In this document: positions 1 through 64,000 of the stretch, in pieces
Layout: the number at the start of each line of letters is the position of its first letter
How positions within the stretch are numbered: position 1 is the stretch's first letter
NCBI GenBank assembly: GCA_964433675.1
Contig: CAYSSJ010000004.1
Coordinates: 66,454 to 130,453 of the forward strand
Source of the DNA: an uncultured Candidatus Cloacimonadota bacterium
GTDB taxonomy: Bacteria > Cloacimonadota > Cloacimonadia > Cloacimonadales > TCS61
Direction of reading: 5' to 3'
Length of the DNA stretch: 64,000 nucleotides
Program-made: the position numbers and the translations under genes
Notes under the pieces: generated by a model
Seen by the model: only the letters and a program-made list of their open reading frames with translations
Database searches by the model: none
Told to the model about the DNA's origin: nothing

Positions 1-142
1 AAGATAAAGAATATATTTTACAAAAAGGTAAAGAGTATGGGATATTATCATAATTTGAATTAGTGGTAGTTATAGTCGAGTAGTTCGTAATACGCAATTG
101 CAGGTATAGGTATAGCAGCGACCGTCATCCACCCCACCAACA

Positions 143-151
143 TGGTATAAT
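143..151 (+). promoter_or_regulatory. Candidate extended -10 promoter element (TGgTATAAT) upstream of the 229 gene; TTGACA also present at 165-170
   Basis: Direct sequence match to the TGnTATAAT extended -10 consensus about 80 nt upstream of the ATG. Confidence 0.35.
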
Positions 152-228
152 TTCCTAAAATTACTTGACACCCAATTTAGAATTTAAGATATTTGCATTT
201 GATAAGTTAAAATTGTCGGGAGGTCATT

Positions 229-3228
229 ATGAAACGTTTAATTTTATCATTTTGTATGGTTATATCGGTAACGGTATTATTTGCTCAGTTTGCCGGTGGT
301 AGCGGAACGGAGAATGATCCGTATCTGGTGGAGACGGCAGAGCAATTGGATAATGTGAGAGATTATCTGGACGCACATTTTCTGCAGATAGCCGATATAG
401 ACCTTAGTGCTTATGCCGGAGGTTCGGGTTGGCAGCCGATCGGAACTTATTCAGAATACAGTTCGCACCCATTTACCGGTGTGTACGATGGAGATGAATT
501 TCTTATCACGAGCATGAATATTTACAGTCCCAGTCATAGTAGCTTGGGATTATTCGGCTATATTCAAGAAGCCGAGCTTAAAAACATCGAAATAGTAGAT
601 GCCAGTGTCATGGCAGATAACAGAGTGGCTATCTTGGCAGCTTGGAGTGAAGCGAGTGAGATATCCGATGTGAGCGTAAGCGGAACGATTTCCGCTAATA
701 ATTATATTGGCGGTTTAGTTGCTATGAATGATGGGGAGATCAGAGGTAGTAGCTCCGATGTTAGTATCAGCGGTGGTTATCATATTGGCGGTTTGGTAGC
801 TATCAATGAGGGAGTTATAGAATATAGCGGTTCAGCCGGCAGTATCAATGCGGATGATTATATCGGTGGCTTGGCAGGTAAAAATGAAGCCACTATAACC
901 ACGAGCTATTCTACCATGAATATTCAGGGAATAAATGTAGTCGGTGGTTTGGTCGGTAGAAGTGATGGCGATATTTTCCAGAGTTTCTCAGCTGGAATAG
1001 TACAGGGAGAGAATATGGTCGGCGGCTTGGTCGGATTCAGTAATTTTGCCAATATCTCCGATTGCTTCACCTCGGGAGAAGTGAGTGGTATAGATAAGGT
1101 CAGTGGTATGATCGGGTATAATTGGTTTGGTGAAATTTCCAATTCATTTGCTTATGGCGAAGTTAATGCTAGCGGATCTCCGGTTGGCGGTCTCGTGGGT
1201 AGAAACCAGGAAGAACAACTCTCCGAGTTTGCCCATTTCACCCAATTTGAGAGTAGTCAAAATGATAATTTATTGAAGTTTTGGGGTCAGGATGTGATGA
1301 CCGGACCGGTGCATAGTAATGACGATATCTGGATTCAACAAGTTGGTGGTGGACCGAATAACAGTTGGCCCACCTTCTACGAGAAAGTAACCACCCATGG
1401 ATTATTCAGACATTGGCCCACAGGAATTAAACTGGAGGAATCGGGCGCGCCGATGGAGCAAATCTTTATTGGGGGATATGAACAAGGACACTATGAAGAT
1501 CTGTACAGACCGATGACCGATATAGCCCAGCAAATCAGAGACAACGGTATCCATCTGATTGATGATCCCGATACCGATATCCTCTATGTAAAAATAGACG
1601 GAGAAAATTATAGCAGTTGGAAAGCCGAGATCGTGCTCGATGAGATCAAAGAATATCCGGTTTATAGCTGGTTTCCAATGAACGCTACACAAGCGCAGGC
1701 TGCGATAGATGCCGGAGTGAATTGGTTCGAAGATGCGGACATCATCGCTATCAACGAGATTGCTATCTATGATACTATCTGGACAGAGGGACCCTCAGGC
1801 AGTTTGAACGGACAATCCGCCTGGGTGGATAGCAAGCTTTGGATAGAAGGTGTGGTGGAAGGCATGCAAACTTGGGGAGCGGCAGATACAGTTCGTATAG
1901 TTGGCGATATCACTTATGCCAATACTCCACCCGGACAAGCGCCTGATGATCCGGACGATCCCAACATTACAGATTATTTCGGACTGATTTCCGAAGAGAA
2001 GATCTTGATCGCCTATAAACATTGGGATGCGGAGCTGGAGATACGCCGCGATGACAATACAAACGATATCTATCTCTATGGTGCCTATGCAGCACTGGCT
2101 GAGGGCGATCCGCTAGTCCAAGGCGATCTCTATTACAAGCACGATGGCATCTTTACCATGGAATATCAGCATCCGCATGGCTCCACACCTTCATTCTGGG
2201 GTCCGAGCCCCTACACCGGCAACGATACTCTCTATGTCTGGCCCGATTTGCACAAATTCGTCTTCCCTGAGGATCCATCTTTACCTGCCAATATGCAAGG
2301 TTTCAATATGCATGGTGCTAATCCACCAGCGGGATATTCTGTCTGTGGTTATCCTTATGAATCACCGGAATATACAAATTCCTTCCCCAATAATGACCCG
2401 GATAATTATGTCTTTCCTTATGGTACGGACTATCCCTGGTACAATCCGGTTTGGCCCGAATCCTCTGTAGAAATAGCTTTCCAACGTGGTGATATCAATT
2501 TGTTCGGTTCACTTATCCAAAGACGCCGCGGTTATGTACATCGTTCCGGAACTGACCCACACAATCATTCTTATGAAGGAGTTTGGGATTTGGAGAATTT
2601 CATCTATGATGGTACTCATCCTAGTACCGGTTATGGCAAAAACTATCATTATGACAGCCGGCTCAAAGATATCGAGCTGGTCGATTTTCCCAAAGCGTCT
2701 GCCGGAGAAGTACTCTATAGCTATTGGGATATCGAGACTACCGGTCAGCAGCAGTCCGAAGGTGGCGAAGGCAGAAGTACGGAGGATATGACTTATCCTT
2801 ATGCTGCCAATACATATGTCGGCTGGGATTTCGAGGATATCTGGGCTGCTGATGAGGATTATACGGTCAATAACGGCTATCCCTATCTCAGAGAAATGAC
2901 TCCACCAGTATCTGCTGAGGACGATACGGTCACGCAGCCTATCGCTATCTCGGTTACAAATTATCCCAACCCATTCAATCCGGAGACGACGATCGAGTTC
3001 AGTATCGATGCGCGTGATGTAGGCGAACCGCTCTCGGTAGCGATCTATAACATCCGAGGTCAGAAGATTCGCACGCTTATCTCGGATGAAGAGGTAGAGG
3101 AGAGCAGATTCACCTTGGTATGGGACGGCAGGAATGACAATGGTAGGATTGTCTCCAGCGGGACTTATCTCATCAAGCTGGACACCGCCCGGAGCAGCAA
3201 AACGCACAAACTGATGATGCTTAAATAG
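229..3228 (+). CDS. Large secreted GLUG-motif repeat protein with T9SS (Por) C-terminal sorting domain
   Basis: Signal peptide MKRLILSFCMVISVTVLFAQ. Many GGLVG/GGLVA repeats (GLUG motif). C-terminus NYPNPFNPETTIEFSI...YNIRGQKIRTL...GTYLIKL is typical of the T9SS type A sorting domain. Confidence 0.7.
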   Translation: MKRLILSFCMVISVTVLFAQFAGGSGTENDPYLVETAEQLDNVRDYLDAHFLQIADIDLSAYAGGSGWQPIGTYSEYSSHPFTGVYDGDEFLITSMNIYSPSHSSLGLFGYIQEAELKNIEIVDASVMADNRVAILAAWSEASEISDVSVSGTISANNYIGGLVAMNDGEIRGSSSDVSISGGYHIGGLVAINEGVIEYSGSAGSINADDYIGGLAGKNEATITTSYSTMNIQGINVVGGLVGRSDGDIFQSFSAGIVQGENMVGGLVGFSNFANISDCFTSGEVSGIDKVSGMIGYNWFGEISNSFAYGEVNASGSPVGGLVGRNQEEQLSEFAHFTQFESSQNDNLLKFWGQDVMTGPVHSNDDIWIQQVGGGPNNSWPTFYEKVTTHGLFRHWPTGIKLEESGAPMEQIFIGGYEQGHYEDLYRPMTDIAQQIRDNGIHLIDDPDTDILYVKIDGENYSSWKAEIVLDEIKEYPVYSWFPMNATQAQAAIDAGVNWFEDADIIAINEIAIYDTIWTEGPSGSLNGQSAWVDSKLWIEGVVEGMQTWGAADTVRIVGDITYANTPPGQAPDDPDDPNITDYFGLISEEKILIAYKHWDAELEIRRDDNTNDIYLYGAYAALAEGDPLVQGDLYYKHDGIFTMEYQHPHGSTPSFWGPSPYTGNDTLYVWPDLHKFVFPEDPSLPANMQGFNMHGANPPAGYSVCGYPYESPEYTNSFPNNDPDNYVFPYGTDYPWYNPVWPESSVEIAFQRGDINLFGSLIQRRRGYVHRSGTDPHNHSYEGVWDLENFIYDGTHPSTGYGKNYHYDSRLKDIELVDFPKASAGEVLYSYWDIETTGQQQSEGGEGRSTEDMTYPYAANTYVGWDFEDIWAADEDYTVNNGYPYLREMTPPVSAEDDTVTQPIAISVTNYPNPFNPETTIEFSIDARDVGEPLSVAIYNIRGQKIRTLISDEEVEESRFTLVWDGRNDNGRIVSSGTYLIKLDTARSSKTHKLMMLK

Positions 3229-3240
3229 CGGATTATTAAA

Positions 3241-3270
3241 AGAGCCGGTTTTTAGCCGGCTCTTTTGTTT
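3241..3270 (+). terminator. Rho-independent terminator (agagccgg-tttt-agccggctct followed by T-run)
   Basis: Perfect hairpin followed by tttgttt, directly after the stop at 3228. Confidence 0.7.
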
Positions 3271-3308
3271 GGAATATCCAGGACAAAAAGTGCCCTTTAC
3301 TGTTTTAA

Positions 3309-4118
3309 TTACAATTGGATAAATGCCTTTTTATGATCATGCGGGAAGAAGAGGATACCCTCTCTCTGTTGCAACTCTGATAGTATACGTTTTTTGGCAT
3401 GGTAAGTATCTTTGCGGCAGACATCGTAAGCTGAGGTGACAGCCGGATGCAGATGCGGCTCCGAAGTGATGATATCACCGGCATAATAAGCTAATTCACC
3501 ATCACTTTCTATCCGGATAGATTGCATCCCTTCGGTGTGTCCACCTACCAACTCCAGTCTTACCTCATCGGTAAGCTGATGATCACCGTCTATGAGCAGG
3601 AAATTACCGCTTTCTTCCAAGAGGGTGAGATCAGCTTTGAAGTTGTAGGAAGCCATGTTTAGGCCGTCCGGATGTTTGGCTATTTCCCACTCCCGCTGCT
3701 GAATTATATGAGTGGCATTAGGGAAAGTGAGCTTATATTCACCATTTTGTGCGGAAACGATTCCACCGGCATGGTCGAAATGGAGATGAGTGAGCACCAC
3801 ATAGTCTATCTCTTCGGGTTCGATCCCTAGTTTTTTCAGATTCTCAGGCAGGCAAAACTCGCTAGGTTGATAGATCTTCTGTTGCTTAGCGGTGATCTTG
3901 TTCCCGATTCCTGTATCGATGAGGATCGTCTTAGCTGCCGTACGGATGATCAGCAGATTGAGAGCGAGCGGGATGCGGTTTTTCTCGTCCGGGGTGATCT
4001 TCTTCTGCCATATAGCTTTGGGCAATACACCCATCGAAGCACCACCGTCTCCCTTCCAGCTTCCGGCTGAGACAATATAATTATTTGTTTTTCCCAGCTT
4101 TATTCCGTTTTGGTTCAT
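3309..4118 (-). CDS. MBL-fold metallo-hydrolase
   Basis: LTHLHFDHAGG (HxHxDH) metallo-beta-lactamase motif. The 38 nt overlap with jag suggests the true start may be the internal Met at about 4034. Confidence 0.7.
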   Translation of the reverse strand: MNQNGIKLGKTNNYIVSAGSWKGDGGASMGVLPKAIWQKKITPDEKNRIPLALNLLIIRTAAKTILIDTGIGNKITAKQQKIYQPSEFCLPENLKKLGIEPEEIDYVVLTHLHFDHAGGIVSAQNGEYKLTFPNATHIIQQREWEIAKHPDGLNMASYNFKADLTLLEESGNFLLIDGDHQLTDEVRLELVGGHTEGMQSIRIESDGELAYYAGDIITSEPHLHPAVTSAYDVCRKDTYHAKKRILSELQQREGILFFPHDHKKAFIQL

Positions 4119-4782
4119 AATTCTTTTTATTAGAATTTTCAGGCAGTTTATCTGCCGGCATTATTACTATTCTTTTTTGACTACCTTCACCGATCGTCAT
4201 GGTCTTCAAATCTTTATCTTTTTCTATCTGTTTGTGTACAACGCGGCGGTGAGCGGCGTGTAGCGGTTCGAGTGTTATACTTTTGTTGCGGGTTTTCACC
4301 TTCTCAGCGATGCTTTTTACTTTGTCCACTAGAGCATCTTCCCTACGTTTGCGATAGTTATCCACATCGAGTTTAACTTTTATCGGGGCTTTTTCCGCTT
4401 TGCTTATCATTTGTGTGATCAGATATTGTAAACTATCGAGTAGTTTTGCTTCTTTTCCGATCAAAAATCCGGCATCTTCCTTGCTACTGATCTTAACTTC
4501 GTAAATACCGTTGTTCTCTTCACAGGTTACGGTTTCATAGCGTACATTCATCTTGTCCATCAAAGTTTGAGTGAAAGATTTGATCCTCTCACTGCTGTCG
4601 GGCAACGTAAATTTGATTTTCACTTTTTTGGAACCGAATAGTCCCAATACACCTTTTGATCCTTCTTCTACAACTTCAAAGGTAAAATCTTGCAAATTCA
4701 AGTTAAATTCTTTCATAAAGCTGTTTATCACAGCTGAAGTTGTTTTTCCTTCTCGTTTGATTACTTTCATAGGTTTCCTCAA
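4081..4782 (-). CDS. jag: Jag/KhpB-type RNA-binding protein (Jag_N, KH, R3H)
   Basis: Position directly downstream of yidC; KH-like GFLIGKEAKLLDSLQYL segment; conserved yidC-jag synteny. Confidence 0.7.
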   Translation of the reverse strand: MRKPMKVIKREGKTTSAVINSFMKEFNLNLQDFTFEVVEEGSKGVLGLFGSKKVKIKFTLPDSSERIKSFTQTLMDKMNVRYETVTCEENNGIYEVKISSKEDAGFLIGKEAKLLDSLQYLITQMISKAEKAPIKVKLDVDNYRKRREDALVDKVKSIAEKVKTRNKSITLEPLHAAHRRVVHKQIEKDKDLKTMTIGEGSQKRIVIMPADKLPENSNKKNYEPKRNKAGKNK

Positions 4783-6377
4783 TATAGTTTTTTCTTAATA
4801 AAATACTGTTGGAATATAGACATCACATTGAATACAGTCCAATACAATACCAATCCGGCAGGCAGGGTGCGAAAGATAAAGAATAGTACGACCGGCATGA
4901 TATAAGCCATCATTTTCTGGCTTTGATAAGCAGCTTGCTGTTTTTCATCCATCTCTTCGGATGCTTGTTTGGAGGGAGCCATCATTTTCTGCTGAACGAA
5001 CATGAAGAGAGCCATAATGATTGGCAGGATCATATAGGGATCCGGCTCGGATAGATCCGGCAGCCAGAGGAAATGCGTCTGCCTGAGCTCGATAGAATAG
5101 CGCAAAAGCGGGTAGAGGGCAAACAAGACGGGCGCCTGCAAGAGCAGTGGCAGACATCCGCCCAGCGGATTTACCTTGTGTTCTTTGTATAGATTGCGCA
5201 ATTCCGCTTGCAGCTTCTTCGGATCGTCCTTGTACTTGGTCTGGATCTCTTTCATCAGCGGATTGATCTTCTGCATCTTGGTGGTGGATTCGAAACTCTT
5301 GTGAGTGAGTGGGTAGAGTATGATCTTGAGTACGAGGGCAAAGATGATGATGCAGATACCCCAGTTTGGGATCACATTGTTCAATTTCTGCAAGAACCAC
5401 AAAAATATCTTACTGATCCACTGAATGATACCGGGTCCCAACTCCACATTGTTTTCCAATCCGATATTGTATCTGTTCAAATTATCGTACAAAAGCGGAC
5501 CCAGATACATATCATAGGAATGGCGGATACTCTCTCTCGGCACGGAGACATTCATACTAAAAGCGGGGCTTTCCTGAACAGTGGTCACCAGCACACTGTT
5601 GGTATCGATCATATCGTCCGGGATAAGACTGAGGATGAAGTACTTGGAGCGGATTACAGACCAGTCTATATTCCCTCTGAATACTTCCGGTTCACTTATG
5701 CGCGATAGTCTTTCTCTGGTGATGGAATTGTCTATCTGGGCTGCGAAATTGTATTCTCTCGATTTGTTCTTCAGATATTCTTCCGTATCAGCAATACCGG
5801 AGAGGAATGAGACATCATAATTATCTACTGCCACTATTCCCTCGGCTACGAACTGACTATGTACATTATACTCGTCGTTTAGCTCATAAGTAAGTTGGAT
5901 GCTGCCGGCATCGCTAAGGAGTGTGAAGGAGACGCGCTTGTTGTCCGGCGAAGTATCGTATTGGAAGCGAAATTCGGATAGATCAATCTCCGTACCGTCT
6001 GTAGTATGCAGAGTGATTCCAAAGAGAGCTTCATTTTCCGGGATCAGATTCACATAGGAAGTCTTATCTGCCAGATAATATTCTTTCAGGATCACCTCGT
6101 TGACCATCGCACCCTGATTTGTAAAGGTAAGCGCCATTTTATCGTTCTCTATACGGATATCATCTCGGCGGACTTCTTCTTCGTCCAGTTCTTGTAGATC
6201 TAAGGGGGTGCGACGAGTAGGTTCTTCATAAGATACTTCTTCGGTGTAAGGTTCTTCTACGATTTCGGGCCGGGGTTGTTGAACCGGTTCTTCTTCCGGT
6301 GTACGCCAGAGGATCTGGTTACTGATCCAAAAGACGATAAAGATGAGCAACAGGGTAATAATAGTTCTTTTTTCCAC
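4779..6377 (-). CDS. yidC: Membrane protein insertase YidC
   Basis: N-terminal TM then periplasmic domain; C-terminal 5-TM core with conserved YidC-like segments; synteny rnpA-yidD-yidC. Confidence 0.85.
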   Translation of the reverse strand: MEKRTIITLLLIFIVFWISNQILWRTPEEEPVQQPRPEIVEEPYTEEVSYEEPTRRTPLDLQELDEEEVRRDDIRIENDKMALTFTNQGAMVNEVILKEYYLADKTSYVNLIPENEALFGITLHTTDGTEIDLSEFRFQYDTSPDNKRVSFTLLSDAGSIQLTYELNDEYNVHSQFVAEGIVAVDNYDVSFLSGIADTEEYLKNKSREYNFAAQIDNSITRERLSRISEPEVFRGNIDWSVIRSKYFILSLIPDDMIDTNSVLVTTVQESPAFSMNVSVPRESIRHSYDMYLGPLLYDNLNRYNIGLENNVELGPGIIQWISKIFLWFLQKLNNVIPNWGICIIIFALVLKIILYPLTHKSFESTTKMQKINPLMKEIQTKYKDDPKKLQAELRNLYKEHKVNPLGGCLPLLLQAPVLFALYPLLRYSIELRQTHFLWLPDLSEPDPYMILPIIMALFMFVQQKMMAPSKQASEEMDEKQQAAYQSQKMMAYIMPVVLFFIFRTLPAGLVLYWTVFNVMSIFQQYFIKKKLY

Positions 6378-6392
6378 GATTTACTCCAATGT

Positions 6393-6611
6393 TTAAGGCA
6401 GTGGGTCTATCCCACCGGGATGAAAGGGATGACAGCGCAGGATACGAGTAACTGAGAGCCAGAATGCCTTGAAGAAAGGGTATTTTTGAAAAGCGCTACA
6501 GGCATATTCGCTGCAAGTCGGCATAAAGCGGCAAGTAGGTGGAAGCATGGGTGAGATGAACCTTTTGTAGCCTCTGATCAGAAAAAGAAAAAAACGGTTA
6601 GCGAATTTCAT
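6393..6611 (-). CDS. yidD: Membrane protein insertion efficiency factor YidD
   Basis: [19 protein letters not shown]...HPGGIDPLP is the YidD signature. Confidence 0.85.
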
Positions 6612-6931
6612 ACCACTCTCGCTAAGATGTCTTCCAAGTCGGTTCTAATACTTTCCCAACCTACCTCAACAGCTTCCGGTTTGGCTATGATGAGCATTTT
6701 CTTCTGCTCGGGCAGATTATGTTCCCACTCTCTAAGGAAAGCACGAACACGTCTTTTTATCTTATTTCGTACCACAGCACGCTTATCTACACGTTTGCTG
6801 ATGATGATAGCGACCAAGCAGGTTTGCCGGTTCTCACCATCACAGACCAGCAGATTGAAAAATCTGCCCGGATATCTTTTGTGTCTTGCATATATTTCAT
6901 CAAAATCTTTTTTTGCAGAGATATATCTCAT
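6608..6931 (-). CDS. rnpA: Ribonuclease P protein component
   Basis: RNase P protein motif [19 protein letters not shown]; overlaps rpmH stop (ATGA). Confidence 0.85.
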
Positions 6932-7071
6932 TTATCGCTAACGGTAAGGATATGTCTTCCCTTTGCGCGTCTGCGCGCTAGGATTTTTCTACCGGCTTTG
7001 GTAGCCATACGAGCACGGAAACCATGCTTGTTCCTACGCTTACGATTATGCGGTTGATATGTCCGTTTCAT
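6928..7071 (-). CDS. rpmH: 50S ribosomal protein L34 (not in ORF track, under 60 aa)
   Basis: Manual translation of minus strand gives [47 protein letters not shown], the canonical L34 sequence. Confidence 0.85.
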
Positions 7072-7180
7072 AAATCAAACTCCTTTATCTATACTATATA
7101 ACTTTTTATTTCTCAGGTTTTTACCTGAGAGAGCTACCTTGAAATCAGCGGTTTTGATGTCAAGAAATATTTGTAGATCA

Positions 7181-8437
<1,257 letters not shown>

Positions 8438-8571
8438 TTATACATTCTACTTTTCATTACTAGATAACCTAATTTATGGATGAGCATATATTGTCAAATC
8501 ATTCGACAAATTGCAAAAAAATATTGACTGTAATCGGAAATAATAAAATTTGAGGTTTTGGAGGTAAAAAT

Positions 8572-8970
8572 ATGGAAAGAAAAATTCGAGTTATGATAGC
8601 CAAGCCCGGGTTGGACGGCCATGATAGAGGAGCGAAATATATAGCCAGAGCGCTGAGAGATGCGGGTATGGAGGTGATTTATACCGGTATCCGTCAGTCT
8701 GCAGAGCAGATCGTGAACAGTGCCATCCAGGAGGATGTCGATTTTCTGGGGCTCAGTCTGCTCTCCGGTGCACATAATCATCTCTTCCCCATCATAGCAG
8801 AAATACTCAAAGAGAAAGGTGCGGATGAGATAGTTCTCTTCGGCGGCGGTGTAATCCCGGAGGATGATATCGAATTCCTCAAATCAAAAGGCTTCAAAGC
8901 TATCTTTACACCGGGAACGAAAGCAGATGAAGTGATCTCTTTTATCAAAGAAGAGATCGAAAACCATTAG
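8572..8970 (+). CDS. Cobalamin-binding domain protein (methylmalonyl-CoA mutase C-terminal domain/small subunit-like)
   Basis: [30 protein letters not shown]...GLSLLSGAH contains the DxHxxG B12-binding motif; RBS ggaggtaaaaat. Confidence 0.8.
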
Positions 8971-8972
8971 AT

Positions 8973-10109
8973 ATGCCAACCATAATCTCCGATCCGGATA
9001 AAAAACTGATCCTCGAGATCAGCGACGATAAATTTTCCGCTTATCTTACCATTAAAAATAATGATGAGATCATAGATGAGAAGGAGATCATCACCCTTCT
9101 GGAACTTGCCGATATCAAAGCGGGGTTCAAAAACGCATCTCTCTTCTGCCAAGAAAACAACATAAAGAAAGAGGTAAACAAAAAATTTCTGATCGCACTG
9201 GGAGAAAAGCCGAAGATCGAAAGTTCGATAGATATCAAAATAGACCTCTCACGCTCTTATCAAACCGACTTTGGTTTGGACGAGCTAGAAAAATGCACTT
9301 GGGTGGCAAAAGATCAGAGCTTGGCAGAAGTAAGTTTGGAAGAAAACGTAAAATCAGCTCGTAATGTACATGGTGAGACGATTTCGGCAGATAAACTGCG
9401 GGAAAGCAGCATAAAGAAATATCTGGGCGAGAATCTGTATTTCGATAGTGAAGCAAGAGTAATTCGGGCGGCGAGCTACGGTTATCCGTACCAAGATGAA
9501 AAAGGTCGCCTCCATGTAAAAAACAAGCTGAATTGGGAAGCGGATATTATCGATAAAAGCGGAGTACTCTATGCCAGTCTGAATCTAAACGGTAGACTGA
9601 TAGGCTGCCAAGAGCTGGTCATCTTCGGGGATTGTAATGTGCTGGGAGTGGAGAACTCGACGGTGATCTGCAGTGGCAAATTCAAGTACAAGCAAATGGT
9701 CGATTCTGCCACTATTATAGCGGAAAACGGCATCATCGGAGATGAGAGCAGCTCATATATAAGCGGTCATATTTTGAGCGGCGGATCGATCTGGGTGAAT
9801 ACTATGGGAACGCCACAGGATAATGTAACCAAAGCGGAGTTGTGTATCTCACCATTCTACAAATATCTGCTCCTGCCAAAAGAGACTATAAACAAGCATG
9901 TTGCTCAGATGTTACCTGCCGCTTCTGAAGATTTGGAGAGCTGTTTTGAGAAACGTTTGAACGCGACACTCGCCAACGAGCAAACCGGCTTGGAGATCAA
10001 TGTAACTCATACTCTTTTTAAAAATACATCCCTCAGAATATTGGATCATCAATATCTGGCAGAAAAAGATCGGGCGAAGATAAATTTTAGGGAAAAGAGC
10101 AAAGAATAA
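8973..10109 (+). CDS. FapA/DUF342 family protein (flagellar-assembly-protein-A-like)
   Basis: N-terminal LILEISDDKFSAYLTIKNND resembles the FapA_N signature (...S.DKM.AYLTL...); size and beta-helix-like C-terminus are compatible. Confidence 0.5.
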   Translation: MPTIISDPDKKLILEISDDKFSAYLTIKNNDEIIDEKEIITLLELADIKAGFKNASLFCQENNIKKEVNKKFLIALGEKPKIESSIDIKIDLSRSYQTDFGLDELEKCTWVAKDQSLAEVSLEENVKSARNVHGETISADKLRESSIKKYLGENLYFDSEARVIRAASYGYPYQDEKGRLHVKNKLNWEADIIDKSGVLYASLNLNGRLIGCQELVIFGDCNVLGVENSTVICSGKFKYKQMVDSATIIAENGIIGDESSSYISGHILSGGSIWVNTMGTPQDNVTKAELCISPFYKYLLLPKETINKHVAQMLPAASEDLESCFEKRLNATLANEQTGLEINVTHTLFKNTSLRILDHQYLAEKDRAKINFREKSKE

Positions 10110-10764
10110 GAGAGTGTGAGAAGATGGGAATAGTAACGAAGGATTAAGGATCAAGGACGAAGGAAAGAACCAATATAGTGGCGCAGTTTTTAGTGATGAG
10201 TGATGAGTTTACATGCGAAGAAGATAGAGGATAGAGAGTAGAGGGAAGATTGGAGGTTAGGTGGATAGGAGGATAGGTTTGGAGTGAAAGCACCAAATTT
10301 CCCCGACAAAATAGGCAAGAAGATATCAGGTGAAAAGTAAAAGGGGAGAAGGGAAAGGGAAAAGTAACAAGTGACGAGTAACGAGTGACAAGGAAATCTC
10401 AATGACCGAATGACCGTAACGACTGAACGATTGAACGACTCAACTAATTAACCAATTAACCAATCAACCTCATCTTGCTATTCTTGCACCAACTCACACT
10501 TCGATACGCTCCGGCTTACGCCGAAGCTACTCAGTGTGACAAGCTTCTGATCTCTAAACCCTCAACCCTAAACTTCATCCTTGTCCTCCGTAGCCTCGGC
10601 GAAGGAGGATTGCTTCTCTCGCACCACTTTTCACATTATTAATTCTCTTGGAAAAAACATCATTGACAAATTGCAGCTTCAAGAAAAAGTGGGAAAAAAA
10701 GTAAAAGGAAGTGCATATTGTGATACGAGGACCGATTTGGGGCGTGCAAAAGTTTATAATACGA

Positions 10765-10797
10765 AAGCATTTATCGACTGGTAAATGCTTTTTTTCT
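10765..10797 (+). terminator. Rho-independent terminator-like hairpin (agcatttatcgactggtaaatgct plus 7 T)
   Basis: 7-bp perfect stem, 8-nt loop, followed by tttttttc; lies at the end of a 700 bp repeat-rich gene-free region just upstream of the 10830 gene. Confidence 0.55.
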
Positions 10798-10829
10798 TAT
10801 ATAGAGTCTAATTTGGCAAGGAGCGTGTT

Positions 10830-11549
10830 ATGACAGAAGAACTTGAAGTATTGGTGGAGATGCAGAAGAAAGATGATAGAATCGGCAAATACGAACACCA
10901 ACTGAAGATCCTACCCGAAGAGCTGAGCAGTCTGAAGCAGACCTTGGCAGAAGCAAATGCTGCCTTGGAGGAGACGGAGAGCAATCTTACAGAGAATTTG
11001 AAGTCTCAGAAGAAGCTGGAGCTGGAGATCGAAGATAACAAGCAGAGGATTGATAAATACAAAAATCAGTTGCTCTCTATAAAGACGAACAAGGAATATA
11101 AAGCGCTCAACGGTGAGATCAATCATCTGGAAACCAAAAATTCCGATATCGATGATAAATTAATTGCATTGATGGAAGAAGAGAGTAATTTAAGAGAAGA
11201 GAAGGAGAAGAGACTGGAAGCTAAGCGGTCGGCAGAGCAGGAGTTGAAAGCGAATGAGAAGCGACTGGAAGATAAGATAGCTGCTCTGCAAAAAGAGATA
11301 GAGCGGCTCAAGGAGCAGCGCAATGAATATGGCAGGAAGCTGCCGTTCAATCTATTGCGTAAATATGCTGGTCTGATCAAGAACAAGAACCGTAAAGCGG
11401 TAGTCCATTGCAGCGGTGAAGTTTGCGGAGGATGTGGATTTTCTATTCGTCCTCAGCTTATAATAGAGCTGAAGGAAGGCAAGAGTGTGTTATATTGTGA
11501 GAATTGTGGCAGGATCATGGTATATATTCCTGCTGAAGATAAAGAGTGA
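10830..11549 (+). CDS. Coiled-coil protein with C-terminal C4 zinc ribbon (COG1579/zf-RING_7-like)
   Basis: Long heptad-rich region then CSGEVCGGCGFSI...LYCENCGR, two CxxC pairs. Confidence 0.6.
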   Translation: MTEELEVLVEMQKKDDRIGKYEHQLKILPEELSSLKQTLAEANAALEETESNLTENLKSQKKLELEIEDNKQRIDKYKNQLLSIKTNKEYKALNGEINHLETKNSDIDDKLIALMEEESNLREEKEKRLEAKRSAEQELKANEKRLEDKIAALQKEIERLKEQRNEYGRKLPFNLLRKYAGLIKNKNRKAVVHCSGEVCGGCGFSIRPQLIIELKEGKSVLYCENCGRIMVYIPAEDKE

Positions 11550-11574
11550 GGATGTTGTTGAAGAGGATTAAATG

Positions 11575-11885
11575 TCTGCTACCTGTAGAAATGGCAGGTG
11601 GAGGAAAGTCCGAACACCAGAGGGCAGGATACTTCCTAACCGGAAGCTCCGGCAACGGAGAGATAGCTCCACAGAAACAAACCGCTCCGAGTTTACTCGG
11701 AGTAAGGGTGGAATGGTGGTGTAAGAGACCACCGGATCTCGGTGTGAATCGAGATGCCAGGAAAGCCTTATCCGGTGCAATGCCAAATAGGAAAGCATGG
11801 GTTTGCCCGACCCGTTATGCTTTCGGGTAGGCAGCTACAGTCGGGCGGTGTTGCCGCTCTCGAAAAGAGAATAGCAATATCCGAC
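11575..11885 (+). ncRNA. rnpB: RNase P RNA, bacterial type A (boundaries approximate, plus or minus 25 nt)
   Basis: Conserved blocks ggaggaaagtccg, acagaaa, agggtggaa-ggtg-gtaagagaccacc and aatgccaaatagg, all typical of bacterial RNase P RNA; ORFs 11546-11830(+) and 11568-11798(-) here are spurious. Confidence 0.8.
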
Positions 11886-11980
11886 GTAGATAAATAGACA
11901 TTGGGTTGCTTGTTAGGCAACTTACAGAATTCGGCTTATTATCTTCTTCAACAACACTTCAAGTTAATATAAAGGTTGTT

Positions 11981-13699
11981 ATGGAAAAAAGATGGAAATT
12001 GATGGAAATTTTGGATGATTCAGCTCTCAGTTGGAAGCAGCAGATCGCTTCCCATTTGAAATGCCCCGATTTGATAGCTGAATTATTAGTAAGAAAAGGA
12101 TTTCAATCTGTAGAAGATATAAATAATTACTTCAAACCTTCCCTGTCCAATATCAGCAGTCCATTTATGTTCAAAGATATGGAAAAAACGGCTGATCGGA
12201 TAGTCCATGCTATCAAAGAGATGGAATATATCACCATCTACGGTGATTATGATGTGGATGGTACTACATCGGTTGCATTGCTGTATCTGGGGCTAAAAAA
12301 AATAGGTGCGTTGGTAGATTATTATATCCCGCATAGGATGATAGATGGCTACGGTCTCTCTTTCAGCGGTATAGATCAGCTCAAGGATAGAGGTACCAAC
12401 TTGATTATCAGTGTGGATTGTGGTATCAATGCAAATGAAGAAGTAGAGATGATCAACGATCTGGGGATAGACATCATCGTTACCGATCATCACAATCCCA
12501 AGAATTCTCTACCTCCCGCCTATTCGATTATCAATCCCAAACTACCCGATTGCGGCTATCCTTACAAGGAGTTAGCCGGAGTGGGAGTGGCATATCAGCT
12601 ACTGATGGCAGTGTATAGAAAGCTGAATCTGGGAACAGAAGAATTGGTGCAAAAATATGTCGATCTGGTCGCTTTGGGCACAATAGCCGATATCGTTCCT
12701 TTGACCGGTGAAAACAGGATCTTTGCTAGCATTGGTTTGGAGAGGCTTCTCAAGAAAAATAATTATGGACTCAATGCTTTGATCAAGATCGCCGGCTTAT
12801 CTCTGAAGGAACTCAATACAGCCGATATAGTTTTTGGTATAGCTCCGCGTATAAATGCAGCTGGTAGGATGGGCAGCGCCATTCGTGCCGTAGAGCTGAT
12901 GGTTTCCAACGATGTGACTACCAGCGGAGAATTGGCAGAGATAATCGAGCGGGAGAACTCGCTGCGACAGCAGATTGATCAGCAGACTTTTCAGGAAGCA
13001 TGTGAGATCATCGAGAAGAAATATAAGGATATGGACGAGACAAATATCATCGTGGTCTCATCGGATAACTGGCATCCGGGAGTGATCGGGATAGTGGCAT
13101 CCAAATTGGTAGAAAAGTACTATCGTCCCACCATACTGATAACCTTCAAAGATGGGATTGGAAGCGCTTCGGGTAGAAGTGTGGCAGATTTCGACCTATT
13201 TAAGGCAGTACTTTCTGTCGATCAGTATTTGGAGAATTTCGGCGGACACAAATATGCGGTCGGATTATCGCTCCTGCCGGAATATGTGGATATAGTCGAA
13301 AACAGATTGGGTAAATATGTAAGAGAACATATAACTACCGAACAGCTTATCCCACCCCTTACTGTAAATGCTAAGCTCGAACTGTACGAAATAAATGAGA
13401 ATTTGATGGAATGGTTGGCGAAATTTGCACCCTACGGTCCGGGCAATATGCGTCCTACCTTTTATACGGAAAAAGTGATGGTAGTCGGATTTCCCTACAA
13501 TGTCGGCAGGAATCATTTGAAATTGAAAGTGGTAAAAGATGGTTGTATGCTCGATCTGATCGGCTTCAATATGGGAGATTTTCTTCCCATGCTTCGCAAA
13601 GGCTCTTTTATAGATATTGCCTACTCGCTGGACATCAACACTTGGCAAGGTAAAACGACCATCCAAGGTAAACTGAAGGATATCCATTTTGCAAGGTAA
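11981..13699 (+). CDS. recJ: Single-stranded-DNA-specific exonuclease RecJ
   Basis: DHH family motifs (GDYDVDG, IVTDHHNP), DHHA1-type GGGH region; start placed at the Met preceded by RBS aaagg (ORF track starts at 11906). Confidence 0.85.
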   Translation: MEKRWKLMEILDDSALSWKQQIASHLKCPDLIAELLVRKGFQSVEDINNYFKPSLSNISSPFMFKDMEKTADRIVHAIKEMEYITIYGDYDVDGTTSVALLYLGLKKIGALVDYYIPHRMIDGYGLSFSGIDQLKDRGTNLIISVDCGINANEEVEMINDLGIDIIVTDHHNPKNSLPPAYSIINPKLPDCGYPYKELAGVGVAYQLLMAVYRKLNLGTEELVQKYVDLVALGTIADIVPLTGENRIFASIGLERLLKKNNYGLNALIKIAGLSLKELNTADIVFGIAPRINAAGRMGSAIRAVELMVSNDVTTSGELAEIIERENSLRQQIDQQTFQEACEIIEKKYKDMDETNIIVVSSDNWHPGVIGIVASKLVEKYYRPTILITFKDGIGSASGRSVADFDLFKAVLSVDQYLENFGGHKYAVGLSLLPEYVDIVENRLGKYVREHITTEQLIPPLTVNAKLELYEINENLMEWLAKFAPYGPGNMRPTFYTEKVMVVGFPYNVGRNHLKLKVVKDGCMLDLIGFNMGDFLPMLRKGSFIDIAYSLDINTWQGKTTIQGKLKDIHFAR

Positions 13700-14504
13700 A
13701 GTTCCGTTTGTTTTAGCATTTTTGCTCCTTATTTCCTCCTGCGCCATGATATCTACTTATGATACGCAAAGGCAACCTGAGGATATGATTATCTTAGATA
13801 GAACTTCAGTCTCTTTTCAGATAGAAAAAGCTGTTTATGCAGCCGATAGACAAACCTATTATATTTGGGAAGCTGATTCTCAGTTCATCCACATCATCCG
13901 TGCCGGCAGACGGATAAATAAGATCGGTGGAATGGGGTTTGATAAGAGCAATTTCAACAGACTCTCAGATATCTGTATCGGAGCAGACGGCAATCTATAT
14001 ACACTCGATTCATTTTCCAAGACGGTGAAGAAGTTCGATCATAACGGACAATGGCTGAGAGAATACAGTTTGGATACCTTACAAGAGCCGATTTTGATGG
14101 ATATTGGCAGAAATGAGCTGTTCTATATTTTCGATAATATCCAACGCGAGATAGTGGTGCTGGATATAGAACATGAAGAGGAGCAGTTTCGCTTTGGAAA
14201 ATTTCAGCTATCCAGACCGAAACAACTGACGAACACGAGAAACTACCTGCTCATCTGGGATGCAGAGGAGAATAGTACGATGGTGTATGACACTTTCGGT
14301 CAGCTTTTGCAGCAGAAAGAGGGTTTTTTTCAGATAGAGAGGGGAAATTTCTTTCAGCTTGGCTCTCATAAGATAAGTGATGAAGGATCGGGTAAAACTT
14401 TTTTGGCAACTCCGAAGCGGTATCATACCTTTCTTATCAAGAACAGTGTAGGAGTGCTAACTACGGAAAATGATGTTATCGTTTTCGGGATAAGCTATGA
14501 ATAA
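13689..14504 (+). CDS. Hypothetical lipoprotein, NHL/beta-propeller-like repeats
   Basis: Lipobox LLLISSC; repeated blade-like segments (IGADGNLYTLD). Confidence 0.45.
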   Translation: MQGKVPFVLAFLLLISSCAMISTYDTQRQPEDMIILDRTSVSFQIEKAVYAADRQTYYIWEADSQFIHIIRAGRRINKIGGMGFDKSNFNRLSDICIGADGNLYTLDSFSKTVKKFDHNGQWLREYSLDTLQEPILMDIGRNELFYIFDNIQREIVVLDIEHEEEQFRFGKFQLSRPKQLTNTRNYLLIWDAEENSTMVYDTFGQLLQQKEGFFQIERGNFFQLGSHKISDEGSGKTFLATPKRYHTFLIKNSVGVLTTENDVIVFGISYE

Positions 14505-16041
14505 CATCCTGAGCAGATTTTATCGTAAAAAAGAGCTGTTTTATCCGTTTCTAAGCGCGCTGCTTCTCGGTGTGAGCAGATTACCGCTGCATCTGAACTT
14601 TGTAGTCTTCATCGCTTTTGTGCCGCTGCTTATTTTCTTGCAGCGTTTCGATGATAGAAAAAAAGTCTTCCGTGCCGGATTGATCTTCGGTTTTACCTAT
14701 ACCTTGGTCTGCCTCCATTGGATTGGATTGGTAACTGTTCCCGGGCTTGCCGGTATATTTATCATAATATCTCTCTATTTTGCCATTTTGCTCTTGCTGA
14801 TCTCCAAACTAAAGACCCTGCTGCCTAAGCTGCATTTTATCATATTCATATTCTTCTGGCTTGCTTTCGAGATCATTCAGAATTATCTGGGTGAGTTCAG
14901 ATTTGCTTGGTTCAATTTGGGATATGCTTTGGCAGATTATACCGTCTTGATTCAGATCGGAGAGATCGGCGGTATATATATAGTCTCTCTGATGATACTG
15001 ATCATAAACATATTGCTCTATCGAATCATACAAACCGGCAGATACAGATGGAGAAGTTTCTTGCTACCGATGCTGATAGTCTTGGTGTGGCTCGGATTTG
15101 GAATCTATCGCTACAAAACGATAAAATTGGTAGAAACGGGTAAGAATATCGGTATAGTACAGGTAAGCATACCTCAACATCTGAAATGGGAAGAGGAGTA
15201 TGTGCAAACCACTTTGGATTTATATGAAGAATATACAAAAGCGCTAGCAGCAGAGCAACCGGATTTGATAATCTGGCCGGAGTCTGCTCTCCCTGCTTAT
15301 GTAATGCGTGAGCCGAGATTCCGATATTTTGTGGCTGATCTAGCCCAAGAGCTAAAAACCGATATTTTCTTGGGATTCCCACATTATGAATTTGCCATCG
15401 ATTATCCGCAGAGATACAAATTTTACAACGCATGCACACGTGTGAACAAGCAGGGCATTTTCGATGATCTATATTGCAAGATCATTTTAGTTCCCTTTGG
15501 AGAGAGGATGCCTCTTCTATCGGTTTTTCCGGCATTATGGGATTTGCAGTTCGGACAGGCTAATTTCGAATATGGCATCAAGCAGGTACATTATGATTTG
15601 GATGGGTACCGCTACTCACCGCTTATCTGCTTTGAGATTGTCTTTCCGAGGCTAACTACCCAAATGGCACAAGATGAGGTGGATTTTATCGTCAATATCA
15701 CCAACGATGCCTGGTTCAAAAGATCTGCCGGTACCTATCAGCATATGGTGATGGCGAAGTTCAGAGCGGTAGAGACGAGGATGCCGGTTTATAGAGCTGC
15801 CAATACGGGGTATTCTGTAATTATCTCTGCCAGGGGGGATATCCAAAAGCAAACGGAACTATACGAGAAAACTACCATTACTCACCCGCTGGAAATCTAT
15901 GATGGCAGAAGCATCTATACTCAGTATCTTAACTGGTTGCCCTATATTTTTCTTGTCGGCAGTTTGATTTTTATTATTCTGGGTTTGATAATTTTGATAA
16001 GGGATAGGATAAATGAGCAGCAAAGAGGAGAAAAGCAGTAA
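14497..16041 (+). CDS. lnt: Apolipoprotein N-acyltransferase
   Basis: Multi-TM N-terminal half plus C-terminal carbon-nitrogen hydrolase domain (IIWPESA..., CFEIVFP catalytic Cys region). Confidence 0.8.
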   Translation: MNNILSRFYRKKELFYPFLSALLLGVSRLPLHLNFVVFIAFVPLLIFLQRFDDRKKVFRAGLIFGFTYTLVCLHWIGLVTVPGLAGIFIIISLYFAILLLLISKLKTLLPKLHFIIFIFFWLAFEIIQNYLGEFRFAWFNLGYALADYTVLIQIGEIGGIYIVSLMILIINILLYRIIQTGRYRWRSFLLPMLIVLVWLGFGIYRYKTIKLVETGKNIGIVQVSIPQHLKWEEEYVQTTLDLYEEYTKALAAEQPDLIIWPESALPAYVMREPRFRYFVADLAQELKTDIFLGFPHYEFAIDYPQRYKFYNACTRVNKQGIFDDLYCKIILVPFGERMPLLSVFPALWDLQFGQANFEYGIKQVHYDLDGYRYSPLICFEIVFPRLTTQMAQDEVDFIVNITNDAWFKRSAGTYQHMVMAKFRAVETRMPVYRAANTGYSVIISARGDIQKQTELYEKTTITHPLEIYDGRSIYTQYLNWLPYIFLVGSLIFIILGLIILIRDRINEQQRGEKQ

Positions 16042-16372
16042 ATTTTATTATACTATCGGTGAAGTTTCCAATCTATTGGAGATAAAACCGCATGTATTAC
16101 GCTATTGGGAAAAGGAATTTACCCAGTTGAATCCTCAGAAGAAGTTTGGCAGGATCAGACGTTATGATCAAAAAGATATCGAAACGATTAAAAAAATAAA
16201 GTATCTCTTATATACTCAGCGTTACACTATCGAGGGAGTGAAGAAGAAACTAAAAGAAATACAGCGTCAGAAAGAGCAATTGGAATTGGATTTTTATGAT
16301 AGCAAAGATGAGATAAAACAGAGGATAATAAAAAAACTAAAACATATAAAGCATATTTTGGATACTGAATAA
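16013..16372 (+). CDS. MerR-family transcriptional regulator
   Basis: YYTIGEVSNLLEIKPHVLRYWEKEF is a MerR HTH. Confidence 0.7.
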   Translation: MSSKEEKSSKFYYTIGEVSNLLEIKPHVLRYWEKEFTQLNPQKKFGRIRRYDQKDIETIKKIKYLLYTQRYTIEGVKKKLKEIQRQKEQLELDFYDSKDEIKQRIIKKLKHIKHILDTE

Positions 16373-16375
16373 TAG

Positions 16376-16410
16376 AAAAAAACCCCGCACTCATGCGGGG
16401 TTTGGTTGTT
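16376..16410. terminator. Bidirectional rho-independent terminator (ccccgcactcatgcgggg)
   Basis: Perfect hairpin flanked by A-run and T-run between convergent genes. Confidence 0.75.
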
Positions 16411-16421
16411 AGGGGGGATAT

Positions 16422-16925
16422 TTATTTAACTTTTTGAAATCCCGGGCTATTCCCTCTTTTCCCGGTGTTCTTTTTGAAATCCCGGGACATTCTATCTTTG
16501 CCGGGAGTTCTTATGTACTGAGCTTCTTCAGCTTGTTTTTGCTGTTCGGGAGTGAGGGTTTCCCACAATTCTTTTCGCATATCGATGGAATTCTTTTCAA
16601 TCAGAGCTTGCTGATTGTTGATCTTAGTGACGATCTTTTTTGCTTCTGCATAGTTATGCTCTCTGAGTTCTTCTTTCATTTCCAATCTCCACACGTTAAT
16701 CTCCGAGCGAAGCGGAATATTTTGCTTTTGATATTTGGCACGGATGTTTCTGATCTGGTTATGTTGATCTACGCTAAGTTCTACATCCGCTAACATTCTG
16801 GCGAAAGGAGCCAGATGTGCATTCTCCTGACCGGCATAGCCATCACCATGCCCATGTGGTCCATGTGCTATTGCGAGAGAGGCAATAGCTAAGGTTGCGA
16901 TTATGAGTATGATACTCTTTTTCAT
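16422..16925 (-). CDS. Spy/CpxP-family periplasmic chaperone-like protein
   Basis: Signal peptide; LTPEQQKQ motif typical of CpxP/Spy/ZraP family. Confidence 0.6.
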   Translation of the reverse strand: MKKSIILIIATLAIASLAIAHGPHGHGDGYAGQENAHLAPFARMLADVELSVDQHNQIRNIRAKYQKQNIPLRSEINVWRLEMKEELREHNYAEAKKIVTKINNQQALIEKNSIDMRKELWETLTPEQQKQAEEAQYIRTPGKDRMSRDFKKNTGKRGNSPGFQKVK

Positions 16926-17350
16926 TTTCTCCTCCTAAGTTCATCTCTTCTTTGTTTTAAATGTGGTGCCAAGAAAAAATCTTTTGCTTCCTCGGCAGTC
17001 ATCTGGGCACGAATCTCTATCAAACGAGCGCCCATCTCTCTTTCCATCTGCATCTGATTATCTATTAGTTTATCAAGCTGAGCTTCAGCTCTTTGCCTAT
17101 CGAAATTTTCCGCTTGTAGTAGCTGCAAAAACTCGCGGCGCATTTCCAGAAATTGTCGGTGTTTGGAAATGATTTGTTCTCTGTGCTTAGATGTATATTC
17201 TTTCAGTTCCGGTTTTTCCCACACTGGTGGTCTGAAGTGGTATTCCTCTGTTTTGCTAACTATTGTGACATGATAGAGATAAGAGAGCACCACGGCAAGG
17301 TTGAACGTAAGTGAGATTATCAGTATGATCACCAAAGTTCTATTTCTCAT
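16922..17350 (-). CDS. Hypothetical membrane-anchored protein, CpxP/Spy-like helical region
   Basis: N-terminal TM; helical charged C-terminus with MTAEEAKDFF (LTxEQ-like) motif. Confidence 0.4.
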   Translation of the reverse strand: MRNRTLVIILIISLTFNLAVVLSYLYHVTIVSKTEEYHFRPPVWEKPELKEYTSKHREQIISKHRQFLEMRREFLQLLQAENFDRQRAEAQLDKLIDNQMQMEREMGARLIEIRAQMTAEEAKDFFLAPHLKQRRDELRRRK

Positions 17351-17352
17351 GT

Positions 17353-17769
17353 TTATTCTCCTTCAAAATAAAGATAAAAAGATTCTTGAGCAAAAGCCAC
17401 TTCTTCGTAATTCTGCTTTTCTCTTTGTTCGAAAATCTGTCTGCTGATCAGTGTACCACCAGCTAATGAGAGGATTATCGAAGCTGCAATTGCCAGAGAG
17501 GCAGCTTTGAGGGCAAAGCGGGGTTGTTTGGATTTGGAAGCTTCATAGTCTCGAGCATGTTTTATAATAGTAGCTTTGCAATATCCTGGCACTGGAACTT
17601 CTTCAAAAGAAGCAAGCTGAGAATTTAGTTTGCACAAAGAGTTAAGTTCTTGGGTACAATAGGTGCAGTTTTTCAGATGAGAGCGCAAAGCTTTTTGCTT
17701 TTTCTCAGAAAGCTCATCATCAAGATAAGCATTGATAAATCTGCTAAATCTACATTTCTCAACCTTCAT
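17353..17769 (-). CDS. Anti-sigma factor (zf-HC2 type) with TM segment
   Basis: HLKNCTYCTQEL matches the H-x3-C-x2-C zf-HC2 motif; directly downstream of an ECF sigma, overlapping start/stop. Confidence 0.6.
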   Translation of the reverse strand: MKVEKCRFSRFINAYLDDELSEKKQKALRSHLKNCTYCTQELNSLCKLNSQLASFEEVPVPGYCKATIIKHARDYEASKSKQPRFALKAASLAIAASIILSLAGGTLISRQIFEQREKQNYEEVAFAQESFYLYFEGE

Positions 17770-18305
17770 TTTTTTCTCCTTTCATTTATATAGACACCCT
17801 CTTTTTTCATTTCCATCATAATTTTTTCTCGGAGCTGTTTTTTTGCTCTCACTAATTTGGCATCAACGGCAGCGACAGTTGTCATCAATATGGCGGCGAT
17901 ATCTTTGTAGCTCATATTCTGATAAAACTTCATCTCGAGTATAAGTCTGTCCTTCGGTTTCAAAGTTTGCAGAGCTTTGAGGAGTATCTCATTATCAGGT
18001 TCATCCTCAGTTTTTTCTTCAATCATGTTTTCTGCATATTTCGGTTCGAGCAGGTTTGTCGGTTTTCTTTTCTGCTTTTTGATAAAATTGATCGATTTAT
18101 GGTAGGCGATACGGAAGAGATAGGTTAGGTAGTAGTTTTGCTCGACGGTTTCCATTTTTTTATAGAAGGCCAGGAAAACTTCCTGCAAGAGATCTTCGGC
18201 GTCTTCTTTATTACGCAGCGATTTCAAAAGATAATTGAAAATTTTCTTTGCGTCTCTTTCCACGATCTCTTCAAATAAATCTTTCTCCATCCTATCCCAC
18301 ATCAC
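17766..18305 (-). CDS. RNA polymerase ECF-type sigma-70 factor
   Basis: Sigma-70 region 2 ([13 protein letters not shown]) and region 4 ([31 protein letters not shown]). Confidence 0.8.
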
Positions 18306-18438
18306 CTTTTTTTATATAGACAATGTAGGAATACAAATCCTTCGAAAAAAGTCAAAAAAAATAAAATTCTTGCCAGATATAAGCTATATTTTTTCTTTGC
18401 ATTTACATAAGAATAATACAGAATTAGAGGTGGTAAAT

Positions 18439-18630
18439 ATGTCTAGAATATGTGATATTTGTGGTAAGGGACCCCAGGTTGGCAATTATAGAAGTCATGC
18501 TATGAATGCCAACAAGAGAAGATTTTATCCCAATTTGCAAAGAATGCGAGCCGAAATAGACGGTAAGATCAAAAAAGTAAAAGTGTGCACGACTTGCCTT
18601 AAGGGCAACAAAGTGAAGAAGGTAATCTAA
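18439..18630 (+). CDS. rpmB: 50S ribosomal protein L28
   Basis: [34 protein letters not shown] matches L28; RBS gaggtgg; ORF-track start at 18235 is an upstream extension. Confidence 0.85.
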
Positions 18631-18633
18631 GAA

Positions 18634-18662
18634 AGGAAAGACCGATCGGTCTTTTCTTTTTT
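18634..18662 (+). terminator. Rho-independent terminator (aaagaccgatcggtcttt plus T-run)
   Basis: Perfect palindrome followed by tctttttt after rpmB stop. Confidence 0.75.
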
Positions 18663-18711
18663 GCCTGAATCGAGAAACCGCAGTATTTTTTTGTAAAAAA
18701 GGAGTGAGCTG

Positions 18712-19194
18712 ATGGAACTGAAGATCGAACCTATTGAGATACCCGAAGGATGCAACATCATTTTTGGGATGTCTCATTTTATCAAAACTGTAGAAGACTT
18801 GTATGAGGCATTGGTAAACAGTTTCCCGGGGATAAAATTCGGTTTGGCTTTTAATGAGGCATCAGGTCCGCGTCTAATCAGGAAAGAGGGGAACGATACC
18901 GAGCTGATCGAGATCGCAGTAGAAAATCAAAAGCGAATAGGAGCCGGTCATACTTTTCTTATTATACTCAGAAATGCATTCCCGATAAGTGTGTTGCCGG
19001 CAGTCAAAGCTTGCCGTGAAGTGGTATCTATATACTGTGCCACTGCCAATCCGGTTCAGGTTGTTTATTGTCAGACTAATCAAGGTAGAGCCGTATTGGG
19101 AGTAGTGGACGGTTATTCACCCAAAGGGATCGAATTGGATACTGATATCAAACAAAGGAAGAAATTTCTACGGGATATTGGTTATAAACGCTGA
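18712..19194 (+). CDS. Hypothetical protein (possibly adenosine-specific-kinase/DUF355-like)
   Basis: Good coding continuity; no motif I can place with certainty. Confidence 0.35.
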   Translation: MELKIEPIEIPEGCNIIFGMSHFIKTVEDLYEALVNSFPGIKFGLAFNEASGPRLIRKEGNDTELIEIAVENQKRIGAGHTFLIILRNAFPISVLPAVKACREVVSIYCATANPVQVVYCQTNQGRAVLGVVDGYSPKGIELDTDIKQRKKFLRDIGYKR

Positions 19195-19751
19195 TGAGAA
19201 TATTCATTTCCTTAGAATTGCCCGAAGATTTCAAACAAGAGATACTAAAACTCTCTTCCGAGCTTCGTAGTCTCTGTCCCTATCAGATTAAGTGGGTAGA
19301 GTCGGAAAATCTGCACATCACCTTTCTCTTTATCGGCGAGACAAAATCTGAAAATGTCGAAACCGTTACCAAAATGTTGGAGGATCGTTTATCCAAACTT
19401 GATATTCAAACATTTAGCAAACCGCAGCTGGAGATCATACCCAAAAGAGATCCACGTATTCTATGGGTAGCGCTGGAAAATGAATCCGAAGCTATCCACA
19501 ACGTATGGCAGCGCATCAAAAGAGATCTAAAAAAGTATGGTTTCGAGCTCGATAAGAAACCGCTAAGATTTCATGTCACTTTGGGACGGATAAAGAAAAA
19601 ACTACCTGTTGATTTTATCAAAGAAATTTTGACCAGAGAGATCGAAAACAGAGATATTTATGTTGACAAGATAACATTATACGAGAGTGTATTGAAACCT
19701 GAGGGGCCACAGTATTATGAGTTGGCTCATTACAATTTAACAAAGGAGTGA
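19194..19751 (+). CDS. thpR: RNA 2',3'-cyclic phosphodiesterase (2H phosphoesterase, LigT/ThpR)
   Basis: Two HxT/Sx motifs: HITFLF and HVTLGR. Confidence 0.75.
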   Translation: MRIFISLELPEDFKQEILKLSSELRSLCPYQIKWVESENLHITFLFIGETKSENVETVTKMLEDRLSKLDIQTFSKPQLEIIPKRDPRILWVALENESEAIHNVWQRIKRDLKKYGFELDKKPLRFHVTLGRIKKKLPVDFIKEILTREIENRDIYVDKITLYESVLKPEGPQYYELAHYNLTKE

Positions 19752-19754
19752 ACT

Positions 19755-20810
19755 ATGGCAGATAAAAGTAAAGACTCGGCATTGAAGACGGCGATGAGCC
19801 AATTGGAGAAACAATTTGGCATCGGCACAATTATGCGTATGGGAGATAAGCCGAGGGTATCGGTAGATGTGATACCTACTGGCGCGGTTAATCTTGATGC
19901 AGCCCTTGGTATCGGTGGAGTTCCTCGTGGACGTATTACTGAGATCTATGGAGCGGAGGCTTCTGGCAAGACGACTTTGGCATTGCATGTGGTGGCGGAA
20001 GCACAGAAGAAAGGTGGCGTGGTAGCGTTTGTGGATGCTGAACATGCCTTGGATCCTGTCTATGCTCAAAGGATAGGAGTAGATACGGATAATCTGCTGC
20101 TTTCTCAGCCGGATGGCGGTGAGCAGGCACTGGAGATAGTAGAGACTCTGGTACGTAGTAACGCTATTGATCTTATCGTGGTGGATTCGGTAGCCGTATT
20201 GGTTCCCAAAGCGGAGATCGAAGGGAATATGGGCGATTCACATGTCGGTCTGCAAGCCAGACTGATGTCTCAGGCACTGAGAAAATTGACAGCCAGTATC
20301 AGCAAGTCTAATACCTCGGTTATTTTTATCAATCAGACAAGGATGAAAATCGGAGTGCCGTCATTTGTTAATCCGGAGACAACTACCGGTGGTGTAGCGC
20401 TGAAATTCTATTCCACTCTCAGAATGGAAGTGCGCCGAATTGGCTCTATCAAGCAACCTGGCGCTGATGCTGATGTCATCGGTTCCAGAACCAAAGTGAA
20501 AGTAGTGAAAAATAAATTCGCTCCACCATTCAAAATTGCAGAATTCCCGATCATATTCGGAGAGGGAATCTCACATCATGATATCGTCCTGGATGCTGCG
20601 GTAAATCACAATATTATCAAGAAAAGCGGTTCCTGGTATTCTTATGAAGATGTGAAGCTCGGACAAGGTGCCGAACGAGTAAAAGAATATTTTGCCGAAA
20701 ATCCAGAGCAATTCGAAGAGATCGAACAAAAAGTGAAAAAAGCGCTTGGCTTAATCAAAGAAGATAAAGATGAGACTGAGGGTTCAAAACCGAAGCAAAA
20801 GAACAGCTGA
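19755..20810 (+). CDS. recA: Recombinase RecA
   Basis: Canonical RecA sequence incl. Walker [13 protein letters not shown] and L1/L2 loop regions. Confidence 0.95.
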
Positions 20811-21393
20811 AGTCTCTATAGATGACATTACCCGGGGCATTTTTCCAAAGAAAATGCTCCCTTTTTTTTCTGATGATAGCTCTGCTGAAATCGAGATCTC
20901 AGAACATGAATATCAAACTCTGAAAGAAGAGATAGCTAACTTTGCCTGGCAGAAACTTCTGAACTATCTGAGCTACAGAGAACGCTCTCGACATGAATGC
21001 TACAATTATATGAAGAGAAATAAATTTCAGCCTGAACTTATCGAAAATTTGCTGATCAAGGCAGAAGAATACAATTATTTAAATAACGATAGATTTGCCG
21101 ATATGTATATAGAAGAACTGATAAATAAGGGGTATTCTGAGCTCTTCATCAAACATAAGATGCGTGAGAAGGGATTGGAGGAGAAGCAGATTACCCACCT
21201 ATTGGACGAAAAATACAAAGAAGAGGCAAAACGGGAGATTATTTACAGACAGATAAAGAAAGCCAGCGGCCGCTATTCCACTTTTCCAGAGCGGGAGAAA
21301 AGAGATAAGATTTTCAAATTTCTTTTCAGGAAAGGATTCTCTTATAGCGATATCCAATATTTTTATGAAGAATATAAAAAGGAGAAAGCATGA
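20770..21393 (+). CDS. recX: Recombination regulator RecX (true start probably internal Met near 20854)
   Basis: Position after recA; three-helix repeat architecture; [13 protein letters not shown]... region. Confidence 0.65.
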
Positions 21394-22484
21394 TAACGAT
21401 AAAAGAGCTAACAGAATATATAGGTAAAACAGTATCACCGAAATTAGCGTATAAATGGGATAATTCCGGCTTATTGATCGGCGAGCCCGATATGCCGATA
21501 GAGCGTATCCTCATCACACTCGATATCACAGCTGAAGTGGTGGATCATGCCATAGAAAAAGATATAGATTTGATCTTCTCACATCATCCGCTCTTTATCA
21601 AACCCATCACCAAGCTGAATAACCCGCTTATATTGAAGCTGATAAGACACAATATCTCCGTTTACTCTGCCCATACTAATATGGACATTTATTCCAACGG
21701 TGTAAACAGAGCATTAGCTGATGTTTTGGGCGTACAAAACTGCTCATTTTTGAGTCAGGAGACAGACGTTGTTTTGTATCATATCGCTGTTTATATACCT
21801 CCGGGAAATGTCGAAAAAGTAAGCGAAGCCATATTCGAAGCTGGTGGTGGTAAGATCGGTAATTATAGTCATTGCGGAAATACTTATCAAGTACAGGGAC
21901 AGTTCAAACCACTAAGCGGGAGCGATCCAACCATAGGTTCTGTGGACAAATTGGAAAAGGTTGATGAGCTTAAGCTGGAGTTCTTTGCCGATTCTACCAA
22001 TCTGGACAGAGTAATAAAAGCGATGGTAGAAGCTCATCCTTATGAGACTCCTGCTTATGCTGTTTATGAGCAGCATAAAAAAGATGAGAATTATGGTCTC
22101 GGGCTCATCGGAGAAATGGATAAGCCAGCCAAGATATCCGACTTTGCCTCTATCGTGAAAAAAGGGCTGAACATTCCCAAACTGAGTTTATGGTTAGCAG
22201 ACAAAGATATTGATGATGAGATTCGGAAAGTAGCGCTATGTGGCGGTGGTGGATCTTCGCTGATCAAGACTGCTCGAGCGAAAGGAGCAGAGATATTTGT
22301 AACTGCGGATATCGGTTATCATCATTATTTGGAGAGTGATATCCCGCTTATAGATGCAGGGCATTATTACACCGAGTATCCGTTTGTAAATAAGGTGGGT
22401 AAACTGCTAAAAGATCTATCGGTAGAACTGGAGATCTATCCTTTCCACAAACACAGGTATGTTCGTAATTTTCTGATCTTGTAA
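21390..22484 (+). CDS. Nif3-family dinuclear metal center protein (YqfO/GTP cyclohydrolase 1 type 2 homolog)
   Basis: N-terminus DNSGLLIGEP...DLIFSHHPLFIKP is NIF3-diagnostic; about 360 aa with inserted PII-like domain. Confidence 0.8.
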   Translation: MITIKELTEYIGKTVSPKLAYKWDNSGLLIGEPDMPIERILITLDITAEVVDHAIEKDIDLIFSHHPLFIKPITKLNNPLILKLIRHNISVYSAHTNMDIYSNGVNRALADVLGVQNCSFLSQETDVVLYHIAVYIPPGNVEKVSEAIFEAGGGKIGNYSHCGNTYQVQGQFKPLSGSDPTIGSVDKLEKVDELKLEFFADSTNLDRVIKAMVEAHPYETPAYAVYEQHKKDENYGLGLIGEMDKPAKISDFASIVKKGLNIPKLSLWLADKDIDDEIRKVALCGGGGSSLIKTARAKGAEIFVTADIGYHHYLESDIPLIDAGHYYTEYPFVNKVGKLLKDLSVELEIYPFHKHRYVRNFLIL

Positions 22485-22485
22485 T

Positions 22486-22520
22486 AAAAAAAGCCTCCCA
22501 AACAAGATTGGGAGGCTAAC
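22486..22520. terminator. Bidirectional rho-independent terminator (gcctcccaaacaagattgggaggc)
   Basis: 9-bp perfect stem flanked by A-run and T-rich sequence between convergent genes. Confidence 0.75.
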
Positions 22521-22532
22521 TAAATTAGTTTA

Positions 22533-22748
22533 CTATTCTTTCGTACAGATCAGTTTGCTTGCGATAGCCAACAAAAAGAAGCTGGATGCTAAATGGAAAT
22601 AATTCACGACACTAGCGGTTAGGATTTTTCCGGGAATCAGAAAATTCAATATTCCCAATACCATCAAGATCACACCAATGAGGATAAGAATCTTGTTGAT
22701 GATCTTCATCTCTCCCCCCTTTACTTTTTTTATGATGCATGGCATCAT
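22533..22748 (-). CDS. Small hypothetical membrane protein (2 TM)
   Basis: Two hydrophobic segments; overlaps stop of upstream peroxiredoxin gene. Confidence 0.3.
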   Translation of the reverse strand: MMPCIIKKVKGGEMKIINKILILIGVILMVLGILNFLIPGKILTASVVNYFHLASSFFLLAIASKLICTKE

Positions 22749-23206
22749 TTATGTTTATCTAGAAAATCCAAAATCTCCTTGATGTCAGGCAATTCTGATA
22801 TTTGATAGATCTTTTTGAATACAATTTTCCCATTTTCATCGATGATAATATTCGCACGCTGGGAAAATCCTTCCTCTTCTCTAAATAGGTCATACAATTT
22901 CGCTACCTTACCGTGAGGCCAGAAATCAGCTAGGATTCTAAGGTTTTTTAGTCCCAGTTTCTTTGCCCAGGCATGTTTGGTAGGCACATGATCTATACTG
23001 AGCCCAACAGGGATAGTATTAAGTGAGAGAAAAGTATCGTATTCTTTTTCCAACGCTTTCATTTGTTTGGCACAAATTTTCGTCCAAGCGAGAGGATGAA
23101 AAGAGAGTAGTATTCTTTTCCCCTTATGCTTAGAGAGCACAAAATCTTCATTATGCTGGTCTTTCAATTTGAAATCCGGTGCTAATTTGTTTAGTTTTGA
23201 TTCCAT
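22745..23206 (-). CDS. Peroxiredoxin (AhpC/TSA-Bcp family)
   Basis: PLAWTKIC matches the PxxxTxxC peroxidatic-cysteine motif; thioredoxin-fold size. Confidence 0.65.
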   Translation of the reverse strand: MESKLNKLAPDFKLKDQHNEDFVLSKHKGKRILLSFHPLAWTKICAKQMKALEKEYDTFLSLNTIPVGLSIDHVPTKHAWAKKLGLKNLRILADFWPHGKVAKLYDLFREEEGFSQRANIIIDENGKIVFKKIYQISELPDIKEILDFLDKHK

Positions 23207-23273
23207 AATTCATCTCCTTCCTAATAGAGATAATTTAGTGAAAAATTGAATATTGCCAAATCATAATATTTTC

Positions 23274-24251
23274 CTATTCTTTCAAACCACTGGAAGCAAA
23301 GCTAGAGATGATCTGCCTTTGAGCTATCAAAAAGAGAATGATAAGCGGCATGATACTGAAGGTGGAAGCTGCCATCAGGAGGGTAGTTTCGGTAGAAGCC
23401 TCCTGCGAGAAATAGCTCAAACCGACTTGGAGTACGCGAATGTGCGGACTGTCTGTCATCACCAGAGGCCACATAAAGCTATTCCAACTCCCGATGAAAC
23501 CGAAAATTGCCGCAGTAGCGATCACTGATTTTGACAATGGCAGGACAATACGCCACAAAATGCCGAATCTGCTACACCCATCTATGGATGCGGCATCGAA
23601 TAGCTCTTGGGGTATAGTTTTGAATTGTTGTCTCAACAGGAAGATCGTGAATATATTTGCCATCCAAGGAATAATGAGCGCCTGATATGTATCGAGCCAG
23701 CCGATATTATCGAGCAGAATATAGGAGGAGATCAAATATACCGGTTGCGGGACCATCATCATACTGATAAAAAGGTAAAAGAGAAATTCGTTGCCAAAAA
23801 ACTTCATCCGCGCAAAAGCATAAGCTGCCAAAGAACCACTCACTATGACGCCCAGTACTACCGAAAAAGAGACAAAAATAGTATTCATAAAATATCGGGC
23901 AAACGGAACTTTTTTAAACGCTTCCACATAGTTCTGCCAGCGGAAAGTTAATCTCCTTCGGGATTCTATCTCATCGTTTGATACTCTATAAAAAGAGCGA
24001 ATAATCCTACCGTCCGGGTCGAAAAGGTTCACATAGGAACTATCGGCATCGGTACGAACAATGCTGATCCTATATTCTTCGTCATTTTCCGTATAAGATA
24101 GATATTCTTCTATCGGCAGGAATCCGACATTACCTCTGTTAACTTCGAATTGTGGTTTTATAGAAGTGGTAAGCATCCACAAGAAGGGGATCACCATGGA
24201 AATGCCGCAAAAACCCAAGATAAGATAGATTATTGTTTTTTTGAAATCCAT
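23274..24251 (-). CDS. Carbohydrate ABC transporter permease (MalG-like) with a long periplasmic loop insertion
   Basis: EAA loop EAASIDGCSRFGILWRIVLPL; 6 TM helices. Confidence 0.75.
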   Translation of the reverse strand: MDFKKTIIYLILGFCGISMVIPFLWMLTTSIKPQFEVNRGNVGFLPIEEYLSYTENDEEYRISIVRTDADSSYVNLFDPDGRIIRSFYRVSNDEIESRRRLTFRWQNYVEAFKKVPFARYFMNTIFVSFSVVLGVIVSGSLAAYAFARMKFFGNEFLFYLFISMMMVPQPVYLISSYILLDNIGWLDTYQALIIPWMANIFTIFLLRQQFKTIPQELFDAASIDGCSRFGILWRIVLPLSKSVIATAAIFGFIGSWNSFMWPLVMTDSPHIRVLQVGLSYFSQEASTETTLLMAASTFSIMPLIILFLIAQRQIISSFASSGLKE

Positions 24252-24263
24252 AACATCACACCT

Positions 24264-25205
24264 TTAGTAGTGTACTTTCTTTTCCAAACGTTTTTGGAGT
24301 AATGTAAGCGAGAGGATGATAATGAAAAGAACCAGAGCTATGGCGCTGGCATAGCTGAGATTGTTTGTCTCGCCAAATCCTTGTTCATATAAATAATAGA
24401 CGATAACTTTGGTAGTGCCCAGAGGACCTCCGATCGGCGGTCCGGTCATCAAATAGATCTGAGCGAAGACTTGGAAAGTGACGATTGTGGTCATCATCAG
24501 CACATAGTAGGTTGTGGGTGAGATAAGTGGAACCGTAATCTTAAAAAACTGTTTGATCTTGCCTGCCCCATCAATATCAGCAGCTTCATAATATACTTCG
24601 GGGATATTTTGTAGCCCGGCAAGATAGATGATCGTATTGTATCCCAAACCTTTCCAGATCGTCATGATAATGATAGAAAACAGAGCCAAGGAAGGTCCAC
24701 CTAGAAAACTGGGGATCTGAATGCCGAGGTTGGCAAACATAAGCTCGAAGATTCCGGTACTTTCGGCTAACCAGCCCATTGGATCCAGTCCTATCTGAGT
24801 GAGCAGGTAATTTGCCAGACCAGATTGTTGATTGTAAATGATCTTCCAGACGATCGAAACGGCAACCATGGAAGTTACAGTAGGGATAAAATAGACCGAG
24901 CGAAAGAAACTTCTTAGCGCTTTTATATTGTTCAAAAGATTAGCAAAGAAAAGTGAAAGTACAACACTGATGGGAACGACGAAAATAACCAGATAAAATG
25001 TATTTTCCATAGATTGCCAAAAATCCCTATCCTGCAAGAGATATATATAATTCTCGAAACCGATGAAATCTCCTACCCCTCTTATATCCCAATCAAAAAA
25101 GCTGACAATGAAAGAAAGCACTATGGGGATCAATCGGAAAGTAAAAATGATCAGCGCTGCCGGTATCAAATACAGATATGGACCCAAATCATATTTCTTT
25201 TTCAT
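24264..25205 (-). CDS. Carbohydrate ABC transporter permease (MalF-like)
   Basis: EAADIDGAGKIKQFFKITVPL EAA loop; start chosen at Met preceded by aggagaaaa RBS (ORF track extends to 25355). Confidence 0.75.
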   Translation of the reverse strand: MKKKYDLGPYLYLIPAALIIFTFRLIPIVLSFIVSFFDWDIRGVGDFIGFENYIYLLQDRDFWQSMENTFYLVIFVVPISVVLSLFFANLLNNIKALRSFFRSVYFIPTVTSMVAVSIVWKIIYNQQSGLANYLLTQIGLDPMGWLAESTGIFELMFANLGIQIPSFLGGPSLALFSIIIMTIWKGLGYNTIIYLAGLQNIPEVYYEAADIDGAGKIKQFFKITVPLISPTTYYVLMMTTIVTFQVFAQIYLMTGPPIGGPLGTTKVIVYYLYEQGFGETNNLSYASAIALVLFIIILSLTLLQKRLEKKVHY

Positions 25206-25353
25206 TAGACCATTTTTCTCCTTATTATCTGTCACAAATAAATGTAAAAACCTATTTTGTGTCAATCCAAATTTTTGCACAAATGAAGAAAATGTTGACA
25301 ATGAGTGTCGTTTTTGTTCAGTAGTAACATCATATAGAGCGAGGAGAAAAATC

Positions 25354-25860
25354 ATGATCCAGGTTTATACGGGAGAAGGTAAGGGTAAAACAACCGCAGC
25401 TCTGGGATTGATCGTGCGGGCATTGGGACATGACAGAAAAGCTGCACTTATCCAATTCATGAAGAAAAATTTCGAATATGGTGAGATCAGATTTCTATCG
25501 GCTCAAAAGCAGGTGGATATCTTCCAGTTTGGTACCGATAAATTGATAGACCCGAATAATCCCGCTAAAATTGACAAAGAAGAAGCCGAAAAAGCATATC
25601 GGAAATGTAAAGAAATCATTTCTTCCCATGAATATGACTTGATTGTGATAGATGAGATTAATGTGGCAGTGAGGTGGAATTTACTTGCTTTGGAAAAACA
25701 ACTGGAGCTGATGGAAATGAAAACTGAGGCAGAAATCGTAATGACCGGTAGATATGCTGAAGAGAAAGTAATAGAGAAAGCGGATTTGGCAACAGAAATG
25801 AAAGAGATCAAACATTATTTCCGCAATGGTATGCAAGCAAGGAAAGGAGTGGAATACTGA
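25354..25860 (+). CDS. cobA: Cob(I)yrinic acid a,c-diamide / cob(I)alamin adenosyltransferase (CobA/CobO/BtuR)
   Basis: MIQVYTGEGKGKTTAALGLIVRALGH P-loop typical of BtuR/CobA; RBS gaggagaaaa. Confidence 0.8.
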   Translation: MIQVYTGEGKGKTTAALGLIVRALGHDRKAALIQFMKKNFEYGEIRFLSAQKQVDIFQFGTDKLIDPNNPAKIDKEEAEKAYRKCKEIISSHEYDLIVIDEINVAVRWNLLALEKQLELMEMKTEAEIVMTGRYAEEKVIEKADLATEMKEIKHYFRNGMQARKGVEY

Positions 25861-26384
25861 TGATACATTCAATATCCATATCACTCTCAATTTTGTTGAT
25901 TATATTCTCTGCCGTTTCTCTTAGCGCCCAAACGGGAGAGTCTATAGAAGTAGGGAATACGCAATCATATCAGAAGTATGTGGCGATAAGTCCGCTGATA
26001 GCTCCCCGACTATGTCTGGGGATTATGAAGCCCCATTTGCGCCAAGAGAATCGTTATTTTGAATCTATTTATTACATACATGGGTTCGATACTTTCAGTA
26101 AGGAAAAAATATATGGTATCAGCTATCGGTTGAATGCTTTTGTAAAGAGGGATACAAGATTAGGCTTATACTTGCTATCCAATCTGGGTGTGGATTACAT
26201 ACAGGCAAGACTAATAACTCCATTCGGTTTAGCCGATGATGAAACTAAAAGCAGATTGTTTATTAATGCAGCTGCCGGTCTTGGTTATAGTTTCGAGTTC
26301 AAGGATGATTCATATTTACGTTTTGAGCTTGATGTCGGCTGGAAGTTGATATTTTCTAATTTCTATATCACCTATATCTGGTAA
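25860..26384 (+). CDS. Hypothetical secreted protein
   Basis: Signal peptide; no recognizable motif. Confidence 0.4.
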   Translation: MIHSISISLSILLIIFSAVSLSAQTGESIEVGNTQSYQKYVAISPLIAPRLCLGIMKPHLRQENRYFESIYYIHGFDTFSKEKIYGISYRLNAFVKRDTRLGLYLLSNLGVDYIQARLITPFGLADDETKSRLFINAAAGLGYSFEFKDDSYLRFELDVGWKLIFSNFYITYIW

Positions 26385-26387
26385 TAA

Positions 26388-27407
26388 ATGCAAAAATTCA
26401 TCGAAAATCATCTCTACAACCGTAGCATTATTTCATATCTGCTTTTACCTTTTGGCATCCTGAATGCTCTGATACAGGTAATCAGGAGATGGATTTTCGA
26501 GAACTTTCATTTTTTAAGATATAAGCCCGCAGTTAAAATAATTAGTGTAGGAAACATTGTCAGCGGTGGAAGTGGCAAGACACCGGTGACCATATGGATA
26601 GCTAAAAAAATGAATAAACAGGGCTATAATGTGGCGGTATCACACAGAGGATATAAAGGAAAATTTGAAAAAGAAGTACAAATAATATCCGACCAATATC
26701 AAATTGATAAAAAAGCAGCACAAGCAGGAGACGAGGCTTTTATGTTAACTCAAAAACTATCCGGAATTCCGATTGTAGTAGGGAAAAATAGAAGAAAAGC
26801 GATAAAATTGCTGCTGTCCACCTTTCCGGAGCTGGATTATATTATTCTGGACGATTCCTTCCAGCATTTGAAAGTAGAGCACGATATCGATATTTTGGTA
26901 TTTAATACAGTAGGTGGCATTGGTAATGGTTTTGTGTTACCAGCCGGGATATTGCGTGAACCTATTAACTCTGTAAAAAAAGCAGACTATTTAGTTATTA
27001 ATGGAGGAGGGAGGATAGCGGTTTTGGATGATTTCAACATTCCGCAAATCTCAGCGAGGTACGAAATAGAAAAATTTATAACTCCGTTTGGAGAAGAGAT
27101 ATCTGCCCATCAGCTGAGGACAAGTAAAATTGCATTGCTTTCTGCTATCGGTTTACCTGCTTCTTTTGAAAGCACGATAAAAGCAAGTGAGTTAGATTTT
27201 TTATATCACTTAGCGCTGCCGGATCATTTCAATTATGATAACAACTGGGAGAGAATAAAAACAGCTCTAAGCGGTTATGATTATGTGCTTACAACCGAAA
27301 AAGATTATGCTAAATTACAATTTATTCCTCATAATCTGCCACTGGTAATCGTTCAAACAAAATTACGAATGAGCCAAGAGTTATCTTTTCCTGTTAAAAA
27401 AACCTAG
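26388..27407 (+). CDS. lpxK: Tetraacyldisaccharide 4'-kinase
   Basis: VGNIVSGGSGKTPV P-loop and DDSFQH motif of LpxK. Confidence 0.8.
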   Translation: MQKFIENHLYNRSIISYLLLPFGILNALIQVIRRWIFENFHFLRYKPAVKIISVGNIVSGGSGKTPVTIWIAKKMNKQGYNVAVSHRGYKGKFEKEVQIISDQYQIDKKAAQAGDEAFMLTQKLSGIPIVVGKNRRKAIKLLLSTFPELDYIILDDSFQHLKVEHDIDILVFNTVGGIGNGFVLPAGILREPINSVKKADYLVINGGGRIAVLDDFNIPQISARYEIEKFITPFGEEISAHQLRTSKIALLSAIGLPASFESTIKASELDFLYHLALPDHFNYDNNWERIKTALSGYDYVLTTEKDYAKLQFIPHNLPLVIVQTKLRMSQELSFPVKKT

Positions 27408-27929
27408 AATAATTCCTAACACAACACTCCAAAGAGCTGCTAATCCCACCTGAAAATCGGTCGGCAAAATAAAAGTAATGGTATGTGCTGGAATCCAGAA
27501 CCAGAGCATAGAGAGAATTCCTTTATCCAAATTATTCCAGTTCTTTTCTTTCAGAGGGAGATTGTCCAAGAAGCGATGAAATAGAACCAGAAAAAAACCA
27601 AATTGTAAATTTGTAGCTACTGATTTTGAGAATGCATACAAAAAAGTACTGGAATAAAAAGATTGGGGAAGCAGCTGGTGTTGTAGCAATGCGTCCATAA
27701 ATCCGCTCATACCAGTAAAGGCATATTTTATCGCAACACCAAGAATAGACCAAACAATCATTTTCCAGATTGTCTGTCTCAGATCGAAAGGCCAATTGAT
27801 TTTTTTGTTTATTACCCATTTCGATACAGCTTCACCCAATGTGCCTAAAATAGCAAACTGAATTAATGCCGTCAATATCGGATGAGTTTGAACAATCGTA
27901 ATATACCAATACATTCTTACAACTCCCAA
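27381..27929 (-). CDS. Hypothetical polytopic membrane protein
   Basis: 4-6 predicted TM helices; convergent overlap with lpxK 3' end. Confidence 0.4.
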   Translation of the reverse strand: MGVVRMYWYITIVQTHPILTALIQFAILGTLGEAVSKWVINKKINWPFDLRQTIWKMIVWSILGVAIKYAFTGMSGFMDALLQHQLLPQSFYSSTFLYAFSKSVATNLQFGFFLVLFHRFLDNLPLKEKNWNNLDKGILSMLWFWIPAHTITFILPTDFQVGLAALWSVVLGIILGFFNRKR

Positions 27930-27966
27930 AGAATACCCTGCAACATATGGTCACAGGGTTAGTAAT

Positions 27967-29172
27967 TTATTTATAATTTAGTAATCGCATGGTTTCCATA
28001 GCGATCATAAGCTCTTCGTTTGTGGGTATTTTCAAAATCTTCACTCGGGAGCTTTCCGTGTGTAATTCCAAGATTCCGGAAGTGAACTGATCGTTCGTTT
28101 TGCTATCCAGCTCGATACCGAAGAAATCCATGTCTTCACAGACCAATTCACGCAAGATAGGCATATTCTCACCTACTCCACCGGTAAATACAAGCATATC
28201 CAACCCATTTAATGCTGCCGTATATGACCCTATATATTTTTTGATTCGATAGGCATAGACTTCGTGTGCTTGAATGGCATTTTTGTTTTTGTTTTCTAAA
28301 ATCTCCTGCTCGATCTCACGCATATCATTGCTGATGGCAGAAAGCCCGAGCATGCCACTCTTTTTGTTCATAATAGTATTAACTTCATCGAGCGAGAAAT
28401 CCTTATGCCGCATCAGATAGAGTGGGATAGCAGGGTCTATATCGCCGCAGCGAGTTCCCATCACCAATCCTTCCAGTGGAGTAAATCCCATCGAAGTATC
28501 GATAGATTCACCACCCTTTATCGCTGTCATCGAAGCTCCATTACCAATATGACATGTAATTATCTTCAAATCTTTGATGTCTTTATTCAAATGATCTGCT
28601 GCTAATTGACTGACAAATTTATGCGAAGTTCCATGGAAACCATATCTTCGGATTTGGTAATCAGTATAGAATTCGAGTGGTAGTGCATACAGATAAGCCT
28701 TTGGAGGCATAGTCTGATGAAATGCGGTATCGAAAACTCCACATTGTGGGATTTTCGGCAGCAGATGCAGCATGGCTTCCACACCTTTCAGATTAGCTGG
28801 ATTGTGTAGTGGTGCCAGCATCGAACACTCTTCCATCACACGAATGACATCATCGTCTATTTTTACCGAGCCGGAATAATGTTCGCCGGCATGGACCAAA
28901 CGGTGGCCGACTGCGTTTATTTCCGATTTGGATTTGATAACCCCATGCTCTTTGTCGAGCAGATGTTCGATTATCATTGCAATCGCATTTTCATGATCAG
29001 ACAACTTCACTTCTGCTTTTTTCTTTGTGTATCCATCACTTTTGTAAGTAAACAGCGAAACAGATTCACCAATTCTTTCTGCGATACCTTCTGCTAATAC
29101 TTTGGTAGTTTCCATATTGATGAATTGATATTTAACAGATGAACTGCCACTATTTAAAACTAAGATTTGCAT
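27967..29172 (-). CDS. ackA: Acetate kinase
   Basis: MQILVLNSGSSSVKYQ N-terminus and overall ASKHA fold blocks. Confidence 0.9.
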   Translation of the reverse strand: MQILVLNSGSSSVKYQFINMETTKVLAEGIAERIGESVSLFTYKSDGYTKKKAEVKLSDHENAIAMIIEHLLDKEHGVIKSKSEINAVGHRLVHAGEHYSGSVKIDDDVIRVMEECSMLAPLHNPANLKGVEAMLHLLPKIPQCGVFDTAFHQTMPPKAYLYALPLEFYTDYQIRRYGFHGTSHKFVSQLAADHLNKDIKDLKIITCHIGNGASMTAIKGGESIDTSMGFTPLEGLVMGTRCGDIDPAIPLYLMRHKDFSLDEVNTIMNKKSGMLGLSAISNDMREIEQEILENKNKNAIQAHEVYAYRIKKYIGSYTAALNGLDMLVFTGGVGENMPILRELVCEDMDFFGIELDSKTNDQFTSGILELHTESSRVKILKIPTNEELMIAMETMRLLNYK

Positions 29173-29190
29173 ATTTACTCCGTATTTATT

Positions 29191-29601
29191 TTATTTTCTA
29201 AAGATTATCTCTATTTCTCTGCGGGCATGATCGACCGAATCGGCAGCATGAACTGCATTGTGGGTCATATTGTCATGATCTCCGTAGAGATATCTCAATG
29301 TGCCAGGCTTTGCCTTTTTAGGTTCGGTATTACCAACCAGTTCACGCAATTTTTCCACGGCATTATCTCGTGCTAACACTGCAGCTACAGTTTTACCGGA
29401 AGTCATAAAAGCGAGTAATTTCTCAAAAAAACTTTTTGAGGTATGTTCTGCATAAAATTCTTTTGCCAAACTCCTCTCCATAGTAAACATTTTTAGAGCT
29501 TCGATAGTAAAACCGTTTCTCTCGACGCTGTTTAGGATAGCTCCGATCTTATGTTTGGCCGTGGCGTTCGGTTTGATTAAAAAAAGTGTCTGTTCCTGCA
29601 T
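29191..29601 (-). CDS. ndk: Nucleoside diphosphate kinase
   Basis: TLFLIKPNA, GTLRYLYG and NAVHAADS (active-site His) motifs; start set at internal Met to avoid overlap (ORF track 29661). Confidence 0.8.
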   Translation of the reverse strand: MQEQTLFLIKPNATAKHKIGAILNSVERNGFTIEALKMFTMERSLAKEFYAEHTSKSFFEKLLAFMTSGKTVAAVLARDNAVEKLRELVGNTEPKKAKPGTLRYLYGDHDNMTHNAVHAADSVDHARREIEIIFRK

Positions 29602-29611
29602 CCGCACGGTT

Positions 29612-29941
29612 TTATTCGTCAGATTCCAAATAGTCGAGAGCAGCAACTTTGATGGAGACATCGCGTTTCATCATTGAACTCATCTTCAGTTTGTGTTTCA
29701 AAATTTCAGTCCAAAGGGTGTAGATATTGTTGTCTCCGACCTCTTTACCTAAATAATGCTTCAACATATCCTGATAGAAGCTTTCACGATCACGATCTAC
29801 TCTGACGATCACCAGTTTGAAAGGTTCGGCGGTAATATCATAATCACGGCACCTTACATCGATCACACCATAACCTTGCTTCAGCAGAAGGTCATAATTG
29901 ATCTGCAAATTCTCAATTACATCTACCATAAAACACTCCAT
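29612..29941 (-). CDS. Hypothetical protein
   Basis: ORF with coding-like composition between ndk and gpsA. Confidence 0.35.
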   Translation of the reverse strand: MECFMVDVIENLQINYDLLLKQGYGVIDVRCRDYDITAEPFKLVIVRVDRDRESFYQDMLKHYLGKEVGDNNIYTLWTEILKHKLKMSSMMKRDVSIKVAALDYLESDE

Positions 29942-29993
29942 TCAGTAATATTTTTTCCAAAAAATAACAGTATGATATTTTGACAACCACTTT

Positions 29994-30971
29994 CTATCCC
30001 GAAATTGAATTTACTGTCTCAATCAGTTCATGGCGGATATCTTCCACATCATCAAAGATAATTCTGGTGATGCAGGAGATGAGAGGGATGGAGAGATTGA
30101 ATTTTGCCAGTTTTTGCACTGTTTTTGCCATCGAGACCCCTTCGACTACCATTCCGACTTTGTTCAGTGCCTCATCACGTGAATATCCCTGAGCTAAAAG
30201 CACACCGAACTGCCGGTTTCTACTATGTGGAGACATGCAGGTAGTGATGAGATCTCCCAAACCGGCGATTCCATATACCGTAGCTGCTGGTACTCCCAAG
30301 AAGTCCATCACGATCTTATATTCTCGCAATCCATATGTCATGATCAAACCGAAAAAATTGGATTTGAATCCCAATCCATCTGATAAACCCACTGCTATAG
30401 CGATCAGTCCTTTTAGAGATGCTGCCAGCTCCACACCTTTCACATCTCTGCTAAAATCGAATTTCAAGACATCATTCTGGATGATGTTTTGCAGGTGAAA
30501 TAGCAGCGCTACATTTCGTGATGCCAAAATTGCCTTTGCCGGCAATCCTTCTGCTACTTCGCGGGCTATCGTCGGTCCGGACAAGGTAGCGAATCTTACC
30601 TTCGGCATTCTATGTTTCACCAATTCGCCGACTGTACGCAATGACTTATGCTCTACCCCTTTGGATGCGTTGACCATGGTAAAAGAGGTATAATGATTTT
30701 CGATAAATTCATCTATCAGAGAGCCGATGAAACGAGAGGGGATGGCAATTACCACTATGTCATCTTCCTCGATTGGGGAGGAGAATTTTTCTTCGATAGT
30801 AATAGTTTCCGGTATGGAGACATTAGGTAGAAAGTAGAGATTCTCGCGGTTGCTGTTTAGTTTCTCAGCTTCTCTACTGTCGATAGTCCATAGATGAACT
30901 TTGTTCGACCGGCAGAACAGCAAAGCTAGGGAAGTACCCCAATTTCCAGCTCCGATTACTACTATTTTCAT
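29994..30971 (-). CDS. gpsA: NAD(P)H-dependent glycerol-3-phosphate dehydrogenase
   Basis: MKIVVIGAGNWGTSLA Rossmann N-terminus; start at Met 8 of the ORF-track model. Confidence 0.85.
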   Translation of the reverse strand: MKIVVIGAGNWGTSLALLFCRSNKVHLWTIDSREAEKLNSNRENLYFLPNVSIPETITIEEKFSSPIEEDDIVVIAIPSRFIGSLIDEFIENHYTSFTMVNASKGVEHKSLRTVGELVKHRMPKVRFATLSGPTIAREVAEGLPAKAILASRNVALLFHLQNIIQNDVLKFDFSRDVKGVELAASLKGLIAIAVGLSDGLGFKSNFFGLIMTYGLREYKIVMDFLGVPAATVYGIAGLGDLITTCMSPHSRNRQFGVLLAQGYSRDEALNKVGMVVEGVSMAKTVQKLAKFNLSIPLISCITRIIFDDVEDIRHELIETVNSISG

Positions 30972-30998
30972 TCCAAACCTCCAACACCACATAAATCA

Positions 30999-31075
30999 TG
31001 GTGGGTGATACTAGATTCGAACTAGTGACCTCTACGATGTCAACGTAGCACTCTAACCAACTGAGCTAATCACCC
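30999..31075 (-). tRNA. tRNA-Val (anticodon GAC), CCA encoded
   Basis: Minus strand GGGTGATTAGCTCAGTTGGTTAGAGTGCTACGTTGACATCGTAGAGGTCACTAGTTCGAATCTAGTATCACCCACCA has a 7-bp acceptor stem, anticodon loop TTGACAT and a T-arm GTTCGAATC. Confidence 0.9.
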
Positions 31076-31155
31076 ACGTTTGTGAACCAGATATTTTCTC
31101 CGACTCAGATGTCAAGTAAATTCAGCTTAGATAGTATGAAGCAGATATATTAACT

Positions 31156-31185
31156 TTGATAGGTTCAATATAAATGTTGCATAAT
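31156..31185 (+). promoter_or_regulatory. Candidate sigma70 promoter for encapsulin operon (TTGATA-18-CATAAT)
   Basis: Direct sequence; about 55 nt upstream of encFtn ATG, RBS aaaggagaaa. Confidence 0.4.
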
Positions 31186-31241
31186 TAGCAAGAAAGATTA
31201 AAATATTAAATATTAAAAGAATTTAACGAAAGGAGAAAGTT

Positions 31242-31586
31242 ATGGCGAACTATCATGAACCCGCAGAGGAATTGTCGGTAAAAGACAGAGATCTATCCAG
31301 AGCTTTGAATAGTCTGAAAGAAGAGGTAGAGGCAATAGACTGGTATCAGCAACGCGTTGCTACTGCCGGAGATGAAGATCTGAAGAAGATATTAGCGCAT
31401 AATCGAGATGAGGAGATCGAGCATGCCGTGATGACCTTGGAATGGTTGAGACGCAATATGCCGGCTTGGGACGAAGAGATGCGAACTTATCTCTTTACCG
31501 AAAAACCGATCACCGAACTGGAAGACGATGAAGAAGAAGGCGATGCAGGTGGAACCAGCCTTGGCATCGGCTCACTAAAAGAATAA
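31242..31586 (+). CDS. Encapsulated ferritin-like cargo protein (EncFtn) with C-terminal encapsulin targeting peptide
   Basis: ExxH iron-binding motif (EEIEHA) in a short four-helix-like protein; C-terminal GGTSLGIGSLKE matches the family 1 encapsulin cargo-loading peptide consensus (SLGIGSLK). Confidence 0.75.
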   Translation: MANYHEPAEELSVKDRDLSRALNSLKEEVEAIDWYQQRVATAGDEDLKKILAHNRDEEIEHAVMTLEWLRRNMPAWDEEMRTYLFTEKPITELEDDEEEGDAGGTSLGIGSLKE

Positions 31587-31601
31587 AGAAAGGAGATAAT
31601 T

Positions 31602-32399
31602 ATGGATTTTTTAAAGAAACATTTAGCACCCATATCTGAAGAAGCTTGGGAAGAAATAGAAGAACAAGCTAAGATCAGCCTAAAAGCTCATCTTTCTGGC
31701 CGAAAATTTGTGGATATCGATGGACCCAAGGGATGGGATTTTCCCGGTAAGGCTTTGGGTAGGTTAAATTTGGCAAATACCAAAAAAGAAGATGTAAATT
31801 ATGGAGTTCGTTCATTTTTGCCCACGATCGAGGCAAGAGTTCCCTTCACACTGAAAATCTGGGAATTGGATAATGCTACCAGAGGTGCGGAAGATGTAGA
31901 TCTGGAGAATTTGGAAGTTGCTGCCAAAAGGATAGCTACTTTCGAAGATTCTGTTATCTACAACGGACTTAACAAAGCAAATATTGATGGGATATTCAAA
32001 ACTGCTCCCCATAAAATCAAGTTAGCCGCTGATTCGATGCAATGGCTGGAACAGATATCCGAGGGGATAGAAATCTTTTCGGATAATGCTATCGAAGGAC
32101 CTTTTGCCTTGGTTTTGAATCCCAAATCTTGGCGTGCTCTGGATAAATATTCCAAAGGATATCCGCTCAGAAGACAGGTAAAAGATCTGATCGGTGGTCC
32201 TATTATTATGGCAAATTATCTAAAGAAAGACGGTGTTCTTGTTTCGATCAGAGATGATGATCTGAAACTTACAATCGGACAAGACTTTTCTATAGGGTAT
32301 GAACAGCATGATAGCGAGAATGTGAAACTATTCATCACAGAAACTTTTACTTTCCAAATCAACGAACCAAACGCTATCATCAATCTGAAAACGGAATAA
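31602..32399 (+). CDS. Encapsulin nanocompartment shell protein (family 1, HK97 fold)
   Basis: Strong similarity to characterized encapsulins, e.g. GRKFVDIDGPKGWDF, TFTLKIWELDN, GQDFSIGYEQHDSENVKLFITETFTFQ. Confidence 0.85.
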   Translation: MDFLKKHLAPISEEAWEEIEEQAKISLKAHLSGRKFVDIDGPKGWDFPGKALGRLNLANTKKEDVNYGVRSFLPTIEARVPFTLKIWELDNATRGAEDVDLENLEVAAKRIATFEDSVIYNGLNKANIDGIFKTAPHKIKLAADSMQWLEQISEGIEIFSDNAIEGPFALVLNPKSWRALDKYSKGYPLRRQVKDLIGGPIIMANYLKKDGVLVSIRDDDLKLTIGQDFSIGYEQHDSENVKLFITETFTFQINEPNAIINLKTE

Positions 32400-32413
32400 T
32401 AAAATCCACATAG

Positions 32414-32444
32414 AGGGGATGCTTTCGGGCATCCCTTTATTTAT
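32414..32444. terminator. Rho-independent terminator (ggggatgctttcgggcatccc plus T-run)
   Basis: Perfect 8-bp stem followed by tttatttatt after encapsulin stop. Confidence 0.7.
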
Positions 32445-33085
32445 TGCCGATCGAAATCGATATGAGCGAATTTGTGCTCTAAATAGCCGGTGGACAGAGT
32501 TATATCCTCATCGTAAGCATAGGTGCTGATAGTCTCTTGCTCAAGATTTACATGCCAGATAAGTGGTTCGAAATTACGGTGCTTGTGAATATCGTGAATA
32601 CACAAAAAGACTAAGTTTTCACTATCCAACCAAAATCCGTCTTCCACATAGATAGCCGGACCGGCAAAGTAAATCCGAATTCTCTGCTCGTCGGTTGAGT
32701 CTATCAATGCCACTTCTGTATCTACATTGAATCCACCCCAATATTCATCATTTTTTCCTATCTCAAGTTTGTAGCTATATAGATCGAGATAGAGCGGTTT
32801 TTGCGGATTGCGGAGATATTTGTACAACTCAGCTTTTTCCGGATCGAATTGATATTCACCCGTTTGTATCTGTAGGTTTGCTTCGGATTCTAATTCAAAC
32901 TTATCGAGCTCAAGTTTGTGTTCATCATCTGAATGAAATGCCAGCCATTGCGGGCAGTTTTCTGCTATGCCAGCTATGATGGTTTGCTCGATGGATGGTT
33001 CCCTGAGGGTATGTCTGATATAGACAAAAAGCATAATTATGATAAGAAGAGCTATAGCGATGAGCAAACCGGTACGATATTTCAT
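32441..33085 (-). CDS. Hypothetical membrane-anchored protein
   Basis: N-terminal TM helix; downstream of DUF58 gene. Confidence 0.4.
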   Translation of the reverse strand: MKYRTGLLIAIALLIIIMLFVYIRHTLREPSIEQTIIAGIAENCPQWLAFHSDDEHKLELDKFELESEANLQIQTGEYQFDPEKAELYKYLRNPQKPLYLDLYSYKLEIGKNDEYWGGFNVDTEVALIDSTDEQRIRIYFAGPAIYVEDGFWLDSENLVFLCIHDIHKHRNFEPLIWHVNLEQETISTYAYDEDITLSTGYLEHKFAHIDFDRQ

Positions 33086-33087
33086 GT

Positions 33088-33975
33088 TTAATACAACCTG
33101 GAACGCTTGATCAGGTAATGCAGCAGATTTTGTTCGAAAGGAGTTTCTGTACTGATCGGATTGTATTCTATATGCGATTCATGACATTTGGTTTTAAAGT
33201 ATTTGATAGTATCGGCGTAGTTTTTTTGATAATCAGCTTTGATCTGCCAGGGGTTGACGGTGATCTTCTCATCAGTTTCGGAATCGACGAATTCGGTTTC
33301 ACCACGAAATCCAAAATCCACTTCTTGCGGATCTTGAATATGAAATAATATCACTTCATGTTTCTGATGCCTGAAATGCTGTAAACCGAGCAGCAGCTTT
33401 TCCGGGTCATCTATCATATCGGAGATCAGAATGATCAGACTACGTTTCTTGATCTTTTCGGCAAGCTCATGCAAGACATCGGCAGTATTAGTAGTTTCGG
33501 CAGCTTTTAGATGAAAGAGTCTCTTGAGGATAAAATTCAGATAAGATGTCATCGATCGTGCCGGAATAAACTGAGTTGTTTTGTTTGTATAAGTAAGCAG
33601 CCCGACGGCATCTTGTTGGGAAAGCATCAGATAGGCAAGAGCAGATGAGAAAGCTTTGGCATATTCCAGTTTTGTCCATTTTCCGGAACTATATCCCATC
33701 GAATTACTATGATCGAGCAAGATATACGAGCGCAGATTGGTCTCTTCCTCATACCTTCTGATATAGTATCTATTCGTTTTGGCATATACTTTCCAATCTA
33801 TATTCCTGATCGAATCTCCCGGGATGTACTGACGATGGTCGGAAAATTCTACACTAAAACCATGATATGGTGATTTGTGCAAACCGGTGATAAAACCTTC
33901 GACGATCAAGCGTGCCCGCAGGTTGAAGCGATTCATCGTCGCCATGTATTCCGGTGAAAGTAGGTTAGGTTTCAT
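33088..33975 (-). CDS. DUF58 domain protein (vWA-like, MoxR-associated family)
   Basis: HKSPYHGFSVEFSDHRQYIPGDSIRNIDWKVYAKT is the DUF58 signature block. Confidence 0.75.
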   Translation of the reverse strand: MKPNLLSPEYMATMNRFNLRARLIVEGFITGLHKSPYHGFSVEFSDHRQYIPGDSIRNIDWKVYAKTNRYYIRRYEEETNLRSYILLDHSNSMGYSSGKWTKLEYAKAFSSALAYLMLSQQDAVGLLTYTNKTTQFIPARSMTSYLNFILKRLFHLKAAETTNTADVLHELAEKIKKRSLIILISDMIDDPEKLLLGLQHFRHQKHEVILFHIQDPQEVDFGFRGETEFVDSETDEKITVNPWQIKADYQKNYADTIKYFKTKCHESHIEYNPISTETPFEQNLLHYLIKRSRLY

Positions 33976-34151
33976 TTTTTCTTGCGAACTCCTGACATGA
34001 TTGCTGCCGGGAACAGAGCTCCGTATGCTATGACCAGCAGTATGGGAGAGATCGTCTTGTCGCCGGTTCCCAAGATGATATAACCTACCACACTTACGAT
34101 GATTGCCAAGATAAGCAAGGCAACATTCACTTTCGAGAAAACGAATTTCAT
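33972..34151 (-). CDS. Small hypothetical membrane protein, 59 aa (not in ORF track)
   Basis: Manual translation MKFVFSKVNVALLILAIIVSVVGYIILGTGDKTISPILLVIAYGALFPAAIMSGVRKKK; stop overlaps DUF58 start (ATGA), suggesting translational coupling. Confidence 0.3.
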   Translation of the reverse strand: MKFVFSKVNVALLILAIIVSVVGYIILGTGDKTISPILLVIAYGALFPAAIMSGVRKKK

Positions 34152-34153
34152 AT

Positions 34154-36058
34154 TTACTCCTCTTGTTTGATTTTGTTTAGCAACTCTTTTGATTTTTCTA
34201 CCGAACGGTCATGGTTCTCCAACTGAACAGCTAAGCGGAGATAATGGATTGCCTGATCGGTATCTTCCAACTGGTAATAAATCGCACCCAAATGGTATGC
34301 CATTTCACTATTGTCTATCTCATTTTCCATAGGTAATTTCATGGCTTCCAGTGCTTTGGCGTATTCTCCTTTTCGATAGAAGAGCCAAGCTAAACTATCC
34401 CAATACATTATATTCTCAGGATCCATCTCCAGAGCTTGGTTCAGCAGTTTCTCGGCTGTTTCGTATCTCTCGTCAAGTTCATAGTCGGCGATTAGATAAG
34501 CATAAGTGTTGAGAAGATCGGCATTTTCGGGATAATAACTCACAGCACTTTCCAAAAGTGGAAAGATATCCTCAACCTGACCGATTTTATCCGCAGAGAT
34601 GGTAGCCAAAATATACACATTTGCCGCTGCCGGTTCACTTTCTTCTATCTCTTTTTTCAGATAATGATAAGCAAGGGAGTCTGCTCTACTATTGAAGAAA
34701 TAGACTCCGGCTATCTCATAGAATGTCGGTGAGTGCTCTTCTCGATGCTCTAAGAGCTTTTGTGCTTTTTCCACATCTTGAGCTGCAGAGAGATATGTCA
34801 AAGCAGCTGTCTGTAAAAGTTGATTTTCTCTGAGAAATTCGAGAGAAACATTGTCTAAAAAACGGCGTACTTCTTCGTTCATATCCAAAAGATCATAGGT
34901 ATAAGCACAGATAAAATTAGTTAGATCCGAATCGGTACTTTCCAACTTCTGCAAGGTCTGTAATAATTTATCTTCTATTGTCTGGTCATCAGATTGGGCA
35001 AATTGATTGAAAAGTGGCAACAGAGATTGGATCGAATCTGAGAGGAGAAAATATTTCGCAGCATTCTCAATGTCAGCTTCTCTAAAATATGCTTCTCCGA
35101 GATAGCTATAGAAATTCGGCAGTAGGTCTTTGGGCAGATCATCATTTTGCAAGATAGCGTCACCAGCTTCGATAACGACAGCATATCTTTCTTTTCGCAA
35201 AGCGGAGAAAAAGAGAAAGCGGAGTGCGTCGGTATTGTTCAACTGCAAGCACAACTCTCTATTATCCAATATTTTGTCGAATTGATTGTCAAAATAGTAC
35301 TGCCCGAGAAGAAAGACTTTGAATTGATCGCGCATAGAATGCTGAGAGTGGAGCCGTTCTTCCAATAGCTGGATTATCTTGTCCTTTTCGCCCAGTGAGT
35401 CATAAAGGCGCAGCAATCGTTGTAAGATATATTCATCATACCATTTGTTGTACGCTCTTTCGAAATAACTTATAGCAGCTTTAGGGTCATGATCGGCAAG
35501 TAATTCTATACTTCGTATTACCAGTGTTCTTCTTTCCCACTCCAAGTCCAAGGCTTTTTGCAATAGTTCAAATTCGGTGGGCAAATTTTGCTCTTTTTGG
35601 AAGAGAAAAAAGGCGTAGTAATGTTCCATAGTAGGATCATATTCCAAAGCTTCCCGATAGAAAAATTCAGCTCGCTCGATATTTCCGATCCGATTATAGG
35701 CTTGGGCAATAAAGAACAAAATTGCACTATTATAGCTATCATCTTCCCAATACTGTTCACCCAAGCTGATGATCTGGTGGTTTAAATCTTCGTTTGTAAT
35801 AGCCAAATAAGAGAGCAGTTCGATTAGCTTTTCTTTGATAAGAATATTGCGCGGATTGTGTTTTTCTGCCATTCTAAGATACTGAATGGCAGTGGTATAA
35901 TCTTCTATCTGCATAGCAGTTTGAGCCATCGAATAATACATCAGCGACAGGTTTAGTTCTCGCTGATCGAGAGGCTCCCGCTCTTTGCTGCTCTCAGAAA
36001 TAGTGGCACAGCCACCGAGCAAAAGCAAGCTGAGTAGTAAGAGTGCTGTTCGTTTCAT
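34154..36058 (-). CDS. TPR-repeat lipoprotein
   Basis: Lipobox LLLGGC; multiple TPR-like repeats (AxxYxxLG.. patterns). Confidence 0.6.
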   Translation of the reverse strand: MKRTALLLLSLLLLGGCATISESSKEREPLDQRELNLSLMYYSMAQTAMQIEDYTTAIQYLRMAEKHNPRNILIKEKLIELLSYLAITNEDLNHQIISLGEQYWEDDSYNSAILFFIAQAYNRIGNIERAEFFYREALEYDPTMEHYYAFFLFQKEQNLPTEFELLQKALDLEWERRTLVIRSIELLADHDPKAAISYFERAYNKWYDEYILQRLLRLYDSLGEKDKIIQLLEERLHSQHSMRDQFKVFLLGQYYFDNQFDKILDNRELCLQLNNTDALRFLFFSALRKERYAVVIEAGDAILQNDDLPKDLLPNFYSYLGEAYFREADIENAAKYFLLSDSIQSLLPLFNQFAQSDDQTIEDKLLQTLQKLESTDSDLTNFICAYTYDLLDMNEEVRRFLDNVSLEFLRENQLLQTAALTYLSAAQDVEKAQKLLEHREEHSPTFYEIAGVYFFNSRADSLAYHYLKKEIEESEPAAANVYILATISADKIGQVEDIFPLLESAVSYYPENADLLNTYAYLIADYELDERYETAEKLLNQALEMDPENIMYWDSLAWLFYRKGEYAKALEAMKLPMENEIDNSEMAYHLGAIYYQLEDTDQAIHYLRLAVQLENHDRSVEKSKELLNKIKQEE

Positions 36059-36070
36059 TATCTCCTTTTT

Positions 36071-36832
36071 TTAAAATGTCATGTTGTATATTATAGTAAG
36101 GGTTCTATCGCTGCCATGTGTATCGGATCTCTTCTGTAGCAGGTCATAAAAGGATAACTTTACGGAAAGGTATTCGGTAAAGTAAACAGCGATACCTGCA
36201 TTCAGAAAACCACGCTTCAAATTCTCGATATGTTCATCAGCAGTTTGTTTCAACCAATCTGCACGATCATTGAAAGCGAAATCGTATTCAGCCATCACTA
36301 CAACCACATCGCCGACGGTTTTATCCACTCCGGCAAACAGGTTGGGAGTCTTGTCTTCATCACCGGTTTCTAAGCTGAAATTTGTTCCTGCATGCACTCC
36401 GAGATTTCCCAAAAAGAAGTAGTTTTTACTGGCGACCAGATAAAAACCGCGCGATTTGATATCATATCGATCCACACTTTCATGGAATACGCCATGCCCT
36501 TGAGAATCGTATCCCACGGCTACTGCGGGATATTGGGCAGATTCATCGAGCAGACGAAATTTGGCATTGAATTCCACTTTGTCCTGCCATTCCGGCTTCA
36601 GATTTCCGACTAATTGCTCACCACCAAAGGATACACCGAACATAAATCGGGGGAACAAGCCGACCCTGGTTCCCAGCATCACGCCATTGTTTCTGAACAA
36701 TTTGGTAGTGATCTCGGCTTCACCACGCTGCAATATGCCTGCAGTCGGCGATTCGATCAGAGTATTCATCTCATAGGCAGATAAAACACCGACCAGACAC
36801 AATAGCACCAAACATAAGCTGATCTTTTTCAT
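36071..36832 (-). CDS. Hypothetical outer-membrane beta-barrel-like protein
   Basis: Signal peptide; alternating hydrophobic beta-strand pattern, C-terminal aromatic residue (F). Confidence 0.4.
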   Translation of the reverse strand: MKKISLCLVLLCLVGVLSAYEMNTLIESPTAGILQRGEAEITTKLFRNNGVMLGTRVGLFPRFMFGVSFGGEQLVGNLKPEWQDKVEFNAKFRLLDESAQYPAVAVGYDSQGHGVFHESVDRYDIKSRGFYLVASKNYFFLGNLGVHAGTNFSLETGDEDKTPNLFAGVDKTVGDVVVVMAEYDFAFNDRADWLKQTADEHIENLKRGFLNAGIAVYFTEYLSVKLSFYDLLQKRSDTHGSDRTLTIIYNMTF

Positions 36833-37884
36833 TAAAAACCTCCCTCTTGTTTTTTTATTTCAAATGTTCTGCTGATAACTTCAAGCTCCAATAGAGCATC
36901 CAATTTCTCACCCTGTGGATAATAAACACTATTATCTATCAAAATTGCCAATTGGCTATCTTCATCATAAAAAGCGAAACTCTGGAAAGCACCACCGACC
37001 ATGTATTTCTGATTCTGCCATCTGCCGGAAAGTCTGAAACCATCATAACCGGCAATAGAATAAAATCGCGAGCTTACATCTTCATCTCTAAACTCGTCTT
37101 CATCATAATAATCCCAAGCCAGTCGGGCACGGGTTTCCTTTAACCAATTCCTGTCAACTTCGTCGGTTTCCATATTTTCATAATAGACTGCAAAATAGCG
37201 ATCCGGTTGCTCCCGCCTTCTTGCCAGATAAGAGATGAAGTTATTTTCCCTATCTTCAGCGTAAACCACATAATACTGTGGTATATCAGCCATCCAAGGA
37301 AGATGAGCAAATGCACCAGGGGAATAATTGGCATCACGATATACTTTGCGCGCTATCCTTTGGAAGAGCTTATCATAAAAATGGTCAAAGATCACATCCG
37401 CTTGCAATATATTCAGTCGCAAAAGAGTCTCTTCGTTGTCTGCCAACAAAAAGAGCACCAATTGGTCATTTGCCCAAAGGTTATCTACCGGATAAATTGC
37501 CATATTGTTTTGCTCTACTTCATTACGAGCACTTTCACCCAGAATATTCTTTACATGAGCCGAGATCTGCTCATCAGAATCATAATGAGCGAAAAAAATC
37601 AAATTATTGAATTTATAGAATTCTTCTATAGCATTTGATGAAGCTCTGCGCACTTCGAAATAGGATTCGTTTTCAGTAGTGAAGCGGTAGCGTGCCAAAT
37701 TTTGTTTCAAATAGGGATAGGCATGTTTCCACACATTATCATCAGCGAACACATATATTACTCGCGGTTGACCCCAAGACATCGGTTTGCGCATATCTCG
37801 CCCGTCAGCTCTCTCACTAAGCTGAACATCGCCACATGCAGCGAGTAATCCGATTACGAATATTAGCGCTATTATTTTTTTCAT
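36832..37884 (-). CDS. Hypothetical lipoprotein
   Basis: Lipobox LLAAC; acidic, Tyr/Trp-rich. Confidence 0.4.
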   Translation of the reverse strand: MKKIIALIFVIGLLAACGDVQLSERADGRDMRKPMSWGQPRVIYVFADDNVWKHAYPYLKQNLARYRFTTENESYFEVRRASSNAIEEFYKFNNLIFFAHYDSDEQISAHVKNILGESARNEVEQNNMAIYPVDNLWANDQLVLFLLADNEETLLRLNILQADVIFDHFYDKLFQRIARKVYRDANYSPGAFAHLPWMADIPQYYVVYAEDRENNFISYLARRREQPDRYFAVYYENMETDEVDRNWLKETRARLAWDYYDEDEFRDEDVSSRFYSIAGYDGFRLSGRWQNQKYMVGGAFQSFAFYDEDSQLAILIDNSVYYPQGEKLDALLELEVISRTFEIKKQEGGF

Positions 37885-37894
37885 ATTATATATA

Positions 37895-38452
37895 CTACTG
37901 TTTTTTTAGAAAAATCGAAAAATAATTCACACCGGAGAGGATTGTCAGGAGAGCTACAACCCAGAAATAGATGTTTATTACCGAGATGATCCCCGGATCA
38001 TATTCATAAAATTTGGTATAAGTATAAAACAAGAGGGTAAAGATCAAGCCGATGATCTGCGTTAAAGTTTTTAGTTTACCATAGATATTGGCAGCTATGT
38101 AGATTCTCCTCTTTTTGAAGTATTCTCGCAAGATAGAGACGGCAATTTCTCTGAAAGCTATGATAATGAAGATAACGATGCTGATATAACCTATCTTTGT
38201 TGCAAAAGCGAGTAGCGCGGTGAGTACCAAGATTTTATCTGCCAGTGGATCCATAATTTTACCAAAGTCGGAAATTACTTGGAAGCGTCTTGCCAAAAGC
38301 CCATCAAAATAGTCTGTGATAGCAGCTACGATGAAGACGATAGTAGCCCAGAGAGCACCTTGAGGAGTAGTGGTGAAGAATATCAGCACCAAAAATACCG
38401 GAACTAGTAGAATGCGGAACATCGTCAGTATATTCGGTATGTTTTTTTTCAT
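37895..38452 (-). CDS. pgsA: CDP-diacylglycerol--glycerol-3-phosphate 3-phosphatidyltransferase
   Basis: CDP-alcohol phosphatidyltransferase motif DYFDGLLARRF...GKIMDPLADKI; start at internal Met MKKNIPNILT (ORF track 38551). Confidence 0.75.
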   Translation of the reverse strand: MKKNIPNILTMFRILLVPVFLVLIFFTTTPQGALWATIVFIVAAITDYFDGLLARRFQVISDFGKIMDPLADKILVLTALLAFATKIGYISIVIFIIIAFREIAVSILREYFKKRRIYIAANIYGKLKTLTQIIGLIFTLLFYTYTKFYEYDPGIISVINIYFWVVALLTILSGVNYFSIFLKKQ

Positions 38453-39234
38453 ATCGATCCTCTCCTCAAAAATAATCTGGAAAGTAAAATAGCTAACAAA
38501 AGCGTCAAGAATTTTCCAATGAAATAGCGATGATCTATAGATTGATCCCAAATATAATAATACTTGCTTAGATAGTAGATAGCGCTAACCAAACCGACAG
38601 GGATGATACAAAGAATAGCCGAATCTAATACAAATTGTCTGCCCCAACTCCGATGAAATCCACCGGCACGGGAATATACACGCCAAAAATCTTTGGAACG
38701 ATGCTCATAGTGAATACGCATGAATATGGCTACAATCAGCAGCAACAATCCCAAAAGCGCATTCGCCAGAAAGTAAGAGTTATCCAATAGATCCTTTCTG
38801 TTTATGTAACGACGATAGTAATTGGAGTTATATAAAGTAGAGATATCGGTGTCGGATAGTTCGCCGATTAGAAAATCGAGTGTATTGAAATTCTCTTCAT
38901 TTAGTAAACTGCCCTCTATTCTGAGTTGGATAAGATGAGGGAGAGCACCGTTTGATACGACGGATTCCACTCCTTCCAGATCGTAAGTTCTGACCAGCTC
39001 AGCCAAAACATCACTGTCTTGTTTGAATACCGCTTCCGAGACAAAGTGGAGCTGTTCAAACTGTCGCTGCTCATCTCTGAGCAAATCTTCATCCCAAGAG
39101 AAGAGAAAAATCGGGCGATCAGAGATTATCTCATCTATCCTGTTTTCGAGAATTTGATCCGCCACATGCAATGCTGACCAGACTGCTACTAACAAGGTGA
39201 GCACAATAATTTGCGTGAAAATTCCTCGTTTCAT
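38449..39234 (-). CDS. FtsX-like permease family protein
   Basis: N-terminal TM, periplasmic domain, C-terminal 3 TM; follows an ABC ATPase-like gene with overlapping stop/start. Confidence 0.45.
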   Translation of the reverse strand: MKRGIFTQIIVLTLLVAVWSALHVADQILENRIDEIISDRPIFLFSWDEDLLRDEQRQFEQLHFVSEAVFKQDSDVLAELVRTYDLEGVESVVSNGALPHLIQLRIEGSLLNEENFNTLDFLIGELSDTDISTLYNSNYYRRYINRKDLLDNSYFLANALLGLLLLIVAIFMRIHYEHRSKDFWRVYSRAGGFHRSWGRQFVLDSAILCIIPVGLVSAIYYLSKYYYIWDQSIDHRYFIGKFLTLLLAILLSRLFLRRGSI

Positions 39235-39857
39235 AATAATTCCATTTCTTTATTATGTATCCGATAAACTTCATCGAAACCGTTCAGTTTGGATTTGGAA
39301 GTGGCTAAGACAGTAGAACCGCTGTTTGTCGCAAATCTGAGTATCTCAACCGCCTGCATGTAGTGAATTTCATCGAAATAGCAATCAAAATCGTCGATGC
39401 AGATGAGCTGGGGAGCCTGCACAGTAGTTCGGATCAGCTCGACGAATTTTTTGGCAGAAAAGGGAAGCTTATATATTTTTTGAGATATCTTGTCGTGAAT
39501 GCCTACATTTTGGCACATTTCCTGCAACTTATGTTTTTGATATGGAGTTAGTTTGGGAAAGGGAAGAGTGAGATTTTTCCAAACGGATTCATTATCTAAC
39601 AAACTCGGAATCAGTTCCATATAGATAGATTGACGTTGTTTTTTCTTTTTCGGTTTGAGGATAGAGGAAGGAGTGGTGAAGTGGATAGTTCCTGCATATT
39701 GATTATAGTCACCATGAAGCGTTTTTAGCAATAGAGTTTTCCCAATTCCATTATTGCCCCATACCAATATCTTTTTCCCAGTGTCGAATCTGGTATTGGG
39801 CAAGCTTAGCAGCGGCTCTTTGTCCGCTTCAAGCCGGAAGTTTTCGAACTCTATCAT
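39231..39857 (-). CDS. ABC-type ATPase-like protein (FtsE-like, degenerate motifs)
   Basis: Walker A GNNGIGKT; Walker B-like ICIDDFD; short (208 aa). Confidence 0.5.
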   Translation of the reverse strand: MIEFENFRLEADKEPLLSLPNTRFDTGKKILVWGNNGIGKTLLLKTLHGDYNQYAGTIHFTTPSSILKPKKKKQRQSIYMELIPSLLDNESVWKNLTLPFPKLTPYQKHKLQEMCQNVGIHDKISQKIYKLPFSAKKFVELIRTTVQAPQLICIDDFDCYFDEIHYMQAVEILRFATNSGSTVLATSKSKLNGFDEVYRIHNKEMELL

Positions 39858-40474
39858 ACTTTATTCTCCTTTTTCAACTTAAATATCACTAACCCTTTTT
39901 TTATTTTATTGGAAATAATTTGTTCTGTGATAATTAGGTCAACCTTTTTTATGTTTTGGACAAAATCACTACTTCTGGTTGATGGATACAAAAGGTAGGC
40001 AATGCCTGAATCAGATAACGCTTTTGAGGTGGTGGCAAGCACATCTTTCATGCTGCACATAATCTCATGATGAGCCAGAGCACGCTCCTTATCGGGCGAT
40101 GTTCTCCCCGAACAGACAGGAAAGTAGGGTGGATTGGAGACCACCAGATTATATGATTTATCTTCAGGTGCAAATGTTTTGATGTCGGCGTGGTGAAATT
40201 CGGCTTTCACTTCTGCAAGTGCAGAATTCTGGCGGGCAAGTTTTACCAAGTGTTTTTGGATTTCTATACCGACACAATTCCATCTTGGCCTATAATGAGC
40301 CAACATAATACTAACTATCCCGTTTCCGCTACCCAATTCCAAAACTCCGAAATTTCCATTTTCATGATTTGATAGGATAGTATCAATCAAGAAGGCAGTA
40401 TCGGAAGATATGGAACTGGAAGATTGGTAGATAGTTTTCCCAAATGGGAGCAGGACAGATTTGAGTTCGCTCAT
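39854..40474 (-). CDS. SAM-dependent N6-adenine methyltransferase (tRNA m6A37 TrmN6/YfiC-like)
   Basis: VLELGSGNG SAM motif and NPPY catalytic motif (VVSNPPYF); start at internal Met to avoid overlapping dut (ORF track 40624). Confidence 0.65.
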   Translation of the reverse strand: MSELKSVLLPFGKTIYQSSSSISSDTAFLIDTILSNHENGNFGVLELGSGNGIVSIMLAHYRPRWNCVGIEIQKHLVKLARQNSALAEVKAEFHHADIKTFAPEDKSYNLVVSNPPYFPVCSGRTSPDKERALAHHEIMCSMKDVLATTSKALSDSGIAYLLYPSTRSSDFVQNIKKVDLIITEQIISNKIKKGLVIFKLKKENKV

Positions 40475-40478
40475 CTTC

Positions 40479-40916
40479 TCATGAGTCTGTATGTCCGAAT
40501 CCCCCATCATTTCTTTGGGTACTTTCCAACACATCGGTTTCGATGAATTCGATTGCTTCGAATTTATGGATAAGCATCTGTGCAATACGTTTATGTGGTT
40601 CGATGACAAAATCCTCTTTCCCATGGTTAATGAGAATTACTTTGATCTCACCACGATAGTCCGGGTCGATAGTTCCCGGCGAGTTTAGCACAGTTACTCG
40701 ATTTCGGGCGGCTAATCCGCTGCGTGGGCGTATCTGTGCTTCAAATCCATCCGGTAGATGGATAGCTATCCCAGTTGGCACGATCACACTTTCACCTACT
40801 TTGCAGATCAGCTTCTCTTTGTTGGCAGAAAAGAGATCATAACCGGCAGAGTGAGATGTCATCCGTTTAGGAACTTGGGCGTTCGGAGCCAATTTCTTGA
40901 TTTTAAGAGAGATCAT
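40479..40916 (-). CDS. dut: dUTP diphosphatase
   Basis: AGYDL, RSGLA, GTIDPDYRGEI motifs of trimeric dUTPase. Confidence 0.85.
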   Translation of the reverse strand: MISLKIKKLAPNAQVPKRMTSHSAGYDLFSANKEKLICKVGESVIVPTGIAIHLPDGFEAQIRPRSGLAARNRVTVLNSPGTIDPDYRGEIKVILINHGKEDFVIEPHKRIAQMLIHKFEAIEFIETDVLESTQRNDGGFGHTDS

Positions 40917-40925
40917 TATGTATTG

Positions 40926-41819
40926 TTAAAATCTACGAGTAAGGATAAAATCGGATAGTAGTCGCAAAGACTCAGCTTTTTCACCATAAGGTTTCAAAAG
41001 AGCTTTTGCTTCCTCTATCAGTTTTTCCGCCATTTGCTTCGATTTTTCCAAGCCATAGATAGCTGGGAAAGTAGCTTTGTTCATTTTAGAATCTTTGCCG
41101 ATACTTTTTCCCAGAGTCTTTTCATTTCCTTCGATATCAAGTATATCATCAACGATCTGAAAAGCCAGACCGATCTTCTCTCCAAAGTTGTGCATCCGCT
41201 TCCTATCAGCTTCGGGCACATTTGCCAGATAACAACCGAATCTGATGCATAGATTAATCAGCCGGGCGGTTTTATTATTATGAATGTATTTGAGCGTCTT
41301 TTCCGATATCTCTTTACCTTCGTTTTTGATATCTTCCATCTGTCCGGCGATCAAGCCTTTGTGACCGGCTTCAATAGCCAGTTCGCGAATCATTTGAAGC
41401 TTTAGTTTATCTTCTAAATCCGTAGCACAGATAGATTCGAAAGCGCTGGTAAGCAGAGCATCTCCGGCAAGTAGGGCAATGGCATCGCCATAAACTATAT
41501 GACAAGCTTTCCTGCCACGTCGGTAGTCGTCGTTATCTATCTCGGGAAGGTCATCGTGGATCAAAGTATATGTGTGCAACATTTCGATGGCTGCACCAAT
41601 TCTCAATGTTTTTTCTATATCCTCGGCAAAGAGTTGGTAAGTATTGATAAGCAGATAGGGTCTGAGACGTTTGCCGCCGGCAAACAGAGTGTGCCGTATA
41701 GCCTTGTGGATCTGCTTGGGATATTCATCTTTTCTCGGTAAAAATCTGTCTATTTCTATATTGACCAGTTCACGTTTTTCACGAATATCTCTTTTTAAAA
41801 ATAATCTTTGAGAAGACAT
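40926..41819 (-). CDS. ispA: Polyprenyl diphosphate synthase (farnesyl/geranylgeranyl diphosphate synthase)
   Basis: Both DDxxD motifs (LIHDDLPEIDNDD and FQIVDDILD). Confidence 0.85.
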   Translation of the reverse strand: MSSQRLFLKRDIREKRELVNIEIDRFLPRKDEYPKQIHKAIRHTLFAGGKRLRPYLLINTYQLFAEDIEKTLRIGAAIEMLHTYTLIHDDLPEIDNDDYRRGRKACHIVYGDAIALLAGDALLTSAFESICATDLEDKLKLQMIRELAIEAGHKGLIAGQMEDIKNEGKEISEKTLKYIHNNKTARLINLCIRFGCYLANVPEADRKRMHNFGEKIGLAFQIVDDILDIEGNEKTLGKSIGKDSKMNKATFPAIYGLEKSKQMAEKLIEEAKALLKPYGEKAESLRLLSDFILTRRF

Positions 41820-42056
41820 TTATTCCTCATCACTTTCTTTAGCAGTCTCTTTCGATAAAGTTTCTATTTTGTTCTCTACGGCATGCAATTTTTCGCTACA
41901 ATAATCTACCAATTTGCTACCTTCTTCATACAGTGCAACTGTTTTTTCCAGATCTTCAATGCCTGTTTCCAGCTTATAGACTATCTCTTCCAATCTCTTA
42001 ATTGCCTGTTCGAAACTCAAATTTTCATTCATAATATCAACTCTCTTTTCGATCAA
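41820..42056 (-). CDS. xseB: Exodeoxyribonuclease VII small subunit
   Basis: SFEQAIKRLEEIVYKLETG...LEKTVALYEEGSKL matches XseB. Confidence 0.75.
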   Translation of the reverse strand: MIEKRVDIMNENLSFEQAIKRLEEIVYKLETGIEDLEKTVALYEEGSKLVDYCSEKLHAVENKIETLSKETAKESDEE

Positions 42057-43054
42057 TCTGACAAGACGATCTCATTCTCGAATTTATTGAGAAACTCATA
42101 AGGGTTACGATGCCTGCCATAACGCCAAACTTCGTAGTGAAGATGAGGACCGGTAGTCCTACCGGAATTACCGAGAGTAGCGATAATCTGTCCTCTTTTC
42201 ACTTCATCGCCCGGCTCTACGAATAGTTTATTCAGATGGGCATATTTTGTTTGATATCCGAACTTATGAGAGATAGTGATATGTCTGCCAAACAGTGATA
42301 AATAGCCGCTTTCAGCGATTACACCATCGGCTGTGGCATAAACCGGTGTACCGATCTCATTGGAAATATCCAGACCACGATGAAAACTTCTTTGTTTGGT
42401 AAGCGGGTGAGTACGCCATCCGTAGCCTTCCGATATTCTACCGTAAGTCGGGTAGATAGAGGGGGTGTTTTGGTAGAGTAGCTCGCGTAATTCTACCTTT
42501 TCATGCAGATCTTTGTGAGTTTCATAGTTGAACTCCACCTTAGCTTGCAATTGCGCCAAGTTGGTCATTGTGTCATAAAGATGACGATTAAAGCCGTCAC
42601 TTAATGAAAACTTTGTAGTATCTATGGGCGGATAACCACCAATACCCATCTCACGGATCTCTTTGTTTATAGCCTCCAGATTTTTCTCTGCCCGGATATC
42701 GTCTTCCCACCTTTCCATCAGCTTTATCCTTACCAAGATGGAATCTATTTCTGTGGAGATAGCCAAAAGTTTCTCTTTGAGAATTTGATTCTCTTCCATC
42801 ACATGCTGGGCTTCGATGATCTCTGCCTGATTTTTTAGTACAAATACCAAAGAAGCAATGAATAGCAAGATAAGAATAGATAGAAAACTGATGACGGCAA
42901 TACCGACTTTTTTTGATAGTGCAAAGCTGCGCAAAGTCTGAGCATCAGTGCTCGTCAGCGATATATACCATCTTTTACTAACAGCCATATTTCTCCTTAA
43001 AATACTTTTAGGCATAATTATATGATTATTATATAATGTCAAGCAATTTTGCAC
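42053..43054 (-). CDS. M23-family metallopeptidase (LytM domain) with coiled-coil region
   Basis: HRGLDI...GTPVYATADG...HLHYEV zinc-binding motifs. Confidence 0.8.
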   Translation of the reverse strand: MQNCLTLYNNHIIMPKSILRRNMAVSKRWYISLTSTDAQTLRSFALSKKVGIAVISFLSILILLFIASLVFVLKNQAEIIEAQHVMEENQILKEKLLAISTEIDSILVRIKLMERWEDDIRAEKNLEAINKEIREMGIGGYPPIDTTKFSLSDGFNRHLYDTMTNLAQLQAKVEFNYETHKDLHEKVELRELLYQNTPSIYPTYGRISEGYGWRTHPLTKQRSFHRGLDISNEIGTPVYATADGVIAESGYLSLFGRHITISHKFGYQTKYAHLNKLFVEPGDEVKRGQIIATLGNSGRTTGPHLHYEVWRYGRHRNPYEFLNKFENEIVLSD

Positions 43055-43193
43055 TTGTATTGGAATATTGTGATTTTAGGAGCAACTATGTACAGTGTGG
43101 AAAGGAGCTGCATAAAAAGAAAAGACTTGACCAAAAAACCATATTTCAGGTGTAAAGAAAATATAAAAAACAGATCAAAAGTAGGAGGATAAG

Positions 43194-44090
43194 ATGTTGA
43201 AGTCTTTTGACGAACTTACCCAGAAGGTAAAGAATATGGAGAACAAAAATGTAGTGATAGCTGCAGCCCACACCGATACTGCTTTGGAAGCCGCTTTGAT
43301 AGTGAAGCGAGAAGGATTGGCAAATTGCGTTTTGGTTGGCGATAAAGCTTATATCTCAGAATATTTGGATAAAAACGCTCCCGAGCTCAGGGGAGATTTT
43401 CAGATAGTGGATACCGGAAAAGACCTTGCAGAGGCAGCAAAGGTATCTGTAGCTTTGGTAAAGCAAGGTGAAGGTGATCTGATTTTGAAAGGTAAATGTG
43501 ATACCGGCACTTTGTTGAAAGCGGTTTTAGACAAAGAGAAAGGACTGCGTACCGGTAGTATCATGAGCGATGTATTGGTATATGAAACTCCCGAAAAATT
43601 AGTATTGATGGGAGATGGAGGATTTATCCCTCTACCGGATATCAAAGAGAAGATATCTATCATCAAAAATTGTGTCTCTGTGGCACATTCACTCGACAAT
43701 CCAAATCCAAAAGTTGCTCTTCTTACCCATAGTGAAAAAGTGAGCGAAAAGATCCCCTCCACAGTAGATGCTGCCTTGATCACCAGGATGAATGCCCGTG
43801 GGCAGATAACCGGATGTACGATTGATGGACCGCTTGCATTTGATAATGCGGTTTCCAAACATGCTGCCGAACTGAAAGGGATTATTTCTGATGTAGCAGG
43901 TGATGCCGATATTCTGATAGTACCCAATATCGAAGCAGGCAACATTTTTGGCAAAGCGCTCACATATTATTGTCACTATAGAGTAGCCCATGTGATTATG
44001 GGAGCTCAGGTACCTATCCTCATCGCTTCCAGAGCAGATGATGCCGAAACCAAAATGCTCTCTATTGTTTTGGGTATAATAAGCGCTTAA
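43194..44090 (+). CDS. Phosphate acyltransferase of the PTA/PTB family (phosphate butyryl/acetyltransferase)
   Basis: About 300 aa PTA_PTB fold; RBS aggagga. Confidence 0.7.
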   Translation: MLKSFDELTQKVKNMENKNVVIAAAHTDTALEAALIVKREGLANCVLVGDKAYISEYLDKNAPELRGDFQIVDTGKDLAEAAKVSVALVKQGEGDLILKGKCDTGTLLKAVLDKEKGLRTGSIMSDVLVYETPEKLVLMGDGGFIPLPDIKEKISIIKNCVSVAHSLDNPNPKVALLTHSEKVSEKIPSTVDAALITRMNARGQITGCTIDGPLAFDNAVSKHAAELKGIISDVAGDADILIVPNIEAGNIFGKALTYYCHYRVAHVIMGAQVPILIASRADDAETKMLSIVLGIISA

Positions 44091-44555
44091 ATGAGCATCA
44101 CGATCATCGCTGTTGGGAAAACGAAGCAGAGTTTCATCTCCCAAGGTATCTTAGAATATCAAAAAAGATTGAGACCATATGCTGAAGTAAATATGATTAT
44201 AGTTCCCGATGTAAAGCTAACCAAAACCAACACGATAGAAATAGTAAAAGAGAAAGAAGCAGTAACGCTGGAAAAGAAACTGCCCAAAGGCGATCATATT
44301 TGCTTGTTAGATGAATCCGGTAAAGAATACACCTCGGTAGGTTTTGCCAATTGGTTGCGAGAAATTTCCAACCAAAGATCTCTCACTTTTGTTATCGGGG
44401 GAGTGTATGGTACAGCAGAGCGGATAAAACAGCGAGCAGATTCGGTGTTGCGGCTATCTTCTATGACTTTTACTCATCAAATGACAAGATTGTTTTTGTA
44501 TGAACAGCTGTATCGGGCATATACTATTTTGCAAAACAAAAAGTATCATTATTAA
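44091..44555 (+). CDS. rlmH: 23S rRNA (pseudouridine1915-N3)-methyltransferase
   Basis: SPOUT family RlmH N-terminus MSITIIAVGK...EYQKRL. Confidence 0.8.
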   Translation: MSITIIAVGKTKQSFISQGILEYQKRLRPYAEVNMIIVPDVKLTKTNTIEIVKEKEAVTLEKKLPKGDHICLLDESGKEYTSVGFANWLREISNQRSLTFVIGGVYGTAERIKQRADSVLRLSSMTFTHQMTRLFLYEQLYRAYTILQNKKYHY

Positions 44556-44565
44556 TATAACAGAG

Positions 44566-44949
44566 GAGATGGTTATGGTAGAAGATATGATAAAACTGGC
44601 AAAAGAGGCTGCTTCCCGAGCGTATGCGCCTTATTCCGGTTTTAAAGTAGGAGCTGTCTTAGTGGCAAAATCGGGAAATATCTATACCGGCTGCAATGTG
44701 GAAAACTCATCTTATGGACTAACTATTTGCGCCGAGCGAACTGCTCTCTTCAAGGCGATCTCCGAAGGGGATAGAGAATTTGAACATTTAATTATTTACA
44801 ATGATTCCGAAAAAGTCTTTTATCCTTGTGGCGCCTGCCGACAAACATTGGTTGAATTTAGCCCCGAAATGAAAATTACGATTGTAAATAATGATGAGAT
44901 GGTTGAAAAGAAGCTAAGTGAGCTTCTGCCGGAACATTTTAAAATATAG
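44566..44949 (+). CDS. cdd: Cytidine deaminase
   Basis: CAER and PCGACRQ zinc-binding motifs; RBS agaggag; ORF-track start 44500 is an extension. Confidence 0.85.
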   Translation, partial: EMVMVEDMIKLAKEAASRAYAPYSGFKVGAVLVAKSGNIYTGCNVENSSYGLTICAERTALFKAISEGDREFEHLIIYNDSEKVFYPCGACRQTLVEFSPEMKITIVNNDEMVEKKLSELLPEHFKI

Positions 44950-44958
44950 ATTTGGGAG

Positions 44959-45894
44959 GTGAATATGAAGTATGATATCGCTATAATCGGTGGAGGACCT
45001 GCCGGGCTAAGTGCAGCTATTTATGCTGCCAGAGGAGGGCTTTCGACTATACTGTTCGAAAAAGCCTTGCTTGGTGGTCAGATTGTGGTTACGAACGAAG
45101 TAGAGAATTATCCCGGTTTCGAAGAGACTCTCACCGGCTTTGAGCTGATCGAAAAAATGAAGAAACAAGCGGAGAAATTTTCTGCTCAGATCACTTTGGA
45201 AAATGTGAAAGCAATCGGGATGGAAGGATTGTGCAAGATCGTGGAGACAGAGAAAGGGCAATATCGTGCCAAATCGGTAGTTATAGCTACAGGTGCACAT
45301 CCGCGCAAACTTGCCGTTCCCGGCGAAGAAGGATTCAGCGGTCGTGGAGTCTCTTATTGCGCTACTTGCGATGGTGCATTGTACAGAGATAAGGTTGTGG
45401 CAGTCGTTGGTGGCGGAGATTCTGCTTTGGAGGAAGCTCTGTTCCTTACCAAATTCGCAAAAAAAGTGTATATAATCCATCGAAGAGATAAATTGCGGGC
45501 AGTGAAAGTAGTGCAAGAACGTGCCCAAGAAAATCCAAAGATAGAATTTGTATTAAGTACAGTGGTTCAGGGTATAACCGGCGACAAGGTAGTGGAAAAA
45601 TTGCATTTATATAATCGAGAAAAGCAGGATTACACTACACTGGCAGTCGATGGAGTATTTATCTATGTCGGCATAATCCCGAATAATGGATTAGTGGAAT
45701 CCAGGGTAGAATTAGATGCACAGGGATTCATCCTCACCGATGAGACCATGCATACCAATATCCCGGGGATATATGCAGCGGGAGATATCCGAGCCAAAGT
45801 GTTGCGCCAAGTTGTCACCGCTGCTTCCGATGGCGCTACTGCCGCCTTCTCAGCTGAAAAATGGGTAGAAGAGAATATTCATAAATTTGAATAA
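44959..45894 (+). CDS. trxB: Thioredoxin-disulfide reductase
   Basis: GGGPAG FAD motif, redox CATCDG, NADPH GGGDSA motif. Confidence 0.9.
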   Translation: MNMKYDIAIIGGGPAGLSAAIYAARGGLSTILFEKALLGGQIVVTNEVENYPGFEETLTGFELIEKMKKQAEKFSAQITLENVKAIGMEGLCKIVETEKGQYRAKSVVIATGAHPRKLAVPGEEGFSGRGVSYCATCDGALYRDKVVAVVGGGDSALEEALFLTKFAKKVYIIHRRDKLRAVKVVQERAQENPKIEFVLSTVVQGITGDKVVEKLHLYNREKQDYTTLAVDGVFIYVGIIPNNGLVESRVELDAQGFILTDETMHTNIPGIYAAGDIRAKVLRQVVTAASDGATAAFSAEKWVEENIHKFE

Positions 45895-45902
45895 AAATGT
45901 AA

Positions 45903-45930
45903 CAGGAGGGGCTATTCCCCTCCTTAATTA
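45903..45930. terminator. Bidirectional terminator hairpin (aggaggggctattcccctcct)
   Basis: Perfect 8-bp stem between convergent trxB and the 45933 gene. Confidence 0.65.
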
Positions 45931-45932
45931 TA

Positions 45933-46205
45933 CTAACTTGATGACACTGTGTAATCGGTGACTTTTTCACCTTTAACATAAAGCAATTTCGGATTTTGAG
46001 GAGAGCCACCCTTTTTTATCTTGTCGGTATCCTTTTCTTCTTCCAGACGCCAAATCTCCCAAGAGTCTCCTTCGCCATCTACGCAGAAGGTTATCCCTTT
46101 ATCGATAAAATCGTCTATTATAAACTGGATGGCCTTGAGCGGTTCTGCCTTTGTAACCGGGATAGAGAATTTTTCCGGTTCATACACATATTTCTTTTTC
46201 TTCAT
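45933..46205 (-). CDS. Hypothetical small protein
   Basis: ORF upstream of rodA; no recognizable motif. Confidence 0.35.
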   Translation of the reverse strand: MKKKKYVYEPEKFSIPVTKAEPLKAIQFIIDDFIDKGITFCVDGEGDSWEIWRLEEEKDTDKIKKGGSPQNPKLLYVKGEKVTDYTVSSS

Positions 46206-46243
46206 AAAAAAACCTCCATCTGAACTGTTTTTTTTTGATATTT

Positions 46244-47464
46244 TTACTCGAAAACACTTCGCTCTTTCATGAATTTCTGGATCAGAGCAATAGCGACAAT
46301 ATTTATCAGCAAATTGGAACCACCATAGCTAATAAAAGGTAGAGGGATACCAGTGGTTGGCACTATTCCCATGTTCATGCCGATATTTACGAAGATCTGA
46401 AAAGTTAGAAAAGACGCTATTCCGACGACGATAAGATAAGTTTGTGGCTGCTTCAATTTGTTCATTACTCGCATGATCCTATATAGCAACAAGAAAAATA
46501 GTACGATGAGCAGGGAAGAGCCGATAAAGCCAAATTCTTCACCTACGACTGAGAAGATAAAATCGGTATGATGTTCCGGCAAAAACTCCAGATTTTTCTG
46601 TGTACCCATCAGAAAACCTTTGCCAAAAGTTCCACCCGAGCCGATAGCAATACGGGACTGAATGATCTGATAACCGGCTCCCAAGGGATCTCGCAGAGGA
46701 TCGATAAAAGAGAGTATCCGATTCTGTTGATAAGTTTTCAGACTATTCCAGATTAGTGGTGATACGGCAAAAATGAACGTGTTTATCACCACTGTGAATC
46801 CCATAATAATATAGGATATTCTCATTTTATAGAGTACAAAGATAATCAAAAGCATCATCAGGATGAACAGAAAGAGCGAAACAGAAGTAACGACACTAAG
46901 TAAAGGTGTGAGTAGTAGAACCAAGTAGAATTTTGGCAGATCGGAAGCTAACAATATGACAAATGCGCTCGCTACTACAGCTACGGCAGTACCCAGATCG
47001 GGTTGGATGAGTATCAGAGAAAATGGAATAATCGTGATGATAAAAGTTCTGCTAAGTATATGCCAGTCGTTTATATGTCTTTTTGATAAGATTTTTGCCA
47101 GAACCAGCACTGTAGCGAGCTTTGCCAATTCGGAAGGTTGGAAGTTGAACAATCCGAAAGAGAGCCATCTATGAGAACCTTTTACTCCCGGAGTAAATAA
47201 TACGGCGATCAGCATCAGGATAGAGAGGATATAGATAGGATAAATAAGCGAATCTATAATAGAATACGGTAATTTGATAACTAAGATAAAAATAGTCAAT
47301 GAGATTAAAATCCAGGCTATCTGTTTGATAAAATAGTTGCTGGTATAGATCTCATCACCTACTTTCGTTGTGGAAGCTGTGTAAACGATGACCACCCCGT
47401 AGATCAGGATGAGAAGCATCAGTATAAACAGGCTCCAATCGATATTTCGTAGTGACCTGATCAT
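46244..47464 (-). CDS. rodA: Peptidoglycan glycosyltransferase RodA (SEDS family)
   Basis: 10-TM SEDS protein; context with mrdA/mreBCD. Confidence 0.85.
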   Translation of the reverse strand: MIRSLRNIDWSLFILMLLILIYGVVIVYTASTTKVGDEIYTSNYFIKQIAWILISLTIFILVIKLPYSIIDSLIYPIYILSILMLIAVLFTPGVKGSHRWLSFGLFNFQPSELAKLATVLVLAKILSKRHINDWHILSRTFIITIIPFSLILIQPDLGTAVAVVASAFVILLASDLPKFYLVLLLTPLLSVVTSVSLFLFILMMLLIIFVLYKMRISYIIMGFTVVINTFIFAVSPLIWNSLKTYQQNRILSFIDPLRDPLGAGYQIIQSRIAIGSGGTFGKGFLMGTQKNLEFLPEHHTDFIFSVVGEEFGFIGSSLLIVLFFLLLYRIMRVMNKLKQPQTYLIVVGIASFLTFQIFVNIGMNMGIVPTTGIPLPFISYGGSNLLINIVAIALIQKFMKERSVFE

Positions 47465-47465
47465 C

Positions 47466-49226
47466 TCATTGCTCCCTTATCTCATTGTAGTAACCGATAA
47501 TGCGACGGGCGATAGGTGCTGCTACGCTTCCGCCACCTCCGGCATTTTCCAAAAAGACTACAAAAGCAATCTCCGGTTCGGAATCCCATTTGGCGTATCC
47601 GGCAAACCAAGCATGAGTCTCCGATCCCATGTGATTCTCTGCCGAACCGGTCTTGCCATACACATCCACACCAGGGTAACGAGCAGCCATTCCGGTGCCG
47701 TATCTTTCATTCACGGTAGCATACAATGAATGTTGAATAGCCTCGATATTTTCCTTTGCATATGGAAGAGGCTCTATCTCCGGATCTACTACACGTACTA
47801 TATCTTTATCTACTATCCTATCCAACAAATGTGGTTTGATCCAATTGCCATTATTGGCAATGGCGTTGTAATAAGCACAAACTTGTAACGGAGTTATCAG
47901 CATTTCCCCCTGACCGATGGATAAATTCACTTTCTGTCCGGTAATACTGATATTTCTGCCATAATTCTCAATATACCAGCGACGATTGGGGAAAAATCCA
48001 CGTCTTTCACCGGGAATATCTATGCCGGTATGAACGGTAAAATGATTCTCCTTAGTTTTCTGCTCCAGAACTTCAAGAGAGAGCAATAGGGAAAGATCAT
48101 AAAAATACACATCGCAGGAATGTTTCATTGCATCTATAAGACTGAGTTTGCCATGTCCATCTTCATACCAGCAGTTAAAGAAGCGATCACCTATCTGCAT
48201 ACCGCCGGTACATTCGGCAAACTCGGTCTCCAGATCCAACAACCCTTCGTCCCAACCTATAGAGGCGATGATCGGTTTATAAACCGAGGCTGGTGGATAA
48301 GTGGCATGGATAACCCTGTCTAACATTGGTCGGCGCTGATCAGTCATAAGGCTTTCCCAGTCCAAAGATGAGATACGTACCGAAAACATATTCAAGTCAT
48401 ATTCCGGCTGGCTAACATAAGCCAATATCCCACCGGTAGATACATCCATCACAACGACTGCGGAATTATGTTCCTCAGGGAGAATAGACGTAATATAGTT
48501 TTGCAGACGGTTATCTATGCTCAGGACTAAAGTCTTACCATGCTCGGCAGGTTTATAGAGATTGTGCTTGAATAGATTTAAGCTACGTCCGCGTGCATCT
48601 ACCTGCATAATCTCATATCCATTTTCTCCTCGCAAGAGCTGCTCGTACTGACGCTCTAATCCAGATTTGCCGATCACCGAATTTATCGTGTATCCGCTAT
48701 CTGATAGCCTGGCGTATTCTTGGTCATTAATTCTGCCTACATAGCCGGTAAAATGGTTTGGATATTGATATTCCCGGATAGTTTCCGATTTGAAGGTAAG
48801 TGAGGGGAAATAATTCAGATGCTCGGAAGTTTTAATAACAGTCTCAAAACCTATATTTTGTGCTAAGATCAGCTCATGATGATGACGAAATCTGTTTTTG
48901 TACAAAAAATCTTTAAATTCATCTAAACTGATCTTGAAATTTGCAGATAAGAATGAGACAAGATTATCTTTGTTTTCTATACTGGCGGGGGTGATATAAA
49001 GATTATAGGATGAGCGGTTTAGCACTATCGGCTGAAACTCTCGATCGTAGAGTTCACCGCGGATCGGTGCGATATTTCTCAGGCGGACATAGTTTTTCTC
49101 AGAAATGCCTTTGAATCTCTCCGAGTTGAGAATCTGGAGGTTAAATAGATAAACCAACAATAGAGCAAACAAGCCTGCTGTTATATAAATGTAATAACGG
49201 GGGAAATTATTGTTAGTTTCCAACAT
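47466..49226 (-). CDS. mrdA: Penicillin-binding protein 2 (transpeptidase)
   Basis: SxxK (STGG?-region), SxN and KTGS/KTG(T) motifs (KTGSAE); N-terminal TM plus dimerization domain. Confidence 0.85.
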   Translation of the reverse strand: MLETNNNFPRYYIYITAGLFALLLVYLFNLQILNSERFKGISEKNYVRLRNIAPIRGELYDREFQPIVLNRSSYNLYITPASIENKDNLVSFLSANFKISLDEFKDFLYKNRFRHHHELILAQNIGFETVIKTSEHLNYFPSLTFKSETIREYQYPNHFTGYVGRINDQEYARLSDSGYTINSVIGKSGLERQYEQLLRGENGYEIMQVDARGRSLNLFKHNLYKPAEHGKTLVLSIDNRLQNYITSILPEEHNSAVVVMDVSTGGILAYVSQPEYDLNMFSVRISSLDWESLMTDQRRPMLDRVIHATYPPASVYKPIIASIGWDEGLLDLETEFAECTGGMQIGDRFFNCWYEDGHGKLSLIDAMKHSCDVYFYDLSLLLSLEVLEQKTKENHFTVHTGIDIPGERRGFFPNRRWYIENYGRNISITGQKVNLSIGQGEMLITPLQVCAYYNAIANNGNWIKPHLLDRIVDKDIVRVVDPEIEPLPYAKENIEAIQHSLYATVNERYGTGMAARYPGVDVYGKTGSAENHMGSETHAWFAGYAKWDSEPEIAFVVFLENAGGGGSVAAPIARRIIGYYNEIREQ

Positions 49227-49704
49227 AAATTCTGACTTTTTCCAGCAAAACGAAGAAATAGATTACTATAAGTGTGATGATCGTGTTGTAAACAGCAGCC
49301 CAGAGCAAACCGGAGAACAAAGATGCTAATACACCCATATCCATCGCTCTGAATATTACAATTATAAGCCAATAGATGATATTAATAATGAACAAACTGA
49401 ACAAGACGGCAACAATCCGTTCTTTATTTATACTTTGATGCGTTTTGGAAACTATAAGGCAAATAAGCAGAAATAGCATGGTATTCAAACCGAGAGTGGA
49501 GGGATACATCAGATCATAAGCGAGACCGGTAAAGAAACTGATCGTGAGGGCAAGGTTAATATTGCTGTATAAGGCAAGAAAGATGACGAAACCGATGATA
49601 ATGTTGGGGATTGCCGATGCAATAGCTAGATGGGGCATTAGCAAGATCTGAATATAGATCAAAACGATGGCGAAGAAGATGAATTTGATCGTTCTAAGCA
49701 TCAC
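49213..49704 (-). CDS. mreD: Rod shape-determining protein MreD
   Basis: Small polytopic membrane protein in mre operon position. Confidence 0.6.
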   Translation of the reverse strand: MMLRTIKFIFFAIVLIYIQILLMPHLAIASAIPNIIIGFVIFLALYSNINLALTISFFTGLAYDLMYPSTLGLNTMLFLLICLIVSKTHQSINKERIVAVLFSLFIINIIYWLIIVIFRAMDMGVLASLFSGLLWAAVYNTIITLIVIYFFVLLEKVRIYVGN

Positions 49705-50368
49705 TTTCCCTCACAATACAAATCGGAGTAAGCTCATCAGCCTGACCTTGGGGATTGTCTTTCATCACCGCTTCCAGCAAATGCGGATCAACCGAGATAC
49801 TTCTGCCGATAACCCAACTGCCACCGATATCGTTTATATCCATGATAACGGTTTCGCAACCACAGACATCACAAATCTGCTGAGCTATTTTGTCGGGATC
49901 TTTCGGACCTTTGATAACACATCTGTTATAGGGAGGTACAGGGGAGGTGTTGGCTGCATCTATTAGAGCCGCCTGTTTACCGGCTATGCGATAAAACCAT
50001 CCCTTTTTACCGACTATTTTTCCCCAACCACCACCGAGCGCTGCCAGCAAGATGCGCAGATGACCGACCTCATCTATTGCACACTGCATACTGGTCGGCT
50101 CACGCAATCCGATGCCGTAAGGAACTTTGGCTACAAAACGCCACAGTATTTTGGCAAGCAAACCTACCTTGATTTGCTCTTGTGCTATAGCTCTACCTTG
50201 TGTAATTGCAAGTGGACTTTCGCTGATTACGATATAATCTCGGGGTTGTAAAATATCTTTTGTGTATTTTTGGACTACTTTCACCATATCATCATCTGAT
50301 GTGAGGATGTGTGTTTTTATAGGAATGCGCAAATAAGATTTATTATCGTATGATATGGTCGAATTCAT
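49694..50368 (-). CDS. F420-0:gamma-glutamyl ligase-like (CofE-fold) protein embedded in mre operon
   Basis: DYIVISESPLAITQGR, AALIDAAN and VIMDINDIGGSWVIG blocks parallel CofE blocks (D.VV.S.V.SKAEGR / N.G.DASN / ITDTNGR...G). Confidence 0.5.
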   Translation of the reverse strand: MNSTISYDNKSYLRIPIKTHILTSDDDMVKVVQKYTKDILQPRDYIVISESPLAITQGRAIAQEQIKVGLLAKILWRFVAKVPYGIGLREPTSMQCAIDEVGHLRILLAALGGGWGKIVGKKGWFYRIAGKQAALIDAANTSPVPPYNRCVIKGPKDPDKIAQQICDVCGCETVIMDINDIGGSWVIGRSISVDPHLLEAVMKDNPQGQADELTPICIVRESDA

Positions 50369-51137
50369 CTTGATAACCTCTATCTTCTTCGTGTTGCAAC
50401 ACGATAACTTTGTTTAGAGCTCCCAGATCCACAAAGGGTTCAATTTTTGCTTTCATATTTACTCTATCGGGTGATTCTATCAATTGTGTAACCACGCCTA
50501 CTTTGTAACCTTTTGGGAAAACAGAAGAGATAGGAGAGGTGATGATGGTATCTCCCAAACTGATCTCTGCTCCTACTCGGATCAAACTTATATACAAATT
50601 CCCATCGAAATCGGATTCTAATAAACCTTGTAATTCAGATTGTTGAGACATGACGCTTAATTTGAAAGAAGAGTTGCTATAAGGTAGCAGGATGGAATAG
50701 TTTGGTGAGACGGAAATTATTTTGCCAACCACACCCTCCGGGGTGATAACGGGGTAGTCTCTTTGCAGTTTATCTATGCTGCCTTTGTTTAGAATGAATT
50801 GTAGTTCATCCAACATACCTGTGTAGCCGATAATATCGGCGATGACAAAATTATTTGTTTCTTCGGACTCGAAAGTGATAGTAGCATTGATATCGCGGAT
50901 TTTTTCCTGTAGTTCGGTTACTTGGATCGTCTTATGAGCCAAAAGTTGTTCAAGCTCCTGATTTCTGGCGCGAACGCTCATCATTTCTTCTATAGAATGA
51001 ATAGAACTGGCAAACGGCAGATAGAGAGAATTTGCCAAAAAATTCGCTTTTGTGATTCTCTGCGATTCATTCCCCCACAACAATATCAAAGCTAATAACA
51101 GATAGATTATGAGTAGAAGATTATTTCTCACCATCAA
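50343..51137 (-). CDS. mreC: Rod shape-determining protein MreC
   Basis: N-terminal TM, coiled coil, beta-rich C-terminal domain; follows mreB. Confidence 0.75.
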   Translation of the reverse strand: MMVRNNLLLIIYLLLALILLWGNESQRITKANFLANSLYLPFASSIHSIEEMMSVRARNQELEQLLAHKTIQVTELQEKIRDINATITFESEETNNFVIADIIGYTGMLDELQFILNKGSIDKLQRDYPVITPEGVVGKIISVSPNYSILLPYSNSSFKLSVMSQQSELQGLLESDFDGNLYISLIRVGAEISLGDTIITSPISSVFPKGYKVGVVTQLIESPDRVNMKAKIEPFVDLGALNKVIVLQHEEDRGYQDEFDHIIR

Positions 51138-52171
51138 TCATTAATGTCTTTGATCAATACATCTTTGAAAGTTTCCAGATTATCCAAGACCATTCCGCTT
51201 CCTTTGAGCACACATGTAAGAGGGTCGGAGATCAGGTGTGCCGGCAGATCGACAGTCTCTTGGATCTTCCTGTCCAGCCCTTTCAGTTGTGAACCTCCGC
51301 CAGTAAGTATGATGCCACGCTCGGCTATATCAGCTGCCAATTCCGGAGCTGTTTTTTCAAATAGCCGTTTGACTGCATCGATCATTAGGTTGACCGTTTC
51401 TGCCAGAGCTTCGCGGATATCCTCGGAGCTAACTTCGACAGTGATTGGATAACCGGTGATAATATCCCTACCTCTTACTTCCATTTTGATCTCTTTTTCC
51501 AATGGGAAAGCAGATCCTATCTTTATCTTTATCCGCTCGGCAGTTTGGATGCCGACGTAGATGTTGTTCTTCTTACGAAGATAGTTTACGATTGCATTAT
51601 CCATCTTATCACCACCGACACGGATAGAAGTATGTACCACGATATGAGAGAGGGAGATAATTGCGATTTCTGTAGTACCGCCACCTATATCCATGATCAG
51701 GTTTCCCTGCGGCTTATGGATCGGTAGATTCGCACCGATGGCTGCAGCAACAGGTTCGGATACCAAAAATACTTCCCGTGACCCGGCATGAAGAGCACTA
51801 TCGCGCACAGCACGTTTCTCTACTTCAGTGATACCGGATGGCACACAGACAAGCACACGCGGTTTAATCAGAAGCCGCCGCTTCTGTGCTCGTAATATCA
51901 AGTTTCTCAACATCAATTCAGTAACCTGAAAATCAGCTATTACGCCGTCTTGTAATGGCTTGATAATTATTACTTCTTGCGGATTCTTACCCAGCATCTC
52001 CTTGGCAGATTCGCCGATGGCTATTATCCGCTTTTTGTCGCTCGAGATAGCTACTACTGAGGGTTCATCAATAACTATTCCGAAGCCCTTTCTATATACC
52101 AACGTATTTGCCGTGCCAAGATCAATGGCAATATCGTTGTTAAACATTTCCGATATATTTCTAAACCACAT
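51134..52171 (-). CDS. mreB: Rod shape-determining protein MreB
   Basis: Actin-fold motifs IDLGTANT, DIGGGTTE. Confidence 0.9.
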   Translation of the reverse strand: MWFRNISEMFNNDIAIDLGTANTLVYRKGFGIVIDEPSVVAISSDKKRIIAIGESAKEMLGKNPQEVIIIKPLQDGVIADFQVTELMLRNLILRAQKRRLLIKPRVLVCVPSGITEVEKRAVRDSALHAGSREVFLVSEPVAAAIGANLPIHKPQGNLIMDIGGGTTEIAIISLSHIVVHTSIRVGGDKMDNAIVNYLRKKNNIYVGIQTAERIKIKIGSAFPLEKEIKMEVRGRDIITGYPITVEVSSEDIREALAETVNLMIDAVKRLFEKTAPELAADIAERGIILTGGGSQLKGLDRKIQETVDLPAHLISDPLTCVLKGSGMVLDNLETFKDVLIKDIND

Positions 52172-52275
52172 ATAGCCCCCAAAAAGGTTTGGAGAATCTT
52201 ATTCGAAACGGCTTGACATCTGTCAAGTGGTTTTATTTGTTTTTTTGAAATAATTTCTGTTTCGGAAGTGATCGA

Positions 52276-54354
52276 TCAGTAATCGAACAGCTTTTCCTGA
52301 GAATGGTAACGAGTAAAAAAAGTCTGATGTAAAGCCTTGTTCTTGTCTTTCTCCAGCTCAAAATCTTCGTCTATGATAGAAAAAGCCCAGTATCTCGCCT
52401 CAGTAAGAATCTGTTGATCACGCACGATATTGGCTAACTTGAAGAGTGGGAAACCACTTTGCTCGGTACCGAAGAAATTTCCCGGTCCGCGCAAATCCAT
52501 ATCTTTCTCTGCTATCTTGAAGCCGTCATTGGTCTCTATCATGATATTCAGCCGTTCTTTTGCCTCTTTGCTCATGGGTGGATAGGCAATAAGATAACAA
52601 TAAGACTGTGCTGCACCTCTACCTACCCGTCCGCGCAGTTGATGTAGCTGACTCAATCCGAATCTTTCAGCATGCTCTATCACCATTATGGAAGCATTGG
52701 GTACATCTATGCCAACTTCGATAACTGTGGTGGCTATCAATACAGATATACGATTGTCGTTAAAATCCCGCATAATAGCATCTTTATCTTTCTGCTTCAT
52801 CTTTCCGTGTAATAGAGCGCAATGATGATCCTTATAGATTTCAGTGCTGAGTGTTTTAAACAGAGATTGGGCTGCCAGGAGATCACTTTTTTCAGATTCC
52901 TCTACCAACGGACAGACGATATATACCTGCCTACCTTTGGCAATATTTCCCCGCAGTTTTTTGTACAAATCCTCTCGTTTACCTGCACCGATCCATTTAG
53001 TTCTCACCGGTTTTCTGTTCGGTGGCAGCTCATCTATCACACTTACATCAAGATCACCATACACCGTAAGAGCAAGGGAACGGGGGATAGGAGTGGCAGA
53101 AAGGTGCAATATGTCCGGATGCTTACCCGATTGTGAAAGGAAAGCACGCTGCTTTACTCCAAAACGATGCTGCTCATCTATGGCAACGAAACCGACATTA
53201 TGATAGCGCATATCTTTTTGGATAAGTGCGTGTGTACCTATGATGATATTTATCTTCCCTTCCGCTATTGTTTCTTTAGCTGTTTTTTTTGCCTTGTTCT
53301 CACCGCCGGTGATCAATACGATGCTGAGCTCCGGTTGATTTTTTAAAAGGGAGGAGACATTTTTGAAGTGTTGCTCTGCCAGAATCTCTGTGGGAGCCAT
53401 CATCACAGCTTGAAATCCGTTTTCGATAGCGATCAACATAGCAAAGACGGTAACGATCGTCTTACCTGAGCCAACATCACCTTGAAGCAATCTATTCATC
53501 TGTCTCTTGGCGGTCATATCGGTTACTATCTCTCGGATCACTCTCTTCTGAGCACCCGTAAGAGCGAATGGTAGAGATTCTTTCAAAGCGGTAGAGTATG
53601 TCTTTTTCAGACTAAATTTGTTGCCCTCTTTTTCGATATGATGTCTTTTCTTAGTACGAGCCAACATCAATTGATGATAAAACAGCTCTTCGAAGATAAA
53701 TCTCTTTTTTGCAGTTTGAATAGCCTGAGGATGGGCAGAAAAATGAATATCATGAACCGCATCCTGCCGGGAGGGAAATTTATACTTTTGCAGAAGATAA
53801 TCAGGTAGCGTTTCCTCCAGATATTTACCATACAAACGGTAGGCATTATACACCAAGTCCCGCATTAGATTCATGCCGATCTTTTCGGTGAGAGGATAAA
53901 CCGGCAAAAAGGTTTTATCCAACCAATAACTGCTTTTATTTGGATTAGTCAATATCTCAAAATCCGGGTGCACTAACTGCATTTTACCCATAAATTCTGT
54001 CACCACACCACTCAACCAAATCGTCTCACCTTCTTTGAACTGAGCCAAAAACCAAGCACTAAACCGAAACCAAACACAATCGATAAAAGCTTTCCCGTCG
54101 GTGATGATGAGATGTAACTGTTTTCTACCCTGTTTATCCATCCGTTTATGTACGGAATGGATCTCGCCTATCAGTGAACAGCGTTCTCCTACTCTGAGGT
54201 CTCGAATAGATTGGCAAGCATGGCGATTGATATAATCACGCGGGAAATGAAAGAGCAGATCCTCGATCGTTTGAATATCGAGTTTTTTGAGAAGGCGAGC
54301 TCGAAACTCACCCACTCCTTTCAAATACTGTACACTATTCTTTAACGGATCCAT
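52276..54354 (-). CDS. recG: ATP-dependent DNA helicase RecG
   Basis: Wedge domain plus SF2 helicase motifs (GDVGSGKT, DEQHRFG). Confidence 0.9.
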   Translation of the reverse strand: MDPLKNSVQYLKGVGEFRARLLKKLDIQTIEDLLFHFPRDYINRHACQSIRDLRVGERCSLIGEIHSVHKRMDKQGRKQLHLIITDGKAFIDCVWFRFSAWFLAQFKEGETIWLSGVVTEFMGKMQLVHPDFEILTNPNKSSYWLDKTFLPVYPLTEKIGMNLMRDLVYNAYRLYGKYLEETLPDYLLQKYKFPSRQDAVHDIHFSAHPQAIQTAKKRFIFEELFYHQLMLARTKKRHHIEKEGNKFSLKKTYSTALKESLPFALTGAQKRVIREIVTDMTAKRQMNRLLQGDVGSGKTIVTVFAMLIAIENGFQAVMMAPTEILAEQHFKNVSSLLKNQPELSIVLITGGENKAKKTAKETIAEGKINIIIGTHALIQKDMRYHNVGFVAIDEQHRFGVKQRAFLSQSGKHPDILHLSATPIPRSLALTVYGDLDVSVIDELPPNRKPVRTKWIGAGKREDLYKKLRGNIAKGRQVYIVCPLVEESEKSDLLAAQSLFKTLSTEIYKDHHCALLHGKMKQKDKDAIMRDFNDNRISVLIATTVIEVGIDVPNASIMVIEHAERFGLSQLHQLRGRVGRGAAQSYCYLIAYPPMSKEAKERLNIMIETNDGFKIAEKDMDLRGPGNFFGTEQSGFPLFKLANIVRDQQILTEARYWAFSIIDEDFELEKDKNKALHQTFFTRYHSQEKLFDY

Positions 54355-54578
54355 ATTGATATTTATTTCGTATCTGCTTGTTTCCAGTCAAGAAAAAGAT
54401 TTGACTGCAGTGGAACAGATAGGCTCCACATGGCAGGCAGGGCAGGCAAAGAAATCCCAAATTCCAAGCACCAAATACCCCCCAGTGAAATATTTCTGAC
54501 GAAATTTCACTGGGCAGGCAAATAAATCTCAAATCCCAAACTACAATGACCAAAACGAAAACCTGCATTTACTAAGTT

Positions 54579-54621
54579 CACACTTCGATACGCTCCGGCT
54601 TCGCCGAAGCTACTCAGTGTG
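54579..54621. repeat. Core imperfect hairpin of interspersed mosaic repeat (copy 2 of 4)
   Basis: cacact-tcgatacgctccg-gcttcg-c-cgaagc-tactc-agtgtg; near-identical copies at 10495-10538, 61515-61554, 61836-61879. Confidence 0.8.
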
Positions 54622-54819
54622 ACAAGCTTATGACCGTTGATCTCTAAACTATCACTCTAAACTGCATATTGCATTATTCATTATACATTGTTCATTTACT
54701 TACATTCTCACCTTCTCCAATCTGCTTACTGCCTACTGCTTACTGTATTCCAATCTTCCTATCTTCCTATCCTCCTAACCTCCTAACCTCCTATCTACTA
54801 CCTTCCACCGTCTATCACC

Positions 54820-57147
54820 TTACTTCAACAGAACCACCCGATGTGTCTGTGTCTCACTACCATTTCTCAGCTTCGCCAGATATATCCCCGAAGCTACCAC
54901 TCTGCCACGATTATCTCTGCCATCCCAGGTGATATGAGTTACAGAATCTTCCGATGGTGACACTTCCAATTTTCGCACTAACTGTCCTTTGATGTTGTAG
55001 AGTTCGATGACGGCATCTTCGTCTATCTGGGGCAGATTAATAGCGAAGGTGGTCTCAGTATTGAACGGATTGGGGAAGTTAGCGAAAGTTACCTCCGGTG
55101 GTAAGATAGCGGGCTCATCGGCGGAGATGGGAGTGATATTAAGTTCGTAGAGGGAGAGGTGGTCTCTATTAACACTGAAAGCATAAACTTCTGGTCCGGT
55201 TTCGAGAAAATGCATATTATTTGTTCCATGTAAGGTCTCATGTCCAAATATGAAACTATCAATTATTCCGTTTGGAGAATCTCCAATATCATAAAGCAAT
55301 TGTATCGGGCGGACAGCTGATGTAGTTATAAACAAAATTCCATCATAATAATCAACGGTATAAGGAGTAATACTTAAACCTGTCTGAATCGAAAACTGTA
55401 CTGTTGGTTCAGTAGGATTTTCTAATGAATAAAAATTATCTATTATTGTATTATAATCTCTATGAAAGAGATAATCATTTACTATCGTTGGAGATGCATG
55501 TGCATGATTAACAAAATTCATATGAGAATTTGCAATAGAAGGATCATTCTCGAACAAACCATCTATTATATAGAGGTTTTGAGTGTTTTGTGGTTCATTT
55601 CGTTCATACAAATAACCATAACCATTATGTATCAAAATCGTATATCCGACCGGATGTTCGAATTCGAATAGCAATTCGGGATTTCGAGGATCACTGATAT
55701 CATATTTTCTTAATATCGAATTTGGGTAATGCCTGTAAATATAAATCGTGTCATCTTCATATTCATCTATACGAATCTTACTATGAACAATCGGTTCTGT
55801 AGATATTTCGGCTAAAAGTTCTACTTCCGGCAAGTTTGATATATCATAAATCTCGACCAATGATTCTGCCATCACAGATAGTATTAGTAAATCATGCTTT
55901 ATGTTTATATGATAATATTCATTTTCATATAATTCGTTATAAATAATTTGAGGATTATGAGGATCCTGTATATCATAAAAATAGACGCCGGCACTTCCAA
56001 AGGTAGTATAATACCAATCAGAATTTATTACAAGATAATGATCATAAAACTTACTGGTACTGGCTAAGGTAGTTGGGTAGTCAAAATGTATTTCTCTAAA
56101 TTCGATTTGCATTTCATCCCTATTCAATTCAAAAACATGGATATAGTCGGTTAAGGTAGCATAGATAATATCTTCATGTACTGTGGGTTGTCTGGGAACT
56201 GGCACATATATGTTAATATGGTCAAGAACTTGTGGATTATAAATATCACTAATATCCAATAATTCTAATCCATTTTGCTTCATTAAGATCAATAAATGAT
56301 CGTCTATATAACTATATTTTCTATAATTGACAGAAAGCGGAAAATCAAATTCATAATGTGTTATATATTGCCAATCTACCGGATCGGTTATATCCCAAAA
56401 TGAGATAGCAAATTGGTTATTTACCATAACAACATCTTCTGAATATCTGGTAAAATAGGTAATGGAAGATGTTGTCGGGTTATGAATATCGGACATATCT
56501 ATCTCATTGAGGTATTGAATATTGTTTATATCGGAAAATTCATAAAAATATAATGTGTTGTTTGGCATACTAATATGTATCGCAATTTCATCGGTTAATT
56601 CGTGTAGTGTCAGGTAGTAAGGTGGTAGCGGCGACTGAGGAAGTGTGGCAACATATTCCAAATCCGGTAAGGTATATAGCTCACTTCCTTCCAGAACATT
56701 ATAGACTTGTAGATAATTTCCGATTTTATAACCGCCAACACCAGTTGATTCAGAGTAACTAAGTTGAATTGCATTTTCGATTATCGGAGTTGAAGGATTA
56801 GATACATTTACTTGATATATAGTACTTGGTTCGGTGACAAAATCAAATTCGGGGTAACTAGGTCCAAATGTGATGATATATAAATAATCCCCGTGTTTCA
56901 CAAATGAATTTGGCACCTTGAAAGGTAAGATTGATAAACATTCCAATGTCCCATTTTCCTGGATTTCGAATATCTGCATAGAACATCTGGTTATTGTGTA
57001 CAAATATGGCTCATCGATTATTATGTGATCATGACTTGAAAAATAAGACTGAGAATAACCGTAGTGATCGATAAGCTCTAACGAAGCTTCTGTAGCTAAC
57101 ACAGGAAGTACTATTATAGTTAGAATTAATATAATAATATTTTTCAT
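54820..57147 (-). CDS. LVIVD-repeat beta-propeller protein with T9SS C-terminal sorting domain (paralog A)
   Basis: Signal peptide; repeated LxIxDISDPxNP-type LVIVD blades; C-terminal FANFPNPFNTETTF...YNIKGQLVRKL...GIYLAKL T9SS CTD. Confidence 0.7.
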   Translation of the reverse strand: MKNIIILILTIIVLPVLATEASLELIDHYGYSQSYFSSHDHIIIDEPYLYTITRCSMQIFEIQENGTLECLSILPFKVPNSFVKHGDYLYIITFGPSYPEFDFVTEPSTIYQVNVSNPSTPIIENAIQLSYSESTGVGGYKIGNYLQVYNVLEGSELYTLPDLEYVATLPQSPLPPYYLTLHELTDEIAIHISMPNNTLYFYEFSDINNIQYLNEIDMSDIHNPTTSSITYFTRYSEDVVMVNNQFAISFWDITDPVDWQYITHYEFDFPLSVNYRKYSYIDDHLLILMKQNGLELLDISDIYNPQVLDHINIYVPVPRQPTVHEDIIYATLTDYIHVFELNRDEMQIEFREIHFDYPTTLASTSKFYDHYLVINSDWYYTTFGSAGVYFYDIQDPHNPQIIYNELYENEYYHINIKHDLLILSVMAESLVEIYDISNLPEVELLAEISTEPIVHSKIRIDEYEDDTIYIYRHYPNSILRKYDISDPRNPELLFEFEHPVGYTILIHNGYGYLYERNEPQNTQNLYIIDGLFENDPSIANSHMNFVNHAHASPTIVNDYLFHRDYNTIIDNFYSLENPTEPTVQFSIQTGLSITPYTVDYYDGILFITTSAVRPIQLLYDIGDSPNGIIDSFIFGHETLHGTNNMHFLETGPEVYAFSVNRDHLSLYELNITPISADEPAILPPEVTFANFPNPFNTETTFAINLPQIDEDAVIELYNIKGQLVRKLEVSPSEDSVTHITWDGRDNRGRVVASGIYLAKLRNGSETQTHRVVLLK

Positions 57148-57219
57148 ATTAAACTCCTTCTTTTTAGTTTTTTCAATTAAGGAGCAGCACTGATGCTGCT
57201 CCTTATATTTATTATTTCA

Positions 57220-57600
57220 TTATGGTATTTGAGGAGTAGTACCACCACCATGTTGATTAGACGGCCAATAAATATCAAGCTCAATAGTAGATGGATGAAC
57301 TTCTCCAACTGTATAACTATCGTATTTATCTAAAATTAAAATACTCTGATGTGTACTTTTCATTTTAATCTCTGTACCAGGTTCAAGGCTTTCAGCAATT
57401 CTAGTCTCAGTCTCTCTCTCTCCGGGTACTAAAATAAACAATAACTCATTTTCTTCGTCTGGTCTTATTTCCCAAAAAAAGTATTCACCTGAATGAGCAT
57501 CTTCATGTACTTCACCAGTATACTTTATTGTTACTTCTGCCCACAACATTCCGATAGCAAAAAATATCATCAGGACCGTGATTATTATTATCTTTTTCAT
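57220..57600 (-). CDS. Small secreted protein (cassette A partner)
   Basis: Signal peptide MKKIIIITVLMIFFAIGMLWA; C-terminal IYWP..GGG resembles the 60575 paralog. Confidence 0.5.
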   Translation of the reverse strand: MKKIIIITVLMIFFAIGMLWAEVTIKYTGEVHEDAHSGEYFFWEIRPDEENELLFILVPGERETETRIAESLEPGTEIKMKSTHQSILILDKYDSYTVGEVHPSTIELDIYWPSNQHGGGTTPQIP

Positions 57601-57834
57601 TTTCTTTTCCTCCAGTTATTTTTATTTGTGCTCCCTATCTCATCCATTTTATTAGATTTGGAAAAGATAGTACTCCACCTCTCCCCGCGCCGGAGCATTA
57701 CGTAGGGAGAAAGAGCCGGATGTATTTGTTGCGACAGCAGAAATAGAGTCTTCGGAGGAAACTTGCTTTGATGATAATTGTTTCATATCTGACAGCCTTT
57801 CTATTTAAAGGACATATTTCTAAGGACAGAGAGA

Positions 57835-57847
57835 GGGGGGGGGGGGG
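57835..57847. repeat. Homopolymeric G13/C13 tract in conserved upstream region of cassette A
   Basis: 13 consecutive G followed by taaaat, about 235 nt upstream of the 57600 start codon. Confidence 0.9.
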
Positions 57848-58190
57848 TAAAATATTGTTTTACATAGAGATAGCGAATCTGACGCTAATTCTCTTTGCAA
57901 AACAAAAAGTTTGTGAGCAAATCTCAGGATCATCATGCCTCCTTACGATCCTAAAAACTACCCTTTACCTCACGCTCCTTAGCTACGATATTGACATTTT
58001 TCCTTGCGAAATTATAGCATTAATTTTCTAAAACACTTATCTACCTGTCAAGAAAAATCTTATCTTCCAACAAATTCCTATAAATTCCTGCCAATACCTT
58101 GTTTCTAAACCTCTCCCTTGTCCTCCGTAGCCTGTAAGGTGAAGGGGGCTTGCTTCTTCTTCCACCCTCCACTCTCCTCCTTCTATCATC

Positions 58191-60506
58191 TTACTTCAAC
58201 AGCACCACCCGATGTGTCTGTGTCTCACTACCATTTCTCAGTTTCGCCAGATATATCCCCGAAGCTACCACTCTGCCTTTACTATCTCTGCCATCCCAGG
58301 TGATATGTGTTACAGAATCTTCCGATGGTGGAACTTCCAGCTTACGGATCAATTGTCCTTTGATATTATAGAGTTCGATTACGGCATCGTCTTCTATATC
58401 CGGAAGATTGATAGCGAAGGTGGTTTCGGTGTTGAACGGATTGGGGAAGTTGGCGAAAGCCATATCCGGCGGGATTATAGCGGGATCATCGGCGGAGATG
58501 GGAGTGATATTGAGTTCGTAGAGGGAGAGGTGGGAGCGTCCGATATTATACATATAAGTAGTAGAATTAGTTTCGTAGATAAATGAGTAGTTTTGAGAAT
58601 ATTCCTCAAAATAAGTTTCATGTGTAATTGTACCGGTAACTTCACCCGATATGTCATATAAGAAAGTGACACGTGATCCAAGCATTAATGGAGAGGCAAA
58701 TATGATATCTTCATAATACAAATACATATTCAGTGGGTATTCGAGTTGAAAGACGAATTCTGGATTATGGGGGTCTGTTTGTATTTCATATAAGTGCGAT
58801 TCATGATTTGGAGAAAACAAGACTAAGTGGTCCAGGTAGTTGTTCGTGTACAAGTAAACAGTATCATCATAATTACTGAAGCCTGGGATAGCATTTGCCA
58901 GATAAGGCTGATTATCATGCAAACCACCTACTACATGCAGATCTTGGGTTGCTGCATGCTGATGATTGGTTAAGATATAACCATATCCATCGTTTACTAC
59001 AAATCTCGGAGCTGTAAATCCGTCCTCATAAAATAACAGTTCTACAGAATTAGACTCTATTTGGTATTTTCTAATAATTGAATCCGGATAGCGCGTATGC
59101 ACATAAAATACATCATCCACATAAGGATCTGTAACTACTTGTGAAAATATAAAATCCCAAACATCATAAAAGACAATTTGATCGATTAATCCGGGCATGG
59201 TGGGAACTGTGATATCATATATATTTAGATAGAATTCATCCTGATTAAGATCTCCATCTACTTTAGCAATCAGATAGTTATCAAGTATTTTGGGTTGAGA
59301 TAAATCTTTGAATGCTTCTATTTCTATAATAGATGGATTGAGTGGATCAGAGAGATCATACATATAAATACCATAGTAGTCCGAATCAAGAAATATTAAA
59401 TCCATATATTGTCCGGCAAGGCTAGAATTAACAGGGTAAGAAAGATATTCGCCAATGTATTCGAATTCCATAGTACTTTCATTCAGATAAACCTGTAAGA
59501 TACCTTCATCATCATCGGAAGGTATATAAATAGTATTATTAGACTCATTAAATACCCCGCAATTTATGTTCTTATAAAAAAGATCATGATGATCCAGTAT
59601 GACAGGGTCATAGATGTCGGTTATATCGACCAGGTATAGTCCATCTTGGGCATATACTATCATCAGCCAGTTTTCTATTATATCATGCACAGCCCGCCAT
59701 ATCATATCAGAATCCAAAGAAAAACTGCTGAGATAAGTCCAATCTTCGGTATCTGATATATCCCAAAAGGAAAGACAAGTCTGTCCTGCCATCATCAGCA
59801 ATGTATCTCTGATTACGGTGAATTTCCCGGGTAAATGATCACCATGAATGTCCCAGACATCGATGGTGCTTATGAGTTCTAGATTTTCGATATCGGAGTA
59901 ATCATATATATCGATATTGCCATAACCTGGGCTTTGATCAACTGCTATATTATCGGAGATTTCATGTAACTTTACATGATAACCCGGTAGAACAGAAGGT
60001 GGCAGGGAAGTAATATATTCCAGATCGGGTATGGTGTATATATCGCTGGCAAACTGATAACTGCCGGCTTGTAGATATTCGCCTACTATGTTGATAGAAC
60101 GATTGTTCTCAATACTATCATATTCAATGCTATTGATAATTTGCGGATTATGCTTATCAGAGACATCTATCTGATGTAAAGTTAAAGGCGTGGTATATGG
60201 TTTCAAATATGAGCCAACAAAATTGCTGGTAAGCAGATAGATATAATCATCCGCTTTGGTAAAGTATGCAGCACTAACGATAGGTAAGTGCGATAATTTG
60301 GTCAGTTCATCATCGTTACCAATTTCAAAGATAGCAAGCCCTGATACTGTAACAGCATATAAATATGGGTGTTCTACTATCAACCTGTCGTGTGTAGCAC
60401 CAAAGGCTTCTCCAAAATTAATGGATTTGATATGTTCGATATCTATTTCTACGGATACTAAATTGTATGTAAATATTATTAGTATAATTATCCCTATATT
60501 TTTCAT
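58191..60506 (-). CDS. LVIVD-repeat beta-propeller protein with T9SS C-terminal sorting domain (paralog B)
   Basis: Same architecture as paralog A; last 330 nt nearly identical to paralog A at DNA level. Confidence 0.7.
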   Translation of the reverse strand: MKNIGIIILIIFTYNLVSVEIDIEHIKSINFGEAFGATHDRLIVEHPYLYAVTVSGLAIFEIGNDDELTKLSHLPIVSAAYFTKADDYIYLLTSNFVGSYLKPYTTPLTLHQIDVSDKHNPQIINSIEYDSIENNRSINIVGEYLQAGSYQFASDIYTIPDLEYITSLPPSVLPGYHVKLHEISDNIAVDQSPGYGNIDIYDYSDIENLELISTIDVWDIHGDHLPGKFTVIRDTLLMMAGQTCLSFWDISDTEDWTYLSSFSLDSDMIWRAVHDIIENWLMIVYAQDGLYLVDITDIYDPVILDHHDLFYKNINCGVFNESNNTIYIPSDDDEGILQVYLNESTMEFEYIGEYLSYPVNSSLAGQYMDLIFLDSDYYGIYMYDLSDPLNPSIIEIEAFKDLSQPKILDNYLIAKVDGDLNQDEFYLNIYDITVPTMPGLIDQIVFYDVWDFIFSQVVTDPYVDDVFYVHTRYPDSIIRKYQIESNSVELLFYEDGFTAPRFVVNDGYGYILTNHQHAATQDLHVVGGLHDNQPYLANAIPGFSNYDDTVYLYTNNYLDHLVLFSPNHESHLYEIQTDPHNPEFVFQLEYPLNMYLYYEDIIFASPLMLGSRVTFLYDISGEVTGTITHETYFEEYSQNYSFIYETNSTTYMYNIGRSHLSLYELNITPISADDPAIIPPDMAFANFPNPFNTETTFAINLPDIEDDAVIELYNIKGQLIRKLEVPPSEDSVTHITWDGRDSKGRVVASGIYLAKLRNGSETQTHRVVLLK

Positions 60507-60574
60507 AAATTCCTCCTAAAATTTTTTATTAAGTAGGGGAAGCAGCAAGGAGCTGCTTCCCTCTTTTTTCTTAC

Positions 60575-60991
60575 TCATTCAGGTTCCGGTATAGTTGGAT
60601 CATACTCCTCTGGAGGTTCTCCACCACCACCACCGGGCCAATAGATAACGATCGGATTGCCACTGAAGCCAGGCGGAACATCTTTTGTCCTTAGTATTGT
60701 TTCACCACTTGATGTTGTTGATTCGACTCCTGCACAGGCAGGATATTGAGTAGAGCTGGTTATGTATGTAGTATATGTTCTTGTATCTGGTGCTTGTACA
60801 TCTCCATAAGAACTAGATCGATAGAATGAAAATGGTGGACAAGGTTCTCTATCATATCCAATTTCAACATCATAAGCATTTTGAGTAAAGTGAACTTCTA
60901 CTATTAATTCGAGTGGATATTCAGTATCTGCTTGTAGCATGCCAACAGTACCCATTAGTAAGAGTACTGCGAGAATTATTATCTTTTTCAT
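60575..60991 (-). CDS. Small secreted protein (cassette B partner)
   Basis: Signal peptide MKKIIILAVLLLMGTVGMLQA; Ser/Thr/Tyr-rich; C-terminal IVIYWPGGGGG. Confidence 0.5.
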   Translation of the reverse strand: MKKIIILAVLLLMGTVGMLQADTEYPLELIVEVHFTQNAYDVEIGYDREPCPPFSFYRSSSYGDVQAPDTRTYTTYITSSTQYPACAGVESTTSSGETILRTKDVPPGFSGNPIVIYWPGGGGGEPPEEYDPTIPEPE

Positions 60992-61244
60992 TTTTTATTC
61001 CTCCTAATTTTTTTTTCACCCGTTATTTAATTTTACTCTCACCACAGGCAGGGTGAGAGGATTCCCCCTCGACTTGCGCCGGTAGTGGCAAATCAAATCC
61101 CTCTCTATGCGGGGAATCTTTTCATAGAGAGGTGCGCTCAGGTGAACTTGTTCTTCCCGATATAGAAGATATAATATTTTTTGGAGCGAGTATAGTTTTC
61201 TTGCTTTACTTTGCATCTTTTTATCTGTTTGGCATAGAAGTTGC

Positions 61245-61253
61245 GGGGGGGGG
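61245..61253. repeat. Homopolymeric G9/C9 tract in conserved upstream region of cassette B
   Basis: 9 consecutive G followed by taaaat, about 255 nt upstream of the 60991 start codon. Confidence 0.9.
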
Positions 61254-61974
61254 TAAAATGCCTATAATATAATGAGATAGAGTGAGAGCGCAGACTGCTT
61301 TGGAATATCCATAAATTCGACTAAAGCAACTCAGGAGCATCGTCACCTCCTTGTTTTTCCGCTCCTAAAAACTCTCTTTCTCATTCCCTTAGTTTCGATA
61401 TTGAACTTTTTTCTCATTTATATTATCGAAGCAAGTCTCTATATCTAACTAATATGTGTCAAGAAAAAAACTTTTTTCACCGGAATTTCTTCCTGCTACT
61501 CTTTCGCTATTTCCACTTCGATACGCTCCGGCTTCGCCGAAGCTACTCAGTGTGACAAGCTTATGACCGTTGATCTCTAAACTATCACTCTAAACTGCAT
61601 ATTACTTCTCTTCCAATAAAATTCCATGAGCGATGCGAATAAATTTCTCAATTCATTTCTTGATATTTTTTCGAAAACAAGATGACATCTTGTCCTACGT
61701 TCCATGCTCTTTGCAATAAATTCCGTGAGCGCAGCGAACAAATTCCTACATATTCCTATCAATACCTTCTTCCTAAACTTTCAACCAATTAACCAGTCAA
61801 CTAATCAACTTCATCCTGCTATTCTTGCACCAACTCACACTTCGATACGCTCCGGCTTGCGCCGAAACTACTCAGTGTGACAAGCTTATGACAGTTGATC
61901 TCTAAACTATCACTCTAAACTGCTTCTTACATTGTTCATTATACATTATTCATTCTCAACAGAATCTCTTCCTG

Positions 61975-62070
61975 CTTTTTCTTCCACCTTCCACCTTCTA
62001 TCATCTTATTTCAACATCACCACCCTATGTGTCAGCGTCTCCTTGCCATTTTTCAGTTTCGCCAGATATA
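61975..62070 (-). pseudogene. Degenerate remnant of an LVIVD/T9SS gene 3' end (CTD-encoding fragment only)
   Basis: About 90 percent identity to 58150-58260 over about 95 nt, then abrupt loss of similarity 25 nt before the comM stop codon. Confidence 0.6.
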
Positions 62071-62095
62071 CTCTCTAACCTAACGTCACACGCCT

Positions 62096-63634
62096 CTATT
62101 CCCAAAATTTCTTATCCAGACTGCGATATTGAACTGCTTCACTCAGATGAGAGGTGCGGATATTTTCACTGCCGTCCAGATCGGCAACTGTACGGGCAAC
62201 TTTTAGTATCCTATCATAAGCGCGGGCAGAAAGTCCCATCCTATCCATCGCCATTTTCAGAAGATTCTTCCCATCTGAATCCAGCTTGCAGTAACGGCGG
62301 ATCTGTTTGGGATTCATCTGCGAATTTCCATAGATATTTTCATTTTGGAAGCGTTCTAATTGTATCTTTCGGCATCTATTCACGCGTTTACGAATATCTT
62401 TGGATTTTTCACCGGTCGGCAGGCTGGCAAGTTCGTCGTATTTCACTGCCGGCACTTCCACATGTATATCTATCCTGTCCAGAAGCGGACCGGAAATGCG
62501 GGAACGGTAACGTTGGATATTAGTGATAGTACACTGGCAGGAATGCCCTTCGATATTGCTACCGAAATACCCGCAAGGGCAGGGATTCATCGAAGCAACC
62601 ATCATGAATTTTGCCGGAAATTCCAAGCTCTGGGAGGCCCGTGAAATGGTTACGATCTCATCTTCGAGCGGCTGTCTGAGTACTTCCAAGACAGTTTTTT
62701 TGAATTCGGGTAATTCATCGAGAAATAGCACACCATTATGAGACAGAGACACTTCTCCCGGTTTAGGATAGCTACCCCCGCCGATTAGAGCTACATCACT
62801 GATAGTATGATGAGGTGAGCGAAAGGGTCTGGTAGTGATGATCCCCTTTTCTTTGTTGGTAAGACCGGCGACAGAGTGTATTTTGGTAGTCTCCAGCGCT
62901 TCTTCTAAAGAGAGATCCGGCATGATCGTCGGCAATCTGCGCGCCAGCATAGTCTTTCCGGAGCCGGGTGGACCGAGCATAAGAATATTGTGTCCACCGG
63001 AAGCTGCTACTTCCAAAGCTCGTTTTACATGAAATTGTCCCTTCACATCGAACATATCGATCATATCTTCGTTCAAAGAAGCGAATATCTTCTGCTGGTC
63101 AACCTTATGCGGTTTGATCTCCAGTTTATTCTCCAAAAACATGATCGCTTCTTTCAGTGAGGTAACGGGATAAACCGATATTTCATCTATGATAGCGGCT
63201 TCTTTAGCATTTTCGGTGGGGAGGATCAGTCCATCGAGCTTATCCTTCCACACGGATATAGCGATAGGCAACACACCTTTGATCGGCCTCAGCTCACCAT
63301 CCAGCGACAGTTCACCTACAAGTGCATAGCGCTCGATATCGTTGCATTTGATCTGTCTCATCCCATAAAGCAAGGCAATGGCAATGGGCAGATCGAGCGC
63401 TACTCCCTCTTTCTTTATATCTGCCGGCGCCAGATTTACAGTGTAGTTGTAATTAACGAATTTGTAGCCGGAATTCTTTATGGCTGCAGAAACGCGATCG
63501 CGACTCTCTTTTACAGTGTTGGAAGGTAAGCCTACGATTGTAAACTTGAAAAGCCCACCTTTGATATCAGCTTCGATAGTAACTTGCTGAGCGTCTATCC
63601 CCTGAATAGCATAAGAAAGAGTTCTTCCATACAT
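62096..63634 (-). CDS. comM: YifB/ComM-family AAA+ ATPase (Mg-chelatase-like)
   Basis: N-terminal Lon-protease-like domain, Walker A GPPGSGKT, Mg-chelatase ChlI-like C-terminus. Confidence 0.85.
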   Translation of the reverse strand: MYGRTLSYAIQGIDAQQVTIEADIKGGLFKFTIVGLPSNTVKESRDRVSAAIKNSGYKFVNYNYTVNLAPADIKKEGVALDLPIAIALLYGMRQIKCNDIERYALVGELSLDGELRPIKGVLPIAISVWKDKLDGLILPTENAKEAAIIDEISVYPVTSLKEAIMFLENKLEIKPHKVDQQKIFASLNEDMIDMFDVKGQFHVKRALEVAASGGHNILMLGPPGSGKTMLARRLPTIMPDLSLEEALETTKIHSVAGLTNKEKGIITTRPFRSPHHTISDVALIGGGSYPKPGEVSLSHNGVLFLDELPEFKKTVLEVLRQPLEDEIVTISRASQSLEFPAKFMMVASMNPCPCGYFGSNIEGHSCQCTITNIQRYRSRISGPLLDRIDIHVEVPAVKYDELASLPTGEKSKDIRKRVNRCRKIQLERFQNENIYGNSQMNPKQIRRYCKLDSDGKNLLKMAMDRMGLSARAYDRILKVARTVADLDGSENIRTSHLSEAVQYRSLDKKFWE

Positions 63635-63647
63635 AAAATTTCTCCTT

Positions 63648-64000
63648 TCACCTGGCGATAACCACCGTCTCGCGTTCGGTATATACTTTTTCTGATTCTT
63701 GAGAAGTGGCTTCCAGATTTATGATATACACTCCTACCGGCAATCTACGTCCATCTTCCGAATAGCCGTTCCAGACGAAATCGCCAGAATAAGCCTGTAA
63801 TACTTGATTTGCCAGTTTTCGTACTAGCCTGCCTTTGATATCGAATATTCTCACCGTTACTCTACTGATGACCTCCGGTAAGGAAAAACTGATGATGGTA
63901 TATTCACCTCTGCGTGGTGCGAATGGATTTGGATTGGCAGTGATACTTGCTTGCGTGGGCAAATAGACTACATAGATACTGTTTTGCCTGCCCGGTGTCG
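63648..64000 (-). CDS. T9SS C-terminal sorting domain protein, 3' part only (gene continues beyond window end)
   Basis: ANPNPFAP...RIFDIKGRLVRKL...GVYIINL CTD motif; reading frame stays open upstream to position 64000 (tool start is a TTG). Confidence 0.6.
   Translation of the reverse strand, partial: TPGRQNSIYVVYLPTQASITANPNPFAPRRGEYTIISFSLPEVISRVTVRIFDIKGRLVRKLANQVLQAYSGDFVWNGYSEDGRRLPVGVYIINLEATSQESEKVYTERETVVIAR

Follow-up and report, generated by a model that had tools for sequence, protein, structure and literature searches.

That homopolymers drive the phase variation of paralogous surface-protein genes is well documented, and a leader-peptide variant has been described in S. gallolyticus. 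In Bordetella pertussis, the homopolymer of fim lies within promoter elements. The same placement is mentioned for the homopolymers of Neisseria porA and opc in PMC7864442. In T. pallidum, the poly-G tracts of the tpr genes and tp0126 lie within the promoter or directly 5' of the start of transcription, act on its initiation, and vary between and within strains (PMC7864442). The adhesin genes M. catarrhalis uspA1 (G(n); PMC7302503) and H. influenzae hmw1A (5'-UTR repeats; PMC12721329) carry the repeat upstream of the ORF, and it acts via the mRNA level or via a repeat or G-rich hairpin processed by RNase III (PMC7302503, PMC12721329). In the pil1 locus of S. gallolyticus, GCAGA repeats lie within a 38-aa leader peptide (Danne et al., 2014; PMC3894217). 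When a change in repeat number shifts the frame, the peptide is extended to a stop in or after a terminator hairpin, and termination is prevented by the ribosome that translates it (PMC3894217).

The locus described here lies in a 64-kb stretch of Candidatus Cloacimonadota DNA (hereafter the window, meaning the whole 64,000 nt analysed). It contains two cassettes, A and B, each a two-gene operon for a small secreted protein and a ~770-aa T9SS-sorted, beta-propeller-like surface protein, and a G/C homopolymer lies upstream of each. On comparative evidence, we propose that each tract may be a slippage-prone frame switch in a regulatory leader-peptide gene, giving phase variation coupled to attenuation; we put the chances of this reading at about even. 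The frame change itself would most likely be a heritable slipped-strand indel. The genes of the cassettes are as follows.

57220..57600, minus strand: A1, 126-aa secreted protein with a signal peptide, without Pfam family
54820..57147, minus strand: A2, 775 aa, FlgD_ig / T9SS C-terminal sorting domain
60575..60991, minus strand: B1, 138-aa secreted protein, without Pfam family
58191..60506, minus strand: B2, 771 aa, FlgD_ig / T9SS sorting domain, paralogue of A2

A2 and B2 share 39% identity overall, and their last ~130 residues are nearly identical. Word-indexed protein searches with B2, its N-terminal part, or a three-sequence profile returned very few relatives; an exhaustive profile search gave a family of ~75 full-length representatives. 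The closest named relative came from a Candidatus Cloacimonetes MAG. The 3' ends of the A2 and B2 genes are 88% identical over ~360 nt. Between a ComM-like gene and cassette B, positions 61973-62082 hold what remains of the 3' end of a gene with a T9SS domain, together with its downstream sequence, 81-83% identical to the A2 and B2 ends. The remnant and the alike 3' ends suggest that recombination or gene conversion may occur among cassettes. A dispersed intergenic repeat of ~90-120 nt (CACTTCGATACGCTCCGGCTTCGCCGAAGCTACTCAGTGTGACAAGCTTATGAC...), with the palindromes GCTTCGGCGAAGC and AAGCTT, is present four times (10440-10617, 54578-54696, 61484-61605, and 61807-61930), namely once near the RNase P RNA gene, once 3' of cassette A, and twice upstream of cassette B; two copies are 100% identical over 90 nt. 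A 40-nt unit (GGGCAGGCAAAGAAATCCCAAATTCCAAGCACCAAATACC) is found twice at 54440-54551, between cassette A and the recG promoter; the units are 72 nt apart and 80% identical, and both lie within a 77-aa ORF without family match.

A homopolymer count over the 64-kb window located G13 at 57835-57847 and G9 at 61245-61253 on the plus strand. No other G/C run in the window exceeds 6 nt, the length of the next longest. From the base composition (G 0.21, C 0.20), ~0.07 runs of at least 9 are expected by chance; two runs at equivalent sites are thus not attributable to chance. Because the minus strand encodes the genes, the sense strand reads these tracts as C13 and C9.

57835..57847, minus strand: C13 tract of cassette A, codons 30-34 of the leader ORF, at the junction of the ORF halves (C7 in the related strain L010)
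61245..61253, minus strand: C9 tract of cassette B (G9 on the plus strand), at the junction of the ORF halves

The coordinates of both runs in the earlier note, and the taaaat that it placed after each, were confirmed in the sequence, as was gagatag near both tracts (57867-57873 and 61274-61280). Its tract-to-gene distance of ~235-255 nt agrees with the measured one: from tract end to start codon, it is 234 nt in A (start codon at 57600) and 253 nt in B (start codon at 60991). It also counted the unequal tract lengths in two paralogues among its arguments for function, which is weak evidence taken alone. Unequal G/C homopolymers at equivalent upstream sites of paralogous surface-protein genes are shared with T. 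pallidum tpr/tp0126, and C or G runs of ~9-15 nt at such paralogous genes with fim and porA/opc.

The same tracts are present on contigs L001, L003, L004, L005, L011, L023, and L024, which come from independent assemblies; hence, they are no single-assembly artefact. The other assemblies of the locus were ENA ERZ27252292, JGI 3300033162, 3300033163, and 3300033171, and Logan SRR12613930. In the consensus sequences of these five, which are 99.99-100% identical to the window over up to 10 kb, C13 and C9 were unchanged. The five assemblies represent one clone and are therefore a weak test of tract stability. A plus-strand ORF across G13 has an identical glycine count on six contigs, which means exactly G13 there. 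This 86-aa ORF was called by gene finders and was rejected as spurious, being neither conserved in cassette B nor matched to a family. The JGI 3300033171 assembly breaks at C13 (L004 ends 12 nt before the tract and L002 begins 10 nt after it), which could be caused by heterogeneity or by poor sequencing of poly-G/C. The sole difference between the window and the JGI 3300033162 assembly over 10,261 nt is a G-to-T change on the plus strand at 57856 (L011 ~5086), within the leader ORF and 9 nt from G13.

The earlier note had reported a reverse-complement TTGACA about 200 nt further upstream of both tracts. On the plus strand, tgtcaagaaaaa is indeed found at 58046-58057 and 61457-61468, 198 and 203 nt from the tracts; on the minus strand, which is the coding strand, it reads as a forward TTTTTCTTGACA.

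58046..58057, minus strand: predicted -35 box TTTTTCTTGACA of cassette A, with TTGACA at 58051-58046
61457..61468, minus strand: predicted -35 box TTTTTCTTGACA of cassette B

The TTGACA box also occurs upstream of recG (54386-54397) and in a third leader copy on contig L009, described below. For the predicted promoter of cassette A, the -10 candidates are ambiguous (GAAAAT at 17 nt or TATAAT at 29 nt). Transcription probably starts near the box. With the likely -35 ~200 nt upstream, the tract lies in a leader of ~460-480 nt and outside the promoter spacer. The suggestion that the tract switches promoter strength thus finds no support in this form, as the tract is outside the sense -35 and -10 elements and their spacer, ~200 nt 3' of TTGACA. 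The locus differs in this respect from T. pallidum, for here a leader ORF contains the tract and the predicted -35 lies ~200 nt 5' of it, and from fim and porA/opc, whose promoter-element placement does not apply to the predicted sense promoter here. A promoter-embedded homopolymer, whose length would set the -35/-10 spacing of a sense or an antisense (plus-strand) promoter, is accordingly very improbable in our judgement. Its antisense form would consist of AGGACA or TTGGCA, N19 including the G run, and then TAAAAT; the plus strand does have TAAAAT after both G runs with -35-like hexamers 19 nt upstream, and L012, a more distant relative introduced below, has TGGTAAAAAT after its G9. However, neither L010 (which has TAAAGC) nor L012 shows a -35, which leaves cassettes A and B as the only candidates for an antisense promoter, and nothing coding or conserved lies downstream on the plus strand, the 86-aa ORF not being conserved in B. 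For the sense strand, the conserved TTGACA is ~200 nt upstream of the tract, and A, L010, B, and L012 share no consistent -35/-10 pair around it. An invertible promoter was also considered and rejected: the orientation is the same in all assemblies, and the flanking AT-rich inverted repeats are weak (17 nt at 76% in A and 9 nt in B around the promoter-to-tract segment).

Between the -35 box and the tract, the leaders contain the following elements.

57977..57994, minus strand: conserved leader block TCAATATCGTAGCTAAGG of cassette A, common to A, L010, B, and L009
61387..61404, minus strand: conserved leader block TCAATATCGAAACTAAGG of cassette B
57922..57957, minus strand: SD hairpin UUUUUAGGAUC/GAUCCUGAGA of cassette A, AGGAGG in the loop, leader AUG at the base of the 3' arm
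61330..61371, minus strand: SD hairpin UUUUUAGGAGC/GCUCCUGAG of cassette B, AGGAGG in the loop, with the leader-ORF AUG
57855..57905, minus strand: strong hairpin of cassette A (-24 kcal/mol), followed by UAUUUUA, directly 5' of the tract and within the leader ORF

Alignment of the A and B leaders showed conservation of the -35 box, the block TCAATATCGnAnCTAAGG, the hairpin, and AUUUUAC(n). The consensus of the SD hairpin is UUUUUAGGA[U/G]C...G[A/C]UCCUGAG, with AGGAGG in the loop and AUG at the 3' base, and cassette A shows a compensatory U:A to G:C change relative to cassette B. The -24 kcal/mol hairpin keeps its stem in L010 via a G:C to A:U double change and is absent in B and L012. An intrinsic terminator directly 5' of the tract was rejected, since it is confined to the A lineage. 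Rfam 15 gave chance-level matches only for both leaders (E at least 0.098, far below the gathering scores). At the gathering threshold, the whole window yielded only RNase P RNA class A at 11560-11953 (256.7 bits) and a tRNA at 31002-31075. A scan of a genome collection with the SD-hairpin pattern gave three chance matches in coding regions (for example, ribosomal protein L18). A looser hairpin pattern, run against a metagenome collection, gave one match, on L009; this collection is incomplete for the organism, because the scan missed the known contigs of A and B.

The AUG of the SD hairpin opens a short leader ORF that runs into the tract. Beyond the tract, a second frame leads to a hairpin, termed P2, upstream of the first gene. 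The two frames are referred to as half 1 and half 2.

57820..57936, minus strand: leader ORF half 1 of cassette A, 38 aa (MMILRFAHKLFVLQRELASDSLSLCKTIFYPPPPSLCP, then stop), stop at 57822-57820
61221..61340, minus strand: leader ORF half 1 of cassette B, 39 aa (MLLSCFSRIYGYSKAVCALTLSHYIIGILPPPATSMPNR, then stop), stop at 61223-61221
57698..57834, minus strand: leader ORF half 2 of cassette A, ending in ASFLRRLYFCCRNKYIRLFLPT and stop, TAA at 57700-57698 in the P2 loop, reached at C14 or C11
61138..61244, minus strand: leader ORF half 2 of cassette B, ending in KKYYIFYIGKNKFT and stop, TGA at 61140-61138, 5 nt 5' of P2, reached at C10 or C7
57678..57712, minus strand: P2 of cassette A, UUUCUCCC / GGGAGAGG, loop containing CUCCGG
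61100..61132, minus strand: P2 of cassette B, CCUCUCUAUG / CAUAGAGAGG, loop AAAAGAUUCCCCG, tail GAUUUGAUUUG

AGGAGG lies 5-7 nt before the leader ATG, the ribosome binding site being weak in L012. In both A and B, codons 30-34 of the 38-39-aa ORF fall within the tract. Half 1 reads the C run as Pro codons and stops 15 nt (A) or 24 nt (B) after the tract, well upstream of P2 (57822-57820 vs. 57712 in A; 61223-61221 vs. 61132 in B). The five leaders A, L010, B, L009, and L012 all have a leader ORF of 37-40 codons; the chance of a 36-41-codon ORF is ~0.035 per leader. In A, L010, B, and L012, the assembled tract length keeps the short ORF at 38-40 codons. The substitutions in half 1 between A and L010 show no coding-type pattern, as judged by eye.

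A frame walk showed that half 2 is without ATG, GTG, or TTG in A, L010, B, and L012, and that its frame is open from tract to P2 in all four. In A, L010, and L012, a stop immediately before the tract closes this frame on its 5' side. In cassette B, the frame already opens 67 nt ahead of the tract, but this stretch contains no in-frame start codon. The chance of an open half 2 is 0.115 for A, 0.086 for B, and 0.051 for L012, or jointly ~5e-4, with these three treated as independent leaders. Because half 2 has no start, the conserved peptide end in A, B, and L012 (see below) needs a frame change within the C run. In silico, the halves are fused by a one-step length change in every case: 13 to 14 in A, 7 to 6 in L010, 9 to 10 in B, and 9 to 8 in L012. 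At C8, the fused frame of L012 ends with a TAA 4 nt before its P2. The sequenced genotypes (A, L010, B, and L012) are all split, and no fused allele is among them. The third frame of cassette B (C8 or C11) is also open, over the 229 nt at 61016-61244, with a stop 24 nt before the B1 ATG; its product of 107-108 aa is unusually long for AT-rich non-coding sequence, and its stop-to-gene spacing resembles that between upstream ORF and gene on L009.

The split layout would also be expected if the long peptide were made by non-heritable recoding, that is, RNA polymerase slippage or ribosomal frameshifting on poly-C that yields a fixed or tuned fraction of it in each cell, possibly in response to the status of EF-P or tRNA-Pro. 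The context CCC-C is known to be prone to +1 shifts. The split-ORF anatomy is equally compatible with recoding, the homopolymer permits perfect re-pairing both ways, and the fact that every sequenced genotype is split fits a design that needs no DNA change. However, the direction of the required shift is not conserved (+1 nt for A and B, -1 nt for L010 and L012), which favours DNA indels over recoding. Moreover, no stimulatory structure or conserved slippery context was found beyond UUUA-C(n), and the tract length differs from 7 to 13 between close strains. We consider recoding unlikely.

P2 folds in six leaders, with differing but fully complementary stems and a UYCCCG-type loop, and the stem covaries among A, B, L012, L033, and L034. 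RNAalifold on a MAFFT alignment of seven leaders predicted no structure; as this alignment was poor, P2 was checked by single-sequence folds and explicit pairing of the arms. A U-rich tail follows P2 in L012 (UUUUCUU) and L034 (GUAUUUUAC); it is weak in B (GAUUUGAUUUG) and absent in A. A terminator scan of the sense strand did not flag P2. Half 2 ends in FYIGKNKFT-stop in B and NFICKNKFT-stop in L012, with KNKFT-stop identical. Over the last ten codons, B and L012 have five synonymous and three non-synonymous differences in the half-2 frame, and no synonymous differences in either of the other two frames. In L034, which is without a tract, a short upstream ORF with a strong SD (MLFIICKNKFV-stop) ends 10 nt before its P2. 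A candidate module thus consists of the peptide F-I-[CG]-K-N-K-F-[TV]-stop, then 4-10 nt, then the covarying hairpin with the UYCCCG loop.

57678-57736 and 61100-61158 in the window, 393-447 in L012, 501-557 in L034, and 83-111 in L033: peptide-end/P2 module, no Rfam match

Downstream of the module, conserved blocks GAGWG..GGGGA and CGGGTGAGAAGGAATG are found. We propose KNKF[TV]-stop with P2 as a candidate for a new cis-regulatory leader in this family of cassettes.

The relatives of the cassettes differ in tract and leader. L010 is a Logan contig (SRR7802691) from a 96%-identical strain that has C7 in place of C13 and a 4-nt deletion just 3' of C7; it diverges from the window by 1.5-1.8% in coding genes and by 10-36% in the leader. 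L012 belongs to a Cloacimonetes MAG (GCA_014384665.1) with the same two-gene cassette, whose large protein is 26% identical to B2. Its C9 lies 287 nt upstream of gene 1 and is preceded by UUUUUACCA. Three leaders that have diverged beyond alignment keep the split layout, with the tract placed at the junction. L009 (7365-7636; JGI Ga0334899_1000014, same sample) carries a third TTTTTCTTGACT box together with the conserved block, the SD hairpin, and a leader ORF (MILRFGYIFFVLDKDSLSFFMSHRPSSYKEVILWSR, then stop), upstream of a 493-aa secreted protein unrelated to A2 and B2. This copy has no C tract, and its 36-aa leader ORF (37 codons with the stop) ends 22 nt before the main ATG. In the seven further cassettes examined (P0015, P0021-P0025), no G/C run of at least 6 is present; hence, the tract is a feature of the A/B/L012 sub-lineage. 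ATTTTAC in L034 was considered as a tract-less homologue of the tract site and rejected, as it aligns elsewhere in the leader. In another organism, three tandem tract-less cassettes (L013 7397-7470 vs. L014, L015, and L016) differ between assemblies at the junction of the small and large genes of the third cassette. A 1-nt indel in CAGGAAGAAG is involved, one assembly has a ~70-nt deletion, and the gene models are 117+782 aa, a fused 888 aa, or 113+754 aa.

A tract could also be a mutational hot spot without present function in a decaying leader ORF, with the split frames as relics. The consensus tract lengths are stable within the clone, the leader evolves fast between strains (10-36% vs. 1.5-1.8% in coding genes), and most related cassettes are without a tract, all of which would be expected from decay. 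Decay does not readily explain why the tract-at-junction layout was retained in three unalignable leaders, why the second frame is open (joint chance ~5e-4) with synonymous change, or why no further G/C run longer than 6 exists in 64 kb. We doubt that the tracts are such relics.

The tract may alternatively act as RNA in a frame-independent manner, as a Rho loading (rut) site, by pairing with the downstream G-rich blocks, or by polyproline stalling. The tract together with its 3' flank is rich in C and poor in G (C/G 15-22 vs. 7-8 in 60 nt) and predicted to be locally unpaired. In whole-leader folds, the C9 of B and L012 pairs with two conserved G blocks at a probability of ~1; however, pairing of poly-C with any G run is expected in silico, the tract of A is mostly unpaired, and that of L010 pairs with a different, upstream partner. 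The tract encodes PPPP in A and PPP in B, but the number of Pro codons among the four tract leaders is 4, 2, 3, and 2 and depends on the frame, and polyproline stalling was rejected as a selected feature on these grounds. An RNA element would also leave the open second frame with its conserved peptide end at P2 unexplained. Taken together, a frame-independent role appears quite unlikely. As in uspA1 and hmw1A, the tract here is upstream of the ORF and in the leader (a transcribed one for hmw), and in those genes length modulates expression after initiation. Unlike here, those genes have no leader-peptide frame, and pairing of the C run with G blocks is predicted here for B and L012 only.

A composite of these readings is conceivable, although we think it distinctly improbable: an undescribed leader-peptide attenuator, formed by the conserved C-terminus and P2, into which a poly-C gate was inserted in one lineage. 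Indels plus polymerase or ribosome slippage would then act on the gate and make surface-protein expression depend both on chance and on translation status (EF-P, tRNA-Pro).

We return to a heritable frame switch in each leader-peptide gene, for which pil1 offers the model. In both systems, a simple repeat lies inside an SD-led leader ORF of ~38 aa, which belongs to the 5' leader of an operon for surface structures; the dominant frame ends before a hairpin is reached, and an out-of-frame change, here made in silico, puts the stop in or next to the hairpin. Given this anatomy, feature by feature, the C runs are proposed as phase-variable frame switches governing P2 read-through. The differences are that pil1 has 22 GCAGA units and here the repeat is a homopolymer of C7-C13; that pil1 encodes sortase pili and here the host is a Gram-negative Cloacimonadota with T9SS cargo; and that here the long frame ends in a cross-genome conserved KNKFT-stop, with P2 as a putative terminator. 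The earlier note's slippage switch is partly supported by comparison, through the tract site, the length difference between strains, and the frame junction, but not by the routes as it wrote them, namely promoter strength or UTR structure.

The switch would operate as follows. Transcription would initiate near the TTGACA box, and ribosomes would load at the perfect, hairpin-displayed AGGAGG-AUG and translate ~30 codons into the poly-C. At C13 or C9, they would stop 15-24 nt past the run, roughly 90-105 nt before P2. After a one-base gain (C14 in A, C10 in B), they would go on through half 2 to its stop, which in A falls within the P2 loop and in B precedes P2 by 5 nt. A ribosome at this stop may keep P2 from forming and thereby alter read-through or translation of the operon. 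The outcome would be an attenuation-like ON/OFF control of the surface-protein operon, with tract lengths that would switch within populations.

The novelty lies in the homopolymer version, the phylum, the T9SS cargo, and the cross-genome conserved C-terminus of the leader peptide. A literature search found no publication that combines Cloacimonetes with phase variation. If the proposal holds, this would be the first contingency locus described in Cloacimonadota, as far as that search shows, and, per the literature found, the second known case of leader-peptide-frame phase variation coupled to attenuation, now with a homopolymer. It would mean that uncultured members of anaerobic communities diversify their T9SS-secreted surface proteins stochastically, plausibly against phage or grazing.

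Follow-up and report, generated by a model that had tools for sequence, protein, structure and literature searches.

A truncated cargo-gene tail downstream of comM

A short stretch of DNA directly behind comM in an uncultured Cloacimonadota bacterium resembles the 3′ end of a T9SS cargo gene, yet stands without the remainder of such a gene. We asked what this stretch is, which gene it could derive from and how it came to lie beside comM. The analysis covered one window, the whole 64,000-nt stretch of DNA, in which two cassettes of a small ORF and a large cargo gene lie between comM and recG. The top relatives of comM among GTDB species representatives were Cloacimonadota MAGs with 76-81% identity. 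The genes of the locus are as follows.

51134-52171, minus strand: mreB
52276-54354, minus strand: recG
54820-57147, minus strand: paralog A, T9SS cargo protein, 775 aa
57220-57600, minus strand: small signal-peptide ORF of cassette A, 126 aa, counterpart of the 138-aa gene
58191-60506, minus strand: paralog B, T9SS cargo protein, 771 aa; its final 343 nt and flank form the conserved 3′ module
60575-60991, minus strand: small secreted-protein gene, 138 aa, first gene of cassette B
1104 nt: gap between the 138-aa ORF and comM
62096-63634, minus strand: comM/YifB Mg-chelatase-like AAA ATPase (TIGR00368), intact, 512 aa
63648, minus strand: end of another FlgD_ig/CTD protein

The integrity of comM was evident from its match to TIGR00368, which scored 638 bits (cutoff 362) and extended over model positions 3-499 of 499. 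Paralogs A and B reached 40.1 and 39.4 bits, respectively, against TIGR04183, the T9SS type A sorting domain (cutoff 23); their scores against Pfam PF18962 (26.9 and 21.4) fell slightly under the cutoff of 27, and FlgD_ig was over its cutoff. Both proteins terminate in GIYLAKLRNGSETQTHRVVLLK followed by the stop codon. The pair is a mosaic: amino acid identity is 39% overall, whereas a 359-nt segment that includes the flank (54804-55162 versus 58175-58533) is 88% identical at the DNA level and gap-free. Moreover, the gene bodies are AT-rich, with a GC content of 32-35% and a GC3 of 25-31% against 42-46% in comM, recG and mreB, while the shared 3′ module has 48% GC. This mosaicism suggests that gene conversion took place or that foreign bodies became joined to a sorting-domain module already resident. 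Between the 138-aa and 126-aa small proteins, likeness is limited to the signal peptides.

BLASTN within the window aligned 61973-62070 to the tail of paralog B (58151-58255; 83%, E 1.7e-26) and 61980-62070 to the tail of paralog A (54794-54884; 83.5%, E 3.8e-22). Altogether, the minus strand of 61973-62082 corresponds to the last 22-25 codons, the stop codon and approximately 33 nt of 3′ flank of the two paralogs, with 81-83% identity, no gaps and E values of 1e-22 to 1e-26. A repeat search placed 54794-54896, 58165-58267 and 61980-62082 in a single ungapped family with 81-89% identity, and tblastn with either paralog as the query returned a match at 62071-62009 (76% over 21 aa). Read on the minus strand in the frame of comM, the region translates as a stop, RRVTLG, a second stop, RVYLAKLKNGKETLTHRVVMLK and a third stop. 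Its elements are listed below in the direction of transcription.

62075-62095, minus strand: junction between the comM stop and the remnant; sister contig L087 shares sequence only to 62090, and weak tail homology may reach 62082-62086
62075-62077, minus strand: in-frame TAG ahead of the remnant, where A and B have TCG
62009-62074, minus strand: coding part of the remnant, 22 codons, RVYLAKLKNGKETLTHRVVMLK, matching the final residues of the type A sorting domain (T9SS) in the paralog A/B family
62006-62008, minus strand: TAA with which the remnant ends, aligned with the stop codons of A and B
61973-62005, minus strand: sequence after the remnant's stop, homologous to 58151-58190 directly behind the stop of paralog B

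The alignment bears out two statements of a preliminary description made from the sequence alone, namely that about 95 nt of the 3′ end of paralog B survive downstream of comM (83%, ungapped and in frame) and that clear similarity breaks off at ccagatata (62062-62070), 25 nt short of the comM stop at 62096-62098. Weak similarity to the tails (7/13) may extend to about 62082-62086, and the remnant begins 13-20 nt past the comM stop. Only approximately 66-75 nt of the roughly 95-nt match consist of codons, the remainder being non-coding. The concern, raised in the same description, that the similarity might be of low complexity and not collinear with the gene end did not materialize: the E values are those given above, and the match is collinear with the end of the gene, keeps the stop codon and runs about 33 nt beyond it. 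At both coding-tail positions where A differs from B, the remnant carries the base of B. The 12 base differences from paralog B are spread 4/3/5 over codon positions 1/2/3, a number too small to discriminate between drift and constraint.

The 22 codons contain no ATG, GTG or TTG before the last four, and two in-frame stops lie ahead of them (62075-62077 and 62096-62098); the stretch is therefore better regarded as a gene remnant than as a member gene. It shows what a truncated pseudogene would be expected to show, that is, homology to a functional paralog far beyond chance, collinearity and truncation, while the start, signal peptide and cargo of a complete secreted protein are missing from its 22 codons. 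On these sequence features, we interpret 61973-62082 as what a T9SS cargo gene of the A/B family left behind, a truncated and non-functional remnant.

Search for the donor gene

Compared with 279 retrieved proteins, the remnant tail agreed best with A and B (16/22 residues), the next best agreement being 11/22. An exhaustive HMMER search of 1.84 billion representative proteins for a third protein with the C-terminal module of A and B returned only A and B. A word-indexed protein search with paralog B recovered the protein itself and a single relative with 26% identity. The same kind of search with a chimeric query carrying the remnant tail yielded nothing relevant; it also missed A and B, so the index is unreliable here. 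In the window, tblastn detected no further fragments of A/B gene bodies. We infer that the donor was a complete third paralog, which is a hypothetical gene.

The spacer behind the remnant repeats the spacer between the cassettes

BLASTN and alignment demonstrated collinearity of two spacers, one running from comM to cassette B and the other separating cassette B from cassette A. The first collinear block comprises the tail and the post-stop flank (61973-62070, corresponding to 58151-58255) and is followed by two further blocks.

61737-61778, minus strand: spacer block, 42 nt, homologous to 58069-58110 (86%) in the B-A spacer
61325-61414, minus strand: block of the upstream/promoter region of cassette B, corresponding to 57916-58004 upstream of cassette A

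Both spacers then continue with a TTGACA block, a homopolymer tract and a ribosome-binding site, up to where the signal peptide of the small ORF begins. The comM-B spacer is thus equivalent to the B-A spacer with two additional insertions, both of which are copies of a dispersed repeat. The preliminary description had noticed that 61738-61777 parallels 58070-58110; this parallel is real (the 42-nt block above), but 58070-58110 belongs to the spacer and promoter region upstream of a cassette and not to a downstream flank.

Because the two spacers are collinear, the remnant lies at the expected end point of a preceding cargo gene. Judging from this arrangement, the unit of the array consists of the tail of the preceding gene, a spacer, a promoter region, a small secreted-protein gene and a large cargo gene; in the unit before cassette B, the tail seems to have been retained and the gene body to be gone.

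The flank modules belong to a dispersed hairpin repeat

The insertions belong to a repeat with four copies in the window and three on other contigs.

54578-54696: copy 1, between the 3′ end of paralog A and the start of recG
61484-61605: copy 2; its central 90 nt (61514-61603) and 54581-54670 are 100% identical
61807-61954: copy 3, hairpin core and flanks, inserted relative to the B-A spacer
10440-10617: copy 4, between unrelated plus-strand genes, with no CTD gene adjoining
L084:9376-9600, L085:3770-3960 and L086:2294-2585: copies on other contigs

Copies 3 and 1 are 93% identical over 61835-61954 versus 54578-54696. The three additional contigs emerged from a 22-mer scan of metagenome contigs; L084 shares its JGI metagenome of origin with L001, and L085 and L086 are from a different one. 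Their copies reside in intergenic regions of 0.7-1.7 kb, and a CTD tail match is absent from them. The seven distinct copies share an invariant 52-nt core, CACACTTCGATACGCTCCGGCTT[G]CGCCGAAGCTACTCAGTGTGACAAGCTT, with low-complexity modules on both sides. The core is predicted to form a bulged hairpin that is stabler as RNA of the window minus strand (-23 to -25 kcal/mol, z -3.8 to -4.6). Differences between copies in the hairpin affect the loop (GAA, GCAA or GUAA) or convert G-C to G-U pairs, and some loops are GNRA-like (GCAA/GUAA).

A profile search found the core only in the organism's own contigs; the 81 loci searched from other bacteria (the sister contig L087 plus 80 GTDB species representatives) gave no match. 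The repeat matched no Rfam family, and inspection of the ends of the seven aligned copies revealed none of the terminal inverted repeats or target-site duplications of MITEs. REP and BIME elements are repetitive extragenic palindromes of E. coli and Pseudomonas. Like them, the flank modules are extragenic, dispersed and built around a stable imperfect palindrome whose differences fall mostly in the loop, with the four window copies distributed over three separate intergenic regions; unlike them, the modules have an invariant core of 52 nt, the conserved low-complexity sequence on its sides is not palindromic and exceeds 100 nt, and only seven distinct copies were seen, in a search that covered about 100 kb of the organism's DNA. 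They behave like a lineage-specific dispersed repeat of the REP type.

This result changes the reading of 61500-61925, which had been described as two degenerate copies of the cassette downstream flank. The similarity is real (100% and 93%), but it is not specific to cassettes, since the repeat also occurs at 10440-10617 and on three contigs without a CTD tail. Consequently, the flank modules provide no evidence of additional lost cassettes, and the proposal that they point to a formerly longer array could not be upheld.

Two further repetitive features were recorded in these surroundings. Copy 4 lies in a 720-nt intergenic region (10110-10829) made of the short tandem words gtgatgagtgatgag, aacgagtgacgagtaacgag, ggataggaggatagg and caattaaccaattaacc, which switches from purine-rich to pyrimidine-rich near 10400 and of which 10237-10277 matches, in inverted orientation, the flank behind the stop of paralog A (54758-54799). 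Upstream of recG and downstream of paralog A, a 40-nt direct repeat (54440-54479 and 54512-54551) has 80% identity between units spaced 72 nt apart.

Gene order breaks immediately after comM

Upstream of comM, the order g338, response regulator (RR), g301, MazG, histidine kinase (HK), YjeF and LTD541 (LTD/FlgD_ig) is conserved in relatives and in the sister contig L087. Downstream of comM, seven relatives (L006, L007, L008, L010, L012, L015 and L017) carry a convergent block of MBL-hydrolase, jag (EloR) and yidC. In the window, this block lies at 3309-6377, within 3309-8428, 58 kb away and on the strand of comM. The pattern looks like a lineage-specific inversion with one breakpoint just after comM.

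The sister strain P0001 (L087 and L088), whose comM is 97% identical, shares 6 nt past the stop and then continues into unrelated low-complexity sequence. The 136 nt after comM, at which the sister contigs end, contain no remnant and have no match in the window or in the other loci. The point of divergence (62089/62090) is within about 7 nt of the start of the tail homology. Furthermore, no CTD-tail motif was found downstream of comM in 22 relatives (600 nt in 21 loci and 136 nt in L087). The downstream gene order of the relatives and the divergence of the sister strain largely bear out the earlier suspicion that comM or its neighbourhood sits on a junction (of a deletion or insertion, as then suggested), whereas the synteny comparison proposed along with it revealed no full cassette at this site in any relative examined.

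A simple 58-kb inversion in which the CTD protein at 229-3228 would have donated the tail was considered and rejected, as the sorting domain of that protein is complete (ending in KLMMLK and a stop) and its gene has a terminator hairpin of its own. Such an inversion predicts the gene body at the other junction; with 229-3228 intact, either the rearrangement was complex or the body was deleted. GC skew was uninformative as evidence of inversion because it tracks gene orientation.

The arrangement is identical across five assemblies

Six loci from five listed assemblies (JGI, ENA and Logan; three pipelines) were 100% identical wherever they overlapped 54300-63700, and the junction of comM and the remnant was spanned by one Logan contig and one JGI contig. 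Given the identity of five assemblies and the two spanning contigs, the arrangement is not an assembly artefact. Among contigs with comM, paralog B or recG, no structural variants (a cassette-less allele or indels in the homopolymer tracts) were present, and overlaps were identical. Several short-read contigs from the organism and the sister strain (L003, L087, L088, L090, L091 and L094) end inside the spacers, at 61996, 54584, 57860 and 54724 and 136 nt past comM. The repeats account for these breaks, as they fragment metagenome assemblies at the locus.

Origin of the remnant

We favour the interpretation, to which we assign a probability of roughly 60%, that the stretch is what is left of a third cargo gene that preceded cassette B and was cut by a rearrangement. 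From the observed homology, truncation, spacer collinearity, synteny break and repeat dispersal, the events may be ordered as follows. A cargo gene of the A/B family would formerly have stood before cassette B. A lineage-specific rearrangement, the most likely cause, would then have brought the array beside comM, with a breakpoint at about 62083-62089, which is approximately 70-80 nt short of the preceding gene's stop and 7-13 nt beyond that of comM; the remainder of the preceding gene would have been deleted or relocated. The spacer behind the remnant would later have acquired two copies of the hairpin repeat, one of which may recently have been homogenized with the copy downstream of paralog A. 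What speaks against this interpretation is that no relative has a full cassette and no third paralog was found, which makes the donor hypothetical.

The principal competitor, which we hold to be possible but distinctly less probable, is that the two cassettes, their spacer and the last 80 nt or so of a gene at the donor site arrived as one piece by import or duplication of a block. No complete third gene would then have existed at this site, and the remnant would be the ragged end of the transferred block. The deviating GC and GC3 of the cassette bodies relative to comM, recG and mreB would fit such an arrival, as would the ancestral neighbour of comM, which is the MBL/jag/yidC block and not a cargo gene; in addition, as far as public data show, the A/B family is extremely narrow, and the block is flanked by two 90-nt repeat copies with 100% identity (54581-54670 and 61514-61603). 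The comparison with relatives, however, shows that the array has moved together with recG-mreB and 50 kb of housekeeping genes beyond them, so the displaced unit far exceeds the cassettes, and no cassette-less variant occurs among the contigs with recG. Moreover, repeat copy 2 lies inside the stretch that is collinear with the B-A spacer, which makes this copy an insertion into an existing spacer and not an integration junction. A more far-reaching idea, which we consider improbable, is that the shared 3′ module (about 340 nt of coding sequence together with the spacer, promoter region and signal-peptide start) acts as a recombination "docking" module for swapping foreign AT-rich cargo bodies. 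If so, the orphan tail would be an emptied or half-used docking site instead of a passive scar, and the identical hairpin repeats on either side would supply the homology for the gain and loss of cassettes.

It is very unlikely that the tail and its flank were kept after comM as a functional element, be it a small ORF, a terminator or a regulatory RNA. The frame and stop are preserved and the position is where a comM terminator would be expected; nevertheless, retention of the frame is trivial where there are no indels, the absence of an early start codon and the two preceding stops argue against a small ORF, and the element is missing from the 136 nt after comM of the 97% identical sister strain. 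A terminator is likewise disfavoured, as there are no terminator-like sites around the remnant, where promoter-like sites are no commoner than in shuffled sequences. The three tail copies share only a weak consensus fold (-9.6 kcal/mol over 121 nt) with essentially no covariation and no Rfam family matched within 54300-62200, on which grounds an RNA element in the tail was ruled out. The probability is smaller still, and practically negligible, that the similarity arose by chance from low-complexity sequence or that the junction is a chimera assembled at a repeat. The spacers are indeed rich in short low-complexity words, and contigs of several assemblies break at repeats, but the in-frame match collinear with the gene end, at E values that low within the window, speaks against chance, and the five identical assemblies and two junction-crossing contigs speak against a chimera.

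Relation to known systems

Gene remnants in the form of truncated pseudogenes occur at rearrangement and deletion breakpoints in bacterial genomes. The present case is similar in that a start-less 3′ fragment of a paralog is located exactly at a synteny break and at the point of sister-strain divergence; it differs in that neither the partner gene body nor the donor gene was found. We accordingly regard it as an ordinary gene remnant, a routine by-product of rearrangement with no likely function. Resistance islands of the AbaR/Tn6022 type in Acinetobacter insert within comM and split the gene. As with these islands, comM here adjoins a structural junction, but it is intact and the junction follows the stop codon.

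The closest likeness of the array itself is to the KLIKK protease/potempin arrays of Tannerella forsythia, in which T9SS cargo genes whose bodies are unrelated or have diverged strongly carry nearly the same C-terminal region, with a small signal-peptide ORF of about 100-140 residues preceding each of them (PMC4404884, PMC9890683). Paralogs A and B likewise possess a near-identical C-terminal region and a signal-peptide ORF ahead of each gene. The authors proposed that the bodies were fused to a common module (PMC4404884), and the AT-rich bodies of A and B (GC 32-35%) joined to a 3′ module of 48% GC are reminiscent of that proposal. In contrast to the KLIKK arrays, A and B have no detected protease domain, their tail ends in VVLLK and not KLIKK, the small ORFs lack a lipobox cysteine in the aligned signal peptides, and the phylum is Cloacimonadota. 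The passages of PMC4404884 consulted do not mention an orphan tail fragment.

As a marker, the remnant pins a lineage-specific synteny break to about 7 nt from the stop of comM and indicates that the T9SS cargo array is built of units that start with the tail of the preceding gene. With its mosaic paralogs, and with a lineage-specific hairpin repeat active in these spacers, the locus offers a small and testable example of T9SS cargo diversification in uncultured Cloacimonadota.

Other features of the two cassettes

Homopolymer G tracts on the plus strand (C in the sense direction) occupy equivalent positions upstream of both cassettes, at 57836-57848 (13 nt) and 61246-61254 (9 nt), and are candidates for slipped-strand phase variation. 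Their lengths were equal in all assemblies, and contig L091 ends beside the G13 tract. Strong GC-rich palindromes with stems of 11-12 bp (57178-57205 and 60536-60562) lie between the small ORF and the large cargo gene of each cassette, in equivalent position and with different sequence.
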